A DNA stretch of 64,000 bases, taken from IMG/VR virus record IMGVR_UViG_3300028558_000016, positions 124,001 to 188,000 of that record; one strand, 5' to 3'. Below the pieces are notes generated by a model, which did no database searches, was not told where the DNA came from, and saw nothing but the letters and a program-made list of their open reading frames with translations. Below are positions 1 through 64,000 of the stretch, piece by piece; within the stretch, counting starts at the first letter, position 1, and every line of letters begins with the position of its first letter. The position numbers and the translations under genes were made by a program.

Positions 1-38
1 TCACATGAATTAATTCACTTGGCCATAACTGTAAAATT

Positions 39-112
39 GGTGGCGTAGTTCAGCTGGTTAGAATGCCTGCCTGTCACGCAGGAGGTCACGGGTTCGAGTC
101 CCGTCGTCACCG
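39..112 (+). tRNA. tRNA-Asp(GTC)
   Basis: Cloverleaf: acceptor GGTGGCG/CGTCACC, anticodon arm CCTGC-CTGTCAC-GCAGG, T-loop TTCGAGT, G73. Confidence 0.97.
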
Positions 113-117
113 CAAAT

Positions 118-128
118 GTTCTTTGAAA
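118..128 (+). promoter_or_regulatory. boxA-like antitermination motif in tRNA array
   Basis: GTTCTTTGAAA in spacer between tRNA-Asp and tRNA-Glu; variant GTTCTTTTGATAT at 525-537. Confidence 0.5.
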
Positions 129-129
129 T

Positions 130-203
130 GGTCCTATGGTGGAATTGGTTAACACGTCAGTTTCTCAAACTGAAGATTACGGGTTCGATCCCCGTTGGGA
201 CTA
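130..203 (+). tRNA. tRNA-Glu(CTC)
   Basis: Acceptor GGTCCTA/TGGGACT, anticodon arm TCAGT-TTCTCAA-ACTGA, T-loop TTCGATC. Confidence 0.93.
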
Positions 204-206
204 CGA

Positions 207-304
207 ATGAATTAAGCCGATAGACTGGTTAATGGCGCGTCGACAACGTCCGTGATAAGGTTTCCATGATGAAACTCATGCTGATCACGTAGGCTAATTC
301 ACTT
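207..304 (+). ncRNA. Unassigned structured RNA in tRNA array
   Basis: Closing helix TGAATT-a-AGCC/GGCT-AATTCA; inner helices CGTGAT/ATCACG and GTTTC/GAAAC; 3' end resembles window positions 1-20. Confidence 0.45.
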
Positions 305-308
305 ATTT

Positions 309-385
309 GGGGCCTTAGCTCAGTTGGCCAGAGCACCTGCCTTGCACGCAGGGGGTCATCGGTTCGAATCCGATAGGCTCCACCA
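309..385 (+). tRNA. tRNA-Ala(TGC), CCA encoded
   Basis: GGGGCCT/AGGCTCC with G3:U70, anticodon arm CCTGC-CTTGCAC-GCAGG, ends ACCA. Confidence 0.98.
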
Positions 386-399
386 AATGATTAGTTGAA

Positions 400-677
400 G
401 TAGATGGAAAATCGTTCTGTTGGTAACCATTTTCCAAATTAATGTGATGATGTCTCAGACTTATATCACGAACCAACAAAGAGTGGTGAACTTAAAAATC
501 ACCGTGAGTAAAAAAGAAGATAACGTTCTTTTGATATTTAAAAACAAGAAGTCGATGATCTACCTTGAAAAAGGTGAATCAACGAAAGTTCCGATCCCAA
601 TGATCACAACGTGTTTTACGTTGAAGAAGTTTAGATTGAAATTATCGTTCGACTTAATGTGTGAAAAATAATTTCAC
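400..677 (+). ncRNA. Unassigned multi-hairpin spacer RNA
   Basis: Helices TGGAAAAT/ATTTTCCA (405-436), GGTGA/TCACC, long-range AAGTCGA(549-555)/TCGACTT(649-655) enclosing several hairpins, GTGAAA/TTTCAC abutting the next tRNA. Confidence 0.4.
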
Positions 678-751
678 GCTCCTGTAGTGGAACTGGTTAA
701 CACGTCCGCCTTTCACGCGGAAGATCGCGGGTTCGAACCCCGTCGGGAGTA
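678..751 (+). tRNA. tRNA-Glu(TTC)
   Basis: GCTCCTG/CGGGAGT, anticodon arm TCCGC-CTTTCAC-GCGGA, T-loop TTCGAAC. Confidence 0.95.
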
Positions 752-756
752 CAAAT

Positions 757-842
757 GTTGCCGTATGCAAATTGGTTTAAGCGAACAGACTTTCAATCTG
801 TGTTCCGTATGGAACGTGCGGGTTCGAACCCCGTCGGCAATA
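757..842 (+). tRNA. Atypical class II (long variable arm) tRNA with TTC (Glu) anticodon
   Basis: GTTGCCG/CGGCAAT, anticodon arm ACAGA-CTTTCAA-TCTGT, variable arm GTTCC-GTAT-GGAAC, T arm GCGGG-TTCGAAC-CCCGT, A73. Confidence 0.85.
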
Positions 843-928
843 CAAAAATAAAATAATAGGAGGACCCAGGCTGTGGACGCAACAAAAATGTAATTTCTCT
901 TTACGAACAGTTTTGCAAAGAGAACGGA

Positions 929-1720
929 GTGGAATTTGAAATAGTAAAATCCGTAATTCCACATGATGACACAACTCTTTTCTGCTGTTCAGGAATGCAA
1001 CAGTATAAAAGCAAGTTTAAAGATCAAAATTATAAATGCACGATTTCAAACATCCAACCGTGCATCAGATTAAATGATCTTGAAGAAATAGGAGACAGCA
1101 CTCATTTCCTATACTTCAACATGATGGGATTCTTTTCTTTCAGAGAATGGACTGTGAAAAGAACAATTGATTTTTGGATGTCGTTCATTAATAAGATTGG
1201 TCTTAAAGTGGATTATGTTACAATCCATCCAGACAAAAAAGAATGGAAAGACTTTTATATTGAATACAATGTTGAAGTAAAAGAAGATCTCGAATGCACT
1301 TGGACTGATGGAGACCTTGGAGGATACTGCACAGAATTTTATGTGAACGGTATTGAGATAGGAAACATAGTCAATTGCAATGGTGATTGCATAGATGTTG
1401 GATTTGGTTTAGAAAGACTTGACATGCTTGTCAACAATAAAACAAAAGATGAGATAAGCGTGTTGAAGGAAACCATTGAAAAGATAATTGAAAGCGGTTA
1501 TGTCCCTGGACCTAAACAGCAGGGATACATCTTGAGAAAGCTTTTGAGATTGTTATATGTGAAAGGTGGAAGTATCGATCATGAATTCTTTGTCAAGGAA
1601 AAAGAAAGACAGGAACGATTGGTAAGAAAATATTCTTTGCTAAAACAAAAGCACAAAGACAAAAGCAAAGAATGGTGGTATGGAACACATGGAATTGATT
1701 TGAATGAAATGGGGCCTTAG
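929..1720 (+). CDS. alaS: Miniature alanyl-tRNA synthetase (aminoacylation domain only; true start may be about 12 codons upstream)
   Basis: DDTTLFCCSGMQQYK, QPCIRLNDLEEIGD..H..YFNMMGFFSF, IEIGNIV, IDVGFGLERL, GYILRKLLR; no editing or C-Ala domain. Confidence 0.9.
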   Translation: MEFEIVKSVIPHDDTTLFCCSGMQQYKSKFKDQNYKCTISNIQPCIRLNDLEEIGDSTHFLYFNMMGFFSFREWTVKRTIDFWMSFINKIGLKVDYVTIHPDKKEWKDFYIEYNVEVKEDLECTWTDGDLGGYCTEFYVNGIEIGNIVNCNGDCIDVGFGLERLDMLVNNKTKDEISVLKETIEKIIESGYVPGPKQQGYILRKLLRLLYVKGGSIDHEFFVKEKERQERLVRKYSLLKQKHKDKSKEWWYGTHGIDLNEMGP

Positions 1721-1785
1721 CTCATTTGGCTTAGAGCGCTTGCCTGGCAGGCAAGAGGTGACGGGTTCGAAACCCGTAGGCTCCA
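1711..1785 (+). tRNA. tRNA-Ala(GGC), overlaps alaS stop codon
   Basis: GGGGCCT/AGGCTCC with G3:U70, anticodon arm CTTGC-CTGGCAG-GCAAG. Confidence 0.95.
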
Positions 1786-1855
1786 CTATCGGAAAGGATC
1801 ACAACATCCCGTACGAGAAAGAACGACACAACTGTTGTGAGTTGGAAAGTTCTTC

Positions 1856-1927
1856 GGGATCATAGTATAAGGGCAAGTACGCATCCCGCTCAGGGATGAA
1901 ATGCAGGTTCGAATCCTGTTGGTTCTA
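1856..1927 (+). tRNA. Atypical tRNA, CTC anticodon with G33 and G3:U70
   Basis: GGGATCA/TGGTTCT (3 G:U pairs), D arm GTAT..GTAC, CATCC-CGCTCAG-GGATG, T arm GCAGG-TTCGAAT-CCTGT. Confidence 0.75.
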
Positions 1928-1932
1928 CAATT

Positions 1933-2007
1933 GGGGAATTGATTTGAAATTGGCTATCATGTTAGACTTGCAATCTTTCGTTACGGGTTCGAGCCCCGTA
2001 TTCTCCA
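1933..2007 (+). tRNA. Degenerate tRNA-Ala(TGC)
   Basis: GGGGAAT/ATTCTCC with G3:U70, canonical T arm, loop CTTGCAA; weak D stem and only 3 bp anticodon stem. Confidence 0.7.
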
Positions 2008-2014
2008 CAATTAG

Positions 2015-2022
2015 TATATTTG
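2015..2022 (+). promoter_or_regulatory. Bacteroidota-type -7 promoter box (TAnnTTTG)
   Basis: TATATTTG in the context TTAGTATATTTGTA, shared with 39447 and 54559. Confidence 0.55.
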
Positions 2023-2072
2023 TATATGATTATCAAACTTAAATATTGTTTCGTGTATGTTGATTTTCGATC

Positions 2073-2306
2073 TTGTGGATCGAAATCAAATACATCAAAG
2101 TCGCAGAAAAGCAACTTAAGAAAGTCGATTTAAACAAAGTCGAAAAGCATCGCAAATTCCTCGAAGAAGGAGGAGAGATGATGCCGATCGATGTTGTTCA
2201 AATCAACGACACTGAGTATTGCATTTGTGGAAATGGAAGACATCGCTACTTCGGTTGTCTTGCAGCAGGCTTCACTATAATCGAAGCTAACGTATTAAAT
2301 GAATAA
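2073..2306 (+). CDS. Small ParB/sulfiredoxin-like domain protein
   Basis: MPIDVVQ...YCICGNGRHRYFG resembles the ParB-N PI.V....dG.HR motif. Confidence 0.65.
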   Translation: MWIEIKYIKVAEKQLKKVDLNKVEKHRKFLEEGGEMMPIDVVQINDTEYCICGNGRHRYFGCLAAGFTIIEANVLNE

Positions 2307-2307
2307 C

Positions 2308-2390
2308 GCACCCGTGGCCGAGCGGAACCGAAAGGTGAAAGGCACAGGTCTGCAAAACTTGCAACGCCAGTTCGAATCTGGCCGGGTGCT
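2308..2390 (+). tRNA. tRNA-Cys(GCA) with extra hairpin in D-loop
   Basis: GCACCCG/CGGGTGC, U73, CAGGT-CTGCAAA-ACTTG; D-loop contains ACC-GAAA-GGT. Confidence 0.9.
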
Positions 2391-2391
2391 C

Positions 2392-2568
2392 ATGGATAAC
2401 AACGAAAAAGAAGAAATACTTAATTCATATAAATGGATTAAAGTCAAGAAATTTGTCGATGATGAAACCAAAAGCTGGGAAGAAAGATTCAAAGCATTGG
2501 AAAAACATCACTTAGAAGAAACAAATTTTTTGATAAACAAAACAAGGGAAATAGTTAAACAACTGTAA
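2392..2568 (+). CDS. Hypothetical protein (58 aa, start revised to after tRNA-Cys)
   Basis: ATG at 2392; upstream part of tracked ORF is tRNA sequence. Confidence 0.6.
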   Translation: MDNNEKEEILNSYKWIKVKKFVDDETKSWEERFKALEKHHLEETNFLINKTREIVKQL

Positions 2569-2570
2569 AT

Positions 2571-3836
2571 ATGGAAACAACAGAACAAACAAAACTCTTA
2601 CCCTTCTATGGAGTCGTAAAAGAAAAGAGAGAATTCAAGTGGGGAGGATTTCTCTTGCTTGAAACATTTAATGGAATATATCAATGCGTTTTAAAAGGTA
2701 TTGATATGACCACGATCAAACATGAATCCTATGTTTTAATCGAAGGAGAATTGGTTGATGCTAAAATAAAGAAGGAGCTTGTCGTATCAGACAAGGAAAT
2801 CGTCGTTAAGAACATCAAAACTCTTTCTGAGCCATTTGAGCTTCCAACAATAAACATTTATGAGAAGACTGTGAACGCAGATCAAAATGTGATCTTTGAC
2901 AACAGACAATACGTTTTGAGAAACGAATCAAACAAGTGCATCTTTAAAATACAAGCTAAAATACAATCCTTGTTTAGAAGATTTCTTGAAGAGAAAGGAT
3001 TTATTTCAATATCAACTCCTAAGCTTGTGTCAAACGGTGCTGAAGGCGGAACTAACGTTTTCAAGCTTGACTATTTTGGTAAGGAAGCTTGTCTCGCTCA
3101 ATCACCACAATTCTATAAGCAGATGATGTGCGGAGTGTTTGGAAAAGTATTTGAGACTGCTCCTGTGTTTAGAGCTGAAAAGCATAACACATCAAGACAC
3201 TTGAATGAATATCTTTCCATGGACGTTGAGATGGTGATCAAAGAAAACATGTCAGAGATAATAGTTCTGCAAGCTGAAATGATGACATACATCTTAGGTG
3301 GACTATGCGGAGAATGCGGAGAAGAGCTTATTTATTTAGGAGTTAAAGAACTTCCATCTGAATCGATGGTGATGACAATAGAAGAAGCAAAGAGGATTCT
3401 TGGAAGTCCTATTAGCGACAGCCATTCGTATGACTTAACAGGACCAGAAGAAGTTGAGATCTCAAAGTATGCAAAAGAAAAATACAATGCTGATTTTGTT
3501 TTCCTAACTCATTATGGAACTACTATGAGACCTTTCTATACTAAAGAATCTAAGAACGGAATAACAACTGAAAGCTATGACGTTTTATATAAAGGAATAG
3601 AGATAACTTCAGGCGGTCAAAGAAAAGAAACATACGAAGAATATGTAAAAGCTCTTAGATCAAGAGGAATGAATCAGGAAATGTTTGAAAGTTATCTAAA
3701 CACGTTCAAGATAGGAATGCCATTGCACGGAGGATTTGCAATAGGGCTTGAGAGGTTAACAGCAAAGATCTGTAATCTTGAAAGCGTGAAGATGGCAACG
3801 TTATTTCCCAGGGACGTTGATAGATTAACCCCTTAA
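2571..3836 (+). CDS. aspS: Aspartyl-tRNA synthetase, archaeal/non-discriminating type
   Basis: OB-fold N-terminus, LAQSPQFYKQ, FRAEKHNTSRHLNEY, EITSGGQR, HGGFAIGLERL, LFPRD..RLTP; no GAD insertion. Confidence 0.92.
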   Translation: METTEQTKLLPFYGVVKEKREFKWGGFLLLETFNGIYQCVLKGIDMTTIKHESYVLIEGELVDAKIKKELVVSDKEIVVKNIKTLSEPFELPTINIYEKTVNADQNVIFDNRQYVLRNESNKCIFKIQAKIQSLFRRFLEEKGFISISTPKLVSNGAEGGTNVFKLDYFGKEACLAQSPQFYKQMMCGVFGKVFETAPVFRAEKHNTSRHLNEYLSMDVEMVIKENMSEIIVLQAEMMTYILGGLCGECGEELIYLGVKELPSESMVMTIEEAKRILGSPISDSHSYDLTGPEEVEISKYAKEKYNADFVFLTHYGTTMRPFYTKESKNGITTESYDVLYKGIEITSGGQRKETYEEYVKALRSRGMNQEMFESYLNTFKIGMPLHGGFAIGLERLTAKICNLESVKMATLFPRDVDRLTP

Positions 3837-3839
3837 TTG

Positions 3840-3868
3840 AAAGAGGACTTTAAAAAGTCCTCTTTTTT
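3840..3868 (+). terminator. Intrinsic terminator
   Basis: AAAGAGGACTT/AAGTCCTCTTT hairpin followed by T run. Confidence 0.85.
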
Positions 3869-3871
3869 ATT

Positions 3872-3879
3872 TATATTTG
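3872..3879 (+). promoter_or_regulatory. Bacteroidota-type -7 promoter box for smpB
   Basis: TATATTTG 7 nt before smpB ATG, just after a terminator. Confidence 0.6.
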
Positions 3880-3886
3880 CACTGTT

Positions 3887-4309
3887 ATGATAGAAAATAG
3901 AAAAGCTCGTCATGAGTATGAAATATTAGAAGAATTTAAAACTGGAATGGTTCTTGTTGGGTCTGAAGTTAAAAGCATCAGAGATGGAAAAGCAAGCATC
4001 GCAGAGTCCTATTGTTTATTGATTAACGGAGAAATGTTCATTCGCAACATGCACATTGATCCATACGAGAAAGCACAGACTCCACACGAAGTCAGAAGAG
4101 ATCGAAAGCTTCTATTAAAGAAACAAGAGCTTAAGAGAATTGGAAATAAAATGATCGATAAAGGTCTTGCCCTTGTGCCTTTGAGGATCTTTGAAGAAAA
4201 AGGAATATTCAAATTGCAAATAGCAATAGGCAAGGGCAAAAAACTCTATGACAAGAGACAATCCATCAAGGAGAGAGATGTCAGCAGAGACTTAGCAAGA
4301 AACACTTAA
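3887..4309 (+). CDS. smpB: SsrA-binding protein SmpB
   Basis: ENRKARHEYEI, GMVLVGSEVKSIR, RDRKLLLKK, GKGKKLYDKRQSIKERD. Confidence 0.97.
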   Translation: MIENRKARHEYEILEEFKTGMVLVGSEVKSIRDGKASIAESYCLLINGEMFIRNMHIDPYEKAQTPHEVRRDRKLLLKKQELKRIGNKMIDKGLALVPLRIFEEKGIFKLQIAIGKGKKLYDKRQSIKERDVSRDLARNT

Positions 4310-4320
4310 ACAAAAATAAA

Positions 4321-4767
4321 ATGAAAAAGTATCTGTTAATGTTCATTGCAGCTTCTATCTTAGTAAGCTGTGGACCGGTTAGGAAAAAACGAAAACACGC
4401 AGTAGTTCACGCATTCAAGGTATTGGGTGAAGTTGCAAGCGACTTAGATGATTCCTTCTTTTATATGATTACTGATGGAAATGGATGTTATACAGCAACA
4501 TCAAAAACTCCATTATCGAATTTCAGCGGCGTTAATTGGACAAGGTCCAGCACAATGCCTTCATTAAAAGAAGCGCAGGAATTAGAAAAGATGGAAATTC
4601 CAGAAGAAGAATTAGAAATTGAAGTTCAGGAAGACATGACAGCTGATCCTTCTGATTTTGAAAGTGCTGACGCCGATGGTAGTGATGGTGGTAGCGATGG
4701 AGGAGACGGTGGTGGAGATAGTGGTGGTGATGGTGGTGGAGGAGACGGTGGTGGCGGTGGAGATTAA
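4321..4767 (+). CDS. Putative lipoprotein with acidic and Gly/Asp low-complexity tail
   Basis: Lipobox-like LVSC after hydrophobic stretch; C-terminal (D/S)GG repeats. Confidence 0.65.
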   Translation: MKKYLLMFIAASILVSCGPVRKKRKHAVVHAFKVLGEVASDLDDSFFYMITDGNGCYTATSKTPLSNFSGVNWTRSSTMPSLKEAQELEKMEIPEEELEIEVQEDMTADPSDFESADADGSDGGSDGGDGGGDSGGDGGGGDGGGGGD

Positions 4768-5029
4768 AATAAATACAAAAGAAGATTTATTTGACGCCGT
4801 TCAAGGAGCAATTCTTGGTCGGCGTCAATATCGTTTGCGCAGTTCGGTTTCCGATATTCTTCTAAATGGCCTCGACGAAAACATAAGACTAACCAAATAT
4901 CTTCTCGATAATAGGAACATGCATCCAGATTCAAGACATGAAATGGAAAAGGTTCTTATCAAGCTCGAAAATATGAAAACCGGATTTATTGAATTGAAGA
5001 AATTACACGATGGTTTAAAATTACAATAA
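4757..5029 (+). CDS. Hypothetical protein (start revised to GTG 4757)
   Basis: Coding-like sequence from VEIKINTKEDL; upstream part is the alternate frame of the Gly repeat. Confidence 0.55.
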   Translation: MEIKINTKEDLFDAVQGAILGRRQYRLRSSVSDILLNGLDENIRLTKYLLDNRNMHPDSRHEMEKVLIKLENMKTGFIELKKLHDGLKLQ

Positions 5030-5692
5030 ATGATAATAAAGGCTTTGCCGAAGAGAGATTTCGATGCTCTCATGATTGAGAAAAACCTCAACGATTCAAA
5101 TATCGACGAAGAAAAAAACCTGTATCTTATTTCCATAAACTACTCAGACTTTCCAGATTGGATGCCGGAGGAAGCATATCCCCATTTCAAGGAAGACCAT
5201 TCTAATGTATTGAGATTATTTTATGATGACGTCTTGCAAGACACTCAAATAAAAATAGTAGCAACTGGAGAATACGCAACAGCAAAAGCTTTCACAAAGG
5301 AAGATTCCATTAAGGTCATAGAATTCTTGTCAAAGATAAGAATGAATGCCAATACTGAAATTTTAGTTCATTGTAAAGCTGGAAAATCAAGGAGTGTTGC
5401 AACAGCTCATTTCATTAGCGAATACTTTGGCATGAATACATCATTAATTTATACTGATGACGAGATGAAGCCAAACCTTACAGTGCTTAATCTGTTAAGG
5501 CAAGAAGCTCCAAAGAAATGTCCAAAGTGTAAATCGGATTTCAAATGCAGAGCAATTGAAAAAATATCAAATGCTGAAATCAAATGTTGGTGTCAGTCTA
5601 TAAAAATACCAGATGATACGTTAAAAGATTTGGCTGATGAATTCAATTATAAATGTTTATGCCCTTCGTGTTTGACAGAATACGAAACATGA
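5030..5692 (+). CDS. Protein tyrosine/dual-specificity phosphatase fused to Cys-rich CWC domain
   Basis: LVHCKAGKSRS (CX5R) plus C-terminal CPKC...C..CWC...CLCPSCL. Confidence 0.8.
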   Translation: MIIKALPKRDFDALMIEKNLNDSNIDEEKNLYLISINYSDFPDWMPEEAYPHFKEDHSNVLRLFYDDVLQDTQIKIVATGEYATAKAFTKEDSIKVIEFLSKIRMNANTEILVHCKAGKSRSVATAHFISEYFGMNTSLIYTDDEMKPNLTVLNLLRQEAPKKCPKCKSDFKCRAIEKISNAEIKCWCQSIKIPDDTLKDLADEFNYKCLCPSCLTEYET

Positions 5693-5736
5693 GAAACAAT
5701 TGCATCAGAACATGATATAGAAAAGAAAATCATATC

Positions 5737-6618
5737 ATGGGAGCATTAGATGCGATTAAGAGTCTGGACATCATACAAGTATCAGAAGTTGAGAATTTAC
5801 AACAGAATCATTATGTTCAGTATCTTGAATATGTTGATGTGGTCAAAGATGTAAAGTTAGGAAAACCTTCAACGCCAGGGCAATCGGTTTACGTTGATGA
5901 TTTACTTGATGATGGTTTTATTGATCCTGCTACCCATGAACAAATAAAATATGGAGAGCAAGGTCAAGTTGAAATACCAATGGTCTCATTGAGTCTTGTG
6001 TTGCAAAAAGTTATAGTGGATTTCAGTGATGAAAAAGTAGAGACAAATGCTGGTGAGGATCCTCAAACTGCTGTTATTGATTTCTTATTAAAAAAGGTGG
6101 TATTAAAAATAAAGGAATTAGCAGCCATAAATAAAGCTGAATTTGAAAAAGAATCTCCATCACTTGATTATAAGTTTAAAGAAGAAGAAAGCGGTGATCA
6201 TGAAAATGTTTTTGGAGGTTTATTTAGGAGAAAATTAATATCTAAAATAGTAAGAGCCGCAAGCGTAATTGCAGTTAGAACGAGAATAGGTCCTGGAACT
6301 TTTATCATCGCAAAAAGAGAATACATAGATGCAATTTCTAAATATTCTCCAACACGTTATCTTTATCCTTTGGAATTTCAAACAACAATTTCAAACATGA
6401 AGATGTTAGTTTGTGATGATCTTGGAGATGAAGTGCTTGTTGGAAGATTAGGAACATCAGAAGAAGCTGGGATAAAACTCATTTCTAATAATGAAGCACT
6501 TGAAAAGAACTTAATATTTAATGAAACTGATATTTCTGGAATTAGCATCAGATATGCACTGGACTCATACGGACCTAAATCTTACGTTAACTACATGTCT
6601 TTCAAGTTAGAAAAATAA
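5737..6618 (+). CDS. Divergent T4 gp23/gp24-like capsid-fold protein (partial)
   Basis: IAVRTRIGPGTFII, VLVGRLG...AGI, ISIRYAL resemble gp23 C-terminal motifs IArqTrRGkGNFII, vGYKG..dAGI, fktRYGi. Confidence 0.55.
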   Translation: MGALDAIKSLDIIQVSEVENLQQNHYVQYLEYVDVVKDVKLGKPSTPGQSVYVDDLLDDGFIDPATHEQIKYGEQGQVEIPMVSLSLVLQKVIVDFSDEKVETNAGEDPQTAVIDFLLKKVVLKIKELAAINKAEFEKESPSLDYKFKEEESGDHENVFGGLFRRKLISKIVRAASVIAVRTRIGPGTFIIAKREYIDAISKYSPTRYLYPLEFQTTISNMKMLVCDDLGDEVLVGRLGTSEEAGIKLISNNEALEKNLIFNETDISGISIRYALDSYGPKSYVNYMSFKLEK

Positions 6619-6676
6619 AAATAAATTTTTAATATATCAAAATAATTGCTAATTTGGCCTCAAACCCTAAAAGAAA

Positions 6677-7153
6677 ATGAAAACAATCTACACGCTATTA
6701 ATAATGACGATCGGGCTGAGCACGGCAGCCTATGGACAGAAAAAAGCCGGGACAGCAATTCCATCTATGGGATCAGCATATTTAAAAAAGGAAAAGGATC
6801 AAAAAAGTGCAAGCATAGTTGCGGAAGCATTTAAAAAGAAAACTCCAGGAACATATTATGGTTCAACAAAAACAGCTACAGTTATAACTGATGCTGGAAA
6901 AACTTACACCATCGCACATAACACCGACGAAGAAAAAATGCTTGAAGATGGACATGTAGCTTATACAAATAATAGCAAAGACACATTATTTATTTTAAAT
7001 AGTCACCTTGGAAAAATGATAAAAGAAGTTTGGGACATTGATACAAAATTTGCTGGAAAAAAACCGGTTATATGTATGGTTCCAAGCATCACTGCTGTCA
7101 TTACAGCACGTAAGTCAAAATCAATTACCGACAAAAAATTATTAAAGAATTAA
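6677..7153 (+). CDS. Hypothetical exported protein
   Basis: Signal peptide ending AYG-Q. Confidence 0.6.
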   Translation: MKTIYTLLIMTIGLSTAAYGQKKAGTAIPSMGSAYLKKEKDQKSASIVAEAFKKKTPGTYYGSTKTATVITDAGKTYTIAHNTDEEKMLEDGHVAYTNNSKDTLFILNSHLGKMIKEVWDIDTKFAGKKPVICMVPSITAVITARKSKSITDKKLLKN

Positions 7154-7767
7154 TTACAAATGATGGTTCCACGCTGCGACGAGTATCTACGTTGCAGAGG
7201 AAGTTCAGGACATCACTGCTTAAGATAGGAGAATAAAAGGAATGCGTGCAGCGAACTAAAAATTAGTAGGGGTCAAACCCTTCTTTACAATGGTAGAGAG
7301 TACAAATCTCGAGTAGGCAACCAAAGAGCAAATGTATTCGTACTATAGTGCCGGTTTTACGTTTAGATTGTATTAACGTTACCAGTTTTCACGGCACACA
7401 GATTCCATCGGCAGGTGGAAAATGTATCAAACTGATGAACTATGGACATGCGCGTAGAAGAGGATTGGCCTAACCATAAGAGAAAACTTTGGGACAGGAA
7501 TACAAATGCATGGCTCTAATATGGTCTCGGCCGGAATTGAGCAAAGAGGAAGATAGAACAACCTTTAACATGTGTTTGCTTGGCCATTATAATCCAGAAC
7601 AGTTGGCATACCAACTAATCAGCATTCTGAAATTCGCCTTGACTATCGAGGATGCAACACAAACAGTCTGAGTCGGTGAGCAGGGTTTTGAGGACGGGTT
7701 GTGGCATAGATAAATGTGGAACACGTGGAAACACGCACAGAATCCTGGCTATAGTCAAATGTAATTA
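7151..7767 (+). ncRNA. rnpB: RNase P RNA, type A-like, about 617 nt, expanded S-domain, no P18
   Basis: GAGGAAGTTCAGGA (7197-7210) pairs with ACAGAATCCTGGCTAT (7737-7752; P4); P1, P2 TTCCAC/GTGGAA, P3, P5 CATC/GATG(CAA), P6 CTGCT/AGCAG; TAGATAAATG at 7707. Confidence 0.88.
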
Positions 7768-7801
7768 TGGGCTCATCCTTCCAATAGGAGGACAGAGGTT
7801 G

Positions 7802-7834
7802 AAAAACGCCAGCTTGAAAAGGTTGGCGTTTTTT
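7802..7834 (+). terminator. Intrinsic terminator after rnpB
   Basis: AAAAACGCCAGCTT-GAAA-AGGTTGGCGTTTTT. Confidence 0.9.
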
Positions 7835-7850
7835 GGTTTAATACTTTCGC

Positions 7851-7858
7851 GATATATA
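7851..7858 (+). promoter_or_regulatory. Putative phage late promoter RATATATA (first of 11 copies)
   Basis: Same motif before starts at 13108, 21625, 23403, 31266, 32066, 36463, 40683, 43966, 50610, 55241. Confidence 0.6.
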
Positions 7859-7863
7859 AATCA

Positions 7864-10800
7864 ATGAAGCAGAATGTAGCATTTAATTCCTTGACGGACA
7901 TCACTTTAAAGGAAGCTCTCGCTGTTGCAGTAGAATCTTTTCCAACTGAAGATTTTTCAGGAATACACACCGCAATAGAGCTTGAGGATAAGATAAACAA
8001 GATGGATCAAACCTTGTACGTGGAAATAGACACGGACGGTCCTGTCATTGCAGCACTTCAAGCTGAAGCAGAATTAAAGGCTCAGGTTGATGCTGACGTT
8101 GATTCTTTGAATTGCGATATTCCACCTACCACAGACATAACTGCCGACGATATAGAAAACACAGACTTATGCGAGGAACCTGCTGAATTTCCAGATCCAA
8201 TAGTTGTTCCTGATTCTGAATTGACAGACCTTCTAAAAACTCTTGCAGAAGAACAAAGAAAGAAATTTGGTGTATTGGAAGATCCAAATTCTCCAGGACC
8301 AGATGAAACCAAAGATCTTTTAAGCTGTGTGTCAAGCATGACTGACATCACAAATGCTCTTGTTGTATTAAACAACAAAGAAAGAAACATCAATAACACG
8401 TTAATAAATCTTGAAGAGTTCCTGTATAACTACAGAATAATGGAAGCTTATTTCAAGAAGAGAGTGCAAACCGTCGATCAGCTTCTTGGTTTATTCGATC
8501 CTTTGATAACTCAAGAAAGAGATTACCAAGCGCAAATAGACATAGTGACTCCTCAGGAAGCACAAGCAAAAAAAGATTATGACGATGCTAAAGCAAGATT
8601 ACAATCTCAAACAGGAAGCGCCGGAGGAAGTTCATCATCTGGAACTACATCAGGAAGTTCAGGTGGAACTACATCCAACACAAACACCACAACAAGCAAC
8701 GCAACGTCAGAAACGACAACGTCTAATACAACAAATTCTACTTCATCAACATCGACGAGCAACACATCCACAGGTTCAACTCCTGTTGAAACTCAACAAC
8801 ATGTTGATCAATTAAAATCTGCGTTCGATACTTTACATGCACAGCTCGTAGATTTACAAAACAAATTACAAGCAGTCAAGGACGAAATATCCGCGGACGA
8901 AAATGCAATATCTCCTTTCTTAAAAGAAATAAATTTTGAGAAGACGCAAGCGTTCTTAGATAAGAATAATCAAGAGCAAGAGGAAGCAAGATTGCAATGG
9001 CTCCAAGAAAATCTTAGCAATTTATTCAATGGAGGTTCCACTGCATTTTCGAGAGTTGCAACATTTAGTTCAAGAACAACTCCTAAAGAAAATCCTGGAA
9101 GCAATGCTCCAAACCAATCATTCTTGCTTAACATACAATTTGAATTAAAGGATCCTGAAAACGTATTGGCAGGAAGACCAAAGACCTATGCTCAAACAAG
9201 CCAAAACACAACGATAGATCCATTTGATGGAAATACACCACACGGTATTTTGTATGACCAATTTTATAATATATGGGGAGACGTTGAATTATATTTCACG
9301 AGAGAAGAAAGAGGATTAACTGCCAACAGCAATCTTGCAGCTCCACAATTAAAGGGAACAGGTGCTGAAGCATTCAAATCAAACTTCATAGCTGACACCG
9401 GGAAGTTCAGAGACTTCTATGAAAACTTTGCAGCAAGACACAGAGACAAAACAACGCTTGTCAAAAACACAATAATTGAACCGGCCCTTTTAACTATAGT
9501 TTCCGACCTTGAAGAACTTGCAATAAAAGAAGTGCAATACTTATTTGCATTTGGTAAGGCATTTGAAAATCTTCCAGCTGAGTCGTCTAAATTGACTGAC
9601 ATAATAACTGCGATAAGAACATCATCGGAAATTTACATAGCAAGAATTCTTGAGCTTAGACAAGATTTAGGATTTGTTACTCAAGCCCATAAGGATGTTC
9701 TTGATGCAATAGAAAAGAAGAAGCAAGAATTTCTTCAAGTTCCTTGCGCAATGAATCTTCCTAATCCACCAGAAAAAGAACCAGCGACTCCTGGCGCTGA
9801 TCCTCTTGGTGCTGACACAATGCAAAACATTTATCCAGACGATCCTGATCCAACCAAGTTTTGCTATTGGGTGAAGTTTGCTGCATTTGCGACTGCAGTA
9901 AACATTCTGCCTCTTCCAGGAAATGGTGGCTTCAAATATTGGCCGATTGGATTACAGATTCCAAACCCATCAGGAATAACAAACATTCCTCTTCCTATAA
10001 TATGGATTCCAATTGCAGTGATAGTTCTCACTGCTGGAATCTTTGTCATTTTCATTGGACAATGTGGAATATGTCCTTCTCCTTTCGTGTTCTATGTTGG
10101 TCCCAACGGAGAAAAGAAATTCATCATCTCATTAAGACCAACCGATGATTTCGGTGCGAATGCAAGCGAAGCCATTATAAAAACTTTGGACAAAGGCGGA
10201 ATTGCAATCAAGACGACGATGAATGCAATGCTCAACAAGATAAACATTCCTGGATTTAAACCAATAGGAGATCCTGATGGAGCTTCAACAATTCTCGATG
10301 ACACGAAAGACAAGATAATAAAGAAAATAAATAAAATCGGACTTCCTGATGTAACTCCATTGACGAGCAAACTAACCACGCATTCTACCATCGCAGACAA
10401 GAGAGCTGCATTAAAAGAAGTGGTGAACAAACATCTTGACAAGTTATCTCTTCCAACAATTAAGATTCCAAAGAATGCAGCAAATGTTAATCCAAAACCT
10501 TTGCCAATGTTGGAAGTCGTAAATCAATTGGTTAAATTGTTTAAGATGGATCTTCCTCAAATAGCAATACCTGCTGCCGATAAAATAAATTTGAAGACTA
10601 AGTTAATATCAAAAGTCGGTGAGATAAAAATCTCTGACCTTCCTGAGATAAATGTTCCTCCTATAGATTTCAATACGGCAACGCCTGACGACCAAAACAA
10701 ATGGGCCAAGAAAATAAAGGACGCATTGAAGAAGGGAGTGTCAGTAGGACATTTAAAAATAACTCCGAAAGAACTTGGTTTAACTACTTCAGTTCTTGGA

Positions 10801-11670
10801 AGCGGAATCGTATTCATCAATCCTTACAAATGTAAACCAGGAGCGAAAGGTCTTGCAATTCCTCCATTGTCACCAGCAGCGATTGTTGGTCTTGGTGCAA
10901 TTAAAATTGCGGCAGATACAGTTGTGGATGGATTAACCATTTCTCAATTGAAGGTGTTATTGAAAAGCACTGGAGGCGCATTGACAACTGGATTACTAAC
11001 GAAAACATTAACTGGAACTTTGGCAGCATTGCCAGATGTTGAAATACCAAATCCATCTAAAGTGAGCATCAAGGACATGATGAAGGATTCTTCTTTGAAG
11101 ATCGTTAAGATGCAACTTCCTTCTTTGCCTGATCCGACAAAGCCACCTCAAATACAAATACCAATTCCAGGAGAAGCATTAAAAGGAATCGTAAAGACTG
11201 CTGTCATATCAACGATCGATGTATTTCCTTTGAATGACATCGATTTGTCAAAGATGAGTGGAATTGATGTTAAGCAATTGGTGATAACAATGATGGAAAC
11301 ATCGTTCAAGCCAGTTGAAGACTTCTTAAATCCTATTTTGAAAGTAATATCAGTTTATAAATCATCTAAAGATAAAACGTTTGCAGAACTTTTAGGATTA
11401 AAGAAAGTAAGCAAAGATGATAATCTTGTAACCACCGTAACGAAAGAAGCCATGGATGGGGCAATCATTGCTCTTAAAGCTTTGGCACTTGTACCTTATC
11501 CTGCAGTTGCCTTCTTGCCTGAACCATTTAAGAAGCTTCACCCTATACTATCCTCTGATGACTTGCCACCTTGGAAGAGGTTCACATTAGATAATTTCTT
11601 ATTCGTAACATTCTTAGACCAATTCTGCTCACAAGGCAAGAAGGGCGGAGGTTTCTTAGAGAACCCATAA
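7864..11670 (+). CDS. Large hypothetical (probable virion) protein with coiled coils, Ser/Thr linker, Pro-rich C-terminus
   Basis: 1268 aa ORF after RATATATA; S/T-rich tract about 8610-8790; hydrophobic Pro-rich segment. Confidence 0.6.
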   Translation: MKQNVAFNSLTDITLKEALAVAVESFPTEDFSGIHTAIELEDKINKMDQTLYVEIDTDGPVIAALQAEAELKAQVDADVDSLNCDIPPTTDITADDIENTDLCEEPAEFPDPIVVPDSELTDLLKTLAEEQRKKFGVLEDPNSPGPDETKDLLSCVSSMTDITNALVVLNNKERNINNTLINLEEFLYNYRIMEAYFKKRVQTVDQLLGLFDPLITQERDYQAQIDIVTPQEAQAKKDYDDAKARLQSQTGSAGGSSSSGTTSGSSGGTTSNTNTTTSNATSETTTSNTTNSTSSTSTSNTSTGSTPVETQQHVDQLKSAFDTLHAQLVDLQNKLQAVKDEISADENAISPFLKEINFEKTQAFLDKNNQEQEEARLQWLQENLSNLFNGGSTAFSRVATFSSRTTPKENPGSNAPNQSFLLNIQFELKDPENVLAGRPKTYAQTSQNTTIDPFDGNTPHGILYDQFYNIWGDVELYFTREERGLTANSNLAAPQLKGTGAEAFKSNFIADTGKFRDFYENFAARHRDKTTLVKNTIIEPALLTIVSDLEELAIKEVQYLFAFGKAFENLPAESSKLTDIITAIRTSSEIYIARILELRQDLGFVTQAHKDVLDAIEKKKQEFLQVPCAMNLPNPPEKEPATPGADPLGADTMQNIYPDDPDPTKFCYWVKFAAFATAVNILPLPGNGGFKYWPIGLQIPNPSGITNIPLPIIWIPIAVIVLTAGIFVIFIGQCGICPSPFVFYVGPNGEKKFIISLRPTDDFGANASEAIIKTLDKGGIAIKTTMNAMLNKINIPGFKPIGDPDGASTILDDTKDKIIKKINKIGLPDVTPLTSKLTTHSTIADKRAALKEVVNKHLDKLSLPTIKIPKNAANVNPKPLPMLEVVNQLVKLFKMDLPQIAIPAADKINLKTKLISKVGEIKISDLPEINVPPIDFNTATPDDQNKWAKKIKDALKKGVSVGHLKITPKELGLTTSVLGSGIVFINPYKCKPGAKGLAIPPLSPAAIVGLGAIKIAADTVVDGLTISQLKVLLKSTGGALTTGLLTKTLTGTLAALPDVEIPNPSKVSIKDMMKDSSLKIVKMQLPSLPDPTKPPQIQIPIPGEALKGIVKTAVISTIDVFPLNDIDLSKMSGIDVKQLVITMMETSFKPVEDFLNPILKVISVYKSSKDKTFAELLGLKKVSKDDNLVTTVTKEAMDGAIIALKALALVPYPAVAFLPEPFKKLHPILSSDDLPPWKRFTLDNFLFVTFLDQFCSQGKKGGGFLENP

Positions 11671-11724
11671 AATGTTTATATTTACTGATGAGAACCTTTA
11701 AGAAAGAATCTCGTAAAAGTAAAG

Positions 11725-13107
11725 ATGCAACAACTATTCGATATAACAGATTTAAACACGGGGCAGAAAGAAGCCTTCGAGCTATTCAAGGATTTTCTTT
11801 CAACCCGTGATGGGTCAATGTTCATATTGAGAGGATATGCTGGAACTGGTAAAACCTATCTCGTAAAGAGATTGATCAAATACATTCACACTAAATATCC
11901 AGGATTCAAAGTGGCTGTGACTGCTCCAACAAACAAGGCCGTTAAGGTTCTCGCTAAAACGAGCAGCATCAAAGATCTCCGTGTCACATATCAAACAGTT
12001 CACAAGCTGCTTGGATTAAAAGAAGAAATTCAGCTTGATGGAAAAATAAAATTCGTCAAGAATACTTTTGACACCAACGAGATAGAGAGATTTAAAATTC
12101 TCATCGTTGATGAAGTGTCAATGCTTGATGACGATCTTTTCACCGAGATACAAACATACAGCAAGAAGTTGAAAATAATATTCATGGGAGATCCAGCGCA
12201 AATTCCTCCTGTAAATAGACCTGACTGTATTCCTTTCAACGATGAGAAAAAAATATTCTTTGATTTCAAAGAGTTCACATTGAAAGAAATAATGAGACAA
12301 GGTCTCGACAATCCGATAATAGAATCTTCGTTCAGCATAAGAAACAATCTAACAAAGAGGTATCCAATTGATGACATTCAAACAAAGCTAAACAACGACA
12401 AAGGAGTTATAAGAATCGACGTCAACAACAAAGAAGAAAGAGAATCTGTTCCAAAACTGTTTGAGAAGTATTTCAAGTCAAAAGAGTTTTCTCTTGATCC
12501 TGACCATGCCAAAGTTATAGCATGGAGAAACGTCACCATAAACAAGACCAACAAAATAATAAGACAAATAATATACGGACCAAATCCTGGAAAGATAATG
12601 GTCGGCGAAAAGCTTGTGTGCAACAAGCCGATAATCGACGGTCCAAGCATAATCATATTTAACACCAATGACGAATTCTCTGTTGAGGAGTTTAACATTG
12701 CTTCTGACCTGTTCGAGTTTGGTAATGGAAAAACAAGATTAAACTATTACGATACTCAGGTTGTTGCAATGGATCTCGAGGGAAAGGAATTCAGGAGAAA
12801 CATTAAAATACTCCATGAGGAAAGTGCAAGAGATTTTGAGATAGTAGCTAACGGATTAAAAGAGAATGCCAAGCTATTGAAAGGAGCACATCGTTCATGG
12901 TTGAAGTATTATGAATTCCTAAGAGAGTTCGCAGACGTTGGCTATAATTATGCCATCACCGCTCATAAGGCTCAGGGTTCCACTTACAAGAACGTCTTCA
13001 TCATAGAGGATGACATTGACATGAATACCAATGTGTTTGAGAGAAACCGCATCAAATACACATCTTACAGCCGTCCAACGGACAAGCTTTTTATCCTCAA
13101 ACGATAA
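11725..13107 (+). CDS. dda: Dda-like SF1B DNA helicase
   Basis: GYAGTGKT, TAPTNKAV, IVDEVSM, MGDPAQIPPV, LKEIMRQ, YAITAHKAQGSTY. Confidence 0.88.
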   Translation: MQQLFDITDLNTGQKEAFELFKDFLSTRDGSMFILRGYAGTGKTYLVKRLIKYIHTKYPGFKVAVTAPTNKAVKVLAKTSSIKDLRVTYQTVHKLLGLKEEIQLDGKIKFVKNTFDTNEIERFKILIVDEVSMLDDDLFTEIQTYSKKLKIIFMGDPAQIPPVNRPDCIPFNDEKKIFFDFKEFTLKEIMRQGLDNPIIESSFSIRNNLTKRYPIDDIQTKLNNDKGVIRIDVNNKEERESVPKLFEKYFKSKEFSLDPDHAKVIAWRNVTINKTNKIIRQIIYGPNPGKIMVGEKLVCNKPIIDGPSIIIFNTNDEFSVEEFNIASDLFEFGNGKTRLNYYDTQVVAMDLEGKEFRRNIKILHEESARDFEIVANGLKENAKLLKGAHRSWLKYYEFLREFADVGYNYAITAHKAQGSTYKNVFIIEDDIDMNTNVFERNRIKYTSYSRPTDKLFILKR

Positions 13108-13136
13108 GATATATAGACTAAAATAACTTTAGTCAA

Positions 13137-13544
13137 ATGAGCAAGATCAAATTATACGAAGAATACTTCAACGAGAGCATCACAAAGTTTGATGATTTTG
13201 GAAAAGATAAAGACCCAAAAGAAGGTCACGAAGCTGAATTAGGCGTCGACAACGATAAGGATGAACTCGAGCCTGAAGAAGATGATGACGATGAGAATCA
13301 CCTTGAAGAAGGTGCTGATCCATTAGTCGTTACATCTAAGGACACGATGAGAATTCAAGACATTCAAAGAAAATCAAACGGCAACATGGACAAAGCTAAG
13401 AAATTAGCTCAGACTATGTGCAAGCTTATCACCGATAAGTGGAAAGCAATAAGAAGAGCAAGAGCAGCTGAAAGAGAAAATGAACATGATCTTGCAGACA
13501 TCTTCTTTAACAGAGCAAAAGAACTTGGAGCATTTAGCAGCTAA
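13137..13544 (+). CDS. Leader-tagged (CTS-like) hypothetical protein
   Basis: Begins MSKIKLYEEYFNES; acidic linker then helical domain. Confidence 0.7.
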   Translation: MSKIKLYEEYFNESITKFDDFGKDKDPKEGHEAELGVDNDKDELEPEEDDDDENHLEEGADPLVVTSKDTMRIQDIQRKSNGNMDKAKKLAQTMCKLITDKWKAIRRARAAERENEHDLADIFFNRAKELGAFSS

Positions 13545-13858
13545 TGGAACACCTAAACGAATTTTCAGAATTCAATGAAGAAAAGGATACCAGGTATAAA
13601 GATCAATATGGTTATCTTGAATTCAACAAGGAAGGAAATCTAAGAGGTTTTGCTTCCGGATTTAAACTTCCAGCTTTCAAGAAATTCATAAAAGAATTTT
13701 CAGAAGCTAATTTGACAACAGGGTCAATAATCATTCCTTTTCAAGGAGGATATTTACCTACTAATCTTCCGAGCAAATACATAGAATCATATTATTGGAA
13801 GATGTCAAAAGAAAATGATATTAAAGACATAATGGCTTTATTGCCATTCAAATTTTAA
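13544..13858 (+). CDS. Leader-tagged hypothetical protein
   Basis: Begins MEHLNEFSEFNEE; TAATG coupling. Confidence 0.6.
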   Translation: MEHLNEFSEFNEEKDTRYKDQYGYLEFNKEGNLRGFASGFKLPAFKKFIKEFSEANLTTGSIIIPFQGGYLPTNLPSKYIESYYWKMSKENDIKDIMALLPFKF

Positions 13859-14640
13859 TGAAAAGAATCCTATCGTTTAATAATTTTCTCCTTGAAAGCG
13901 AGAAAGCAGTTGAACCTTCTTCGGAAGGTTCTTCTCCTATTGTGATAGTTGCTCCACATGCTGTGGAAGCTGATGACAAGAACACAAAAGAGATTGCAGA
14001 GGAATTGGCAAAGAACCTAAATGCTTTTCTTCTTATAAACGATAACTTCCATAAGCCAACAGACCAGAAGGACGATTCAACTGAGGACTTTAACCATTTA
14101 CCACCATCCAAAGATGGAAAATATGCATGGGACAAGCGTGTTCCTGAGATGAAAGCATTTTACGATAAGCTTGAGTCATTGGCAAAGAAAGCTTCCTCAT
14201 TAAGCAAGGATAACAACAAGAGATGTCTCGTTCTTTTCATACATGGATTGAGCCATGATAAATATGATATTGACCTTGGGGCTGGAGCAAAGTCAGCTCC
14301 TAACATGGTTATCAATGCAGAACAACACGTTAAAGCTAAAGACAATTCAGGTTCAATCACAGCACCAATAAAGTTTGTAGAGAATTTCAAAGAGATCTTA
14401 AAGAAAGAAGGTTTGAAGGTAGGAACTGGAGATGTATTCTCTGCTTGGGATGAACAGAACGGAACACAGTATTTAAGAAACATAGGAATGGATTGCTATT
14501 CAATCCAGATTGAGATCAACACTAACCTTCGAGATGATCCAAAGAAAACGGCCGAGTTGTTAAGCTCAGCCGTTAAACAGTTAAAAGATTTTTCTGAATC
14601 TATTTTTTATCTTCCGCAGGAAATTACTGCTCAGTCATAA
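13858..14640 (+). CDS. Leader-tagged Zn-carboxypeptidase-fold hydrolase (poly-gamma-glutamate hydrolase / N-formylglutamate amidohydrolase-like)
   Basis: Leader MKRILSFNNFLLES; IVAPHA, LFIHG, DIDLG, SIQIEI motifs. Confidence 0.6.
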   Translation: MKRILSFNNFLLESEKAVEPSSEGSSPIVIVAPHAVEADDKNTKEIAEELAKNLNAFLLINDNFHKPTDQKDDSTEDFNHLPPSKDGKYAWDKRVPEMKAFYDKLESLAKKASSLSKDNNKRCLVLFIHGLSHDKYDIDLGAGAKSAPNMVINAEQHVKAKDNSGSITAPIKFVENFKEILKKEGLKVGTGDVFSAWDEQNGTQYLRNIGMDCYSIQIEINTNLRDDPKKTAELLSSAVKQLKDFSESIFYLPQEITAQS

Positions 14641-14980
14641 AGATCATGTGCATGTTGTCGCTTCCGTCAACAAATAATTCATGACAAATGATGTTTTCAA
14701 ATTTAGATGCAGCTTTTTCTGATTTAAGTTCAAGAACATTAGAACCTTCAGAAAGATTTCCAATTTGTTTTAATTTAAAGTCAATAGTTTTCTTGTTGCT
14801 TCTTTCAGCATAGCCAAGACTAACAATCACTTCCTTTTTCGATTCGAGATATTCAATCCCAATACTTTTAGGATCAACTTTTGGTTGAGCTGCAAATTTC
14901 TTCAGCTCTTTAGTTAAGCTTTTTGAAAGCTTTCCTTCTTCAAGTGTTCCTTGAAAGATTTTAAATTTACTGTGAGACAT
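14624..14980 (-). CDS. Hypothetical protein
   Basis: 118 aa ORF with upstream TATATTTA box at 15008-15015 (minus). Confidence 0.65.
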   Translation of the reverse strand: MSHSKFKIFQGTLEEGKLSKSLTKELKKFAAQPKVDPKSIGIEYLESKKEVIVSLGYAERSNKKTIDFKLKQIGNLSEGSNVLELKSEKAASKFENIICHELFVDGSDNMHMIFMTEQ

Positions 14981-15043
14981 GTTTTATATGGTTTTATAGA
15001 TTTAACGTAAATATACAAATTACTATTGATACTAAAAAATTTA

Positions 15044-15283
15044 TTATTTTAGTATACGAGTAACGACCTTTTTGGTAAATTTTATTCTGAATCTCACAAT
15101 TACGAAATATTTAAAATAAATAACCCATCTTACGGATTCTGGTGAAATTTCGTAATTACTCCACACGTGCCATTCTCCTTTTGAATGGCACATTTCATTA
15201 ACGAAAATGGTTTTACATTTTCCATTATATCCGGTTGGATTAGAACAACAATTGTAACGACATTTATTTCTTTTCACAATCAA
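15044..15283 (-). CDS. Hypothetical protein
   Basis: 79 aa ORF overlapping upstream stop by 4 nt. Confidence 0.45.
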   Translation of the reverse strand: MIVKRNKCRYNCCSNPTGYNGKCKTIFVNEMCHSKGEWHVWSNYEISPESVRWVIYFKYFVIVRFRIKFTKKVVTRILK

Positions 15284-15993
15284 TATTCTATTATGAATCC
15301 ATTATTAATCAACTGCTTTATTTTCTTGTCTTCCTCATCTCTTCCAAAATCACACACAGCAGCATTTATGAATGTTGTACTGCAGTTGTTTATCTTCAAT
15401 ATTCCAGAGTTAGGACAATTCTTTTCTGGATGTATGTGACCAAACACGTGATACTTAGGTTGAATTACTTTAACTCTCTCAAGCAATTCCTTGCAACCAC
15501 ATTGGAAATAAGAATTACCATCGGCACCAGACCTTGAATCATATTGAGTCAGATCCAAAATTCCTTTAGGCGGACCGTGAGTAACTAATATGTCTGTGTC
15601 TGTTGGAATATCCATCCAATAAGACTTGATCATATTTCTCGGAACGTTGTATGCCCAATCAGTTCCAAATTTAGGAGTGTATGGACTTCCAAATATTTTT
15701 ATTCCTTCGATCTCAATGGACTCATGTTCAAGATAAATTATTCCTTCTGGTATGTCTCCTCTTGTAACCAATCCATGTTCAATGGATGTGTCATGATTTC
15801 CAGCAATAAATATCTTGTACTTGTAATGAAGAGATTTAAACCAATCGAGAAAGTCTCTCATCTCATTGTTATTCATCTCATGGCTCTTCTGTATTGTCGC
15901 ATCACCAGCGAAAATAACCATGTCAACACCTTCTAATGGGATGTCAAGAAACCCATGCTTGTTGTGGGTGTCGCTTATAAACCAAATTCTCAT
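15280..15993 (-). CDS. Calcineurin-like metallophosphoesterase
   Basis: ISDTH, FAGD, IAGNHD, LVTHGPP, HVFGHIH. Confidence 0.92.
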   Translation of the reverse strand: MRIWFISDTHNKHGFLDIPLEGVDMVIFAGDATIQKSHEMNNNEMRDFLDWFKSLHYKYKIFIAGNHDTSIEHGLVTRGDIPEGIIYLEHESIEIEGIKIFGSPYTPKFGTDWAYNVPRNMIKSYWMDIPTDTDILVTHGPPKGILDLTQYDSRSGADGNSYFQCGCKELLERVKVIQPKYHVFGHIHPEKNCPNSGILKINNCSTTFINAAVCDFGRDEEDKKIKQLINNGFIIEY

Positions 15994-15994
15994 C

Positions 15995-16300
15995 TTAATT
16001 CTTAAATATTTTTTCCATGAATGGCATTTCTTGGATCATCTTCTTTTTGTCATCCTCATCCGGACTCTCATCATAATCTCCATTCACAACTCCTTTGCGA
16101 ACGTCTTCTAATTCAGGGAATGCCGAAAGGTCATTTACCAAATCGATCTTTGGACAAATACAATCCTCATATTTGTCCTCGTCAAATTTAAAATCGTGGT
16201 AGCCATTACCCTTAGCTCTTTCTATGATCTTGTCATATTTTCCTTCGGTGTTTCTCTCTGTGAGTTCTTGCACCAATTCTACGTTAGTTGTTTTTCCCAT
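15995..16300 (-). CDS. Hypothetical protein
   Basis: 101 aa ORF in packed operon. Confidence 0.65.
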   Translation of the reverse strand: MGKTTNVELVQELTERNTEGKYDKIIERAKGNGYHDFKFDEDKYEDCICPKIDLVNDLSAFPELEDVRKGVVNGDYDESPDEDDKKKMIQEMPFMEKIFKN

Positions 16301-16610
16301 CTTCTTTGGTTTCTGGTTTGTTAATACTTTTTGCAGGTGGTCTTACTATCAATGTTTGTCCATTCCAATCCCATGACTTCAATAGTGCAAGATCCATGTT
16401 ATCCTTATATTCAACGCATAAGGCAACATCTTGTCCTTTTGGAGTTGATGCTGTGTTGCATACAAATTCGATGGATTTAATGACATGAGTAAATCCTTCA
16501 AACGGAAAATTATCTCCGTTGTTCAATGTGCCTTCTTCAATATCGCCAACAATGACGAATAATTTTCTTGAAGCTAAAGCAAATGTGTCATATACTTTAA
16601 ATGAGCTCAT
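16284..16610 (-). CDS. Stand-alone EF-Tu domain II-like beta-barrel protein
   Basis: FKVYDTFALASR..VIVGDIEEGTLNNGD...IKSIE...KGQDVALCV resembles EF-Tu/SelB domain II. Confidence 0.5.
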   Translation of the reverse strand: MSSFKVYDTFALASRKLFVIVGDIEEGTLNNGDNFPFEGFTHVIKSIEFVCNTASTPKGQDVALCVEYKDNMDLALLKSWDWNGQTLIVRPPAKSINKPETKEDGKNN

Positions 16611-16611
16611 T

Positions 16612-17115
16612 TTATTTTATTTTTACATAATTATAAATTGTGAAATCGTAATTATGTTTTTCGTCTTTTGGAAAGAATTGAGATCTCATTTCCTTCCAAA
16701 TTGATTCATCTATTGAAGGAAATACTGTATCTCCTTCAAACTCCTTGTGAACTTTTGTTATCCACATCTCATCTGCAATATCGATGGTTTGTTTATAAAT
16801 CTCTCCGCCGCCGATGATGAAGCATTCGGTCTCATTCATCAACTTGGCTTCTGTAATCGCAGCCTCAATTGAGTGGACTATTATAGTTCCATCCTGATGA
16901 TATTCCTTGTTGTTTGTTACGATGATGTTGACTCTTCCAGGAAGAGGACGATACTTCTCAGGAATTGATTCGTAATTCTTTCTTCCTGTGATGACGCAAT
17001 GATCAAGAGTTTTCTCCTTGAAGAACTTCATGTCGGCCGGAAGCCTCCACAAAAGTTGATTGTCCTTTCCAATCACGTCATTCTCTGACACTGCTGCAAT
17101 TATAATTATTTTCAT
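16612..17115 (-). CDS. folA: Dihydrofolate reductase
   Basis: IAAVSENDVIGKDNQLLWRLPADMKFFK, ITGRKNYESIP, RPLPGRVN, IIGGGEIY, GDTVFP; start set at the ATGA overlap. Confidence 0.95.
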   Translation of the reverse strand: MKIIIIAAVSENDVIGKDNQLLWRLPADMKFFKEKTLDHCVITGRKNYESIPEKYRPLPGRVNIIVTNNKEYHQDGTIIVHSIEAAITEAKLMNETECFIIGGGEIYKQTIDIADEMWITKVHKEFEGDTVFPSIDESIWKEMRSQFFPKDEKHNYDFTIYNYVKIK

Positions 17116-17399
17116 AAGTTTGGATTTATCCATTGATCAATTTTTAATTTTGCCTCATCGTAATTTCTCTCGCCTATGAAGTAGAAATCTTTAAACTTTC
17201 CATTATACGTTATTACTCCGTCGATTGTTCCGTCTGAATCTCTATAAATGACGCTGAGTTCCTTCATGTTTGGTTCTTTCTTCTCAATATACTCGAGCAC
17301 ATTCTCGATGTCATTGGTGACAGACATGCCTCCACGATTTTCGTCTTCTATGAATAGAATTTTTCCATCTATCTTATATGTAAAACTGCTTCCTCTCAT
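17112..17399 (-). CDS. Hypothetical phage protein
   Basis: 95 aa, GGMSVTNDIENV...IYRDSDG. Confidence 0.7.
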   Translation of the reverse strand: MRGSSFTYKIDGKILFIEDENRGGMSVTNDIENVLEYIEKKEPNMKELSVIYRDSDGTIDGVITYNGKFKDFYFIGERNYDEAKLKIDQWINPNL

Positions 17400-17590
17400 A
17401 ACTTAAGTAATGGTGACAATAAAATAAACACTATCATTGCTAAGAAGAAATACATGAGCACAACCAATAACAAAGTTTGGAGTGGACCTGCATCAAAAGT
17501 TATTTTATTCCAAAAATTAGTCTTAGATATGCGAACAGACAGAAATGCTGGAATAATAAGAGACAAGAAATATGTTATAATAAGAATCAT
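17396..17590 (-). CDS. Small membrane protein
   Basis: Two hydrophobic helices; ATGA overlaps. Confidence 0.6.
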   Translation of the reverse strand: MILIITYFLSLIIPAFLSVRISKTNFWNKITFDAGPLQTLLLVVLMYFFLAMIVFILLSPLLKL

Positions 17591-17985
17591 TTTAAAACAT
17601 CTCCTCTATGAAACATTAACCATTTCTCTCTATTAATCTTGTTTATCGTCTGTCTTCCATCTGGACCTTTTATTATTATCATGTAAGGACCAGGGCCTTT
17701 ATAGGATAATTCTTCTGGATTGAATTCCATTATCTGTCCAGGCGGAAGATTCATCTCTCTTGCTGAATACCAGCCTTTTCCTTCTGGAGCTCTTCTTGCG
17801 ACAACCCTCATTGAGTCTATTATTTTCTTTCTTTGTGAATGCATCGCAAGTGTAAACTTCTTTAGACTGTCTTTCAATTCTTTATTAAAGACATCGTGAA
17901 TGTTTCCAAGAACCTTGTCCTTTGAATGATCGTGTCCGCATGAGACCATCAAAGATATTGCAATCAATAAAACTATTTTCTTCAT
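17587..17985 (-). CDS. Putative lipoprotein
   Basis: MKKIVLLIAISLMVSC lipobox. Confidence 0.65.
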   Translation of the reverse strand: MKKIVLLIAISLMVSCGHDHSKDKVLGNIHDVFNKELKDSLKKFTLAMHSQRKKIIDSMRVVARRAPEGKGWYSAREMNLPPGQIMEFNPEELSYKGPGPYMIIIKGPDGRQTINKINREKWLMFHRGDVLK

Positions 17986-18353
17986 GATTTCTTTTCTTTG
18001 TCCTTTAAATAAAATGAATAAATTTCTTCCACTGTATATTGGTATGTGTGTGTTCTTACATCAAGACCTTGTCCAGGAGCTTGTGGATAATGATAAACCA
18101 AAGGTCGACCAATAGTGTTATCTTCTTTATAATGTTTGAGAGGCTTAACAAAAGTTTTCCAAGTGACGAACGTAGCGAACTCAGTTGCATTTTTCTTCTT
18201 TTCTTCTGCTTCCTCTTTTTCACGTTCACCTGCCACGTTTCCTAACGCTATAGAAAATAAGAACCAAAGTCCAAACCAGGCATTGTCGAAATAAAGTCCA
18301 AGCGTTGCTGAGATAACAACACCCGCTATTGATAGTATTAATAATTTGTTCAT
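17982..18353 (-). CDS. Membrane protein
   Basis: Two N-terminal TM segments. Confidence 0.6.
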   Translation of the reverse strand: MNKLLILSIAGVVISATLGLYFDNAWFGLWFLFSIALGNVAGEREKEEAEEKKKNATEFATFVTWKTFVKPLKHYKEDNTIGRPLVYHYPQAPGQGLDVRTHTYQYTVEEIYSFYLKDKEKKS

Positions 18354-18355
18354 AG

Positions 18356-18637
18356 TTATTGTATTGGATTTACTTCGTATAATTCGTGGCTAATATCATC
18401 GGAATCATCACCCTCATAAGCTGCGAATACAATTCTATCTACGAATTTTTTCTCGCCAGCTTCATCAAGAGGTGGATATTTATTTTTCTTCAAATATTTT
18501 TTATGGCCTTCCAAGGAATCCATTATAAATTTAACCTGTGCTTCCTTCTCATCATTGGCTATCACCAGTGATGAATAATACACATTGCAGTCCTCTCTGG
18601 AACCTCTGTCTGGCGTGAATACTAAAAAATATCTCAT
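18356..18637 (-). CDS. Hypothetical protein
   Basis: First gene of minus block; start uncertain. Confidence 0.55.
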   Translation of the reverse strand: MRYFLVFTPDRGSREDCNVYYSSLVIANDEKEAQVKFIMDSLEGHKKYLKKNKYPPLDEAGEKKFVDRIVFAAYEGDDSDDISHELYEVNPIQ

Positions 18638-18812
18638 AAATTTCCAAATTATTTCCAAAAACTTTCCAATTTCATGGAACAATTGCGTTTCCGTTACGTA
18701 TAACAGGAAGTATCAGAATCGAATTGTTCAGACGTAAATATAAGCAAATTTTCTGAATAGATAATTCCGATCATGTCCTAAAACGTTTAATAACCAGTTA
18801 AAAATAAACAAG

Positions 18813-19937
18813 ATGGCTCGCTTAACAGAAAACACAAGCATTAAGAAAAGAACACAATCGCCTTTAGATAAAGTATTCTGCGACGAACCCTACGCGCAGG
18901 AGTTGTACGAGAAGTACTGCGATTATTTTGAAGGGAAAAAGGTCACATCAAAAGACATGGAGACCGGCGAGATGTGCAAAGCACAAGTAATCTCGATCAA
19001 CGGCAACAAGATCCTTGTTCAAGCCGACAACACGCAAGCAATTTATCTCGATCTTCTAAAGGAAAACAAGTTCCTCGAAAAACAAGGAATAACTGAAAAC
19101 CTTAGAACAGGAATGTTCGTTGACGTTCTCGTCGACGGTTCAGACAAAGGAATGTACACCGGCTCAATGGAGAAGGCATTCAAATCAAAGATCAAGAAGG
19201 AATTAATGGTGGCCTTGAAAAACAAGGACTCAGCATACAAGGTGACTGTCAAGAGCATCAACGAAGGAGGATTCATAGTTGACCTCGGCGGACTCGATTG
19301 CTTCATGCCAGGTTCTTTGGCTGCAGCAAACAAGATCACAAACTTCGAATCAATGCTTGGAAAAGAAATCTACGTAATGGTAGAAAACTTCCTCGAAGCA
19401 TCTGACATGTTTGTGGTATCAAACAAGAAATACATCCAATCGATACTTCCATCAAAAGTAAAAGAACTCGATTTCGGAAATACATACTCAGGAACTGTAA
19501 CAGGCGTAATGGCCTACGGAGCATTCATCGAATGGGACGACATCTTCACTGGACTACTTCACGAAAGCGAAGGAGACAACATCAAGAATCTTAAAGCCGG
19601 AGACGAAATCCAATTCTGGGTTAAAGAGGTAAGAGAAGGTGGAAAAGATATAAGAATAATTCTAACCCAAAAAGGTCCTTCAGCAGAACACAAGCTGTAC
19701 CAAGAATTCAAGGACAAGTACGAAGGAGAAATATTCGCAAATGCAAGAGTAAAAGACATAAAACCTTTCGGAGTCTTCATCGAAATGAAGGACGGAATAG
19801 TCGGAATGCTTTCGCCAAGAGAATTCAAAAAGCTTGGTAAGTTCAAAGAGGAAGACATGGTTGACGTTCACGTTAAACAGGTAGATGTTGGAACTAAAAG
19901 AGTTCACCTTAAAGCATTAACAGACGATGAATCCTAA
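18813..19937 (+). CDS. Ribosomal protein S1-like multi-S1-domain RNA-binding protein
   Basis: About 4 S1 repeats: NEGGFIVDLGGLDCFMPGS, VTGVMAYGAFIE..GLLHESE, VKDIKPFGVFIE..GMLSPRE. Confidence 0.88.
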   Translation: MARLTENTSIKKRTQSPLDKVFCDEPYAQELYEKYCDYFEGKKVTSKDMETGEMCKAQVISINGNKILVQADNTQAIYLDLLKENKFLEKQGITENLRTGMFVDVLVDGSDKGMYTGSMEKAFKSKIKKELMVALKNKDSAYKVTVKSINEGGFIVDLGGLDCFMPGSLAAANKITNFESMLGKEIYVMVENFLEASDMFVVSNKKYIQSILPSKVKELDFGNTYSGTVTGVMAYGAFIEWDDIFTGLLHESEGDNIKNLKAGDEIQFWVKEVREGGKDIRIILTQKGPSAEHKLYQEFKDKYEGEIFANARVKDIKPFGVFIEMKDGIVGMLSPREFKKLGKFKEEDMVDVHVKQVDVGTKRVHLKALTDDES

Positions 19938-20355
19938 AGAAATCTTCGAAAAGAATAAACAGCTGTCCACAATGGACCCTGTTTTCGATCACGTGTTTGA
20001 AGTCGTTTTTCCGATCAGTTTAAGATCGGAAAACGACTATCTCTCGCTGATGTTAAAAAGCGTGGACCTCGCCACTCTAACATTCAATCTGCTTGTTGAT
20101 GAGAATAAAAGAATTATTCCATTAAATGAAATCATCGCTCTCACAAAGACCAAAGACGAAGACCTCAGAGTAGTTCTTTGCAGACAGGACGGCGAGACGA
20201 TTCTTTCTACAATCTATCACAAATGTAAATTTTCAATAAACATAGACTATCTGTTTATTCTAAACAGCGAATCAACTGGAACAAAGGAAATTCTTGTCTA
20301 TTTTGAATATGCAAGCAAAAGCGTTTACGACGAAAACAATAATAAAATATCATAA
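19927..20355 (+). CDS. Possible tail-tube-fold protein
   Basis: PVFDHVFEVVFP, LTFNL, VVLCRQDGETI..TIYHKC, ILVYFEY pattern reminiscent of gp19-like tubes. Confidence 0.35.
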   Translation: MNPKEIFEKNKQLSTMDPVFDHVFEVVFPISLRSENDYLSLMLKSVDLATLTFNLLVDENKRIIPLNEIIALTKTKDEDLRVVLCRQDGETILSTIYHKCKFSINIDYLFILNSESTGTKEILVYFEYASKSVYDENNNKIS

Positions 20356-21015
20356 ATGAATACATCATACGGAAGCATTTGGAACGGCTTCACATCAAAC
20401 AGAACCAAAGAGATTATAAGAGACAACGAGGAAAAAACTTTCATAGGAAAACCTCACATCATCTTGAATCTGATTGACCCAGCCGTCACAGATTTTATAA
20501 ATCCAAACGAATTGTTCAAGACTTTATCTGACAACGAGTTTGCTGATTTTGCTCCAGAAGTAAATCTAATGTTGGCAGATCCTTCTTACCAATTTGCAAT
20601 AATAGAAATGGTTGCTGATGGAATAGACAGCTTTTGGAAATACAAAAAACTTGGTGGGACCTGGATTGAAACAAAGGCTGAAGCATTGAAAAACCTTGAT
20701 GGTCACATCGAGGAAGCATTGTCGAGACTTCAAATAGAAGTTGCAGTCTATTACAACATCGAAGCATTCGGCTCATTCATAAGAACAAGCCCACAGACGA
20801 TTGGAAAGATCACAGGAGAACAAATCAAGACCTGCACGGAATACAGAAATCTTTTGGAATCTTCAAGACCTTATGTAACTAAAAGAATCGAAGATGACTT
20901 AAGACCTCTCATTGACAGCGATGAAGCCAAAATCGAAAACGACATCTACATGTTGAACATCCTGTTGAAGAAATATCCGAACTACAAAGAATTATTAGAC
21001 TCAATTAAACAATAA
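20356..21015 (+). CDS. Hypothetical protein
   Basis: 219 aa ORF, abuts neighbours. Confidence 0.7.
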   Translation: MNTSYGSIWNGFTSNRTKEIIRDNEEKTFIGKPHIILNLIDPAVTDFINPNELFKTLSDNEFADFAPEVNLMLADPSYQFAIIEMVADGIDSFWKYKKLGGTWIETKAEALKNLDGHIEEALSRLQIEVAVYYNIEAFGSFIRTSPQTIGKITGEQIKTCTEYRNLLESSRPYVTKRIEDDLRPLIDSDEAKIENDIYMLNILLKKYPNYKELLDSIKQ

Positions 21016-21392
21016 TGATTGGCGTAACTTCCGAGTCAAAAACATTTCTTGGAATACCTTTGAAAAGAGGGATAACAAGAGAAGTGTTGCTGATCGGAAA
21101 ATACGCATTCAAATTTCCTTCGTTCAGATCATGGTGGCTCTTCCTTGAAGGATTACAGTGCAACATGAACGAGCTTCAAAGACAAAGATGCAGCGAACAC
21201 TTCTGTCCAATCCTGTTTAAACTTCCTGGAGGATTCTTGATAGTCATGCCACGTGCAACTGAGACATCATTGACCGATGATGAATATGAAGAATTCAGAA
21301 AGATTAATGAGCTCCACTGCTACGTGGAAAGAAAGGATTGCAGCTTTGGAATACTAAAAGGAAAATTAACCGCAGTCGATTACGGATCATGA
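21015..21392 (+). CDS. Small kinase-like phage protein
   Basis: GITREV..YAFKFP, LIVMPRA, SFG...AVDYG resemble a reduced kinase fold. Confidence 0.4.
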   Translation: MIGVTSESKTFLGIPLKRGITREVLLIGKYAFKFPSFRSWWLFLEGLQCNMNELQRQRCSEHFCPILFKLPGGFLIVMPRATETSLTDDEYEEFRKINELHCYVERKDCSFGILKGKLTAVDYGS

Positions 21393-21604
21393 TTCAGATT
21401 GGAGACGTCATAATACATCCCAGAGGACACAAAGCAACCATACAATCGTATGATGGATATGAATTGATATTAATCTGGTATGATCCATTATGGGGATTCA
21501 AAAGAGAAACAATACTAAATCCTGACAAATTCATTAAGGAATTTATTAGAAACAAAAGAAAAGACTTGGTCATAGCCATAATAAAAGAGGGGAATGTTTA
21601 TTAA
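21389..21604 (+). CDS. Hypothetical protein (start revised)
   Basis: ATGA overlap, MIQIGDVII. Confidence 0.55.
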   Translation: MIQIGDVIIHPRGHKATIQSYDGYELILIWYDPLWGFKRETILNPDKFIKEFIRNKRKDLVIAIIKEGNVY

Positions 21605-21617
21605 ACATTCCCTTTTT
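21590..21617 (+). terminator. Intrinsic terminator
   Basis: GGGAATGTTTA/TAAACATTCCC hairpin plus T run. Confidence 0.75.
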
Positions 21618-21637
21618 AATTTCAAATATATACGATA

Positions 21638-23062
21638 ATGAACATTCAAGACGAAAAAATATTAGCCGGAGTCGTTCTCGGCTTTGAGTGGGAATTTTAT
21701 TCCAACAAGACCAGACATGAGATTGCTAAGGAAGTAGGATCAATCGTGAAGAAAAAGATCAAGGTCGGCGACATGTATCACTCAGAGACCGAAATTGGTG
21801 ACAACGTTTGGAAGATCGAACCAGATTTCTCAGGTGGAATAAGAATGGTTGAGCTCATCACTGAGCCGATGCCATACCACGAAGCGATTGCAACACTGTT
21901 CAAGGTTTTAACCTGGATGAGAGAGAACGCATGGACAGACGAGAAGTGCGCTTTGCACGCCAACATATCATTTGACAAGTTCAAGCTCACAGACATGAAG
22001 GACAGAATTGAAGCCATCAACAGATTGAAATTCGTTCTTGGATTCGACGAGGATTTCGTTTACGAAAGATTCCCTAAGAGAAAGACTTCCATCTACGCGA
22101 GAAGCATCAACAGCATATTTCCTATTAACAAATTCGTATATGCAGACAACGTCGACACCATACACAAAGAAAATTACGAGCTTCCTTCTGAAAAGTATTT
22201 CGGAATTAACTTCTCGAAACTTGACAAGGAATACCTCGAGATAAGATACATGGGTGGAAGAGGCTATGAGAAGAAAGGTCACGCAGTTAAAGAGATAGTC
22301 GATTACGTTGCACTGTTCACATACAACACCCTTCAAAACAATTACACATACACGGCAGTTGAGGTTTCCAAATTAAAGAATGCAATGAAGGACTACCAAA
22401 AAGTGGTTCAATCTTTTTCTGACATCGACGCATTCTTCTTGAACTATCCAAACATAAGACTCTTCGTGGATCTAAAAGGAGAACGTGAAGTTCTTAAAAC
22501 CTTCTGGACCAAATTAAGAGACCAATTATTCGATTTAATAGTTCGATGCGGAATGAGAAGAGGAATGATCAACTATGACGCTGATGTCGCAAGATACCAG
22601 GTAAAGGATGCCATTCTTCAAAAGGCTTTCCCCATCAGAGGAATGGAAATATTCGATTGCAAGATACATTCAGGAAACATCCTGGAATGCGATCTGTATC
22701 GTTGTGAGATAACTAACGCTCATATTTTAGATTCAAATCTCTATTCAGGAAACAACGTCAAGAAGAGCAAGATCATCAACACGCCATTCCACTCATACAA
22801 CGAATGCAGCGACACTTACATAGACAACAAGAAGCACATCATCAACGGAAAGGTTGAGAGAGGCATCATTCGTTCAGGTGACATCGGTCCAACTGCAAAA
22901 ATCTCAAAAGAGACGGAAGTCATTCAGGCAATCCTGGATGGAAAAGATCACAAGGACACTCCAGGAAAACAAGGTGGTCCATCAAGACAAGGTGGAAAAG
23001 ATAAGGACATGCCAAGAACAAATCCAGGTTTCAAATTCAAGATGCCTCAAAATGAAAAATAG
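21638..23062 (+). CDS. Putative amidoligase (COOH-NH2 ligase type 2) with C-terminal beta-repeat extension
   Basis: GFEWEF, WKIEPDFS, ELITEPM, CALHANIS, KYFGINF, LEIRYMGG. Confidence 0.75.
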   Translation: MNIQDEKILAGVVLGFEWEFYSNKTRHEIAKEVGSIVKKKIKVGDMYHSETEIGDNVWKIEPDFSGGIRMVELITEPMPYHEAIATLFKVLTWMRENAWTDEKCALHANISFDKFKLTDMKDRIEAINRLKFVLGFDEDFVYERFPKRKTSIYARSINSIFPINKFVYADNVDTIHKENYELPSEKYFGINFSKLDKEYLEIRYMGGRGYEKKGHAVKEIVDYVALFTYNTLQNNYTYTAVEVSKLKNAMKDYQKVVQSFSDIDAFFLNYPNIRLFVDLKGEREVLKTFWTKLRDQLFDLIVRCGMRRGMINYDADVARYQVKDAILQKAFPIRGMEIFDCKIHSGNILECDLYRCEITNAHILDSNLYSGNNVKKSKIINTPFHSYNECSDTYIDNKKHIINGKVERGIIRSGDIGPTAKISKETEVIQAILDGKDHKDTPGKQGGPSRQGGKDKDMPRTNPGFKFKMPQNEK

Positions 23063-23411
23063 AATATTCAGATATGAGAACTTTCTAAACGAGGATGAGC
23101 ATCCATCGGTGGATGTTGCTGGAATTGGAAAGGTGAGATTATACTCTGAGATGAACGACTATCACTCTGGGCAATCCTACATGGTCACATACGCATTAGG
23201 ACCAAACGATGATGAGCTTGGACATTGCGACTGGAGCGAGTACAACAAGGAGATAAGCATTGAGATGATGGAAGTTAAGGAGCAATACAGAAGAAAAGGA
23301 ATAGCAAGTCTTTTGATGAACACCATAAAAGAGACCAATCCTGGTCAGAAAATTAATTATGGATATTCAACAGAGGATGGAACAAAATGGCTCCAGAAAT
23401 ACAATATATAG
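23052..23411 (+). CDS. Leader-tagged GNAT acetyltransferase
   Basis: Leader MKNRIFRYENFLNED; motif A EVKEQYRRKGIASLLM; STEDG. Confidence 0.75.
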   Translation: MKNRIFRYENFLNEDEHPSVDVAGIGKVRLYSEMNDYHSGQSYMVTYALGPNDDELGHCDWSEYNKEISIEMMEVKEQYRRKGIASLLMNTIKETNPGQKINYGYSTEDGTKWLQKYNI

Positions 23412-23414
23412 ACC

Positions 23415-23756
23415 ATGAAGCATATTAAATTATTTGAAAATTTTTTAAACGAGGATGAAGACGACTTAACAGGATTAAAAGCTCCTGGAATAAAAGGTCT
23501 TTATTTTAGTCATGGTTCAGATTACGGAGATCATTACGTCGTTGTCACATATAAAAAGCCTTTCTTTGGAAAGGCATTGTTGACTAACGGCGACCATAAA
23601 TTTACGTTCGTTCAAACAGCTAAAAGACCAAGACGCGGAAATTGGTTCGATGAGAACAAAAAAGAAGTAACTGACGAAACTCTTCTTGATGCATTAACGT
23701 ACTTCATCAATGCGCAAGGAGATAAAGAAATAGCATCACTAACATCAGGATCATGA
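23415..23756 (+). CDS. Leader-tagged hypothetical protein
   Basis: MKHIKLFENFLNED. Confidence 0.8.
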   Translation: MKHIKLFENFLNEDEDDLTGLKAPGIKGLYFSHGSDYGDHYVVVTYKKPFFGKALLTNGDHKFTFVQTAKRPRRGNWFDENKKEVTDETLLDALTYFINAQGDKEIASLTSGS

Positions 23757-24103
23757 AGCATATTAAATTATTTGAAAATTTTCTTAACGAGAAGGAATAC
23801 ACCGCTGGTGACAATAAAGAATATGCCAAGTATTTGATGGATGCTTTCAAAGATGACGATTCCAATGATACAAACAATGCGCATTTCAAGGAAGTAAAAC
23901 GATATTACGAAACAGGACATTATGGTTCAGAGTCTTCCAATAAAGGAAAAGACATGAGACCTAAAGAAGTTCAAATAGCTGGAGATAAATTTTGGCTAAC
24001 GGAAAAATACAAGGATCTCAAAAGAACGATGTCCTTATATGGAGCACGTGAAATAGACCTTTTGAGTTACGAAGAATATTTTAAAGAACACCGCTTATCA
24101 TAA
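23753..24103 (+). CDS. Leader-tagged hypothetical protein
   Basis: MKHIKLFENFLNEK; first 30 nt identical to 23415 gene. Confidence 0.8.
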   Translation: MKHIKLFENFLNEKEYTAGDNKEYAKYLMDAFKDDDSNDTNNAHFKEVKRYYETGHYGSESSNKGKDMRPKEVQIAGDKFWLTEKYKDLKRTMSLYGAREIDLLSYEEYFKEHRLS

Positions 24104-24119
24104 AACAAAGTTTGATACA

Positions 24120-24851
24120 ATGACAGAGAAAGCAATGATACAAGAAATTCAGAACGAGATACAATTATCTTGTGCTTTACCTTATGCCTTACCAGAGGCT
24201 GAAGTGAAGAGGATCATTAACAGAGCAAAGGAATGGTTTTGGGTAAACTACCAATGGGCAGTTGAAGAAAAGCTCATGGCAATTCCAAAAGAAGTATTTG
24301 AGCACGAGAGCTTTAGAAACACAAGATTGATTCAGCTTCCAGATTGCATCGTCTCTGTTTACGAATTTAAAGAAGTAACCGGAATAGGTTTGATAGGAAC
24401 TCCAGACAGAGACTTCTCAGATTCCAAATTATTAGGAGCTGAAATATTTTTATCTCCTTTCCAAGGAGACAACCTCGTTTACAGAACAGCAATGTACTCT
24501 TATTTCGATTTGGCCAAAGCTTACTTGCTTGAGACCATCGCATACAAATACAATAGAAACACAAAGAGAATGTCTGTGCTTGGAAGAAATCCATTCAGAG
24601 ATACTTTCATAAGAGTTGCAACAAAGATTCCAGATGAGACTTTATATGATGACGAAATCTTCGTGAGATATTGTTTGGCTCAGGCTAAGATTAATCTTGG
24701 TAGAATCTTACAGTTATTTAATTACAATTTGCCTGGAGGAATTCAAGTGAACTTTGATACAACAAAACAAGATGGTCTTTCAGAAATGGAAGCAATCAAG
24801 GCACAGATCGATGGTGAAAACACCGCAGACTGGTTTATCCAATGGAACTAA
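24120..24851 (+). CDS. Neck / head-tail adaptor protein (T4 gp13-like)
   Basis: YCLAQAKINLGRIL....NLPGGIQVNFD....G..EMEAIK resembles the gp13 C-terminal motif. Confidence 0.75.
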   Translation: MTEKAMIQEIQNEIQLSCALPYALPEAEVKRIINRAKEWFWVNYQWAVEEKLMAIPKEVFEHESFRNTRLIQLPDCIVSVYEFKEVTGIGLIGTPDRDFSDSKLLGAEIFLSPFQGDNLVYRTAMYSYFDLAKAYLLETIAYKYNRNTKRMSVLGRNPFRDTFIRVATKIPDETLYDDEIFVRYCLAQAKINLGRILQLFNYNLPGGIQVNFDTTKQDGLSEMEAIKAQIDGENTADWFIQWN

Positions 24852-24858
24852 TAATAAT

Positions 24859-25320
24859 ATGAAAAGACTAAAAACATACGCTGAACTCAACGAGAAGTTC
24901 AAATTCTCTGGAACATGCGATGGACCATTATGCGCCATCATTCCTTCTCTTGAAAAGATCGGAGACCTTGTGGATCACCAAGACACTCCTCAAGACCTCT
25001 TAAAAATGCAGGCTGAGACTAACAAGATCTTGGCAATGATCAACGCTGAAATAAAGGCAACAATCAACACACATTCTGAAGATGGTATTGATTGGGAAAA
25101 AGCTCCTTTGGCTCCTGTATTCATTTTGAATCTTGCTAAGAAATATCCTCAGCACGAACAAGCATACCACGATCTTTGGTACAAGGCTGTAAAAAGAATG
25201 GAAGAAAAGTTTTCTTACGGTGGAGCAATAGCCATCTTCAAAACATATTGCAAGAGAGAAGAACACAAATTGATGTTGGAAGAACACGATTATGGTCAGG
25301 ACGATACTATTATTGATTAA
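24859..25320 (+). CDS. Leader-tagged hypothetical protein (start revised)
   Basis: MKRLKTYAELNEK. Confidence 0.7.
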   Translation: MKRLKTYAELNEKFKFSGTCDGPLCAIIPSLEKIGDLVDHQDTPQDLLKMQAETNKILAMINAEIKATINTHSEDGIDWEKAPLAPVFILNLAKKYPQHEQAYHDLWYKAVKRMEEKFSYGGAIAIFKTYCKREEHKLMLEEHDYGQDDTIID

Positions 25321-25639
25321 CATTCTGTTTGGAGCTGCGATTTTTTCTCAGACTCCACAACAGAAGCAGATAAATGCACAGCAGTTTTATGCGGCAGCAG
25401 GAATTTCTATAATATCGTCAGAGTTATCGTTTCAATTGAACGACAGGATGGGATTGAGCTGTGCAATTGGAATTGGATCTGGACTTGCATACACTGGACT
25501 CAGAAGATTAGCAGACAAGAAATACGATTGCATCACCTCAGGTTGGGGTAACATATTAGGGACTGTTGGAATTGCATGTTACATGGATTTCAGAAAAAGG
25601 AAAAGAAAAGAAATAAAAGACGCATACAAAAAATCATGA
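25292..25639 (+). CDS. Membrane/exported protein
   Basis: Signal peptide plus hydrophobic Gly-rich segments. Confidence 0.55.
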   Translation: MVRTILLLINILFGAAIFSQTPQQKQINAQQFYAAAGISIISSELSFQLNDRMGLSCAIGIGSGLAYTGLRRLADKKYDCITSGWGNILGTVGIACYMDFRKRKRKEIKDAYKKS

Positions 25640-25938
25640 AGCACATTAAGCAGTTAAACCTAAATGAGGCACACGTCGAAAGGATAAAGATGCCAATGGG
25701 CCTTTCTCATAAAGGAGATGCAATATTAGGAACAGATAAGTTCTGGATGGTATATGTTTTTCAATCTCCAGACGGAAAAAGAAGATTCAAGAGCATCAGC
25801 AACGAGGCACAGACGATGCAAAACCTTGTCAACTTGATAAGAGGCGGAACAGAAGCAAATGAAATAGCAGGAATTTTTAAGGACCAGAAAGATGCTCAGG
25901 ATCTTTTTAATGAGCTTAAATATGAACCAGAAAGATAA
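25636..25938 (+). CDS. Leader-tagged hypothetical protein (start revised)
   Basis: MKHIKQLNLNEA; ATGA overlap. Confidence 0.7.
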   Translation: MKHIKQLNLNEAHVERIKMPMGLSHKGDAILGTDKFWMVYVFQSPDGKRRFKSISNEAQTMQNLVNLIRGGTEANEIAGIFKDQKDAQDLFNELKYEPER

Positions 25939-26630
25939 TGAGACTAAAATTATTTGAAGAATTCGACGAAGACTATTTCAAAAAGACATTGGAATACTTA
26001 TTCCTCGATAAAAAATATAAGGCCAAGAGAACCGGTGAAACGGTCTTAAGCATGGGATCAACTAAGTCTTTTCCAAAAGAAGCCGTTGGCAAAACGTTCT
26101 TTGTAGAGAATGGAATTGGTTACGAATTTGAGGTAAAAGTTCTCGACGCTGAGGGCAATGCGAAGTATAGAATGATATATCCGTTTCGCGAACCTCCTTT
26201 GAAAGAATCAGTTGAATACACAAAAGAGAATCCGGTAAACGTGAATTACCCAAGAGTAATTCCTCGTGACCTATTCAATGAGGCAAAGCTTTTAAAATGC
26301 ATTGGAAAAGTAGTTCTTTATATACATGACAACGACATTCCCGAAGGTTTTGGAATGTCCTTGGATGCAAGCGGAAAAAGAAGTATAGAATCACGCGACC
26401 ATGGATTCAGCAGCAAGCCGTTCAAGATCGGACTGATGAATGATGGAAGTTTGACCATCACAAATTTAGAAATATTCATAAATGGTGTTTCTTGTGTTTT
26501 TAAGACAACATATAACAGCAAGTCTAACTGGCCCTTGTTTTTGGAATATGAATTAACCGATTACCCAGTGTTCACAGAAGAAGGAAAGTTCGATGAAGAG
26601 TTTATAGAAATAGCAAAAACGATAAAATGA
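25938..26630 (+). CDS. Leader-tagged two-domain hypothetical protein
   Basis: MRLKLFEEFDED; internal PLKES. Confidence 0.75.
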   Translation: MRLKLFEEFDEDYFKKTLEYLFLDKKYKAKRTGETVLSMGSTKSFPKEAVGKTFFVENGIGYEFEVKVLDAEGNAKYRMIYPFREPPLKESVEYTKENPVNVNYPRVIPRDLFNEAKLLKCIGKVVLYIHDNDIPEGFGMSLDASGKRSIESRDHGFSSKPFKIGLMNDGSLTITNLEIFINGVSCVFKTTYNSKSNWPLFLEYELTDYPVFTEEGKFDEEFIEIAKTIK

Positions 26631-26896
26631 ACCACATAAAACTATTTGAGGAATTCACTCTAAATGAGGTGAAGCTTAAGAAGCCAAAAGAAGCTTGGTT
26701 CAAAGAAACCAGCGATTATTGGAAGACCGTGAAGGATGCAAAGGTGATTGTCACTGACGAATATTTTTCAAACGGAGAAGGCCATTACAAGGGATATTGG
26801 AAGGACGATCCAACAAAAAAGTTTGACCTTCCAGATGTATTCTTCATGGATGCAGAACTTCAAGCATGGTTAGATAAAAATTCAAAAAAGAAATAA
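26627..26896 (+). CDS. Leader-tagged hypothetical protein
   Basis: MNHIKLFEEFTLNEV. Confidence 0.78.
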   Translation: MNHIKLFEEFTLNEVKLKKPKEAWFKETSDYWKTVKDAKVIVTDEYFSNGEGHYKGYWKDDPTKKFDLPDVFFMDAELQAWLDKNSKKK

Positions 26897-26897
26897 C

Positions 26898-27173
26898 ATG
26901 GACCACATTATCAAAAATTTCTTCGATTTCCTAAACGAAGCAGAACACAAAGCTCCGTTGGATTATACGACAATGAAGATCGGAGACACTCTCGTCAATC
27001 CAGATGGAACACCTTGGACAGAACAAGATAAATCAAAGATAGTCGTTCTCAACAAGGGAATAGCCTTAATTGAAGAAAATTTCGTTGACATAATAATTAA
27101 GACCGTTCTTGGTAAAGAAGAAAGATTCACAATCTCAAAAACGAACTTAAAAGAAATAGCAAAGAATCTGTAA
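26898..27173 (+). CDS. Leader-tagged hypothetical protein
   Basis: MDHIIKNFFDFLNEA. Confidence 0.75.
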   Translation: MDHIIKNFFDFLNEAEHKAPLDYTTMKIGDTLVNPDGTPWTEQDKSKIVVLNKGIALIEENFVDIIIKTVLGKEERFTISKTNLKEIAKNL

Positions 27174-28064
27174 ATGAAATTTGTAAAATTGTTTGAAAAT
27201 TTTCTTAATGAAGCTGAGATGTCATTTGATGATCTTCATTCCAAATTTAAAAATGCTGGAATGGAAGTAACAAAACCAATAGGCTCTCCAGAAAGAGGAA
27301 GCGGCAGAATGTTTGTTGCAATGCCTCCTGTTAATGGCATGCAATATGTTGCTGACGTTTATGACTTCAACAACGTAAAACAATTTATAGACAAATACAA
27401 AAGAATACAAAGGCACAATGACATAATAGAAAAAGTCTATAAATTCATTGAGTCTAAATACGGAAAAGAAATATGGATCATGTCAGGCGGTGGAGCTCAG
27501 CTCCAAGCATTTTATGGAAACAAGGACGGTTATTTAGCAACCCTTTATCTTGACATGGAGGATCCAAAGGATAACGACGACTTATTAGCAGCAGGAAGAG
27601 GAGATGGAAGTACATTCACTTTAACAGTTAACGGAAGCAAGAACGATAAAAATTTCAAAGATTGCCACATACCAAACGTTGAGGTTTTATATTCAAGAGA
27701 TTTATATGGTAGAAGCGACGATGACATGGAAGGATTAGAGGAATATTATGATGCTGACAACGTATTGAAATTGTTAAAGAAGAAATATCCTAAAGCAAAA
27801 TTCAAAAAACGAAAATATTACGATAAAGCCGAATGTGTGTTTCTATCGGAAGAACACGACGGAGGTTTGTTAAATTCATGGAACAGAGATTCTAATAGCT
27901 ATAATGATGGATTAGAAATAGAATTTGCTAAATTTTTAAAAGAACATGGATTAAAATGGTATTGGCATTCAGAAGAAGGACGAACTCATTGGGATGGAAT
28001 AGAGATAATTCCTACAGATTATAAAGGATACACAGAATATTATAAAAATAAATCCAAGGCATAA
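27174..28064 (+). CDS. Leader-tagged hypothetical protein
   Basis: MKFVKLFENFLNEA. Confidence 0.8.
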   Translation: MKFVKLFENFLNEAEMSFDDLHSKFKNAGMEVTKPIGSPERGSGRMFVAMPPVNGMQYVADVYDFNNVKQFIDKYKRIQRHNDIIEKVYKFIESKYGKEIWIMSGGGAQLQAFYGNKDGYLATLYLDMEDPKDNDDLLAAGRGDGSTFTLTVNGSKNDKNFKDCHIPNVEVLYSRDLYGRSDDDMEGLEEYYDADNVLKLLKKKYPKAKFKKRKYYDKAECVFLSEEHDGGLLNSWNRDSNSYNDGLEIEFAKFLKEHGLKWYWHSEEGRTHWDGIEIIPTDYKGYTEYYKNKSKA

Positions 28065-28321
28065 TGAAACACGTAAAATTATTTGAAGAATTCGATAACG
28101 AGGAACTGCTCGTTAAAGATCTCGAGAACCTTGGATGGGAATTAGCAAGCTTAGCTCCTAACACTGATCCACGTTTCACTAAGGGCGAACTCCAATTGGT
28201 GACCAATGAGCCTGACATGAAATATGAGGTTCAGGACATCAAAGGAAAACACACCGACAAGGACGTTGATGCTGAAACGAAATCAGTCCTACACAAACAT
28301 AAATTAGAGAGATTCAAATAA
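28064..28321 (+). CDS. Leader-tagged hypothetical protein
   Basis: MKHVKLFEEFDNEE. Confidence 0.78.
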   Translation: MKHVKLFEEFDNEELLVKDLENLGWELASLAPNTDPRFTKGELQLVTNEPDMKYEVQDIKGKHTDKDVDAETKSVLHKHKLERFK

Positions 28322-28584
28322 TGAAACACTTAAAGATTTTTGAAAACTTTAATGGACCTGTTTACAGCGGCGGAAACGTAACTAAGATGCCAGTGATCGG
28401 AACCATAACAACTCTTCCTATGGAGTTCGGAGATTTTAAAATAGCTGCTGGCACGGAAGAAGTAGTTGAGATCATAGATGCTCCTAACGGGAAAAAATGT
28501 TATGTATGCAACAGATGGAACAAGCCAGGAATTCCTCAGTTAGTTCACGAGGACATGGTAGAAAAATATGAGCCAAAGAAATGA
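28321..28584 (+). CDS. Leader-tagged hypothetical protein
   Basis: MKHLKIFENFN. Confidence 0.78.
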   Translation: MKHLKIFENFNGPVYSGGNVTKMPVIGTITTLPMEFGDFKIAAGTEEVVEIIDAPNGKKCYVCNRWNKPGIPQLVHEDMVEKYEPKK

Positions 28585-28946
28585 GAATAAAATTATTTGA
28601 GCAGTTTATAAATGAGGGAAGCCAAATAGAAAAGGTCCAGGATCTTTTTGAAACTGATTTCTTAGAACAGCAATTCGTAAAAGATTCGTTTGGAGAAAAC
28701 CCAGACTACGATATTGATAACGACACTACTCCATCTCCGGAAGGAGGGCTTGATAAAATAGTTTGGATTGAAATAAAAAATCCAACAGATGAAGCGAAGC
28801 AAGCCATCGATAAAGATTACAAAACTTTCGCAAAGCCGTTTGAAGAATGGGCAGCCAAACATGATTTATACAATCCGGAAATTACTACGTCTGACGACGA
28901 AGATACAGCTTCCAGCATGAGTTTCAAAATAACAATATTGAAATGA
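28581..28946 (+). CDS. Leader-tagged hypothetical protein
   Basis: MRIKLFEQFINEG. Confidence 0.78.
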   Translation: MRIKLFEQFINEGSQIEKVQDLFETDFLEQQFVKDSFGENPDYDIDNDTTPSPEGGLDKIVWIEIKNPTDEAKQAIDKDYKTFAKPFEEWAAKHDLYNPEITTSDDEDTASSMSFKITILK

Positions 28947-29305
28947 AACTAAAACTATTTGAGCAGTTCGTAAATGAGGAAAACGTGGATTTCTTTGACA
29001 TAGATCCTAAAAATCCTCCATCAACTGATGACAGCGTGAACTATGTTGCAAAACATGCAATAGGAGAACTCGTCAACTTCACGTTCAATGGCGTTAAGAT
29101 TCCTGCAATTGTCAGAGTGATCTACCACACAAACGGAAAGGTGAGATATGCAATAAGATTGATAGGAACTGACGAGAATGGAAAAGAATATTACAGCACT
29201 ATACACAACGTTGACTCCATATTCGTTGAGGACAACCTCGACCAAGACGGAAAGAGAACGATATATGACGCAGACTCGGTTGAAGATTTTGACAACTATT
29301 CATAA
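28943..29305 (+). CDS. Leader-tagged hypothetical protein (SH3-like barrel possible)
   Basis: MKLKLFEQFVNEE; HAIGELVNF.. Confidence 0.78.
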   Translation: MKLKLFEQFVNEENVDFFDIDPKNPPSTDDSVNYVAKHAIGELVNFTFNGVKIPAIVRVIYHTNGKVRYAIRLIGTDENGKEYYSTIHNVDSIFVEDNLDQDGKRTIYDADSVEDFDNYS

Positions 29306-29790
29306 TGAAACACATTAGTTTATTTGAAGCATACAAGCACGAAGAGATATTCCCATCCGAAATATTTGGAAAGGATACCGGCATGGATTGGATCTATAAG
29401 AATTGGAAGCTTCCATGCAGTCCAGAAGAAGCTGCAAATAAAGTAGACAAGTGGTCTGACGATCTTGATGTAAAATCGAAAGCAGAAAAAGCTGGAGGAG
29501 AATTGATAAAGTTCTTTCAGAAATTGGTGCACGATAATCCAGATTTGAAGGATCTTGGAGAACCCAAATCATGGTTGAACATAATTGATTTCTGTTATGG
29601 AGCAATAAGTAAGTTCAATGTTGATGACATTAAGTTCTATGCAAACCTTGATTGGAACGACAAGTTAAAATACAACATGAGCAACAGAGCATTGCAGGAC
29701 AAGATCGAATCAAAAACTAAAAGCTCCATAGGATGGGTGATGAGCCCAACTACTATCGAGAGAGTCAAAAAAGAACTAAAAATGAAATAA
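29305..29790 (+). CDS. Leader-tagged hypothetical protein
   Basis: MKHISLFEAYKHEE. Confidence 0.75.
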   Translation: MKHISLFEAYKHEEIFPSEIFGKDTGMDWIYKNWKLPCSPEEAANKVDKWSDDLDVKSKAEKAGGELIKFFQKLVHDNPDLKDLGEPKSWLNIIDFCYGAISKFNVDDIKFYANLDWNDKLKYNMSNRALQDKIESKTKSSIGWVMSPTTIERVKKELKMK

Positions 29791-30557
29791 TGAAATACAT
29801 AAAGCTATTCGAAAACTGGATGAACGAAGCGTTTTACCTTGAAGGTTTCAAACAAAACATGAAATCTAAAGTAGAAGGAAACATCGACCAATACATAGAC
29901 TTTGATGAGCCGGCAAACCTTTATTATGTGAAGATTCCGTATGATAAAATAAAGGGAGATGCTGCTGAAGTCATTTCGCCTTATGTTGACGGAAAATATC
30001 CTAAGTGTAAATCAGCAAGACTCGATGCAGACAAGCAAGAAGTTTCTATGGTTTTCACAAACGAGTCAAAGAATAACGATGACATTAAAGTTAATGATGT
30101 GGTTCGTTTAAAAACTGATCAATCTTACGAAGGTAAAAAAGGAGTTGTTGAATCGATTGATGGTGATACTGCAATGGTAAATTGGGGTGACCGTCTTGGA
30201 GATTGGGAGTCTAAAAACAAAAAAGTCACACCTCATAAATTAAATACTTTGATCAGCAATGGTCAACGTGTAACTGAAGCAGAAGAAAAGATCGACCTCA
30301 AAGCAAAGTTCCCAGAATTAGTCGCTGCTTTAGAAAAAGCAAAGGTTCCATGCAAGGTTAAATTATTGGATGCTCCTCACAGCGAGATTGTTGTGGAATG
30401 TGGCTGGGATTATCCAGACAGCATATTCGACAAAGTCGACAAGGCAGCAAATTCTGTAGGATTAAATACAAGCAATAACGTTAATGTGTGCGCTGATCAA
30501 TCCGGCGGAACTGTTGTAGATTCTAAAAGAATAGCAGGCGGACCAAAAAGATATTAA
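29790..30557 (+). CDS. Leader-tagged three-domain protein including a KOW/SH3-like domain (start revised)
   Basis: MKYIKLFENWMNEA; internal FTNES and RVTEA; IKVNDVVRL....EGKKGVVESIDGDTAMVNW. Confidence 0.75.
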   Translation: MKYIKLFENWMNEAFYLEGFKQNMKSKVEGNIDQYIDFDEPANLYYVKIPYDKIKGDAAEVISPYVDGKYPKCKSARLDADKQEVSMVFTNESKNNDDIKVNDVVRLKTDQSYEGKKGVVESIDGDTAMVNWGDRLGDWESKNKKVTPHKLNTLISNGQRVTEAEEKIDLKAKFPELVAALEKAKVPCKVKLLDAPHSEIVVECGWDYPDSIFDKVDKAANSVGLNTSNNVNVCADQSGGTVVDSKRIAGGPKRY

Positions 30558-30559
30558 AC

Positions 30560-31267
30560 ATGAAATCTCTCCAACAATTCTGGTTTGCTTCTGCACCCAT
30601 TGATTTGGAACATAAGCAATACGTCTTAATGGATTTTCTACAAAGCGTGAAGGATGACTTCACGCTTGACGTTTTGTATCCTTGGCTCTCTGAGGTCCAG
30701 AAACAATACGCAGACCTCACAAAGTTCAAGTTTGAAAGAGATGAGATGCTTGAAAGATTCAAGAAGATAAAGAGGATAAACCTCGAAAAGATGAAGCTGG
30801 AATACGAATACGACACATCTTGGATAACAAAAGATTTTGAGGAAGTTCACAACATCATAGAATTCTCAATACCTCATCTGGAAACCTGGATGAAGAAAGG
30901 ACAACATTTCTACGATAATATTTCCAACCAGATGAAGTGGGAGACAATAGGATTGATACCAGAATATAAAGACGAGGGTTATTTCATTCTGCACATCGAT
31001 TCAAGAGACATATTCATCTACAGGTTTAAAATAGAGAACATCATTCTTGAGTCAGATAACTACTTTGGAATAACAACAGAACTCATAGATTTTTTCAATT
31101 CAAGGTTTAAAACCTATGAGGACCTTAAACGAGATTTGATAAAAAAGCATAAGGATCTTCCAGTTCCATACACCGTTTCCGTTCAGACTAAGTTCTATCC
31201 TATGAAGGAAACACTCATGCCGATAGTGAAGAGAAACGGCCTGGTATGGGTCAAAAACGGATACTAA
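30560..31267 (+). CDS. Hypothetical protein resembling a Bacteroidota conserved family
   Basis: PIDLEHKQYVLMDFLQ, IGLIPEYKDEGY, PMKETLMPIVKR. Confidence 0.65.
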   Translation: MKSLQQFWFASAPIDLEHKQYVLMDFLQSVKDDFTLDVLYPWLSEVQKQYADLTKFKFERDEMLERFKKIKRINLEKMKLEYEYDTSWITKDFEEVHNIIEFSIPHLETWMKKGQHFYDNISNQMKWETIGLIPEYKDEGYFILHIDSRDIFIYRFKIENIILESDNYFGITTELIDFFNSRFKTYEDLKRDLIKKHKDLPVPYTVSVQTKFYPMKETLMPIVKRNGLVWVKNGY

Positions 31268-31293
31268 TATATACAAAAAGAACTGATCAATCC

Positions 31294-31713
31294 ATGAAGA
31301 AAATCTTAGCATTTTTAATAGCATTCCTGTTGTCTTTTGCGACAATTTCAGAAGCACAGACTCAAACTTATTACAAGAAGTTTCAAACCGATACTTACAT
31401 TCCTTGGAAAATAACCAACGAGGGTTGTTACGGTTGCGCCTCTTTTTATTGGCTGGTGAACAGGACTTTTCTTCCATCAAACAACACATACAAGTTCGAG
31501 ATATGGTTCTACAGCAACAGCTACTATCCTAACGGAGCTTGGGCTTCCACCTATGTTCAAGGATTATACTTCAACGTCGACGGATACAATCTTTATGCTG
31601 AACCATCGTGGGTTTTATTTAAAGACAAATACACATCGAGTCTTTCCACATTCTTCACACCAAACCCAACGCCCGTCGTCAAGATGACTTGGGCATCAAT
31701 GAAAGTTTACTAA
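31294..31713 (+). CDS. Exported protein (start revised)
   Basis: MKKILAFLIAFLLSFATISEA-Q signal peptide; RATATATA upstream. Confidence 0.7.
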   Translation: MKKILAFLIAFLLSFATISEAQTQTYYKKFQTDTYIPWKITNEGCYGCASFYWLVNRTFLPSNNTYKFEIWFYSNSYYPNGAWASTYVQGLYFNVDGYNLYAEPSWVLFKDKYTSSLSTFFTPNPTPVVKMTWASMKVY

Positions 31714-31714
31714 T

Positions 31715-32065
31715 ATGAACATAGATTTTTCAAAACTTAAATTCCAGACAAACTGGGCCAGCGCAACAACGATTGTCACTCTATTGATTGGAGTCATAAC
31801 ATTGTACATGACAAACAGCGGATTGAAGAACCAAATAGATGGTCTTCAAAAGAGCAATGATGCTTTAACCAAATCGGTTGGAACTCTTGGCGAATCTGTT
31901 TCAGCATTGAAAGGTTCACAGGAAGTTACATCGAAAGCCATAGAGATATTCATGCAGAATCCTCCAGGAGAACTGAAGTACAGGATAGAGAGAATGGAAC
32001 AAAGGTTTGGCATGTCAGCCGCTGACACAACTTCCAAACCTTTCAACAATAACCATCCACATTAA
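31715..32065 (+). CDS. Single-TM coiled-coil protein (spanin/holin-like topology)
   Basis: N-terminal TM followed by heptad repeats. Confidence 0.5.
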   Translation: MNIDFSKLKFQTNWASATTIVTLLIGVITLYMTNSGLKNQIDGLQKSNDALTKSVGTLGESVSALKGSQEVTSKAIEIFMQNPPGELKYRIERMEQRFGMSAADTTSKPFNNNHPH

Positions 32066-32093
32066 AATATATACAGAAACCAACAAATATACC

Positions 32094-32480
32094 ATGGACA
32101 AAAGAGACATTGAGAAGTTAAGATTGAAGACGCAGATGAACGAGACATTACACCTCGTTGAGACATCTCCATACCAATCAATAAGACAGAATGCTGAATT
32201 GAAGCTCAAGTTTCTTCAGGAACAATACAAGGGAGCTTTTGGAGAATATTCAAAGGAACACGAGATTGCAGAAAAGGGAATGTATGAAGGAAAACCTTTT
32301 TGGGAAGTAACCGAAGCAAGAAGAAAAGACGGTGAGGTCTTCAGAACCGGAGATAAGTACATGGATGGAAATAATAAAACTTTTACCATCAAGATCATGA
32401 CCATCTCTCCTAATGGGAAGTTGATGGCAACAGCTGAAGAAGGCGGACAAATAGATCTTGGCAACGTAAAGAAAGCATAA
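32094..32480 (+). CDS. Hypothetical protein (start revised)
   Basis: ATG 20 nt after RATATATA; contains QMNE and VTEA possible cleavage sites. Confidence 0.65.
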   Translation: MDKRDIEKLRLKTQMNETLHLVETSPYQSIRQNAELKLKFLQEQYKGAFGEYSKEHEIAEKGMYEGKPFWEVTEARRKDGEVFRTGDKYMDGNNKTFTIKIMTISPNGKLMATAEEGGQIDLGNVKKA

Positions 32481-32481
32481 C

Positions 32482-32667
32482 ATGAAAAACCTAAAACTTT
32501 TTGAAGCATTCTTTGAAGAACTTTCTGAAAAGAAGGAACAACTCAGATCCAAGAAAGGAAAGTGGGAGATCATTGGACCTGAAGAGAAAGTTCCTGACGG
32601 TTGGAGAGTTATGAACGTCACAGGACTTCCTGATGGATATAAAGCAATTTGTAAAACAACTGACTAA
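32482..32667 (+). CDS. Leader-tagged small protein
   Basis: MKNLKLFEAFFEELSE. Confidence 0.75.
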   Translation: MKNLKLFEAFFEELSEKKEQLRSKKGKWEIIGPEEKVPDGWRVMNVTGLPDGYKAICKTTD

Positions 32668-33059
32668 TGAAATACGTAAAATTATTTGAAGAATTCACAG
32701 ACGATGGTCAGGACCCACACGGTCATAATTCCAATCAGGAAGCTTCAAAGGCATACATATATTACATCAACAATGATGACGAAAAACATTTCGACGCTGA
32801 CATTAGAGACCCTGATGGCAAGATTATTTTTGAATTGACTGCTTCAGACCTTTCAAACGATGGACACATGAAAGGAAAGGATGACGTTCAAGGATTAAGA
32901 GAATTGCTTTTAAGCAAGAACAAGATTAAACAGGGAGACACGATAGTTCCAGCCAATTCAACTGCAAAAGTTGTAGGAGGACAGAACATGGATTTCGTTC
33001 CTGAGTTAAACACGAACCTGAACCAGACTTTGATAAACCAAAAATCAGAACCGGAATAA
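32667..33059 (+). CDS. Leader-tagged hypothetical protein
   Basis: MKYVKLFEEF. Confidence 0.78.
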   Translation: MKYVKLFEEFTDDGQDPHGHNSNQEASKAYIYYINNDDEKHFDADIRDPDGKIIFELTASDLSNDGHMKGKDDVQGLRELLLSKNKIKQGDTIVPANSTAKVVGGQNMDFVPELNTNLNQTLINQKSEPE

Positions 33060-33316
33060 TGAGAATAAAAGATTTTAAAAACTTCGGCCTTACAGAAAAG
33101 GAAGAAGACTTCGTGAACGGAACAAATACAGAAGAGTTCAACATTCTCGTTTCTAAATTAGTCGATCATGAATTGGAAGAATTTGAAGAGGAAGACGCAG
33201 AAGAAAAGGGAATCACAAAGGATGATTGCCAGAAGATTAAAGACTATCTCGTTCAAAACAAATTATATGTCGCTCCTGAAAAAGAGGAAGGCGAAGAAAA
33301 AACAGACGGTGAATAA
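33059..33316 (+). CDS. Leader-tagged acidic protein
   Basis: MRIKDFKNFGLTEK. Confidence 0.7.
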   Translation: MRIKDFKNFGLTEKEEDFVNGTNTEEFNILVSKLVDHELEEFEEEDAEEKGITKDDCQKIKDYLVQNKLYVAPEKEEGEEKTDGE

Positions 33317-33376
33317 TGAACTTGTTGCAGAAGCTAAGATGGGGACTCCTCATAACACAATTAATGGAAATAAGAA

Positions 33377-33955
33377 ATGAAATACGTAAAACTGTTTGAG
33401 GGATTCCTCAATGAAGGTAAATCCAAATTACTTGGAAAAGATCTGCCTACTCCTTTTTCATCTGAGGTGACGATGACCCAGGCAAACATTGATTGCGTAA
33501 TTTCTTTTCTTGAACAAAAAGGAATAGAAGCAACAGACGAAAATATAGCGCTTCTCGTTGCTAATATAATGCCGACTCATAAAGACTCAGTTGCTTTTGA
33601 CAACGGTAAAGGATTTGATATTGATGACAGCGACTTTGACAGTTGGGAAGACGTCAGGTCTAATTTTCCAGGATATGAAGATGTAGATGAATCTTTAAAC
33701 GAAGCAGACAGAAGCATCAAGGACATTGCAGCTGACGTTAAGGCAGATTGGAAGAACGTTTCACCTTATGCCAAACCTTATCTCGATGCGATGTTTGATT
33801 TGAACACCATTGATGACAAGTACATCGAGGACTCTGCTTCAAGCGTTCTATCTTATTTTCTTGCAAACGCAGCAACCTGGAAGGGTGAGAAAGCAAAAGC
33901 GATCAAGAAGGAATTGAACGATATGTTGAAAGTATATTACAAGAAGAACAAATGA
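33377..33955 (+). CDS. Leader-tagged two-domain protein
   Basis: MKYVKLFEGFLNEG; internal SLNEA before a domain DW..V..YAKPYLDAM...YFLANA.TW.G resembling small stand-alone phage proteins. Confidence 0.78.
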   Translation: MKYVKLFEGFLNEGKSKLLGKDLPTPFSSEVTMTQANIDCVISFLEQKGIEATDENIALLVANIMPTHKDSVAFDNGKGFDIDDSDFDSWEDVRSNFPGYEDVDESLNEADRSIKDIAADVKADWKNVSPYAKPYLDAMFDLNTIDDKYIEDSASSVLSYFLANAATWKGEKAKAIKKELNDMLKVYYKKNK

Positions 33956-34170
33956 AGAACATAAAATTTTTCGAGAACTATCAAGAGAATGAGCTTCCAA
34001 AGAACAAGGCGATGGATGAAATCAAGGAAGCATTCCTTAGATTTATTTTAAACGGCGCAAAGATAAAATTGGAAGATGTTCAAGAGGTTCACGCATTCAA
34101 CAAGTACACAGAGATCAAGACCAAGTTTCAGACTTACAGGATCGACTACGACATAAAGATTATAGGATAA
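33952..34170 (+). CDS. Leader-tagged small protein
   Basis: MKNIKFFENYQENE. Confidence 0.72.
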   Translation: MKNIKFFENYQENELPKNKAMDEIKEAFLRFILNGAKIKLEDVQEVHAFNKYTEIKTKFQTYRIDYDIKIIG

Positions 34171-34484
34171 TGAAACACGTAAAACTATACGAGAACTTCC
34201 TTAACGAAAAAGAATTAAATCTAACCAAAGGAAAAAAATTCAAGGTTCTTAAGGACACTGAATTAACCTGGTTTGAAAACACCGGTGGATCTTCGTTTTC
34301 TCCAAAAAGCGTTGAAGTGAAAACAGGAGAAACGTTGACATATCTTGGAAATGGATTCGGCGCATTTGCTGGATCTGACGACGTGGCAGTTCCTCAATTC
34401 CAAAAAGAATCTGGAGAAAAAGGTGAACTAAAAGATACAGGAACTTGGGGACAACTTCCAACCGGAGTTCTAAAAAATATTTAA
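34170..34484 (+). CDS. Leader-tagged hypothetical protein
   Basis: MKHVKLYENFLNEK. Confidence 0.8.
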   Translation: MKHVKLYENFLNEKELNLTKGKKFKVLKDTELTWFENTGGSSFSPKSVEVKTGETLTYLGNGFGAFAGSDDVAVPQFQKESGEKGELKDTGTWGQLPTGVLKNI

Positions 34485-34485
34485 G

Positions 34486-34848
34486 ATGGCAAGAGAAATC
34501 TATATGAGGGATCCGACCGATCCGTATTTTAAGTCCGACATCATGGAAATTAATGATGAGGTTGAAATGCTCATCACTCAGATCAAGATGATTTTGTTCA
34601 CAAGACCTGGAGAAGTATTAGGAGCTCCTGATTTCGGAGTTGCATTGGAAGACCAACTGTTCACGTTCAACATAAACGAATATGCTTTGAAGTCGATGTT
34701 GTTTGACCAGGTGATAAAGTTTGTTCCTTTGTCAGAGAAGTATCACGTCAAGTTTGACATCAACTTCTCAAAGGGAACCGTTAGGGATATTTGTCTTATA
34801 GACGTTGTTATAAACGGAAATCCGTTGTTTGGAATATTAGTTAAATAA
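34486..34848 (+). CDS. Baseplate wedge / sheath initiator, GPW-gp25 family
   Basis: QIKMILFTRPGEVLGAPDFGVALEDQLF. Confidence 0.85.
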   Translation: MAREIYMRDPTDPYFKSDIMEINDEVEMLITQIKMILFTRPGEVLGAPDFGVALEDQLFTFNINEYALKSMLFDQVIKFVPLSEKYHVKFDINFSKGTVRDICLIDVVINGNPLFGILVK

Positions 34849-34850
34849 TT

Positions 34851-35075
34851 ATGAAAAACCTAAAACATTTTGACGAGCTAAACGAAGGGCATTCAAGAAT
34901 GATTCTTCCTGACCTTGCTAACTTATCAAACAACTCTCAATTGACTAATGAATTGGCAAACATCCTTGCTGAAAAGTTGGATGAAGCTGAATTCAGAAAA
35001 TTACAGGATTGGTTGAGACTCGCAAAGTCTCAAATGAATACTAAGATACAACAAGCCTCAAGAAAATTCCACTAA
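34851..35075 (+). CDS. Leader-tagged small protein
   Basis: MKNLKHFDELNEG. Confidence 0.72.
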   Translation: MKNLKHFDELNEGHSRMILPDLANLSNNSQLTNELANILAEKLDEAEFRKLQDWLRLAKSQMNTKIQQASRKFH

Positions 35076-35076
35076 T

Positions 35077-35535
35077 ATGAAACACATCCAACCATTAAAC
35101 GAAGCTCTGCAACAAAGAGCATTGGAATTAATCCTAAGAGGGTTGAAGCAAACAGGCGACAACAAGGAAGCTTATTTTTATATAGAGGAAGATCTTTATG
35201 GAAATGAAGCCGATGAGGTTGCTGCTTTTCTTGGATGGCTCGAAGAAACAGGAAAACACATAGGAAGCGGAAATGCTAAATCAACATACGACGAATTCAA
35301 AAAGACCATCAAGCCTGCTGACTTTAAAAAGCACAGCGTGATGAACATGAAAACCAAGCACGAAGAGAAAAGAAACGAGAGAATGATCGCTGATCAGCAA
35401 TTAAAGAAGGGCGACAAGGTTTACATACAAAAAGAAGTCACATCGACGTTTTATACAACACACGAAATCATCAGCACTGATCCTAAGAACAATACAATAA
35501 CCATAAAATTGTCTGATCCATTTAAAACAACATAA
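35077..35535 (+). CDS. Leader-tagged hypothetical protein
   Basis: MKHIQPLNEA; C-terminal LKKGDKVYI barrel. Confidence 0.7.
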   Translation: MKHIQPLNEALQQRALELILRGLKQTGDNKEAYFYIEEDLYGNEADEVAAFLGWLEETGKHIGSGNAKSTYDEFKKTIKPADFKKHSVMNMKTKHEEKRNERMIADQQLKKGDKVYIQKEVTSTFYTTHEIISTDPKNNTITIKLSDPFKTT

Positions 35536-35543
35536 TTTAAAAC

Positions 35544-36125
35544 ATGGCCACAAAGATAAAAAGAAAAATTCTCAATTTTGGGGATTTTAAAAAAGGAAAG
35601 AACATCCTTCAGACCGCTGAAAAGCAGCATCCTATTAAAGATGAATCTGTAAAAGAGTCTGTGAACGAAACAGAAAAAGTTTCTAACGAAAAAGAGGCTG
35701 AAGACTGGTTTTTAAAGAACCATGAAGGAAGCGTGACTTGCGTTAAGGACGGAAAAGAACAAACTGTCGGAAGTTATCCTGAAGCAGTTGAATTCTTCAA
35801 GAGCGATGCAGTCGAAGAAGCTAAGAAAGAAAAAGCTCCAAAGGAAGCTTCCATATTCAAGAGAAACATTCTCGATTTCAAGAAATTCAAGGATGGCAAA
35901 GACTCTGTTCAAAAGGAAAAGGTTAAGCCCATAAAAGAAAATCAAACTATCGTTGATGGCAAGGAAAGAGTGTTTGACGAATTCAAAGACAAGAAAGAAT
36001 TCACAACACAGGAATTGTGTGCTGCATTGAAGAAGGAATATCCTGACTCATTAGCTGGCGACATCAGTGACATGGCAGATACTTTGTCAAGAGCTTTGGA
36101 AAATTACAAAAACCCAGGTGAGTAA
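35544..36125 (+). CDS. Charged protein with duplicated leader-like motif (possible prohead core component)
   Basis: KRKILNFGDFKKGK and KRNILDFKKFKDGK; VKES, VNET, VEEA, IKEN sites. Confidence 0.6.
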   Translation: MATKIKRKILNFGDFKKGKNILQTAEKQHPIKDESVKESVNETEKVSNEKEAEDWFLKNHEGSVTCVKDGKEQTVGSYPEAVEFFKSDAVEEAKKEKAPKEASIFKRNILDFKKFKDGKDSVQKEKVKPIKENQTIVDGKERVFDEFKDKKEFTTQELCAALKKEYPDSLAGDISDMADTLSRALENYKNPGE

Positions 36126-36403
36126 TGAAACATATTAAATTATTCGAAGAAATGAACGAATCAGATGCGCCAAGCGACGAATTGGTCAAGGGCAACGTAT
36201 ACAAGATATACGACAGGAAGCAAAACGGCAAGCTCATTTACAGGGCTGCAAGGTTTGATGGTCCAGATGCTCAAGGAAACAAGTTCTGTTTGGTCAACTT
36301 TCCAAAGGAAAAATTTGAATGGTTCAAGAAGGACGGCATGGACTCGTTGTATCTGGTCAAGATAGATTGGAAACCCGAGTCGGAATACAAGAAAAAGAAA
36401 TAA
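36125..36403 (+). CDS. Leader-tagged hypothetical protein
   Basis: MKHIKLFEEMNES. Confidence 0.8.
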   Translation: MKHIKLFEEMNESDAPSDELVKGNVYKIYDRKQNGKLIYRAARFDGPDAQGNKFCLVNFPKEKFEWFKKDGMDSLYLVKIDWKPESEYKKKK

Positions 36404-36427
36404 AGTTAACAATTACATAATAATCTG

Positions 36428-36454
36428 AAGCCCGTTTATACGAACGGGCTTTTT
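36428..36454 (+). terminator. Intrinsic terminator
   Basis: AAGCCCGTT/AACGGGCTT plus T run. Confidence 0.85.
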
Positions 36455-36492
36455 CTTTTACGAATATATAAGTAAATAGAAGTCTTTAAATA

Positions 36493-38253
36493 ATGGCAAC
36501 CACCTCAACAAATAGCACACCGTCACTCGTCATGTTCCAGAAGAGCAGACTTGCGATAGAGCTTCTCATAAAGGATACGATCGAATATACGGTAACGACT
36601 TTCAAGCAAGGAAGAACAAACTTCACCGTGGCTTCTGCCTATGGTCAGATCATATTCGTTACGCAAAACATCGCACAGCTCATACTATATTACATCGAAG
36701 ATTCCATCACGGAATTAAACATAAGAACTGCGACAAGGTCAAACTCAGTTTATGGAATTGCTACTCTTGCAGGGCACAATCCAACAAGAGCTGTTGGTGC
36801 AACCGGCGAGATAAGTCTTCTTGCAAAGAATCCAGGAACTACAGACATCCCAAGCGGAATAGTCGTAATTCCTAACTTCACAAAGATCAAGTGTAAGAAC
36901 AACGGATTGGATTACATCATAGATCTTCCAACTGACGACATAAGAGTTTCTGCAAACGGAAACAATAACGGAATATCGATGGGAATAATTCAAGGAACCA
37001 TTGAGACCCAGACGTTCACAGGAACTGGAGAGCCTCTTCAATCCGTAAGTGCAAGCATTCAACAGACCGCATTGGTAGATAACTTCTTCGTAAACGTTTA
37101 TGTGAACGGAGAGAAGTGGAAGAAGTATGATTCGATTTATGACATTCCAAGAAATGGAAAAGGTTACATAATCAAAAATGGCATCACAAGCGGAATAGAC
37201 GTTTTCTTTGGTAACACAAACTTTGGATTACAACCAGTATTAGGTGCAGAAATAAACGTTGAGTATCTTGTTACATCAGGTCAAACTGGAAACATAACTC
37301 TCACCGATACTGAGGAAGCTCTTTACGAATGGACCGACACAGGCTTCACGATATTCGGAGATGACGTTGACTTGAACGAAACTTTCTTGATCAAGAACGT
37401 TAACGCACCAGATTTTGGAACAAATCCAGAACCTCTCGCATTGACGAGACTCGTTGCTCCTAAAGTTTCGAGAAGCTTGGTTCTTGCAAATCCAGACAAC
37501 TACATAATTTTCTTTGAGAAGTTTAATTTATTTTCCATCATAGACGCGTTCTCAACTCCAGGAGACAACAACATAGATGACGACAACGTGATCTACGTAT
37601 TTTTAATTCCAGATGTTAGAAAGAGAATGAAGAGCAACGAGAATTATTTCACCATCGAAGAAAGCAGATTTGTTTTAAGCACTAACCAAAAGAATAAAGT
37701 TCTTGATTACATCGAGAGAAGCGGTTCAAAGATCGTTACGACTATCGTGACTTTGATAGATCCTGTTTTCAGCAGATACGTGATTAACATTGCGTTGATC
37801 ATCTTTCAAGGACACTCAGAAGAGAGCATCAGACAGGCAGTGTTGCAAAGGCTTTCCGATTACTTCATTCAGATAAGAAGAAGAGACAGAATACCAAGAT
37901 CGGATTTAATTTCAATAATAGAAGGAATTGATGGAATTGACACAGTCAACATCAGCATAGTTTCAGAAAGAGATGAGCTTGATTTCATAAAATGGAGCGA
38001 GCTTACCGATGCACAAAAGCTTACGATACCTCAACCGACTCCAACAGCGTTGGACGAGTTTGGAGACATCATAATCAAGCAGAGGGATCTTCCAATAATC
38101 AAAGGTGGTTGGGACGATAGAAGAGGAATCACTTATGAGACTGGAATAAACGAGGATAAACCTTCTGCAGTTAATATAATAATAAAAGACGTTGTTCCAA
38201 AGACTTACAACACGGATTTTAATGCCAACACAAAATCAGATCTTAGGGGATAA
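36493..38253 (+). CDS. Baseplate wedge protein (T4 gp6 / baseplate J-like)
   Basis: ELNIRTATRSNSVYGIATLAGHNPTRA, VYVNGEKW, VFFGNTNFG..P..GAEINVEYL.TSG..GN. Confidence 0.8.
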   Translation: MATTSTNSTPSLVMFQKSRLAIELLIKDTIEYTVTTFKQGRTNFTVASAYGQIIFVTQNIAQLILYYIEDSITELNIRTATRSNSVYGIATLAGHNPTRAVGATGEISLLAKNPGTTDIPSGIVVIPNFTKIKCKNNGLDYIIDLPTDDIRVSANGNNNGISMGIIQGTIETQTFTGTGEPLQSVSASIQQTALVDNFFVNVYVNGEKWKKYDSIYDIPRNGKGYIIKNGITSGIDVFFGNTNFGLQPVLGAEINVEYLVTSGQTGNITLTDTEEALYEWTDTGFTIFGDDVDLNETFLIKNVNAPDFGTNPEPLALTRLVAPKVSRSLVLANPDNYIIFFEKFNLFSIIDAFSTPGDNNIDDDNVIYVFLIPDVRKRMKSNENYFTIEESRFVLSTNQKNKVLDYIERSGSKIVTTIVTLIDPVFSRYVINIALIIFQGHSEESIRQAVLQRLSDYFIQIRRRDRIPRSDLISIIEGIDGIDTVNISIVSERDELDFIKWSELTDAQKLTIPQPTPTALDEFGDIIIKQRDLPIIKGGWDDRRGITYETGINEDKPSAVNIIIKDVVPKTYNTDFNANTKSDLRG

Positions 38254-39125
38254 TGAAATTAGAATGCGTAATAATTTGCATCAATTACAGTGACTTCTTG
38301 AGCCACACATTACCATCCAACAAATCTCTTTGCGACAGGATTGTCGTAGTGACCGACGCAAAGGACACAAAAACAAAAACAGTCTGCGAGTTTTGGAACG
38401 TGCAATGCGTTCAAACGGATGACGTGTATCAGAACGGCTCGAAGATTCCCAACAAGGGAATTGCAATAAATAAAGGACTTGAAGTATTGTCTAAAAGCGA
38501 TTGGGTCCTTCACATGGACGCAGACGTTTTTCTTCTTCCTCTCACTCGACAAATTCTTGAGAGAATGACTTTAGAAAAAGACAGCTTGTATGGAACCGAC
38601 AGGATGATGTGCGAGTCCTATGAGGATTGGCATTACTTCCTTCACCCAACAACAGAGGCAAAATCTTTGCATGAGGGTTGGATATACCTTCACATGGACA
38701 GATTTAAAATAGGAACAAGACTCGTGCAATACCACGAGGGAGGATATTGGCCTATTGGATATTTTCAATTGTGGAATCCAAAAGGAAGCGGAGTGTTCGA
38801 TTATCCAGTTGAAGGAGTTGGATTCGACAGAACAGACGTCGTTCATCTGAAGAGATGGGAATCAAGCAAAAGAAGATTCATTCCTGATTTCGTTGTTGTT
38901 CACCTATCAAACGAATCACACGGACAAGGACAGAATTGGCATGGAAGAAAAACGAGAATGTTTGAGCCAGAGTTTCAAACAAACCTGGTGAAGGGAATAA
39001 AAAACTTCTTTGGAAAAATCAAAGAGAAGATAAAGAAATTCATCAAGAAGAAAGAAACAAAGATAGAACATAAGCCGAAGAAGGAAGTAAAAAAAGAAGA
39101 GCCACCAAAAGGATATGCCACTTAA
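38253..39125 (+). CDS. GT-A fold glycosyltransferase (family 2-like)
   Basis: VIICINYSDFL, IVVVTD, NKGIAINKGL, WVLHMDADV, GYFQL. Confidence 0.8.
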   Translation: MKLECVIICINYSDFLSHTLPSNKSLCDRIVVVTDAKDTKTKTVCEFWNVQCVQTDDVYQNGSKIPNKGIAINKGLEVLSKSDWVLHMDADVFLLPLTRQILERMTLEKDSLYGTDRMMCESYEDWHYFLHPTTEAKSLHEGWIYLHMDRFKIGTRLVQYHEGGYWPIGYFQLWNPKGSGVFDYPVEGVGFDRTDVVHLKRWESSKRRFIPDFVVVHLSNESHGQGQNWHGRKTRMFEPEFQTNLVKGIKNFFGKIKEKIKKFIKKKETKIEHKPKKEVKKEEPPKGYAT

Positions 39126-39360
39126 AAAATCATTATACGAGGTCACAGAACATTCACGTGACAACATACTCAACAAGGGATTCGATTATAAAGGAAAGAT
39201 ATTCGAGAAGACCATGTCGACTTTTCTATTTAAGGAAGAAAGAAGAGCAAACATCCTCGGATTTCTCGAAGACGTTTATTATGAATTGATCCAAAGAGTC
39301 AAGACCATAAAGACGTTTTACGATTACGCCAAGAAGAAAAATTATCGTGACTTCAACTAA
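39115..39360 (+). CDS. Small hypothetical protein (possibly baseplate-associated)
   Basis: 81 aa ORF between wedge genes. Confidence 0.55.
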   Translation: MPLKKSLYEVTEHSRDNILNKGFDYKGKIFEKTMSTFLFKEERRANILGFLEDVYYELIQRVKTIKTFYDYAKKKNYRDFN

Positions 39361-39446
39361 TGGTCCTGATCAAATGGGGATATTGTGACGTCAATCCTAT
39401 AGTTCAAGCGCTTGAACATTTTTATAAATTAAGAAAACGAAATTAG

Positions 39447-39454
39447 TATATTTG
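39447..39454 (+). promoter_or_regulatory. Bacteroidota-type -7 promoter box
   Basis: TATATTTG 4 nt before ATG 39459. Confidence 0.55.
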
Positions 39455-39458
39455 TAGT

Positions 39459-39983
39459 ATGAAACACATCAAACTATTTGAAGAACAAACAACCCACAGC
39501 AAGATTCTTTTCTTACATGGTCTTGATTCAAGACCTTATGAGGACAGACTTGCAATATTAAAGGAAACAGGCGCAGAAGTATTTGCTCCACACATCAACT
39601 ACAGGCAAGAAGACGAAACTTCAATTGCAGAAGACATCATCGAAAAAGAAGGAATAACTCATCTAATAGGACACTCATTGGGTGGAATACTTTCTTTCTA
39701 CCTTTCAAACAAACACAAGCTTCCTGCATTGATGTTCAACCCTGCATTTGGATCCATCAACAGAAAATATTTTGAGGAGATAAGAGAGCTTCAACAATAT
39801 CCTCCATTTGAAGAACAATACGCTGTCGTAGGTTTAAAGGACACAGTCATTCCTCCGGATGTTCAATTGGCAGGATTAAAACACGCACACGTGTTTGAAG
39901 AACCAGAAATGCCTCACACTATAGAACCAAAGCTATTTAAGAAGTACGTTGAATTATTTTCGGAAAAAACCAACATCAAGTGA
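39459..39983 (+). CDS. Leader-tagged alpha/beta hydrolase (YqiA/YcfP-like esterase)
   Basis: MKHIKLFEEQ; LFLHGLDS, IGHSLGG, LMFNPA, G.KDTVI, MPH. Confidence 0.85.
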   Translation: MKHIKLFEEQTTHSKILFLHGLDSRPYEDRLAILKETGAEVFAPHINYRQEDETSIAEDIIEKEGITHLIGHSLGGILSFYLSNKHKLPALMFNPAFGSINRKYFEEIRELQQYPPFEEQYAVVGLKDTVIPPDVQLAGLKHAHVFEEPEMPHTIEPKLFKKYVELFSEKTNIK

Positions 39984-40681
39984 AACACATAAAAGATTAT
40001 AACAAATTATTCGAGAACGAAAAGCCAATCATATCTTACGATTTTGACGGGTGTCTTCACGTTTCTGTTGTTGGACACGATCCAATTAACTTCACAGATC
40101 CTGAATCATGGGTTCCATTTACAGAGATGCACGAACAAATGAGAGAGGATGCAAAGACTCACACCATCGTCATTTGCACGGCAAGACCTCCTGAAACCGA
40201 AGTTTACGTTCAAGAATTTCTTGACATGTACAAGCTTCCGGTTGAAAAGATTTACGCAACAAACAATTTTCCAAAGACTCCTCTTCTCGTTGAGATTGGA
40301 GCCATAAAACATTACGACGACAACACTGGGCTCATTGAACCTTTACATAAAGCAGGAATAGAATTCGTTCTCGTCAACCCGTTCAACAGAACTCAACAGG
40401 TAATGGAAGGTGAAATACCTTTAAAAAATTACTTGATAACATTCATAAACGATAAGTTTTACATATCAGACAACACCATCAAAGCGTTCTTAGACAGGCT
40501 GGTTAAGCTTGACCCACACATGACGCATGACCCAAGAAGCGATGGAAAAGGAAAAAATTCAAGAGGAATAGTGATTAGAAGCGCAGCATTGAGTCAGCCT
40601 GACATCAAGGATTTATTTCCAGAATTCACCAAGAAGTATGATTGGTTGAAGATGGAGGTCGTAGCCACCAAATATATGTAG
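39980..40681 (+). CDS. Leader-tagged HAD-family phosphatase
   Basis: GTG start MKHIKDYNKLFENE; ISYDFDGCL, ICTAR, HYDDN. Confidence 0.8.
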   Translation: MKHIKDYNKLFENEKPIISYDFDGCLHVSVVGHDPINFTDPESWVPFTEMHEQMREDAKTHTIVICTARPPETEVYVQEFLDMYKLPVEKIYATNNFPKTPLLVEIGAIKHYDDNTGLIEPLHKAGIEFVLVNPFNRTQQVMEGEIPLKNYLITFINDKFYISDNTIKAFLDRLVKLDPHMTHDPRSDGKGKNSRGIVIRSAALSQPDIKDLFPEFTKKYDWLKMEVVATKYM

Positions 40682-40695
40682 GAATATATACTTAA

Positions 40696-43600
40696 ATGGC
40701 AGCTATAAGATACTTTGAGAACTTGCGTTTTTTCGACAAGCACGGAAATCCTTGCAACTTTACATACGATCCAGACAAGGACCTTTGGACAGGCCAATTG
40801 TTTTTCCCGAGAGTCTCAACAGAACTCTACGAGAACCAACACATATTCATAGTTGAGAACGTAATCGTTGGCTCTGGCACAGATGTCACATTCCCGGTTC
40901 TTGCAAACCAATCATCTCCAACGGCTGAAGATTGGAAAACAAGATGGGAAACCGACGATTCAATAGATCAGATATTCACATACGTCATAGTCAATGACGA
41001 TCAAGGAAATCCATTCATACAAGATTTCGAAGAAATTCTTTATGCCAACACTGCTGTGCCATACACCACAGCAAGCCCTGCAATGACAAAGGTCATTGCA
41101 TCTGCGAACTCAACACCTTTGAAGATAAACATCGCGTTAACGTCAAGCGATGAAGACATATATGAGAGAACTTTAATCATAGAAGATCTTTCCTTTGCAA
41201 CTCCAAGAGTTGTTGCCAAGATAGATTTTTATGGAGAGACTGTTGCTGAAGATGAGAGATTCAGATTGGTACTTGAAAACTTCGGAAGAACTTTCAACCA
41301 CCAAGACGAATTGATGTTGTCCAACTCAGACATCAAGGAACCTCTTCCAAACTGGATAAACACAAACAACAAGAGAAAAGAATTATTACTAACTGGAGAA
41401 CAGATCTATCCTTACGTTGGAGCTTACAAGGGATTGATCAACGTTATTAAATTCTTCGGTTACCAAGATTTAAGAATAAAGGAATACTGGTTGAACATCG
41501 ATCAGCACAGCGAGAATTACCAAAAGATATTACAATACCAATTGACTGGATTGTTCACGGACGAATTTGATCCGTTGATAAGAAATCCATTGATCGGAAG
41601 CACAGTGTACAAGAAGACTTCGATGTTCGGATTGTTCTATGACATCACAGTTGCCACAGGCGACGTCGATGAATTTGGAATACCTACAACAAGAAACGAA
41701 TTCATGTTCACGAACGAGGAAGTTCTCGTTAAATTATTTGCGTTAAAAGCAAAGCTGACACAGGAATTTCTTCCTTTGAATGCTAAGATAGTTGACATCG
41801 TTGGAGAAGGAATTTATTTTGAAAGATTTGGACAAAGATCTTGGACAGATCCAATCCACAACTTCTCAGCAAACCTTGCCGACAGAATAGACATAACGAG
41901 AAACGTTCAGCTTGGTTACATAAGGGATCTAAGGAAGTTTCACATCAAGAAGTTTCCTCAAGGAATGGACCTTCCGTTCTTCAGGTTCACCAACACGGTA
42001 AACCCATATACCACAGGACAGGTTTATCCACCAAGTTCAATACAGAGTTTCATCGACTCCATCAATACATTTTATGATGAGTTAAAAACATTTCCTTTCC
42101 CATACCATGGAGAGAAGGATAACTTTAAAGGTGACGAACCTGGAATAGTTGCAGGATGCCCTGTGATATTCCAAGCTCACGTGTTTGCATTCACCTGGGA
42201 TGACATGGACATGTCGTGGGACACTCTATCGTTCAACAACACACAATCTCCACAACCCAACTTCACGTTGTACACCTGGGACACTATCGACTTCAGCAAC
42301 TTCTACGAGGTTGAATGGACCATCGAGAAACCGGCTGATACTACTCTTGGATATTCGTTTAAGTTCAGAGGAAAGATTGCAGATTATTACAGGCTTCCAC
42401 ATTTTCTTCCTTACTCAGGAAAATACAAAGTCACTTTAGTATTATATGACTTGTTCAACCAATTCTCTATTCAGATAAAAGAGGATTTCATCGAAGTTCT
42501 CGATAGACAACTTGAGCTTGCAGCATTCTGCAGATTCAGAAATTTTGATGATTATTCTTGGGATGGAACAGGAGACACATGGGACGATCTTGGTGGTGCA
42601 TCATGGCATTTTCCTATAGAAGGAATAAGCACAAACGAGTCTCCAATACATGAGAAGCTTTTGACTTGGGCAAGATACAAGAATCAAGAAGACATGCAAG
42701 TGTTCAACGATGAATTTGAGATCTACCAAGACCTCATTGCATCAACTGAACCTAAAGCAAAAAACATAGGAACAAGAAACATAGGAGCTTGGGCAAACAT
42801 GGATCTTCCATGGGATGAATTATATCACTCAACGTGGGACATGTATGATTATCATGGAGAATTTCTCGGTGGTTTCAGAATATTCGATCCAGGATATGGA
42901 GATCAAATACAAATAGACGATTTCGATCCGTTCACATTTGTAGAGCCTTCGCCATTTGTTCCATTAACATTACAATTGGCAGCAGATCAATTGAACTCAT
43001 CAACTAATCCTGGAATAACTCACTTCACTTACGTTGTGAGATTCCAAAATCCTTTGTTGGTTGATTTTTACGTTCCTGTGAGTGATACAGAAAACGTTGC
43101 CATAACGGAAACTTTCGTTGTCACTGGAAATCTTGTGATTGACGGAACGTTCAATAACGCAGGAACTTTATATGTTGGAGGAAACATCGTCATCCAAGGA
43201 ACCGGTTCATTCAACAACACAGGATCTTACATAAACTCATTGCCTCCAAACAATCAATTCATCCATGCGTGCGCTAAGTTCCCTGGACCAGATGGTTGGA
43301 GATTCATAAATTATTTTGATACTAATTCACCAGCAATAACTGGTGACAGATACAGCTTTAGAAAACCAACGTGGCTTGAGACTATATTAGTTGATGACCT
43401 TGCTGACGCGATAGATGATTCACAAACTCCACCAGTCACAGTGGACAGAGACTTAATGTTCTTAGACGTTCCAATAACTGATTTGATATTGGAAGACACA
43501 AGTCCAAACACTACTCCAAGGCCTGACACATTGGCTTATTGGGAATTACATGGATACAAGAAGACGGAAGCTCCTACGTTTGATTTCCCTTACGGGCAAC

Positions 43601-43962
43601 GCAGAGGACATCTTCCATCTTGGTGGGGTTCTGGTGCATTCACCAACAACGATTTAAGAGTATTCCAAAGACACTTTGAAGTGCCATTGGGTGTTCCTGT
43701 ATTTTTAATACACAACATGAGCGAGATTCCAGGAAAGATGGATACACGTTGGGTGGTGACAAACGAATTGACTGGAGCAAAAGTGATCGAGACCAAGGAC
43801 AAACCTTTCTTGATAATCAACTTCTTAGAAGAGAGCTTATACACCGTTGAGTGTTGGGTTAACGATTCTAATGGAAATCCAAGCTACAAGAAGATAACAA
43901 GCTTTGTTAGGGCTGCAAGCAGAAAGACCATTGGAAAACCTGTGAACGTTGTCCTGGCTTAA
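40696..43962 (+). CDS. Large baseplate wedge-like structural protein with PKD-like domain
   Basis: YVGAYKGLINVIKFFGY, LPLNAKIVDIVGEG, GKYKVTLVLYD; repeated TWD motifs; located in baseplate module. Confidence 0.65.
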   Translation: MAAIRYFENLRFFDKHGNPCNFTYDPDKDLWTGQLFFPRVSTELYENQHIFIVENVIVGSGTDVTFPVLANQSSPTAEDWKTRWETDDSIDQIFTYVIVNDDQGNPFIQDFEEILYANTAVPYTTASPAMTKVIASANSTPLKINIALTSSDEDIYERTLIIEDLSFATPRVVAKIDFYGETVAEDERFRLVLENFGRTFNHQDELMLSNSDIKEPLPNWINTNNKRKELLLTGEQIYPYVGAYKGLINVIKFFGYQDLRIKEYWLNIDQHSENYQKILQYQLTGLFTDEFDPLIRNPLIGSTVYKKTSMFGLFYDITVATGDVDEFGIPTTRNEFMFTNEEVLVKLFALKAKLTQEFLPLNAKIVDIVGEGIYFERFGQRSWTDPIHNFSANLADRIDITRNVQLGYIRDLRKFHIKKFPQGMDLPFFRFTNTVNPYTTGQVYPPSSIQSFIDSINTFYDELKTFPFPYHGEKDNFKGDEPGIVAGCPVIFQAHVFAFTWDDMDMSWDTLSFNNTQSPQPNFTLYTWDTIDFSNFYEVEWTIEKPADTTLGYSFKFRGKIADYYRLPHFLPYSGKYKVTLVLYDLFNQFSIQIKEDFIEVLDRQLELAAFCRFRNFDDYSWDGTGDTWDDLGGASWHFPIEGISTNESPIHEKLLTWARYKNQEDMQVFNDEFEIYQDLIASTEPKAKNIGTRNIGAWANMDLPWDELYHSTWDMYDYHGEFLGGFRIFDPGYGDQIQIDDFDPFTFVEPSPFVPLTLQLAADQLNSSTNPGITHFTYVVRFQNPLLVDFYVPVSDTENVAITETFVVTGNLVIDGTFNNAGTLYVGGNIVIQGTGSFNNTGSYINSLPPNNQFIHACAKFPGPDGWRFINYFDTNSPAITGDRYSFRKPTWLETILVDDLADAIDDSQTPPVTVDRDLMFLDVPITDLILEDTSPNTTPRPDTLAYWELHGYKKTEAPTFDFPYGQRRGHLPSWWGSGAFTNNDLRVFQRHFEVPLGVPVFLIHNMSEIPGKMDTRWVVTNELTGAKVIETKDKPFLIINFLEESLYTVECWVNDSNGNPSYKKITSFVRAASRKTIGKPVNVVLA

Positions 43963-43977
43963 TTTGATATATAAATT

Positions 43978-44259
43978 ATGAGACACATAAAGCTTTTTGA
44001 AGCATATAATGCTGACAAGGTCCAAAGCGAATACGATGACATCATGGACGGTGCCGGTTGGGCAACTGATGGATACATCGATAATTTTTCCCCATTAAAC
44101 AAAGAAGAAAAGTATCAGCTTATGCTTAAGTTAGCAAAGAGTGGAAAACTTTTTGACGAAGATATTATTGGAGACGATGATAGTGGCGAAATGCCGAAGA
44201 AGGGTAAGATGTCTGTCAAAGACGTTGAAGAGAATTGGTCGTACTCCAAGAAAAAATAA
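43978..44259 (+). CDS. Leader-tagged hypothetical protein
   Basis: MRHIKLFEAYN; RATATATA 4 nt upstream. Confidence 0.78.
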   Translation: MRHIKLFEAYNADKVQSEYDDIMDGAGWATDGYIDNFSPLNKEEKYQLMLKLAKSGKLFDEDIIGDDDSGEMPKKGKMSVKDVEENWSYSKKK

Positions 44260-44265
44260 TATAGC

Positions 44266-45036
44266 ATGGCAAACAAAAGAAAAGGTAAGAAGTTTTCCAA
44301 AGAGGAAGAGGAAGAAATTCTGAACACCATGGAAGATAGAAACGCATCTAAGAATCCACTTAGTGCTAAGATAGATTTAAAGTGCAAAACAAACAATCAG
44401 AAGAAATTCATTAATCTCATAGCTGAGAAGGAGATAGTAATAGGTGCCGGTTTCGCTGGTACTGGAAAGACTTTTCTCTCCTGTGCAAAAGCGCTTCTTC
44501 TTTTGAAAGCAGATTCAAGATACAGAAAGATAATGCTCGTTAAATCCGTAACAGGATTAAAAGGAGAAGACATAGGTTTCCTTAAAGGCGAATTATCTGA
44601 CAAGATGGCACCTTACATGGAATCATTTAAGGACAACTTCAAAAAGATAATTGGAAAACCTGCCACTGACATGTTAGAAAACATGGGAATGATAGAGATT
44701 CAGCCTCTCTCATTTGTAAGAGGAAGAACCATCGACAACACAATCATGATCATTGACGAGGCTCAGAACATAAGCTTCGACAACATGAAAACGATCCTAA
44801 CGAGAATAGGTGAGAACAGCAAGATCATCGTCATAGGTGATACTAAGCAGATCGATTTAAAGAACAAGAGAGAATCTTCTTTAATGCAGTTGATGGAAAA
44901 ATTCAGCAAGAACGATTTGTTTGGAGTCATGCAATTTGAGAAGAGCGATCAGGTGAGAAATCCTATCATCAACATCATAGAAGAAATATTTGATGAATTA
45001 GAAACTGAAAACAAAGAGAATAAAAAAACCCGCTAA
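44266..45036 (+). CDS. phoH: PhoH family ATPase
   Basis: GFAGTGKT, IGFLKGELSDKMAPY, FVRGRTI, IIDEAQN, LTRIGENSK, GDTKQID. Confidence 0.95.
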   Translation: MANKRKGKKFSKEEEEEILNTMEDRNASKNPLSAKIDLKCKTNNQKKFINLIAEKEIVIGAGFAGTGKTFLSCAKALLLLKADSRYRKIMLVKSVTGLKGEDIGFLKGELSDKMAPYMESFKDNFKKIIGKPATDMLENMGMIEIQPLSFVRGRTIDNTIMIIDEAQNISFDNMKTILTRIGENSKIIVIGDTKQIDLKNKRESSLMQLMEKFSKNDLFGVMQFEKSDQVRNPIINIIEEIFDELETENKENKKTR

Positions 45037-45050
45037 ATTGCGGGTTTTTT
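45022..45050. terminator. Bidirectional terminator at convergent gene junction
   Basis: AAAAAAACCCGC-TAAATT-GCGGGTTTTTT spanning both stop codons. Confidence 0.85.
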
Positions 45051-45593
45051 CTTTTTGTTTATTTTCTTATCTAAAGCTTTTTTAGCTTCTTCCACCGTTG
45101 GCGGTTTGAAATTTTGTGTTATTTCTTTTTCTATTTCTGCAAGTGTTGTTCGTATCAAGTAATGAATTGGAACCTCTCTGAAGTCTGTTCTCTTTTCATC
45201 TTTAGCAAATTCTGTTCCGGCATTCAAATCAACTACTTCTATCAATGCTCTTAGATCATTATAATCTGCCATTGGGTAATAAGCAACCTTACATGCAACG
45301 ATTGAACCATCTCTGCTTGCCATTGAATAAACATCTCCTATTTGATGGGTCAACCAAAATTCAGTGTACTGGTACCTTGTGAATTTAATTTTTCCATCAA
45401 AGCTTTCTTTGTGTTTTGTAAAACAATGCTTGATGGTCTTAAATTTCTTCTTTGTTTTGTTTTCTGGATTCAAACACAGAAAACAGACAAAATCAATACA
45501 TGCCATTCTGACATTTCCTGTTTTAGTTTTCCCAATCACCTTCTCAAGAAGATCGAAGAACAATGCTAAGAGGTTTTTATTTTTCACGTTCAT
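45033..45593 (-). CDS. Hypothetical protein (start revised)
   Basis: MNVKNKN..., avoids long overlap with upstream ORF. Confidence 0.55.
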   Translation of the reverse strand: MNVKNKNLLALFFDLLEKVIGKTKTGNVRMACIDFVCFLCLNPENKTKKKFKTIKHCFTKHKESFDGKIKFTRYQYTEFWLTHQIGDVYSMASRDGSIVACKVAYYPMADYNDLRALIEVVDLNAGTEFAKDEKRTDFREVPIHYLIRTTLAEIEKEITQNFKPPTVEEAKKALDKKINKKKKPAI

Positions 45594-45879
45594 TAAGTTT
45601 ATTACGAATTTCACCAACAGAAGTTTGCATGAAATCACTTTTCCATTGTCCTTGCCATTGAACCATAACCTCTGTATCATCTGGTATATCTTTGTGCACA
45701 GTTATAAAATCTGTTGCTTTATTTACAATCACTACCTTGACATAATTGACCTTATTGAGGCTTCTTCCTGTCACAAATACAAGAAATGGGTGTTGTGTTA
45801 ATTTTAGGTCAAGTATTCCGCTTTCCCAAAAATCAGGAGTTGTTTCTCTTCCTTCTGTTATTACTGCTATTTTTTTCAT
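45577..45879 (-). CDS. Hypothetical protein
   Basis: 100 aa; VQWQGQWKSDF. Confidence 0.65.
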   Translation of the reverse strand: MKKIAVITEGRETTPDFWESGILDLKLTQHPFLVFVTGRSLNKVNYVKVVIVNKATDFITVHKDIPDDTEVMVQWQGQWKSDFMQTSVGEIRNKLNEREK

Positions 45880-46281
45880 TTATTTACTGTTTGTTGAATA
45901 TAACCAAGCTTCAAATAATTTTACAGCTTGGGCATCTCTATACAATTCAAATTCAAGAAATTTTCTTTTCGTATCAAATTTCTTGTTGTACAATCTTCCT
46001 ATTTTTTCCATTTGGTTCTCGCTCCAGGCAGGAATGATCGTAACGCTTTCATCTTCTTCGATTTTCTTTTGTTCTACATAGTGGTGAATCTTATTAAAAA
46101 ATTTTTCATTCAAGTGATACACTTCTTGATATGAATTTCCATCATCACCTTTAACGTCGAAGATGAACACAAATCTCTCATCGAGATAATCGCGTATCTC
46201 ATCTGAGAGCTTCCAATCCTTCTTGTCTCTGGCTTCTCTTCTTATGTCGATCAAATGATCAATGTACAAATAATCTAACAT
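45880..46281 (-). CDS. Stand-alone CysRS C-terminal (anticodon-binding)-like domain protein (start revised)
   Basis: IDHLIDIRREARDKKDWKLSDEIRDYL....IFD..G. Confidence 0.7.
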   Translation of the reverse strand: MLDYLYIDHLIDIRREARDKKDWKLSDEIRDYLDERFVFIFDVKGDDGNSYQEVYHLNEKFFNKIHHYVEQKKIEEDESVTIIPAWSENQMEKIGRLYNKKFDTKRKFLEFELYRDAQAVKLFEAWLYSTNSK

Positions 46282-46282
46282 A

Positions 46283-46780
46283 CTACTTTTTATAAATGAA
46301 ATATTTTTTCCTGATGTCATCTCTGAAATCAGAGAAATTTCCGTTTCCATTGTATGCAGCATTCCAAATGCTCTCAATGAGTTCGCTGTCCTTGTCTTTG
46401 TAATCCTTGTATTGCGTCTTAAGCTGTTCAAGAGTAAAAGTTCCGCATGAATGATCGGCCTTCAAATAATATTTTCCGATTTGTTCAGATTTTTCTGTGC
46501 ATTTATCTTTCCAGATCTGGAATTCATCTTCCTCGGATAACGGCGTGTTCCAAATTCTAACCACCATGAAGATTAATCCAGCAATCAATGCCGAAATCAT
46601 TCCCCATTTATTACCAACAATCACTGAGCTCCATAGAAGAGCTGTGATCATTTGTACAGGAACTATACTTGAGAATTTGCTAAGTACTTTTACGATGTAT
46701 GCTTCATACATTACTGTCACGAGATTGAAGCTCATGAATAAAGAAGCAAAAATGGTTATGAATAATAAGAAATTGTACAT
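46283..46780 (-). CDS. Membrane protein
   Basis: Three N-terminal TM segments. Confidence 0.65.
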   Translation of the reverse strand: MYNFLLFITIFASLFMSFNLVTVMYEAYIVKVLSKFSSIVPVQMITALLWSSVIVGNKWGMISALIAGLIFMVVRIWNTPLSEEDEFQIWKDKCTEKSEQIGKYYLKADHSCGTFTLEQLKTQYKDYKDKDSELIESIWNAAYNGNGNFSDFRDDIRKKYFIYKK

Positions 46781-46813
46781 GGGTTTTGTTTTTTTAGTTT
46801 TTTTAGTTTATAA

Positions 46814-47248
46814 TTAAATTATGTTTTCGTGAATAGCAGTTATTTTAAATTTGAAATTTTCATTTTCGGCATCGAACTTAAAACCTCCATCTGTGAAATA
46901 TGGAAAATCATCTTCTGCTTTTTTCATTAGTTTTAATTCATACGTCTTTTCGATGTGCTTTATTAATTTATCGCGATCGTAAGAATTATAAGTCACCAGT
47001 ACTTGGCTGTCATCATGCTTGAAAATTTTGATGATGTTTGCCACTAACATTTGTTTTGGAAATACTTTGACTTGTTTATTTACTTGCATCAGATGATCCA
47101 ATTTTGTGACAACAGGATCATTTCCATAAACCAAACCGATTGCGTAGGATCCTGAAGCATAAGCCAAATCCAGATGTTGGTAATCTGTTGGTTTTGTTGT
47201 TAATTCTCCATTTTCTGGATTAAATAATAATATATTTTTCTTCATCAT
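46814..47248 (-). CDS. Hypothetical protein
   Basis: 144 aa ORF. Confidence 0.6.
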   Translation of the reverse strand: MMKKNILLFNPENGELTTKPTDYQHLDLAYASGSYAIGLVYGNDPVVTKLDHLMQVNKQVKVFPKQMLVANIIKIFKHDDSQVLVTYNSYDRDKLIKHIEKTYELKLMKKAEDDFPYFTDGGFKFDAENENFKFKITAIHENII

Positions 47249-47254
47249 GTTATT

Positions 47255-47479
47255 TTATTTTACTGTTACATATTTGGATAGCCTTATTGCTTTGCTTACT
47301 TCCGGCCTATATCCAATTGGAAGTTTTGCATTTTGTAGTATTTCTTTTATTCCTAATCTCTGTATGTCTTCACTGTGTTTAATAGAAAATACTATTATCG
47401 CGGTGACCTTCTCCTTCTTTGGAGCTTTGCTGTAGGTGTCAGCGAGCAACTTTCCTATTTGATCAATTGATTTTTTCAT
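47255..47479 (-). CDS. Small HTH-like protein (start revised)
   Basis: YSKAPKKEKVTAIIVFSIKH...Y.PEVSKAIRLSKYV. Confidence 0.55.
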   Translation of the reverse strand: MKKSIDQIGKLLADTYSKAPKKEKVTAIIVFSIKHSEDIQRLGIKEILQNAKLPIGYRPEVSKAIRLSKYVTVK

Positions 47480-47564
47480 ATCGCATGCTCTATTATTAGA
47501 GACATTATACAAACTCCAACAAGAAGTCCTAAGTAAAATGCTGCAAAAAGATTTTTATTTTCCA

Positions 47565-49469
47565 TTATTGATTTATTAAACGTGAGTTATAAATTTTTCC
47601 ATTCTTATTAATGCTGATTAAATACATTCCAGGTTTGTCCAAATTGATTGCCACTTTACTATCAACAGTTAAGTGTAAAGTATTTTGGCCAAGAGAGTTT
47701 ATAACATCAATAGTTGCATTTCCCGCATCAACGGTGAACTGACCATTTGATGGATTAGGATAGATTGATATTCCAACAGGAACAGTGTAAGAAGTTATCC
47801 CAGTGGCAACTCCTGTTGTGATGGTGAAGCTCTGAGTTGTTGTACAACCTTTGCTGTCTGTGATCAAACATGTATAAGTTCCACCAGTTAATCCAGAAGC
47901 AGTTTGTGATGAACCACCAGATGGTGACCATGAATAAGTATAGCCAGGAGTTCCGCCTGAAGGAATTACATTAGCAATTCCATCATTTGAGCTTGGTGAT
48001 GTTTCATTTGTTTGCGAATTAGTTGCAGACAAAATAATTGGTTGAGTGATATTAAAGTTCTTGGTGATCGAACAATTGTTTGCATCTTTAATTACACAAG
48101 AATAAGCACCTTGCGAAAATCCAGAAGCAGTTGAAGATGTTCCACCAGTTGGAGACCATGAATAAGTGTAACCAGGAGTTCCACCTGATGCAACAACTGT
48201 TGCTGAAGCATTACTTCCACCATTGCAAGATACATTAGTCTGAAATTGATTTGCCGTAACAGCACTTGGTTGAGTCACTATAACAGTCATTGTTTTAGTC
48301 ATGGTTGAAGCATCAATAACTTTCACAGTGTAAGTTCCTGCAATCAATCCACTAACAGAAGCAGTTGTGTAACTTCCAGGAGACCACGAATAAGTGAAAC
48401 CAGGAAGACCACCTGTTGGTGTGCATGTTGCTGAACCATTATTTCCACCATTACAAGAAACACTTGATGATGTCATGTTCAATACCAATGTTGGATTTGC
48501 GTTATATTTAGCTATGTTGTTAAATGGAGTGGTGAAATTTCCGCCTGCATATAATTCACCATTGTAAACCGCCAAGCAAGCAATCGTTGAACCAATTGCC
48601 GATGGGATGTTAGACATTGAAACACCATTCCAAATTTTTATTCCTGGTGCAGCTGAATTTGCAGTATAAAGATTCCCACTGTAAACTTCCATTGGACCTT
48701 GAGTTCCAGCTTGACCACCAGTAGAAGCAAATGTTGTTCCATTATATTTAATAAATCCAGCAGAAACTACACCGTTGAATCCAACCATTCCGTTTCCGAA
48801 ATAAATATTTCCAGAATAAGTTTTTGCACCTTGAACAGATACAGCAGTATAAGTCGTTGGAACTGGACTCAAAGAGGTAGTAAATGTTTCAATAAATCCA
48901 GGCCATGTTCCAGTGATGTATAATTTATTATTATAAACTTCCAAATCCTGTATTTCATAACTATTAAGATTTGGACCAATTTGTGTAGGAGCATAATTAT
49001 TTGATGGATCACATTGTATGAGATAATGAATACCCGAAGAATATCCTCCAAAATAAATATAATCATTCATGCCATTTAATACACACGGAGGATAATTACA
49101 AACTGTTCTAAAACCATATCCTGGAGAAATTCCTCCAATTCCAGTTCCCATTCCTGAAACAGTATACCAATTAGAACCATTGTATACATATATGCTGTCT
49201 GAACCTACCACAACATCACTTCCATGAACTGTAATACATAGACCTGCAAAAGTTCCAGGATAGCCTGGGATTACTGTCCACGCAGTTCCATTCCAATATG
49301 CAACTTTTCCAGTGAAGGCGCCTGTTGCATAAAGACGATTGGTCAATGTGTCATTGTATAAACCATTGACATTTCCATTTAAGCCTGCTCCAACGTTGGA
49401 CCAAACTTGTGCTGTCGAATTCATTATTGACATAAGACAGATTGCGATTATTGCTATTTGTTTTTTCAT
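47565..49469 (-). CDS. SprB-repeat protein with T9SS type A C-terminal sorting domain
   Basis: Signal peptide, propeller-like N-domain, three (T/S)nVSCNGG..ATV..SGGTPGYTYSWSP repeats, ISIYPNPSNGQFTV...NSLGQ...PGMYLI...RLINQ. Confidence 0.9.
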   Translation of the reverse strand: MKKQIAIIAICLMSIMNSTAQVWSNVGAGLNGNVNGLYNDTLTNRLYATGAFTGKVAYWNGTAWTVIPGYPGTFAGLCITVHGSDVVVGSDSIYVYNGSNWYTVSGMGTGIGGISPGYGFRTVCNYPPCVLNGMNDYIYFGGYSSGIHYLIQCDPSNNYAPTQIGPNLNSYEIQDLEVYNNKLYITGTWPGFIETFTTSLSPVPTTYTAVSVQGAKTYSGNIYFGNGMVGFNGVVSAGFIKYNGTTFASTGGQAGTQGPMEVYSGNLYTANSAAPGIKIWNGVSMSNIPSAIGSTIACLAVYNGELYAGGNFTTPFNNIAKYNANPTLVLNMTSSSVSCNGGNNGSATCTPTGGLPGFTYSWSPGSYTTASVSGLIAGTYTVKVIDASTMTKTMTVIVTQPSAVTANQFQTNVSCNGGSNASATVVASGGTPGYTYSWSPTGGTSSTASGFSQGAYSCVIKDANNCSITKNFNITQPIILSATNSQTNETSPSSNDGIANVIPSGGTPGYTYSWSPSGGSSQTASGLTGGTYTCLITDSKGCTTTQSFTITTGVATGITSYTVPVGISIYPNPSNGQFTVDAGNATIDVINSLGQNTLHLTVDSKVAINLDKPGMYLISINKNGKIYNSRLINQ

Positions 49470-49478
49470 GTTTTATTT

Positions 49479-49670
49479 TTATTTTATTTTATCAAACGGC
49501 GAGAACGAAGTGCCGTCACCTTCTTTTTTAGGTTCTTCTTTTTTCTCAACAGGTTTTGTTTTCACTGTGTCAAGATGTGAGAATGGAGAATTAACTATTG
49601 GTTTATCGTCGCCACAACTTAAGAGTGTAACTCCAACTGACAATATTAAAAGATTTTTGATTGTTTTCAT
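49479..49670 (-). CDS. Small lipoprotein (start revised)
   Basis: MKTIKNLLILSVGVTLLSC. Confidence 0.6.
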   Translation of the reverse strand: MKTIKNLLILSVGVTLLSCGDDKPIVNSPFSHLDTVKTKPVEKKEEPKKEGDGTSFSPFDKIK

Positions 49671-49671
49671 A

Positions 49672-50145
49672 TTACTTTTTGTTATAAGTTGAAGAACCAC
49701 AGTATTCGCACATGTTACCGTGCCATTTATTACCACCACAACTATTGCAATTGCCAGTATGTGAATATACTAAATTTTTATGACTATTTCTTACTCCGAA
49801 ATCGTGCACTACGTAATCATTTTCATCTTCAAATTTAATGAAAAGGCCAAGGAATTTTTTTGGAAAGGATTTCATTAATTTTCCAATGGTTGACAGATTA
49901 GCAAGGATGAACAATAATAAAAGTACTAATGGAAATACAAGCAACATTGTCTCGGTAGAAGAAAAAATGTCAAGCAAATTAAAGTGACTTGGAATTAGTT
50001 TATCTTCAACGTTTGATGTTGCAACGTTTACTAAAACTGCATCGCCGTCTTTCATGACGGCGGAAGCAGTGTATTCTTTTGTGCTGACTATTGATTGGCC
50101 AAACATGTTGGCCGTGATCAAAAATAAAACCGCAAACTTTTTCAT
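49672..50145 (-). CDS. Membrane protein with C-terminal zinc ribbon
   Basis: Signal peptide, TM, CNSCG......CEYCG. Confidence 0.65.
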   Translation of the reverse strand: MKKFAVLFLITANMFGQSIVSTKEYTASAVMKDGDAVLVNVATSNVEDKLIPSHFNLLDIFSSTETMLLVFPLVLLLLFILANLSTIGKLMKSFPKKFLGLFIKFEDENDYVVHDFGVRNSHKNLVYSHTGNCNSCGGNKWHGNMCEYCGSSTYNKK

Positions 50146-50456
50146 TAGTTATAAATAAATTTACGGTTCATTGAAGCTGCCATATCAACAAGCATGGAAG
50201 TTTCTCCGATGGTGTTCACGAATTTTCCATGAAGCCTGCGATCCTTTTTCATGAGTTTTTCCATTTCATCCATTTGTTTGGTGTTCTCGAAAAATTCCGC
50301 CTGTTCGCGTAACTCATGATGTTTTTTTCTGATGCTGATTTGATTCTCAACATTTTTTACTAAAGACTTCATCACGTCTTCTTTTTTTACTGGTTTTACA
50401 TTCGACAGCATTTCTAACAATGCAATTATCGGATGATTTTGATTTTGTTTTCTCAT
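50145..50456 (-). CDS. Hypothetical protein
   Basis: First gene of minus block; TATATTTA box at 50480-50487. Confidence 0.6.
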   Translation of the reverse strand: MRKQNQNHPIIALLEMLSNVKPVKKEDVMKSLVKNVENQISIRKKHHELREQAEFFENTKQMDEMEKLMKKDRRLHGKFVNTIGETSMLVDMAASMNRKFIYN

Positions 50457-50639
50457 GGTTGGTTGTTTTAATTTATATGTAAATATACTAACTTTTTTCC
50501 ATATATAAAAATGATTCTTATAACTTATTGATAATCAAGCAGTTACGTTTTCCATTATACCTCGATTTCCTAATGGATTTAAGGCTTCAATCATCATTAA
50601 ATTTTGGCGAATATATACATAAACTAAAACTAATCATAC

Positions 50640-51359
50640 ATGGCTATAGTCATCACAGAGATTCTTGGCACTGACCCGTTTAGCGGTTCGAGAATCGTAA
50701 TAAACGCAAACTTCCAATCATTAAAAACTGAAGTGGAAGCGCTGGAATCTAATCTCGGGATTAGCGTTGCATCAGGAAATATTGACATTTCTGCAGCGAT
50801 AGGTGGACAAATAAAAGCAAAAGTTGGAGCATTCAATAACATCCAACTTCCAGTAGCAGGAATTCCAAACATCACGCTTACCGGATCGACCGGAGCAATA
50901 GTTGGAAAAACGTTAACTCTTGCCACATCGGCAGTAATTCCAACGCTAACAGCAGACAATTTTACAGCCACCGCACTCGGACAAAGCATCTTCAATGGTG
51001 AAGCAACTTTCAACGCGTTAGTAAAGGTTACAGACGGTCTTGCTTACAACAAAGTAAACGTTGGAACAGTGAGCACTCACACGGTAATAAATTCAGACAG
51101 AGTGATTCTTTTCACATTGAACGTTTTATCACCAGGTGCTCTCGTCATAACTCCAGATGCTCAGTTGGTTGATGGTCACGTGGTAACCCTCGTTGACACA
51201 AGCAACGTGGCAACAACACTTGATACAACATTCATCATGGGAACTTGGGGTTCCATTACATTCGCTGCTGATGGTTACAAATCATGCATCACTTTAATGT
51301 GGAGCGTTGTAGATAACAAATGGATTATCATTGGTTCTTCAAATATGACAATTCTATAA
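50640..51359 (+). CDS. Virion structural protein (fibre/baseplate-associated)
   Basis: ITEILGTDPFSGSRIVINANF N-terminus; beta-rich; RATATATA upstream. Confidence 0.6.
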   Translation: MAIVITEILGTDPFSGSRIVINANFQSLKTEVEALESNLGISVASGNIDISAAIGGQIKAKVGAFNNIQLPVAGIPNITLTGSTGAIVGKTLTLATSAVIPTLTADNFTATALGQSIFNGEATFNALVKVTDGLAYNKVNVGTVSTHTVINSDRVILFTLNVLSPGALVITPDAQLVDGHVVTLVDTSNVATTLDTTFIMGTWGSITFAADGYKSCITLMWSVVDNKWIIIGSSNMTIL

Positions 51360-51724
51360 TGAAGCACATTAAGACGTATAACGAAGCTATCAACGAAGGA
51401 TGGTTGACTGATTGGCTCTTTAAAAGAACTTATAAGGTCAATTATACAACTGAACTTGTTGACAAGAAAACCAATGAACCGGTTTCTTATAAATCTTACT
51501 TGACTGTGAAGGCCAAGAACGAAGATGAAGCTCTCGAGAAATTTTATACCAAATGGGACGAGGCAATAAAAGGCTTTGACGTTGAACCTAAAGTCATAGT
51601 TGGAAATATAGTTAAAACAGACAAGGCAGATAAAATCAATATAGATCTTCCAAGATCCATACAGAAGATAAGCAAGGAAAAAGAAGTTAAAAAAGAAGTC
51701 AAAGACGACGAAAAGAAGAAATGA
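51359..51724 (+). CDS. Leader-tagged hypothetical protein (start revised)
   Basis: MKHIKTYNEAINEG; TAATG coupling. Confidence 0.75.
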   Translation: MKHIKTYNEAINEGWLTDWLFKRTYKVNYTTELVDKKTNEPVSYKSYLTVKAKNEDEALEKFYTKWDEAIKGFDVEPKVIVGNIVKTDKADKINIDLPRSIQKISKEKEVKKEVKDDEKKK

Positions 51725-52053
51725 AACACTTAAAGAGTTTTGAAAATCTTAATGAGAATGTCTTGCAAAACAAGCTGATTCCCATTTTTCCAGAAAATCC
51801 AACTTGGAAGTTAAGCGACTCGTGGGAAGGAAATGACGGAGACATTAATTTTTCTTTTACCAATGGACCTTTTGAAGTAACAGCAGAATTCTGGGATCCA
51901 ACAAGTACATACACCGTAGGTTTCAGAGAAACAGGAGACAAGTATTTAGTGCCTGAAGGAAAAAGGTATCAATCAGGAAATTTAAAAGATCTCGCAGAAG
52001 TTAAAAAAGAAATGTCCAAGATGATGGACTTCTTAGAAGAATACTCTAAATAA
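51721..52053 (+). CDS. Leader-tagged hypothetical protein
   Basis: MKHLKSFENLNEN. Confidence 0.78.
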   Translation: MKHLKSFENLNENVLQNKLIPIFPENPTWKLSDSWEGNDGDINFSFTNGPFEVTAEFWDPTSTYTVGFRETGDKYLVPEGKRYQSGNLKDLAEVKKEMSKMMDFLEEYSK

Positions 52054-52062
52054 TAATTACAC

Positions 52063-54147
52063 ATGGCAGTTGCTCCTTTCATAAAACCGTTACAAGTACA
52101 AGGAGGAACGTTTTATACGTTCTCATCTTCATCTGAAGATCTTGGCTTGACATTTAATAATTCATCTACCAAATTTAGATTTTCTAAATATGTGTTGTTG
52201 AATATTCCTAACATCGCAACACCTGCATTTCAGGATAACAAAATTCAATTCGATACCATTGATGGAGCAATGATCGAAGGTCTTGACCCAGATCAAAACA
52301 TTAACCTTGCTCAATCGTTTCAGAACTATACATTAAACCTTGAGGCATTATTGATCTCTCAAACAAGCTATGATAGAAACCTAAAGCAAAACGTTGCTGA
52401 AAGAGTTTTCTGGAAATGGTTGAAGGAACTTGGTGCAATACATTGGAAGAAAGCAAACTCTCTTCAAACAACAACAAACGTTATAACAGACCCAAGGTTT
52501 CTTGAATTAGATGAAACATTAACAGGTCCATCAAGATATTACAGAGTTGCTCAATACATTGGAGACATAGACATCGTCAACTCGGTACAGAACAATACAA
52601 ACGCATATTCTGAGGTTTATATTCACGTTCCAACTTCAGATGGAAATACTCCGCTCATTCTATTTAAAACTGTTGAAGACGTCAACTATGATGCTTCAAT
52701 GATAATTCAGAACAGACCGGTCGATCCACTTGACACAGAATTTCTTACTGGAAGACATTATTTTGACGTTCACCCAGCAGGGTTAAACATCAACGCATTT
52801 TACGATCAAGACACGATTGGACAACCTATAAGCTTGTTCTTTAATACTGGAACCAACTTATATGACATCCCAGAACATTGGTATGATCCATTGGTTGGAC
52901 CAAACGCATATTTCACAGATTCAATATTCACCGATGTAACAATAGACAAGATCCAAAAAACTTTTGGATTGAGCACAATATTTTATCAAAGGTCAAGACT
53001 TGACGGAGTTCAAGTAGATTTTGAAGCAACGAATTATAAACCAATTGTTGACAATCCGACATTGACAACCATCCAGCAATACAATGCTACGGTGGATGCT
53101 CAACCGTTTGAGTTCAACGCAGTTCTTGTTTATTACGATGTATATGATGCAAATAATCCTGATGATGTTGCAACAAACCTTTATGGAGTTTTATTCCTTG
53201 AGGATGTTGAGCAACAATCTACGGAGTATGGAATTCCAAGATTCAAGAAGTTTAAACCGAATGTTGTCACTAAATTAAATGGTAACTCATACGGATTTAA
53301 GATCAATTTAAAATTTGATACGTCTGTTGAGAATGCTGGAATTGTTGAGAAGGCTATAAATGACTTTAGTTCATTCTCTCTTGAAATGTTCGTTGATGCA
53401 ATGAACGTTCTTCAGCAATCATCTGCCGTATTGAACGAACAATCAACTGAGATAATTGATTTGAAGAATCAAATGTTGCAGCTTGAGGATTTGATCATCA
53501 ATACTTCCAACATCAATGAAATAAATTTAAGGCTTGATAACCTTGAAGAGGACTTTGCTGCCAACCAAGCATTGTTCAATAATACAAACGATATAATGGC
53601 CTTGATCGAGAAGAATGCTGATTCCATTAATCAGGTTCTTGCCGGACAAACAAGCATAGAAGTTTCTTACAACTTGAACGCCATCAAAGGTGGTTCAGGA
53701 ATATTTGTCGACAGAAGCGTTCCAAACAACGTTACTCTAAACAACACTGTTCAAGGATTTACGATAACTCAAAATGTTCCATACTTTGCAGATCTTTCTG
53801 CTGGTGGAACCATAACACTTCAAAAGTATAACAATTACTTCAGACACTCTGTTGGAGGAGCTGTTCTTAATGCAGCAACTGACATTTATGTAAAAGTAGA
53901 TGACAGCCAAGTTAAATGGCAGAGAGGACAAACCCTAAGACTTGTATTCGATGATATTCTTGACATGCAAACATTCAGCTTGATAATTCAAACTGATGCA
54001 ACGAATTCATTTGGAAATGGAACTTATGGTGTATTTGTGGGTGCAGTCTCCAGCACAGAGTTTACTCCGGCCGGAGACCGTCCAATTTTTGACATCACCT
54101 GTGTTGACGACATCAACATGGTGTTCATAATAGATCAAATAAGATAA
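52063..54147 (+). CDS. Virion structural protein with coiled coil
   Basis: 694 aa, GGTFYTFSS, FEFNAVLVYYD, NLYGVLFL; late module context. Confidence 0.65.
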   Translation: MAVAPFIKPLQVQGGTFYTFSSSSEDLGLTFNNSSTKFRFSKYVLLNIPNIATPAFQDNKIQFDTIDGAMIEGLDPDQNINLAQSFQNYTLNLEALLISQTSYDRNLKQNVAERVFWKWLKELGAIHWKKANSLQTTTNVITDPRFLELDETLTGPSRYYRVAQYIGDIDIVNSVQNNTNAYSEVYIHVPTSDGNTPLILFKTVEDVNYDASMIIQNRPVDPLDTEFLTGRHYFDVHPAGLNINAFYDQDTIGQPISLFFNTGTNLYDIPEHWYDPLVGPNAYFTDSIFTDVTIDKIQKTFGLSTIFYQRSRLDGVQVDFEATNYKPIVDNPTLTTIQQYNATVDAQPFEFNAVLVYYDVYDANNPDDVATNLYGVLFLEDVEQQSTEYGIPRFKKFKPNVVTKLNGNSYGFKINLKFDTSVENAGIVEKAINDFSSFSLEMFVDAMNVLQQSSAVLNEQSTEIIDLKNQMLQLEDLIINTSNINEINLRLDNLEEDFAANQALFNNTNDIMALIEKNADSINQVLAGQTSIEVSYNLNAIKGGSGIFVDRSVPNNVTLNNTVQGFTITQNVPYFADLSAGGTITLQKYNNYFRHSVGGAVLNAATDIYVKVDDSQVKWQRGQTLRLVFDDILDMQTFSLIIQTDATNSFGNGTYGVFVGAVSSTEFTPAGDRPIFDITCVDDINMVFIIDQIR

Positions 54148-54150
54148 TAA

Positions 54151-54534
54151 TTAAGCGGTAGCAGTTCTTTGCCAAGAAGAAACTATTGGACCTTTATTTG
54201 AATAATAAATGGTCGCAATTCCGTTTGCTCTTGGAACTTTCTGCACAATCACAATCAGCTCTTCTTCGGCTGATTTTTTTGTTTTGACTGGTGCAGTTTC
54301 CTTAGGTTGTTTTGCGATTGCTGGAATTTGTTTGACATCTTTTTTCTTGTCAAATCCAACTATTGAAATTTTCTGGTTCCACATGTCAGTTATGGTAAGT
54401 TTTTCTTCTTTACCTTTTGCATTAATACAAACTGCTGTGCAGCTTCTTCCAGTTCTGATAAGCTGTTTAATTTTTAGAGTCTCCTTGCCTCTGGCAAGTT
54501 CCTGGTTCTCTTGTAACTGTCTTGATATAATCAT
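54151..54534 (-). CDS. Hypothetical basic protein
   Basis: 127 aa; TATATTTG box at 54559-54566 (minus). Confidence 0.6.
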   Translation of the reverse strand: MIISRQLQENQELARGKETLKIKQLIRTGRSCTAVCINAKGKEEKLTITDMWNQKISIVGFDKKKDVKQIPAIAKQPKETAPVKTKKSAEEELIVIVQKVPRANGIATIYYSNKGPIVSSWQRTATA

Positions 54535-54570
54535 GGTTGGTTATTAAATAATTTAGTACAAATATACTAA

Positions 54571-55184
54571 TTATTTTAATAACTTGGTAATGAACTTATA
54601 AGAATCCATCAATTTGCTTAGGTCCTTAAAGTCAGGTGTAGCAGTATTCGTGAAATAGAAAGCATAGACTAACTTATTGGTTTTCAAGTCGTAGACGAAC
54701 TTATAACATTTGGATGGAACATATACATTTTTGATCTTTTTTCCATCAAATTCGTTGTAACAAATGACAATTAAAGAGTCTGTTTTTGACAGATTTCTTA
54801 TGACCGTTTCAAAGTGTTTCCAAGGACCCCTGTTCAATTCTGGTGTCTGTGGAGCGCAGTTATAATATCTGAAAGTGAGTTCTTCCAACACACAATCATT
54901 TGCAAAATCTTCTGCGTTTGCCATGTGACCCTTGTCGTAACCAGAAGCTCTATAATCGCTGTCGTATGCTGTCTTCAATCCTTTGATGTCGCATTTAAAA
55001 TCCATCTTTTGTCTGGAACATTCTCCACCTCCGTGATATAAAATATACTTCACTGCTACTGGAACTTCATAGGTCTTTGAGTAATAGCTTTATTTGTTAT
55101 CAAGGTGTCATACCTTAATGTGTCTTGGCCACGTAGAAGGAAAGAGGCCATAAAAATGAGGATGGATGTTAATAATGTTTTCAT
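54571..55184 (-). pseudogene. Secreted DNA/RNA non-specific endonuclease (NucA/EndoG family), frameshifted near 55090
   Basis: GYDKGHMANAEDF, NCAPQTPELNRGPW..FE; signal peptide MKTLLTSILIF.. from ATG 55184 is in another frame and stops after NKAITQRPMKFQ. Confidence 0.75.
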
Positions 55185-55274
55185 GCTTTATATACCAAAA
55201 TTTATTCATTTCTATTGAAACGAAGCCATTCTGGAGAGCAGATATATACTAAAACCAAAAAGGATAACTAAAAG

Positions 55275-58200
55275 ATGTCAACAACACACAATTCAATTTC
55301 TTCATTGCTTGAGCAATTCTTAAGACTACAGAAGAATTCTTTGGAAATTATATCGAAACTCTCTGAGGTTGCAACCTCAAGTGCCGACACAGTTCAGTTC
55401 AACATAACGCAAGATGATGGAACAGTAACACCAATGCAGATTCCTTCGTTCGGTTTCATGAACAACAAAATCGACAGAGTAGATAACAACGTCCAAAATC
55501 TTGCTGGGCTCGGAGATGCGAGCACTATCATAAAGCTTCCTGATGGAACAACCAAGAAAATATTCGAGGCCTCTATAATAAGAGATCCTGATCCGATTCC
55601 AAGCTTACAGGTTCCGCAAGAATTCAAGATCAAGAACAATTGGTTCTTTGAAAGCTTCCTTAACCCGTTGCTTTATGTTTCTTTTGATGTTACTGGAAAA
55701 GTTCCAGACAGCATGAGAAAAGCAGTGGTGAAGAGATTCATCACAAACACAGACACTCAAGAAAAGAAGGATTATTTTGACGGAACGTTCAAGGGAAAAA
55801 ATGACATCGATTACCTTGACTTCCTAAATAAGACTGCTGACAACGGAATAGCATTATTCATAGACGAAGAAATCGTTGACCTTCCTGTTTCTGTAATGAG
55901 ATACAGAGGAACGTTCGACGTTTTAAAAGTTGTTGACGAACAAGTGAACATCACTTCAAATAACACAACTGTCACAGTTAAGAAGAGAAAATACAAGCTT
56001 AACAAAATAACTTACACAGATATTCTTTCTGGAACTGTTGATTCTAAAACAGTTCAATTGAATGACAAGTTGATCACTCAAGATGGAACTTCATACGTTG
56101 TGGATTCTCTTGATGCAGCAGAGAACACTGTTGTGTTAAGAAGAATTTCTGGAAGCCAACCAATTGGTATTGGTGTTGACGTGCTTACAATTTTTTCTCC
56201 TCCATACGCAACTAAAGAAATCCAAGTCAACATTGGGTTTGACGAGAGACAAGTAATATTCTTGAAGCCTATCGATAACAACTTCGATATTGCTGCAAGC
56301 CAATATTCTCCAGGAATTGGATTCTACTCTAACGAGATCAGCATCACTCTTCCAACTGGATCGCAAACATTAAATGATTTTTACAAATCGCAAGTAACTG
56401 ACTTCGGTCAGATATTCATAAACGCTGCGAAGGAAAAACACGTTCCAGCAGTTCATGGTGAAACTCCAGATGCACCAAACCTCGATCCAAACAACTTCAA
56501 GGTCGTTCAGATCAACGCGCACAAGAAGGATACTAAAGAGGTCGATGACATCAAAACTAAATTGTCTTCAAAGGTTTCTCTTGAAAATGAGATCAACCAG
56601 CTTGAAGAAGCAATCACAAGCAAGAAGAATGATTTGAATAACAATTCAAATATTTCTGATGCACAGAAGAAGAAATTAAAATCGGATCTTGACGACCTTT
56701 CAAAACAAAAGTTGAGTAAGACGAATTTATATTCATCTACAGTAAAACAGATAGCGACAAAGACACAGGAAAATCCAAGCATACTTGAACCTGCATTATA
56801 CAGAGTAAGAGGTTTCTGGGCAATTCCTTCTCCGAAGGCAAGCGACAAAACGCAAGACCAAGAAGTAATTCAATTCAGAGTTTCTTATAGAAAAATAAGA
56901 AAAGACGGTAATGCTCCTGGAACTGAACAGATGGAATTTACTGACATCGACGGTTCAAAGAAAAGAGGATACTTCTCTAACTGGGTTGAGAGAAAAAGCG
57001 ATATAAGAAAAAGAATATTTAACACCACGACTGGTTTTTATGAATGGGTGATTGAAGACGTTTCCGACGCCGACACAACAAACATAAACCAATTGGATGT
57101 TGACATCTCAAAGAACGAGCAAGTTCAAATAAGAGTTAAGTCCATAAGCGAGGCAGGTTACCCGTTGAATCCGCAGGAATCTGATTGGAGCAACGTCATC
57201 ACGATTGATTTTCCAAACGATCTTCAATTGACAGATGAATCAGCTGCAATACTTAATGATGCTGCAAAAGAAGATTCAAGAGTTAGATTCCAAGAGGAAT
57301 TAAATTCAAGAGGACTCGATCTTCACTTGTTGAATTCATTCACAAGCGGAGACAAATATTTCGCCCACACAGGCGATGACATAGCATCAGGATTTTTTGA
57401 TTCTGCTGGAAAAATTGTAACACTGTTTGAAAAGCTTACTGATTTACAAAATCAGTTGCAGTCTCTTCAAGCGATCGTTACTCAGGCAAAAGGAACTCTT
57501 GCGATATTCCTTCTCGACGAATCTGGAAACGTGACGAAGATCACTCAGAACTCAACGACGAAAATATTTGCAGGATTCTACAAAGACCTGATCGCATCTG
57601 GAACTGGAACTTCGATAACATACAACCACGGACAGATCATTACGAAGTCTTACATATTGAGAATAGAAAACTCTGCAGCAACAACATTGGAGCTTGCGAG
57701 TTTAATTCCTGGAGGATTGGCAGAGTCAATGCCATTATCAAATCCAGCAGGACCTACTTACACTGTGTCGTTGGATTATGATAAGAACAGAAGATATGAC
57801 GTTGTTCCAATGTCTCTTTCTGGAGTTGCACAAGTCAGCTCAGGAAGCGTGAAGCAAGTTGCTCCGTTCCAATCACAACAGGTTAAAGCTCTTTGGTTAT
57901 ACTCGAGAGAGAAATCAGTTGGATTAGATGAGGATTTATATTTGAATGATGCACCATTTTACGCGCAAGCAATAACGCCTGCGACCATACTTGGTGTTCC
58001 GATAAATCCAACTCCTGGATACATTTATCAAGGAACTACAATTTTCGGAAATTTATATCCTTTGGATGGACATCATCTTGTTCCGTTTGATCCAGGATTC
58101 GTTGGAACTTTCAACGTGGATCCAAACGTTTGGAATGGTGCAGTCATTACAGGAGTTGCTCAAGGAGCTGGAAGACTTTCTGAATTCTGTATTCACAAGA

Positions 58201-58856
58201 GCCATCCAGATTTAGTTGCATTCGGTCCAACTTGGAGCACGACAGAATATCTTACTCCAAACCTTGTACTTGATGGTAGCGGTGGATATTTCATGCAGTA
58301 TCCTAAATTCATGCATGCGCTTTACTTCAGCGAAGATACAACAAGCATCTTTGGCAAGAAGCAATTGCAAACTGCAGTTCCTTTGACAGTGAGCACGACA
58401 TTGAACACTGGTTTGGCAACTGCTCCTGATGACAGAATTTATCCTGCAAAATTAGGATTCTACAAGAACGATGAGTTCCTTGTAGGAAAATATACTTGCG
58501 GAGCTTATTTATACACTGCACCTATTGATTACACAGACATTGCAGTCGATGGATCAACAGATTTGGCTAAGAGACTTCTTGAATTTGGAGAAGCAAAAGG
58601 TATAAACATTCCAATGATATTCCAATTCAGATGTTCTGATAAATTGCAATACGTTGGAGGATTCAGACAAGCTGGAAACATTACAAATATTTCTTATACA
58701 AAGAAAATGGGAATAGATGTTCAAGTAAGAAACGAATCGTTGTTCTCTTTTGACATTGAAGTTTCTTGCAAATATCAACAAGATTCATTAGTGACTCCAG
58801 TATACGTTCCAAACGTTGCGCTTGACAGATTAACTAACATAAGAAATCAGCAATAA
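55275..58856 (+). CDS. Large virion structural protein with coiled coils and Fn3-like region
   Basis: 1193 aa; NWFFESFLNP, YRVRGFWAIP, IRVKSISEAGYP..P.ESDWS; RATATATA upstream. Confidence 0.65.
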   Translation: MSTTHNSISSLLEQFLRLQKNSLEIISKLSEVATSSADTVQFNITQDDGTVTPMQIPSFGFMNNKIDRVDNNVQNLAGLGDASTIIKLPDGTTKKIFEASIIRDPDPIPSLQVPQEFKIKNNWFFESFLNPLLYVSFDVTGKVPDSMRKAVVKRFITNTDTQEKKDYFDGTFKGKNDIDYLDFLNKTADNGIALFIDEEIVDLPVSVMRYRGTFDVLKVVDEQVNITSNNTTVTVKKRKYKLNKITYTDILSGTVDSKTVQLNDKLITQDGTSYVVDSLDAAENTVVLRRISGSQPIGIGVDVLTIFSPPYATKEIQVNIGFDERQVIFLKPIDNNFDIAASQYSPGIGFYSNEISITLPTGSQTLNDFYKSQVTDFGQIFINAAKEKHVPAVHGETPDAPNLDPNNFKVVQINAHKKDTKEVDDIKTKLSSKVSLENEINQLEEAITSKKNDLNNNSNISDAQKKKLKSDLDDLSKQKLSKTNLYSSTVKQIATKTQENPSILEPALYRVRGFWAIPSPKASDKTQDQEVIQFRVSYRKIRKDGNAPGTEQMEFTDIDGSKKRGYFSNWVERKSDIRKRIFNTTTGFYEWVIEDVSDADTTNINQLDVDISKNEQVQIRVKSISEAGYPLNPQESDWSNVITIDFPNDLQLTDESAAILNDAAKEDSRVRFQEELNSRGLDLHLLNSFTSGDKYFAHTGDDIASGFFDSAGKIVTLFEKLTDLQNQLQSLQAIVTQAKGTLAIFLLDESGNVTKITQNSTTKIFAGFYKDLIASGTGTSITYNHGQIITKSYILRIENSAATTLELASLIPGGLAESMPLSNPAGPTYTVSLDYDKNRRYDVVPMSLSGVAQVSSGSVKQVAPFQSQQVKALWLYSREKSVGLDEDLYLNDAPFYAQAITPATILGVPINPTPGYIYQGTTIFGNLYPLDGHHLVPFDPGFVGTFNVDPNVWNGAVITGVAQGAGRLSEFCIHKSHPDLVAFGPTWSTTEYLTPNLVLDGSGGYFMQYPKFMHALYFSEDTTSIFGKKQLQTAVPLTVSTTLNTGLATAPDDRIYPAKLGFYKNDEFLVGKYTCGAYLYTAPIDYTDIAVDGSTDLAKRLLEFGEAKGINIPMIFQFRCSDKLQYVGGFRQAGNITNISYTKKMGIDVQVRNESLFSFDIEVSCKYQQDSLVTPVYVPNVALDRLTNIRNQQ

Positions 58857-58873
58857 GCTGAAATAACATAAGG

Positions 58874-61800
58874 ATGAACTTAAACGATAAAACATCGTCA
58901 TTCGGACTCGTAAGAACGAATCCAAAAATTTCTGGAAACGTCAAGATAACTGTCGACTCAGAAGGTTTGATTTGGTTAAACACCATTGATGCAACCAAAG
59001 AATTGAGCGCGTCAGAATTCAAGAAATTCCGAATAGGAACTACATCTTCTTCTTATGAAGCAGATCTCAAGAAATTTATTGGGAAGCTTCCACCTGCGAT
59101 AGTTTTTGCTGCAAAGGAAAACAAGCCTGATCCAAAGAACACGTCAACGTCGTTCCAGGATCAGTATGATTTCTTCTACAACATGGGAGCTCAAAATCTC
59201 ATAAGCAAATTCTACGATGAGGATTATTCTTATTTTGCGCCGTTGTGGTTGAGGGATGACCTCCCTGAATACTTCGTCATCATGAGAGTAGATGAGCCAC
59301 TTGATTTTCCTTACAATGAAAATGTTCCATCTGGAGAACTTGTGATAGGAAAAAAGTACATCCTTAAAGGAGATGCTGGATTCACAATTAAATACGGATT
59401 GAACACGTTTATAGCAAACGGACAAACGTTCGTTCCGGATGTTTTAAAAGGAACAACATACACCATCACAGCAGGAACAGGTAAGGTAATTGATCTCGAT
59501 GAGAACAAGGACCTTCCAATTAATACGGTGGATCAATTTAAGAACATAGTAAAAAGATCTCACATCATAAAGACTTTCGATCTTGGAGAAAATACCAACA
59601 TCGGTAAGTACATAAGAAATATTGTTAACGGAAAATTATTCCCAACATCACCGATCACTGTTAGATTCGATCAAGGATTAATGACTACTTGGAATGGAGT
59701 TTCTTATGTTGATGGAATCATAACAACCAAAGGAGAACTCCTTGATGATTTCTGGGCAAAGGGACAAACACAAATCGATTTTGAAGAATATGTAACAAAG
59801 GGCTTCGAGAGACACGGAGTCATTTGTCCATATCTATTAAATCTCGAATTCTTATTCGACGACAACGACACTCCGATTTATTCTATTCCAAGATATTTTG
59901 GATTCTATGTTAGCAAGATAGAGCTTGCACAAATGCAACTTGATGGTCAAACATTATACGACAAGAGAAATATTTCTGGAAACACACCGGCTCCAAAAAG
60001 AGCTAACCGTGGATTCAGACAACAGTCTGACGTGTTCTTCCAAAACAACGACAATGGAGTGAGATTGTATTATGAAAATCCAACTCAGGCTGATCCATCA
60101 ATTCCGTTGTTCATACCGAACTCGGATACGTTCATCAACAATTTTGAATCAAGATTCTATTGGATACAAGATAGAAATGGAAATTTCTATTCATTAGACG
60201 AAACAGGAAACACAATATACAACACAGATCCAAACATAAAGGATCTCGTCATAAGAAACAAGTCTGTCGACCTTGGATTATTCGGTGGTCCTGGAGCTGT
60301 GAAGCTTCAAGACAAGGGAAGCTTATTAGCAGACAAGGGAAGATCATACATGGTCATCAGAATAAATTCACAATTGTTTCCCAACGACACGATTAAATTA
60401 TTTTGGAATCTCGGAAATTTAGTAGACTCTCCAGACATAAATGGAAAATATCATGTACTGACCGCGAACGATTTGTCAAAGAGACCGTTCACAGTGCCAG
60501 CAAACGGAACTGTTCTAACAATTGTTGGAATGGATCTTACTGGGCAATACGCAGCAGGCGAGACGATACAAATAAATTACGGAGTAGGAAAATCCGTAGA
60601 AAGAGTTTTAGCAGCAAATCCTGTTTTTGCTTTTGGTAATACTACATTGACCATAAACAATCCTATTGATTTGACCACAACAAGTGGAACAACTCCAATA
60701 GTTCCAGGATGGGGTCCAAAAAGCGCATTGATCTCAGACGACAACGATACAATATATTATCATCCATACGGAACTTTCAACGAGGTTGCTCAATCGATAG
60801 CAAACGCATTCAATTTAATTGAAGACAAAACATTTGATGCAGTTGCGATTGACGATCAGGTTGTCATCAGAATGAGACAAGGAGAAAGCATTTCAAATGG
60901 TTTCTTTTTAATGGCTCAATTGACATTGACGAATGAAATGTTCTTTCAGAATGTTCAATACACTCCAAACACAAAATTCTTCTTTGAAGGAGGTACTGAC
61001 ACAAACCACATAAGATTAAAATTCCCATTCCCTGCAACAGACATATTGAAGGATGGCGAGGTGTTCTTGAAAACAAAAAGAGGTTTATCCAAAATAGCAT
61101 TTGTTGGAAGATACGTTGACGAAGCAGTCAACGCAGTCGGAAGCAGCGAAGTTGGAGATCTTGTTGGCTTCAAAGAATTTGGTGCTTGTTACATCGAGGA
61201 CAATCTCGATGAACCAGTCGTAACAACCATTGGAGAATTCATATCCTACAGCCTGTTTAACATACCTGTTGGATTATTTTCTTTATTCAACATAAAAGAA
61301 ATTGATGGAGATTTCTTCAGTTCTACTTATGCAAGAAGTCCTATAACTGAAGTTCACAGATATTTCGATATTTTAGCAGACACTCAAAGAGTTCTTGTGC
61401 CTGGAAGAAAATATCTTCTTAAATCAGAAAATCCTACTGACACAATAAGTTATCTTGGAAACACGATAACAGCTACTCCTAACGGAACTGTGTTCACAGC
61501 AGGAATTACATTTGGAGAATTAAGTGGAACTGGCGATGGAGTAAATACAAACTTCCAATTTAATATTTTATATCCTGCTGCAGAAGCAGGTTCAGTAGTT
61601 ATATTTGCAGGTTTAGAAACTTTCACAGATAATGGAAATGGATTCTTAACAAGCAACTTGACAGGAACTGGAACAATTGATTATGAAACAGGCGCTGTGA
61701 ACATCACGTTCTTTTCTCCTGTTCCTAACTTCACTCCTATATTCAGCGTGTACAACAGTCTTGCCGGTTTCACGGTTACTTCTGGAAACCCAATAGTTGT

Positions 61801-64000
61801 TGCACAGATATTCCATGCAGCACACGTGCTGCCAACACCATTCATCGTAACGTTGGATCCTACTCACACTTATGTTGTGTATGGGGACTCAACTGAATCT
61901 GTGTTTGATTCAACTCTTGCACAAATATTTGCTTCATTCTCTGGAAGTTTTGCATTAACAGCTGGTTCAACTTGGTATATGCCTGGAACTGGAAATCCAT
62001 TGGTCATTGACATAAACAAATTCATATTGGATGAAGACCTAAAAGCATTTTCAGGATTCTGGACGTTCAAGGATCTGGTTGACGTAAACGACAACACAGA
62101 CACAACAACAATAGAATTCACCAATAGAGAGAAATTTATTCACCATAACATTAATCTCGAATATGATTATTTAAAAGAGAATTTCTCGAAAGAGGAAGCC
62201 GTCAAATCGAGAATATTCCCAAGCATTTCAAAATGGGTTTATCAAGGTGGAGATGACATAAGAGACAATCCATATAGGTTGAACACACATCCTGTATTTG
62301 GAGCAATGAATTTTTCTCCAAGTTCAGTTATAAGAACTCAGGACCCGCAAGGTTTCTCACATGAGTGGCCGTATCTTGAACAACCGCCTCAACAATATCC
62401 AAGCGGATTATTGAAGGACAACTATTATTTCTTCTATGACAAGATTGATCTTGCACAGATCAAGGATGCAAATCCTTTGAACCCTGATTACTTCACAGAG
62501 TATTTCACTTTCCAACCAGCAGTCGACACTCCTGATCAAGAAAGATATGATATATTCAAATTCAATGGAGAAACTGGATTGTGTGAAACTTTCTTCAGAG
62601 GAGTTAAGATAAGAATCAAGGAAGTAATCAAAGACACAAAGATTACTCAAATACAAGGAATCAAACCTCCGTTCAAAGACAGATCAACGAGATTTGAAGG
62701 ATACAAGTTTTCTGTATTGTTAAGACCAATCAAACAGGATCCTAATTCCATTCAAGCACCTGTAACTTTTAATTTGATCGAAAACAAAACTCATCAAACT
62801 TTATTGTTTGTGATCGACCTCGTCATTGAAGATTACAGAACTTTGACTTTATTAAATCCAGATGATTTAGGAGATTACGGATCACCAGTAATAAACTACC
62901 CAGACCGTCTTGAGTCTCACATCGATTATCTTCTTCTTTATTCTATGAAGTCGAAGAAGAGCGAAAAATTATCTGACGACTCAGCATCCATATTCATACG
63001 TGGTTTGGATGGACATGATTTCGGAGACATCAAATTGTCAATGGGAATTAATGCTTCATCACCGAGTGGATTGATTGGTGGTTTCACTGTTATAAATGTG
63101 TTCGATAATCCTGACTATGATTGGGATTTAAGAGATGAATTCAAAAATTTCAATAAGGAAAATATTCTTACTGGAGAATTCATATTTGGTAACACTAAGT
63201 TCCCATATCCGTTACAGGTAAATCAAACCCAAATATTCTTTGGATTAACTGGAAACTTAGGTTATCCGCAAGATCCGCTAACTGCATATCCAAATTTCGA
63301 AGCTCCTATTGCAAACAACATATTCATTCCATACGGATCCGATTTTGACTGGGAATCTTTCCCTTGGACACAGGTTCACGGAGGAAAGCTTTATCTTGAG
63401 CCAATAATGCAGAGACTTGCGTTTGGAAGAATTGCAGAGAAAATAAATCTCTACAGTCCGTTCATTAAGTACAACACATATTTCTGGGACGAAGCTTCTG
63501 CCACAACAAAAGTAAGTCCTAACGAATTTTACATTGAGATAATTGATCCAAGCAAGATAACAAAAACAGAAGCAGTTCTTCCTCAAATAGACGAAGACAA
63601 GCCAGAAGAATTCAAGAACGAATCGACAATCGGTGTTGACTTTGTAAAAGTTGCATACTTTGCAGAAATTTACAGACACTCAGGTCCGTACGAACCTAAG
63701 TTCAGAAACGTTTTATTCTTCAAGGATCAGAAGACCGATATTATCGTTGATGCCAACATTAAATTGGAATTCAAACAAGCAACATTCAATCCGGCTGTTG
63801 ATGGATTTGGATTCATAAACAATCTCGGTTATTTAAAAGTTGCTGACCATGACGTTCTTACTCTTGCAAACAATCCTAAATACGATCCAAGGTATCCGTT
63901 ATTAAACGAGACTCCTATCGATAAGAGAGATTTCTTTACGTTCCAATCAAGTTGGGATCCAGGATTCTGGAGAACATACACGACGAAGAAAGATTTCTTC
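58874..64000 (+). CDS. Giant structural protein, at least 1709 aa, truncated by window end (absent from ORF track)
   Basis: ATG 58874 MNLNDKTSSFGLVRTNPKISGNVKITVDS; same frame spot-checked as coding at 59162, 61502, 62162, 63902; no stop-terminated plus ORF reported in this frame. Confidence 0.85.
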   Translation, partial: MNLNDKTSSFGLVRTNPKISGNVKITVDSEGLIWLNTIDATKELSASEFKKFRIGTTSSSYEADLKKFIGKLPPAIVFAAKENKPDPKNTSTSFQDQYDFFYNMGAQNLISKFYDEDYSYFAPLWLRDDLPEYFVIMRVDEPLDFPYNENVPSGELVIGKKYILKGDAGFTIKYGLNTFIANGQTFVPDVLKGTTYTITAGTGKVIDLDENKDLPINTVDQFKNIVKRSHIIKTFDLGENTNIGKYIRNIVNGKLFPTSPITVRFDQGLMTTWNGVSYVDGIITTKGELLDDFWAKGQTQIDFEEYVTKGFERHGVICPYLLNLEFLFDDNDTPIYSIPRYFGFYVSKIELAQMQLDGQTLYDKRNISGNTPAPKRANRGFRQQSDVFFQNNDNGVRLYYENPTQADPSIPLFIPNSDTFINNFESRFYWIQDRNGNFYSLDETGNTIYNTDPNIKDLVIRNKSVDLGLFGGPGAVKLQDKGSLLADKGRSYMVIRINSQLFPNDTIKLFWNLGNLVDSPDINGKYHVLTANDLSKRPFTVPANGTVLTIVGMDLTGQYAAGETIQINYGVGKSVERVLAANPVFAFGNTTLTINNPIDLTTTSGTTPIVPGWGPKSALISDDNDTIYYHPYGTFNEVAQSIANAFNLIEDKTFDAVAIDDQVVIRMRQGESISNGFFLMAQLTLTNEMFFQNVQYTPNTKFFFEGGTDTNHIRLKFPFPATDILKDGEVFLKTKRGLSKIAFVGRYVDEAVNAVGSSEVGDLVGFKEFGACYIEDNLDEPVVTTIGEFISYSLFNIPVGLFSLFNIKEIDGDFFSSTYARSPITEVHRYFDILADTQRVLVPGRKYLLKSENPTDTISYLGNTITATPNGTVFTAGITFGELSGTGDGVNTNFQFNILYPAAEAGSVVIFAGLETFTDNGNGFLTSNLTGTGTIDYETGAVNITFFSPVPNFTPIFSVYNSLAGFTVTSGNPIVVAQIFHAAHVLPTPFIVTLDPTHTYVVYGDSTESVFDSTLAQIFASFSGSFALTAGSTWYMPGTGNPLVIDINKFILDEDLKAFSGFWTFKDLVDVNDNTDTTTIEFTNREKFIHHNINLEYDYLKENFSKEEAVKSRIFPSISKWVYQGGDDIRDNPYRLNTHPVFGAMNFSPSSVIRTQDPQGFSHEWPYLEQPPQQYPSGLLKDNYYFFYDKIDLAQIKDANPLNPDYFTEYFTFQPAVDTPDQERYDIFKFNGETGLCETFFRGVKIRIKEVIKDTKITQIQGIKPPFKDRSTRFEGYKFSVLLRPIKQDPNSIQAPVTFNLIENKTHQTLLFVIDLVIEDYRTLTLLNPDDLGDYGSPVINYPDRLESHIDYLLLYSMKSKKSEKLSDDSASIFIRGLDGHDFGDIKLSMGINASSPSGLIGGFTVINVFDNPDYDWDLRDEFKNFNKENILTGEFIFGNTKFPYPLQVNQTQIFFGLTGNLGYPQDPLTAYPNFEAPIANNIFIPYGSDFDWESFPWTQVHGGKLYLEPIMQRLAFGRIAEKINLYSPFIKYNTYFWDEASATTKVSPNEFYIEIIDPSKITKTEAVLPQIDEDKPEEFKNESTIGVDFVKVAYFAEIYRHSGPYEPKFRNVLFFKDQKTDIIVDANIKLEFKQATFNPAVDGFGFINNLGYLKVADHDVLTLANNPKYDPRYPLLNETPIDKRDFFTFQSSWDPGFWRTYTTKKDFF

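What the first reader, a model, noticed from the sequence alone, without database searches (positions are those of the whole stretch)
47565..49469. Phage-encoded T9SS cargo with SprB repeats
Seen: signal peptide, propeller-like domain, three SprB-type repeats and a type A CTD, in a block with membrane proteins and a lipoprotein. Known: T9SS exports CTD proteins to the Bacteroidota surface, and gliding/T9SS surface components are linked to phage susceptibility in Flavobacterium. Inference: the phage uses host T9SS to display a protein, for receptor masking, superinfection exclusion or altered adhesion.
Basis: partly seen in the sequence, partly recalled or inferred. Interest (0 to 1): 0.6.

Follow-up and report, generated by a model that had tools for sequence, protein, structure and literature searches.

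The report
Huge phage encodes T9SS-exported propeller protein
A 482-kb rhizosphere phage of Bacteroidota carries a conserved gene whose product has the signals for export through its host's type IX secretion system, a kind of phage gene already noted in two earlier genome studies but never tested at the bench.

Summary
Window 47565-49469 (-) is an intact 634-aa ORF. It has an N-terminal signal peptide of the Bacteroidota Q-rule type, a seven-bladed beta-propeller, three SprB-type repeats and a type A T9SS C-terminal domain (TIGR04183, 34 bits against a 23-bit cut-off).

The gene belongs to the phage. The record is a 482-kb virus with a T4-type major capsid protein, a baseplate, Dda helicase and PhoH. 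Contigs from independent rhizosphere metagenomes bridge both ends of the gene without a mismatch. Four diverged relatives carry the orthologue at the same syntenic position, three of them on contigs with phage-type neighbours.

Signal peptide, propeller and CTD are present in all five copies, and pairwise dN/dS is about 0.2-0.4. Two orthologues lack the SprB repeats, so these look like an optional stalk. The protein is not a SprB orthologue: it has no type B CTD.

It most likely crosses the inner membrane by Sec and the outer membrane by the host T9SS, then acts at or beyond the cell surface. Receptor masking or superinfection exclusion is plausible but untested.

Phage-encoded T9SS cargo is already reported (Bellas 2020; de Jonge 2019). 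This is a new member of a known kind.

The parts
47565..49469 (-). CDS of the 634-aa T9SS cargo protein (P0001), stop codon included
   Evidence: Orthologues at 67-70% identity (L001, L002) and 48-52% (L003, L004).
49410..49469 (-). Signal peptide, residues 1-20, with predicted cleavage S-T-A|Q that exposes Gln21 (Bacteroidota Q-rule)
   Evidence: Sequence inspection. Q21 and W23 are invariant in 8 homologues. All five phage copies start MKK. Q-rule described in PMC5837995.
48495..49409 (-). Seven-bladed beta-propeller, residues 21-325; the least conserved domain in two of the three full-length comparisons
   Evidence: AF2 mean pLDDT 85.8, pTM 0.87. Z 25-27 to seven-bladed propellers. Relatives carry PF17164/PF12768. 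58-68% identity between full-length orthologues.
47805..48464 (-). Three SprB-type Ig-like repeats of about 73 aa each, residues 336-555; absent from orthologues L003 and L004
   Evidence: PF13573 in three stretches. The alignment shows a clean 220-residue presence/absence.
47568..47774 (-). Type A T9SS C-terminal sorting domain, residues 566-634
   Evidence: PF18962 and TIGR04183 above cut-off. Seven strands at pLDDT about 93. Invariant Y-P-N-P, G594, G614, Y616.
49479..49670 (-). 63-aa predicted lipoprotein (lipobox L-L-S-C, then G-D-D); stop lies 9 nt upstream of the cargo gene's start; co-conserved with it
   Evidence: Orthologues in L001, L003 and L004 share the C-terminal SPFSHLDTV...DGTSFSPFD core.
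49672..50145 (-). 157-aa protein with signal peptide (M-F-G|Q), one transmembrane segment and a C-terminal CxxC...CxxC zinc ribbon; co-conserved
50145..50456 (-). 103-aa soluble protein, first gene of the transcription unit; conserved in L001-L004
50477..50546 (-). Promoter-like box (TTTT, 19 nt, TATATTTA, resembling the Bacteroidota -33/-7 type) preceded by a perfect palindrome TAACTnnTTGATnATCAAnnAGTTA; both recur across the phage genome
   Evidence: Also seen as loose ends to other contigs of equal depth.
45022..45051 (.). Bidirectional intrinsic terminator (12-bp GC-rich stem flanked by T runs) that closes the minus-strand unit against convergent PhoH
   Evidence: No comparably strong terminator lies between 50456 and 45051 on the minus strand.

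Best explanation
The gene is a resident accessory gene of a lineage of huge phages with a T4-type capsid that infect a T9SS-bearing member of the Bacteroidota in soil or rhizosphere.

Proposed route of the protein:
1. It is made in the infected cell, probably from a Bacteroidota-type promoter that the phage reuses at several loci.
2. It crosses the inner membrane by Sec and is cut by signal peptidase I to expose Gln21.
3. The host T9SS recognises its type A C-terminal domain and carries it across the outer membrane.
4. It is then either tied to the cell surface by the PorU/PorV-type attachment complex or released.

The working part is the seven-bladed beta-propeller, a binding module. The three SprB-type Ig-like repeats are an optional stalk that holds it away from the membrane.

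What is shown: the architecture, phage ownership, conservation and purifying selection. What is inferred: the export route. What is only guessed: the target. My preferred guess is that the protein remodels the surface of the infected cell, blocking or masking a receptor so that other phages, or the phage's own progeny, do not adsorb. It may act together with the co-conserved small lipoprotein and the zinc-ribbon membrane protein.
For: **Export signals**
- Type A CTD above the curated cut-offs.
- The CTD models as a seven-stranded sandwich at pLDDT about 93, as solved CTDs do (PMC11285876). An invariant glycine, G594, lies between strands 3 and 4.
- The signal peptide, with Q at +1, is conserved in all homologues. 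This trait is specific to Bacteroidota (PMC5837995).

**Phage ownership**
- Gp23-type capsid protein, baseplate, Dda helicase, PhoH and a tRNA array.
- Runs X2 and X3, from other samples and studies, give contigs with zero mismatches that bridge both ends of the gene.
- The orthologue lies at the same syntenic place in four other contigs, from different samples. One of them, L002, is only 3 kb and shows little beyond the gene itself.

**Selection**
- Whole-gene pairwise dN/dS is 0.21-0.38; the propeller, SprB and CTD segments range 0.12-0.40.
- The closest bacterial full-length homologues are only 35-36% identical, so this is not a recent capture.

**Transcription**
- Four tightly packed genes sit behind a promoter/operator element that recurs at more than ten places in the phage genome.
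- The only strong terminator in the scanned stretch is at 45022-45051.

**Host has a T9SS**
- A Bacteroidia MAG protein (P0240) has a CTD 83% identical to this one. That MAG gives 142 TIGR04183 matches, nearly all above the cut-off.

**Precedent**
- PMC7468147; PMC6949934.
Against: - Nothing here shows expression, secretion or surface display. No RNA run holds the stretch.
- The signal peptide was judged by eye, without a trained predictor.
- CTDs can be incompatible between species (PMC11285876), and the host is not identified.
- The function is unsupported. The phage genome has no paralogue of the propeller, SprB region or CTD that would tie the protein to the phage's own receptor-binding proteins.
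- The propeller fold matches many unrelated propellers equally well.
- Propellers and Ig-like repeats also occur on virions.
- dS is near saturation (0.6-1.4), so the dN/dS values are approximate.
Confidence: 0.7

Rival explanations
1. The export route is the same, but the purpose differs. The protein is an adhesin or lectin that changes how the infected cell sticks to roots, particles or neighbouring cells, or it is a released binding protein. The benefit to the phage would come through host behaviour, not through blocking adsorption.
For: - Bacterial T9SS cargo with lectin or propeller heads on Ig-like stalks are typically adhesins. RemA over-expression causes cell aggregation (PMC11205867).
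- The bacterial relatives of the propeller are propeller-plus-CTD proteins of unknown role, found in many Bacteroidota.
- Bellas et al. proposed added enzymatic or competitive capabilities for Cryophage cargo.
- The phage comes from rhizosphere samples.
Against: - No ligand or lectin motif was identified.
- In two of the three full-length comparisons the propeller is the least conserved domain (58-62% against 74-80% for the SprB part), and the gene evolves faster than the flanking core genes (79-86%). That fits an arms race better than a housekeeping adhesin, though it does not exclude one.
Confidence: 0.2
2. It is a virion protein, such as a tail-fibre tip or a capsid or tail decoration. On this reading the CTD-like sandwich and SprB repeats are simply Ig-like domains, and the N-terminal hydrophobic stretch is not a working signal peptide.
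For: - Propeller domains are common in phage fibre and receptor-binding proteins at the fold level.
- The SprB region gives marginal sequence matches to two PDB chains named 'decoration protein' (8zvi, 5lxk; E 0.003).
- Large uncharacterised, possibly structural genes flank the block.
Against: - A full Sec signal peptide with the Bacteroidota-specific Q at +1 is conserved in all homologues, bacterial ones included. Export would remove the protein from cytoplasmic virion assembly.
- The CTD passes the curated TIGR04183 threshold, not merely an Ig fold.
- The gene lies on the opposite strand from the large flanking genes, in a variable cassette with a lipoprotein and membrane proteins.
Confidence: 0.07
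3. It is host DNA joined to the phage contig by misassembly, or a recent passenger gene of no use to the phage.
For: - All three domain types are typical of bacterial Bacteroidota proteins.
- The last 155 residues are 66% identical to a bacterial MAG protein.
Against: - Contigs from independent samples bridge both junctions at 100% identity.
- Independent assemblies of diverged relatives (L001, L003, L004) place it in the same synteny.
- Whole-gene pairwise dN/dS is 0.21-0.38.
- GC content is uniform across the region.
- A phage-wide promoter/operator motif sits upstream.
- The best bacterial full-length match is only 35-36% identical.
Confidence: 0.03

Closest known systems
Phage-encoded T9SS cargo of 'Cryophage' (Bellas et al. 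2020, PMC7468147)
   Same: Both are genes on a phage genome with a type A T9SS sorting domain. Both lie in variable regions of the genome. Both are interpreted as hijacking the host T9SS.
   Different: The Cryophage cargo are an endoglucanase, a GH39 and a PA14 protein. Here the passenger is a seven-bladed propeller with or without SprB repeats. Here the gene is a single, syntenic orthologue kept across a diverged lineage of huge phages, with co-conserved lipoprotein and membrane-protein neighbours.
T9SS sorting-domain proteins next to BACON-repeat ORFs in crAss-like cluster 2 phages (de Jonge et al. 2019, PMC6949934)
   Same: A T9SS CTD on ORFs of phages that infect Bacteroidota.
   Different: Those have different passenger domains (BACON), come from gut phages, and lie next to head genes. 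Their role was left open there as well.
Bacterial DUF5122/Rax2-type propeller plus type A CTD proteins of Bacteroidota (PF17164/PF12768 with PF18962)
   Same: The architecture is the same: signal peptide, roughly 300-aa propeller built on the repeating LYAGGxF...IAxWNGxxW motif, then CTD. Homology reaches E 1e-28 and below.
   Different: Identity is 25-36%. The phage protein itself does not reach PF17164 or PF12768 at E <= 1. The function of the bacterial proteins is unknown.
SprB gliding adhesin of Flavobacterium johnsoniae
   Same: Shares the PF13573 repeat type and secretion by T9SS.
   Different: SprB is a very large protein with many repeats (from my own knowledge) and a type B CTD bound by a PorP/SprF partner (PMC11205867). 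This protein has three repeats and a type A CTD. The genome has no type B CTD.
1670-aa protein of the 642-kb huge phage LR756502.1 (record positions 514378-519390)
   Same: Another huge phage that encodes a signal-peptide protein (A-W-A|Q) with SprB repeats and a T9SS CTD.
   Different: It has thirteen SprB repeats, a PKD domain and a type B CTD (PF13585), and no propeller. It is not orthologous. It shows the theme recurs independently in huge phages.
Phage surface-acting superinfection-exclusion lipoproteins (T5 Llp, Cor; from my own knowledge)
   Same: A phage-encoded, exported envelope protein made in the infected cell. A small lipoprotein is encoded 9 nt upstream of the cargo gene here.
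   Different: No sequence or structural relationship was tested or found. This is an analogy of role only.

Membership tests
T9SS type A CTD cargo (TIGR04183 / PF18962) | HMM match above the curated cut-off at the extreme C-terminus | tested here: met
   TIGR04183 at 34 bits (cut-off 23) and PF18962 at 34.8 bits (cut-off 27), residues 569-632 of 634.
T9SS type A CTD cargo (TIGR04183 / PF18962) | Seven-stranded Ig-like 3+4 beta-sandwich with a conserved glycine at the beta3-beta4 turn | tested here: met
   The model has seven strands between residues 568 and 633 at pLDDT about 93. G594 is invariant. The criterion comes from PMC11285876. This rests on a predicted, not a solved, structure.
T9SS type A CTD cargo (TIGR04183 / PF18962) | N-terminal Sec signal peptide, so that the cargo reaches the periplasm first | tested here: met
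   MKK n-region, 12-residue hydrophobic core, S-T-A|Q, conserved in 8 homologues. Judged by inspection, not with a trained predictor.
T9SS type A CTD cargo (TIGR04183 / PF18962) | Secretion that depends on the T9SS, with removal of the CTD | not testable with these tools
   Needs expression in wild-type and T9SS-mutant hosts.
SprB gliding adhesin (orthologue of F. johnsoniae SprB) | Type B CTD (TIGR04131 / PF13585 CHU_C) for anchoring to a PorP/SprF partner | tested here: not met
   No PF13585 match anywhere in the 482-kb genome. The CTD here is type A.
SprB repeat-containing proteins (PF13573) | PF13573 repeats above the cut-off | tested here: met
   Whole protein 78.8 bits (cut-off 28), three stretches. 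The single copies score 48.2, 43.4 and 24 bits.
DUF5122 / delta-60 type beta-propeller (PF17164) | Pfam HMM match | tested here: not met
   Not listed for P0001 at E <= 1. Homologues at 25-35% identity do carry PF17164/PF12768, so the relationship is indirect.
Seven-bladed beta-propeller fold | Seven four-stranded blades closing a ring | tested here: met
   pTM 0.87. Z 27.4 with rmsd 2.7 A over 275 residues to 2z2n, and Z about 25 to many seven-bladed WD40 and BT3049/BT4663 propellers. Seven LY-x-G-G-type motifs in the sequence.
Phage-encoded T9SS cargo (as in Cryophage, PMC7468147) | The gene lies on a bona fide phage genome, not on host DNA | tested here: met

The most novel reading that the evidence does not exclude
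A lineage of huge soil phages keeps a three-gene envelope module: T9SS-displayed propeller, small lipoprotein and zinc-ribbon membrane protein. With it the phage uses the host's own type IX secretion system to repaint the infected cell's surface and shut out rival phages, or protect its own progeny. That would be a T9SS-dependent superinfection-exclusion system. The variable propeller, with or without the optional SprB stalk, would be the specificity element.
Probability: 0.2. Interest if true: 0.65.

Novelty: new member of a known kind. Interest (0 to 1): 0.42.

Why it matters
T9SS cargo shape adhesion, gliding, polymer breakdown and phage susceptibility in Bacteroidota (PMC9804748, PMC11205867). 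A phage that feeds its own protein into this pathway would be altering the host surface from within.

In the papers I found, phage T9SS cargo is known only from genome annotation (PMC7468147, PMC6949934). This locus offers a cleaner test case than those:
- a single orthologue conserved across diverged huge phages,
- clear export signals,
- natural variants with and without the SprB stalk,
- a candidate host clade suggested by a CTD that is 83% identical.

It could be expressed in a tractable Flavobacterium to test T9SS dependence and any effect on adsorption.

Tried and rejected
- **Phage collection, DNA:** megablast of window 44000-52000 gave no match.
- **Phage collection, protein:** tblastn of the protein found only the SprB-repeat protein of LR756502.1.
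- **Terminase:** PF17289 found nothing in the genome. I do not count this against a phage, because a Gp23-type capsid protein is present.
- **IMG/VR pattern scan:** found only one further viral contig, identical to L003.
- **GTDB genome scan:** found one bacterial relative, at 35% identity.
- **Paralogues in the phage genome:** profile and phmmer searches of the six-frame translation for the propeller, SprB region and CTD found none with E below 0.07. The idea that the propeller copies the phage's own receptor-binding domain has no support.
- **Solved structures by sequence:** only marginal hits (E 0.003) to two chains named decoration protein.
- **Fold searches:** they confirm a generic seven-bladed propeller but give no functional lead. 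The rows are tied at Z 24-27.
- **RNA evidence:** none of the runs that hold the stretch is RNA.
- **sigma-70 consensus scan:** uninformative, with fewer sites than in shuffled sequence. Bacteroidota promoters differ from that consensus.
Full report
**1. What is there**

Window 47565-49469 on the minus strand is a single intact ORF of 634 residues.

- **Pfam:** three SprB repeats (PF13573, E 2.3e-22, 78.8 bits against a cut-off of 28) and a C-terminal Por_Secre_tail domain at residues 569-631 (PF18962, 34.8 bits against 27).
- **NCBIfam:** TIGR04183, the type A T9SS sorting domain, at 34 bits against a cut-off of 23.
- **N-terminus:** MKKQ, then a 12-residue hydrophobic core, then S-T-A followed by Q. 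Cleavage after the alanine would expose glutamine. That is the Bacteroidota "Q-rule" for signal peptidase I substrates (PMC5837995). Q21 and W23 are invariant in eight homologues.
- **Start codon:** the gene caller behind the public protein (P0002, 622 aa) began at Met13. All orthologues conserve the MKK start, so the longer reading is the right one.
- **Residues 21-330:** no Pfam hit. They fold with mean pLDDT 85.8 and pTM 0.87 into a seven-bladed beta-propeller. The best match is Z 27.4 with rmsd 2.7 A over 275 residues to 2z2n. About 50 other seven-bladed propellers follow at Z 24-26, among them the periplasmic propellers of Bacteroides BT3049 and BT4663.
- **Full-length model:** the CTD forms seven strands at pLDDT about 93. 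The SprB repeats are less confident, at 60-79.

**2. Whose gene it is**

The window is bases 124001-188000 of a single 482,156-bp virus record with CheckV completeness 100.

The genome is a phage:
- a T4-type major capsid protein (PF07068, E 6.5e-44);
- within the window, a baseplate wedge/J protein, a Dda-like helicase, PhoH and a seven-tRNA array;
- even GC content across the region, 0.34-0.40.

Three independent lines exclude misassembly:
1. The stretch occurs in several rhizosphere metagenomes from different studies. In runs X2 and X3, contigs with no mismatch bridge the 3' end of the gene (46562-47668; 47369-48258) and the 5' end (49316-50221; 49326-50169).
2. Four other contigs from different samples carry an orthologue (L001, L002, L003 = IMG/VR UViG_3300037010_004089, L004). 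Where the contigs are long enough, the gene sits in the same place. On one side are conserved genes of 239, 694 and 1193 aa (78-86% identity). On the other are PhoH and a 1088-aa gene (77-80%). L002 is only 3 kb and adds little context.
3. The nearest full-length bacterial homologues are only 35-36% identical (P0125; P0127 = L006, an uncultured Bacteroidetes MAG). The phage copies are 48-70% identical to one another.

**3. Evolution of the gene**

- All five phage copies are intact and keep the signal peptide, propeller and CTD.
- L003 and L004 (416 and 428 aa) lack the roughly 220-residue SprB block cleanly. The propeller runs straight into the CTD. The repeats are therefore an optional insert, most simply a stalk. 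The conserved core is signal peptide, propeller and CTD.
- Whole-gene pairwise dN/dS (NG86) is 0.21-0.38. The propeller, SprB and CTD segments range 0.12-0.40. dS is 0.6-1.4, so the values are approximate.
- In the two comparisons that involve L001 the propeller is the least conserved domain (58-62% against 74-80% for the SprB block). Between the window and L002 it is the CTD instead (63% against 69% for the propeller).
- The whole gene (67-70%) evolves faster than the flanking core genes (79-86%).
- Downstream of the cargo gene the cassette has almost no matches in the relatives, apart from one ORF next to PhoH. The gene thus sits at the edge of a flexible region, as the T9SS cargo genes of Cryophage do.

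**4. Neighbours and transcription**

Three upstream genes are conserved with the cargo gene in the relatives, although their order differs: upstream of the cargo in the window and L001, downstream in L003 and L004.
- A 103-aa soluble protein.
- A 157-aa protein with a signal peptide (M-F-G|Q), one transmembrane segment and a C-terminal CxxC...CxxC zinc ribbon.
- A 63-aa lipoprotein (L-L-S-C, followed by G-D-D) with a conserved C-terminal core.

In the window these four genes are packed with overlaps or gaps of 1-9 nt.

The upstream intergenic region holds a perfect palindrome, TAACTgcTTGATtATCAAtaAGTTA. A box follows that reads TTTT, 19 nt, TATATTTA. From my own knowledge, this resembles the Bacteroidota -33/-7 promoter type. 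Both elements recur in the phage genome: the palindrome at ten or more sites and the box at five. They lie upstream of non-structural genes such as a ligase-like protein, a lysine/alanine-rich protein and a LemA-like lipoprotein.

The only strong intrinsic terminator on the way is the bidirectional one at 45022-45051, against convergent PhoH. I infer one phage-controlled transcription unit of about 5.5 kb. Timing is unknown, and no RNA run holds the stretch.

**5. The host**

All the signals point to a T9SS-bearing member of the Bacteroidota:
- T9SS CTDs are restricted to the FCB group.
- The Q-rule is specific to Bacteroidota.
- A rough scan of the genome finds seven signal peptides with a small-x-small|Q site, the cargo's own among them, and about ten lipoboxes. 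This is a heuristic.
- The best SprB-region matches are Flavobacterium proteins at 55-59% identity.

The most specific clue comes from a search with the CTD alone. It found a 494-aa protein, P0240, of a Bacteroidia MAG (GCA_035567575.1).
- Its CTD is 83% identical to this one, closer than the CTD of the phage orthologue in L001 (76%).
- Its last 155 residues (one SprB repeat plus the CTD) are 66% identical, while its propeller is only 25-32% identical.
- That MAG gives 142 TIGR04183 matches, nearly all above the cut-off.
- CTDs can be incompatible between species (PMC11285876), so this resemblance suggests a host clade. It is not proof: nucleotide identity over the shared part is only 76%.

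**6. How it most likely works**

- *Shown:* the architecture, phage ownership, conservation and purifying selection.
- *Inferred from established T9SS biology (PMC11205867):* Sec export, cleavage before Gln21, recognition of the type A CTD, passage through the T9SS, hand-over via PorV to the PorU/PorZ/PorQ attachment complex, then either surface anchoring or release.
- *Guessed:* the purpose. T9SS-secreted adhesins such as SprB and RemA are thought to be phage receptors in Flavobacterium, and T9SS or gliding mutants resist many flavophages (PMC9804748). A phage-made surface propeller could therefore mask a receptor, exclude superinfecting phages or spare progeny from adsorbing to debris. I prefer this reading over a plain adhesion role because the gene evolves faster than its neighbours, and because it travels with a small lipoprotein.

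No data here test that purpose. The phage genome contains no paralogue of the propeller that would link it to the phage's own receptor-binding proteins.

**7. Rivals**

- *Virion role:* propellers and Ig-like repeats do occur on virions. This is hard to square with a conserved, Bacteroidota-specific signal peptide and a CTD that passes a curated threshold.
- *Adhesin or auxiliary role:* the export route is the same and the aim differs. This cannot be separated from the exclusion reading here.

**8. Relation to what is known**

- The protein is a T9SS type A cargo by every feature that sequence can test.
- It contains SprB repeats but is not a SprB orthologue. SprB carries a type B CTD, and this genome has none.
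- Its propeller is homologous to the DUF5122/Rax2-type propellers of many bacterial propeller-plus-CTD proteins, although it does not itself reach those Pfam models.
- Phage-encoded T9SS cargo is not new. Bellas et al. described three such genes in Cryophage and proposed hijacking of the host system, with possible roles in competition or superinfection (PMC7468147). De Jonge et al. saw T9SS sorting domains in crAss-like phages (PMC6949934). Q-rule signal peptides were noted in Porphyromonas phages (PMC10367356).
- I also found that the published 642-kb phage LR756502.1 encodes a 1670-aa protein with a Q-rule signal peptide, 13 SprB repeats, a PKD domain and a type B CTD. SprB-repeat T9SS cargo therefore recurs independently in huge phages.

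**9. Verdict**

The mechanism up to export is a strong inference. The purpose is open. This is a new member of a known kind. What it adds is lineage-wide conservation, natural variants with and without the stalk, a co-conserved envelope module and a host clue. Interest is moderate.

Noticed in passing
window 50477-50546; further copies at G000:C1 49177, 55329, 248166-248257, 300686-300755, 303250, 330348, 330399, 333356, 337572, 366669, 426582-426651, 433454: A perfect palindrome, TAACTnnTTGATnATCAAnnAGTTA, often followed by a conserved box (TTTT, 19 nt, TATATTTA) and then a gene start 17-60 nt on. It looks like a phage operator plus a Bacteroidota-type promoter that defines a regulon of non-structural genes.
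   Followed up: partly
L007 2973-7985 (LR756502.1 positions 514378-519390): The published 642-kb huge phage encodes a 1670-aa protein with a Q-rule signal peptide, 13 SprB repeats, a PKD domain and a type B T9SS CTD (PF13585). A SpoVR-like gene lies next to it.
   Followed up: partly
L008 953-2437 (GCA_035567575.1, contig DATMPR010000337.1): A Bacteroidia MAG protein, P0240, has a CTD 83% identical to the phage CTD and one similar SprB repeat, but a divergent propeller. It lies among small ORFs with SymE toxin, M78 peptidase plus HTH, and ThiF plus JAB genes. The MAG gives 142 type A CTD matches. It is a possible host clade, or a partner in exchange of the gene's 3' part.
   Followed up: partly
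L008 5308-5931 and G000:C1 75958-76266, 248614-248928, 479941-480264: A 207-aa ORF of the same MAG island is similar (about 40-50% in tblastx) to three separate places in the phage genome. This is a second gene shared between the island and the phage. Its function is unknown.
   Followed up: no
L001 7128-7661 and 14273-15466; L003 4453-5067 and 6574-7275: Relatives carry GIY-YIG/NUMOD3 homing-endonuclease genes between the conserved 239-aa and 694-aa genes. L001 also has an AcrVA2-like gene (PF26125) next to PhoH. No counterpart of either turned up in the window: its only ORF there without a match in L001 is one of 110 aa (51721-52053).
   Followed up: no
window 39-1928: An array of seven tRNA genes: Asp-GTC, Glu-CTC twice, Glu-TTC twice, Ala-TGC and Ala-GGC.
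   Followed up: no
G000:C1 9440, 44995, 149292, 193132, 194484, 227842 and about ten lipobox ORFs: A rough heuristic finds further ORFs with signal peptides that end small-x-small|Q, and about ten lipoprotein-like ORFs. The phage seems to encode a sizeable set of exported proteins tuned to Bacteroidota. Only one of them carries a T9SS CTD.
   Followed up: partly
window 54571-55053 (-), 38253-39125 (+), 18813-19937 (+), 21638-23062 (+), 47255-47512 (-): Other annotated genes in the window: a non-specific DNA/RNA endonuclease (PF01223), a GT2-like glycosyltransferase (just under the cut-off), an S1-domain RNA-binding protein, an amidoligase-like protein, and an HTH_73 protein directly downstream of the cargo gene. 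The large ORFs of 694, 1088, 1193, 1268 and more than 1708 aa have no Pfam match.
   Followed up: no
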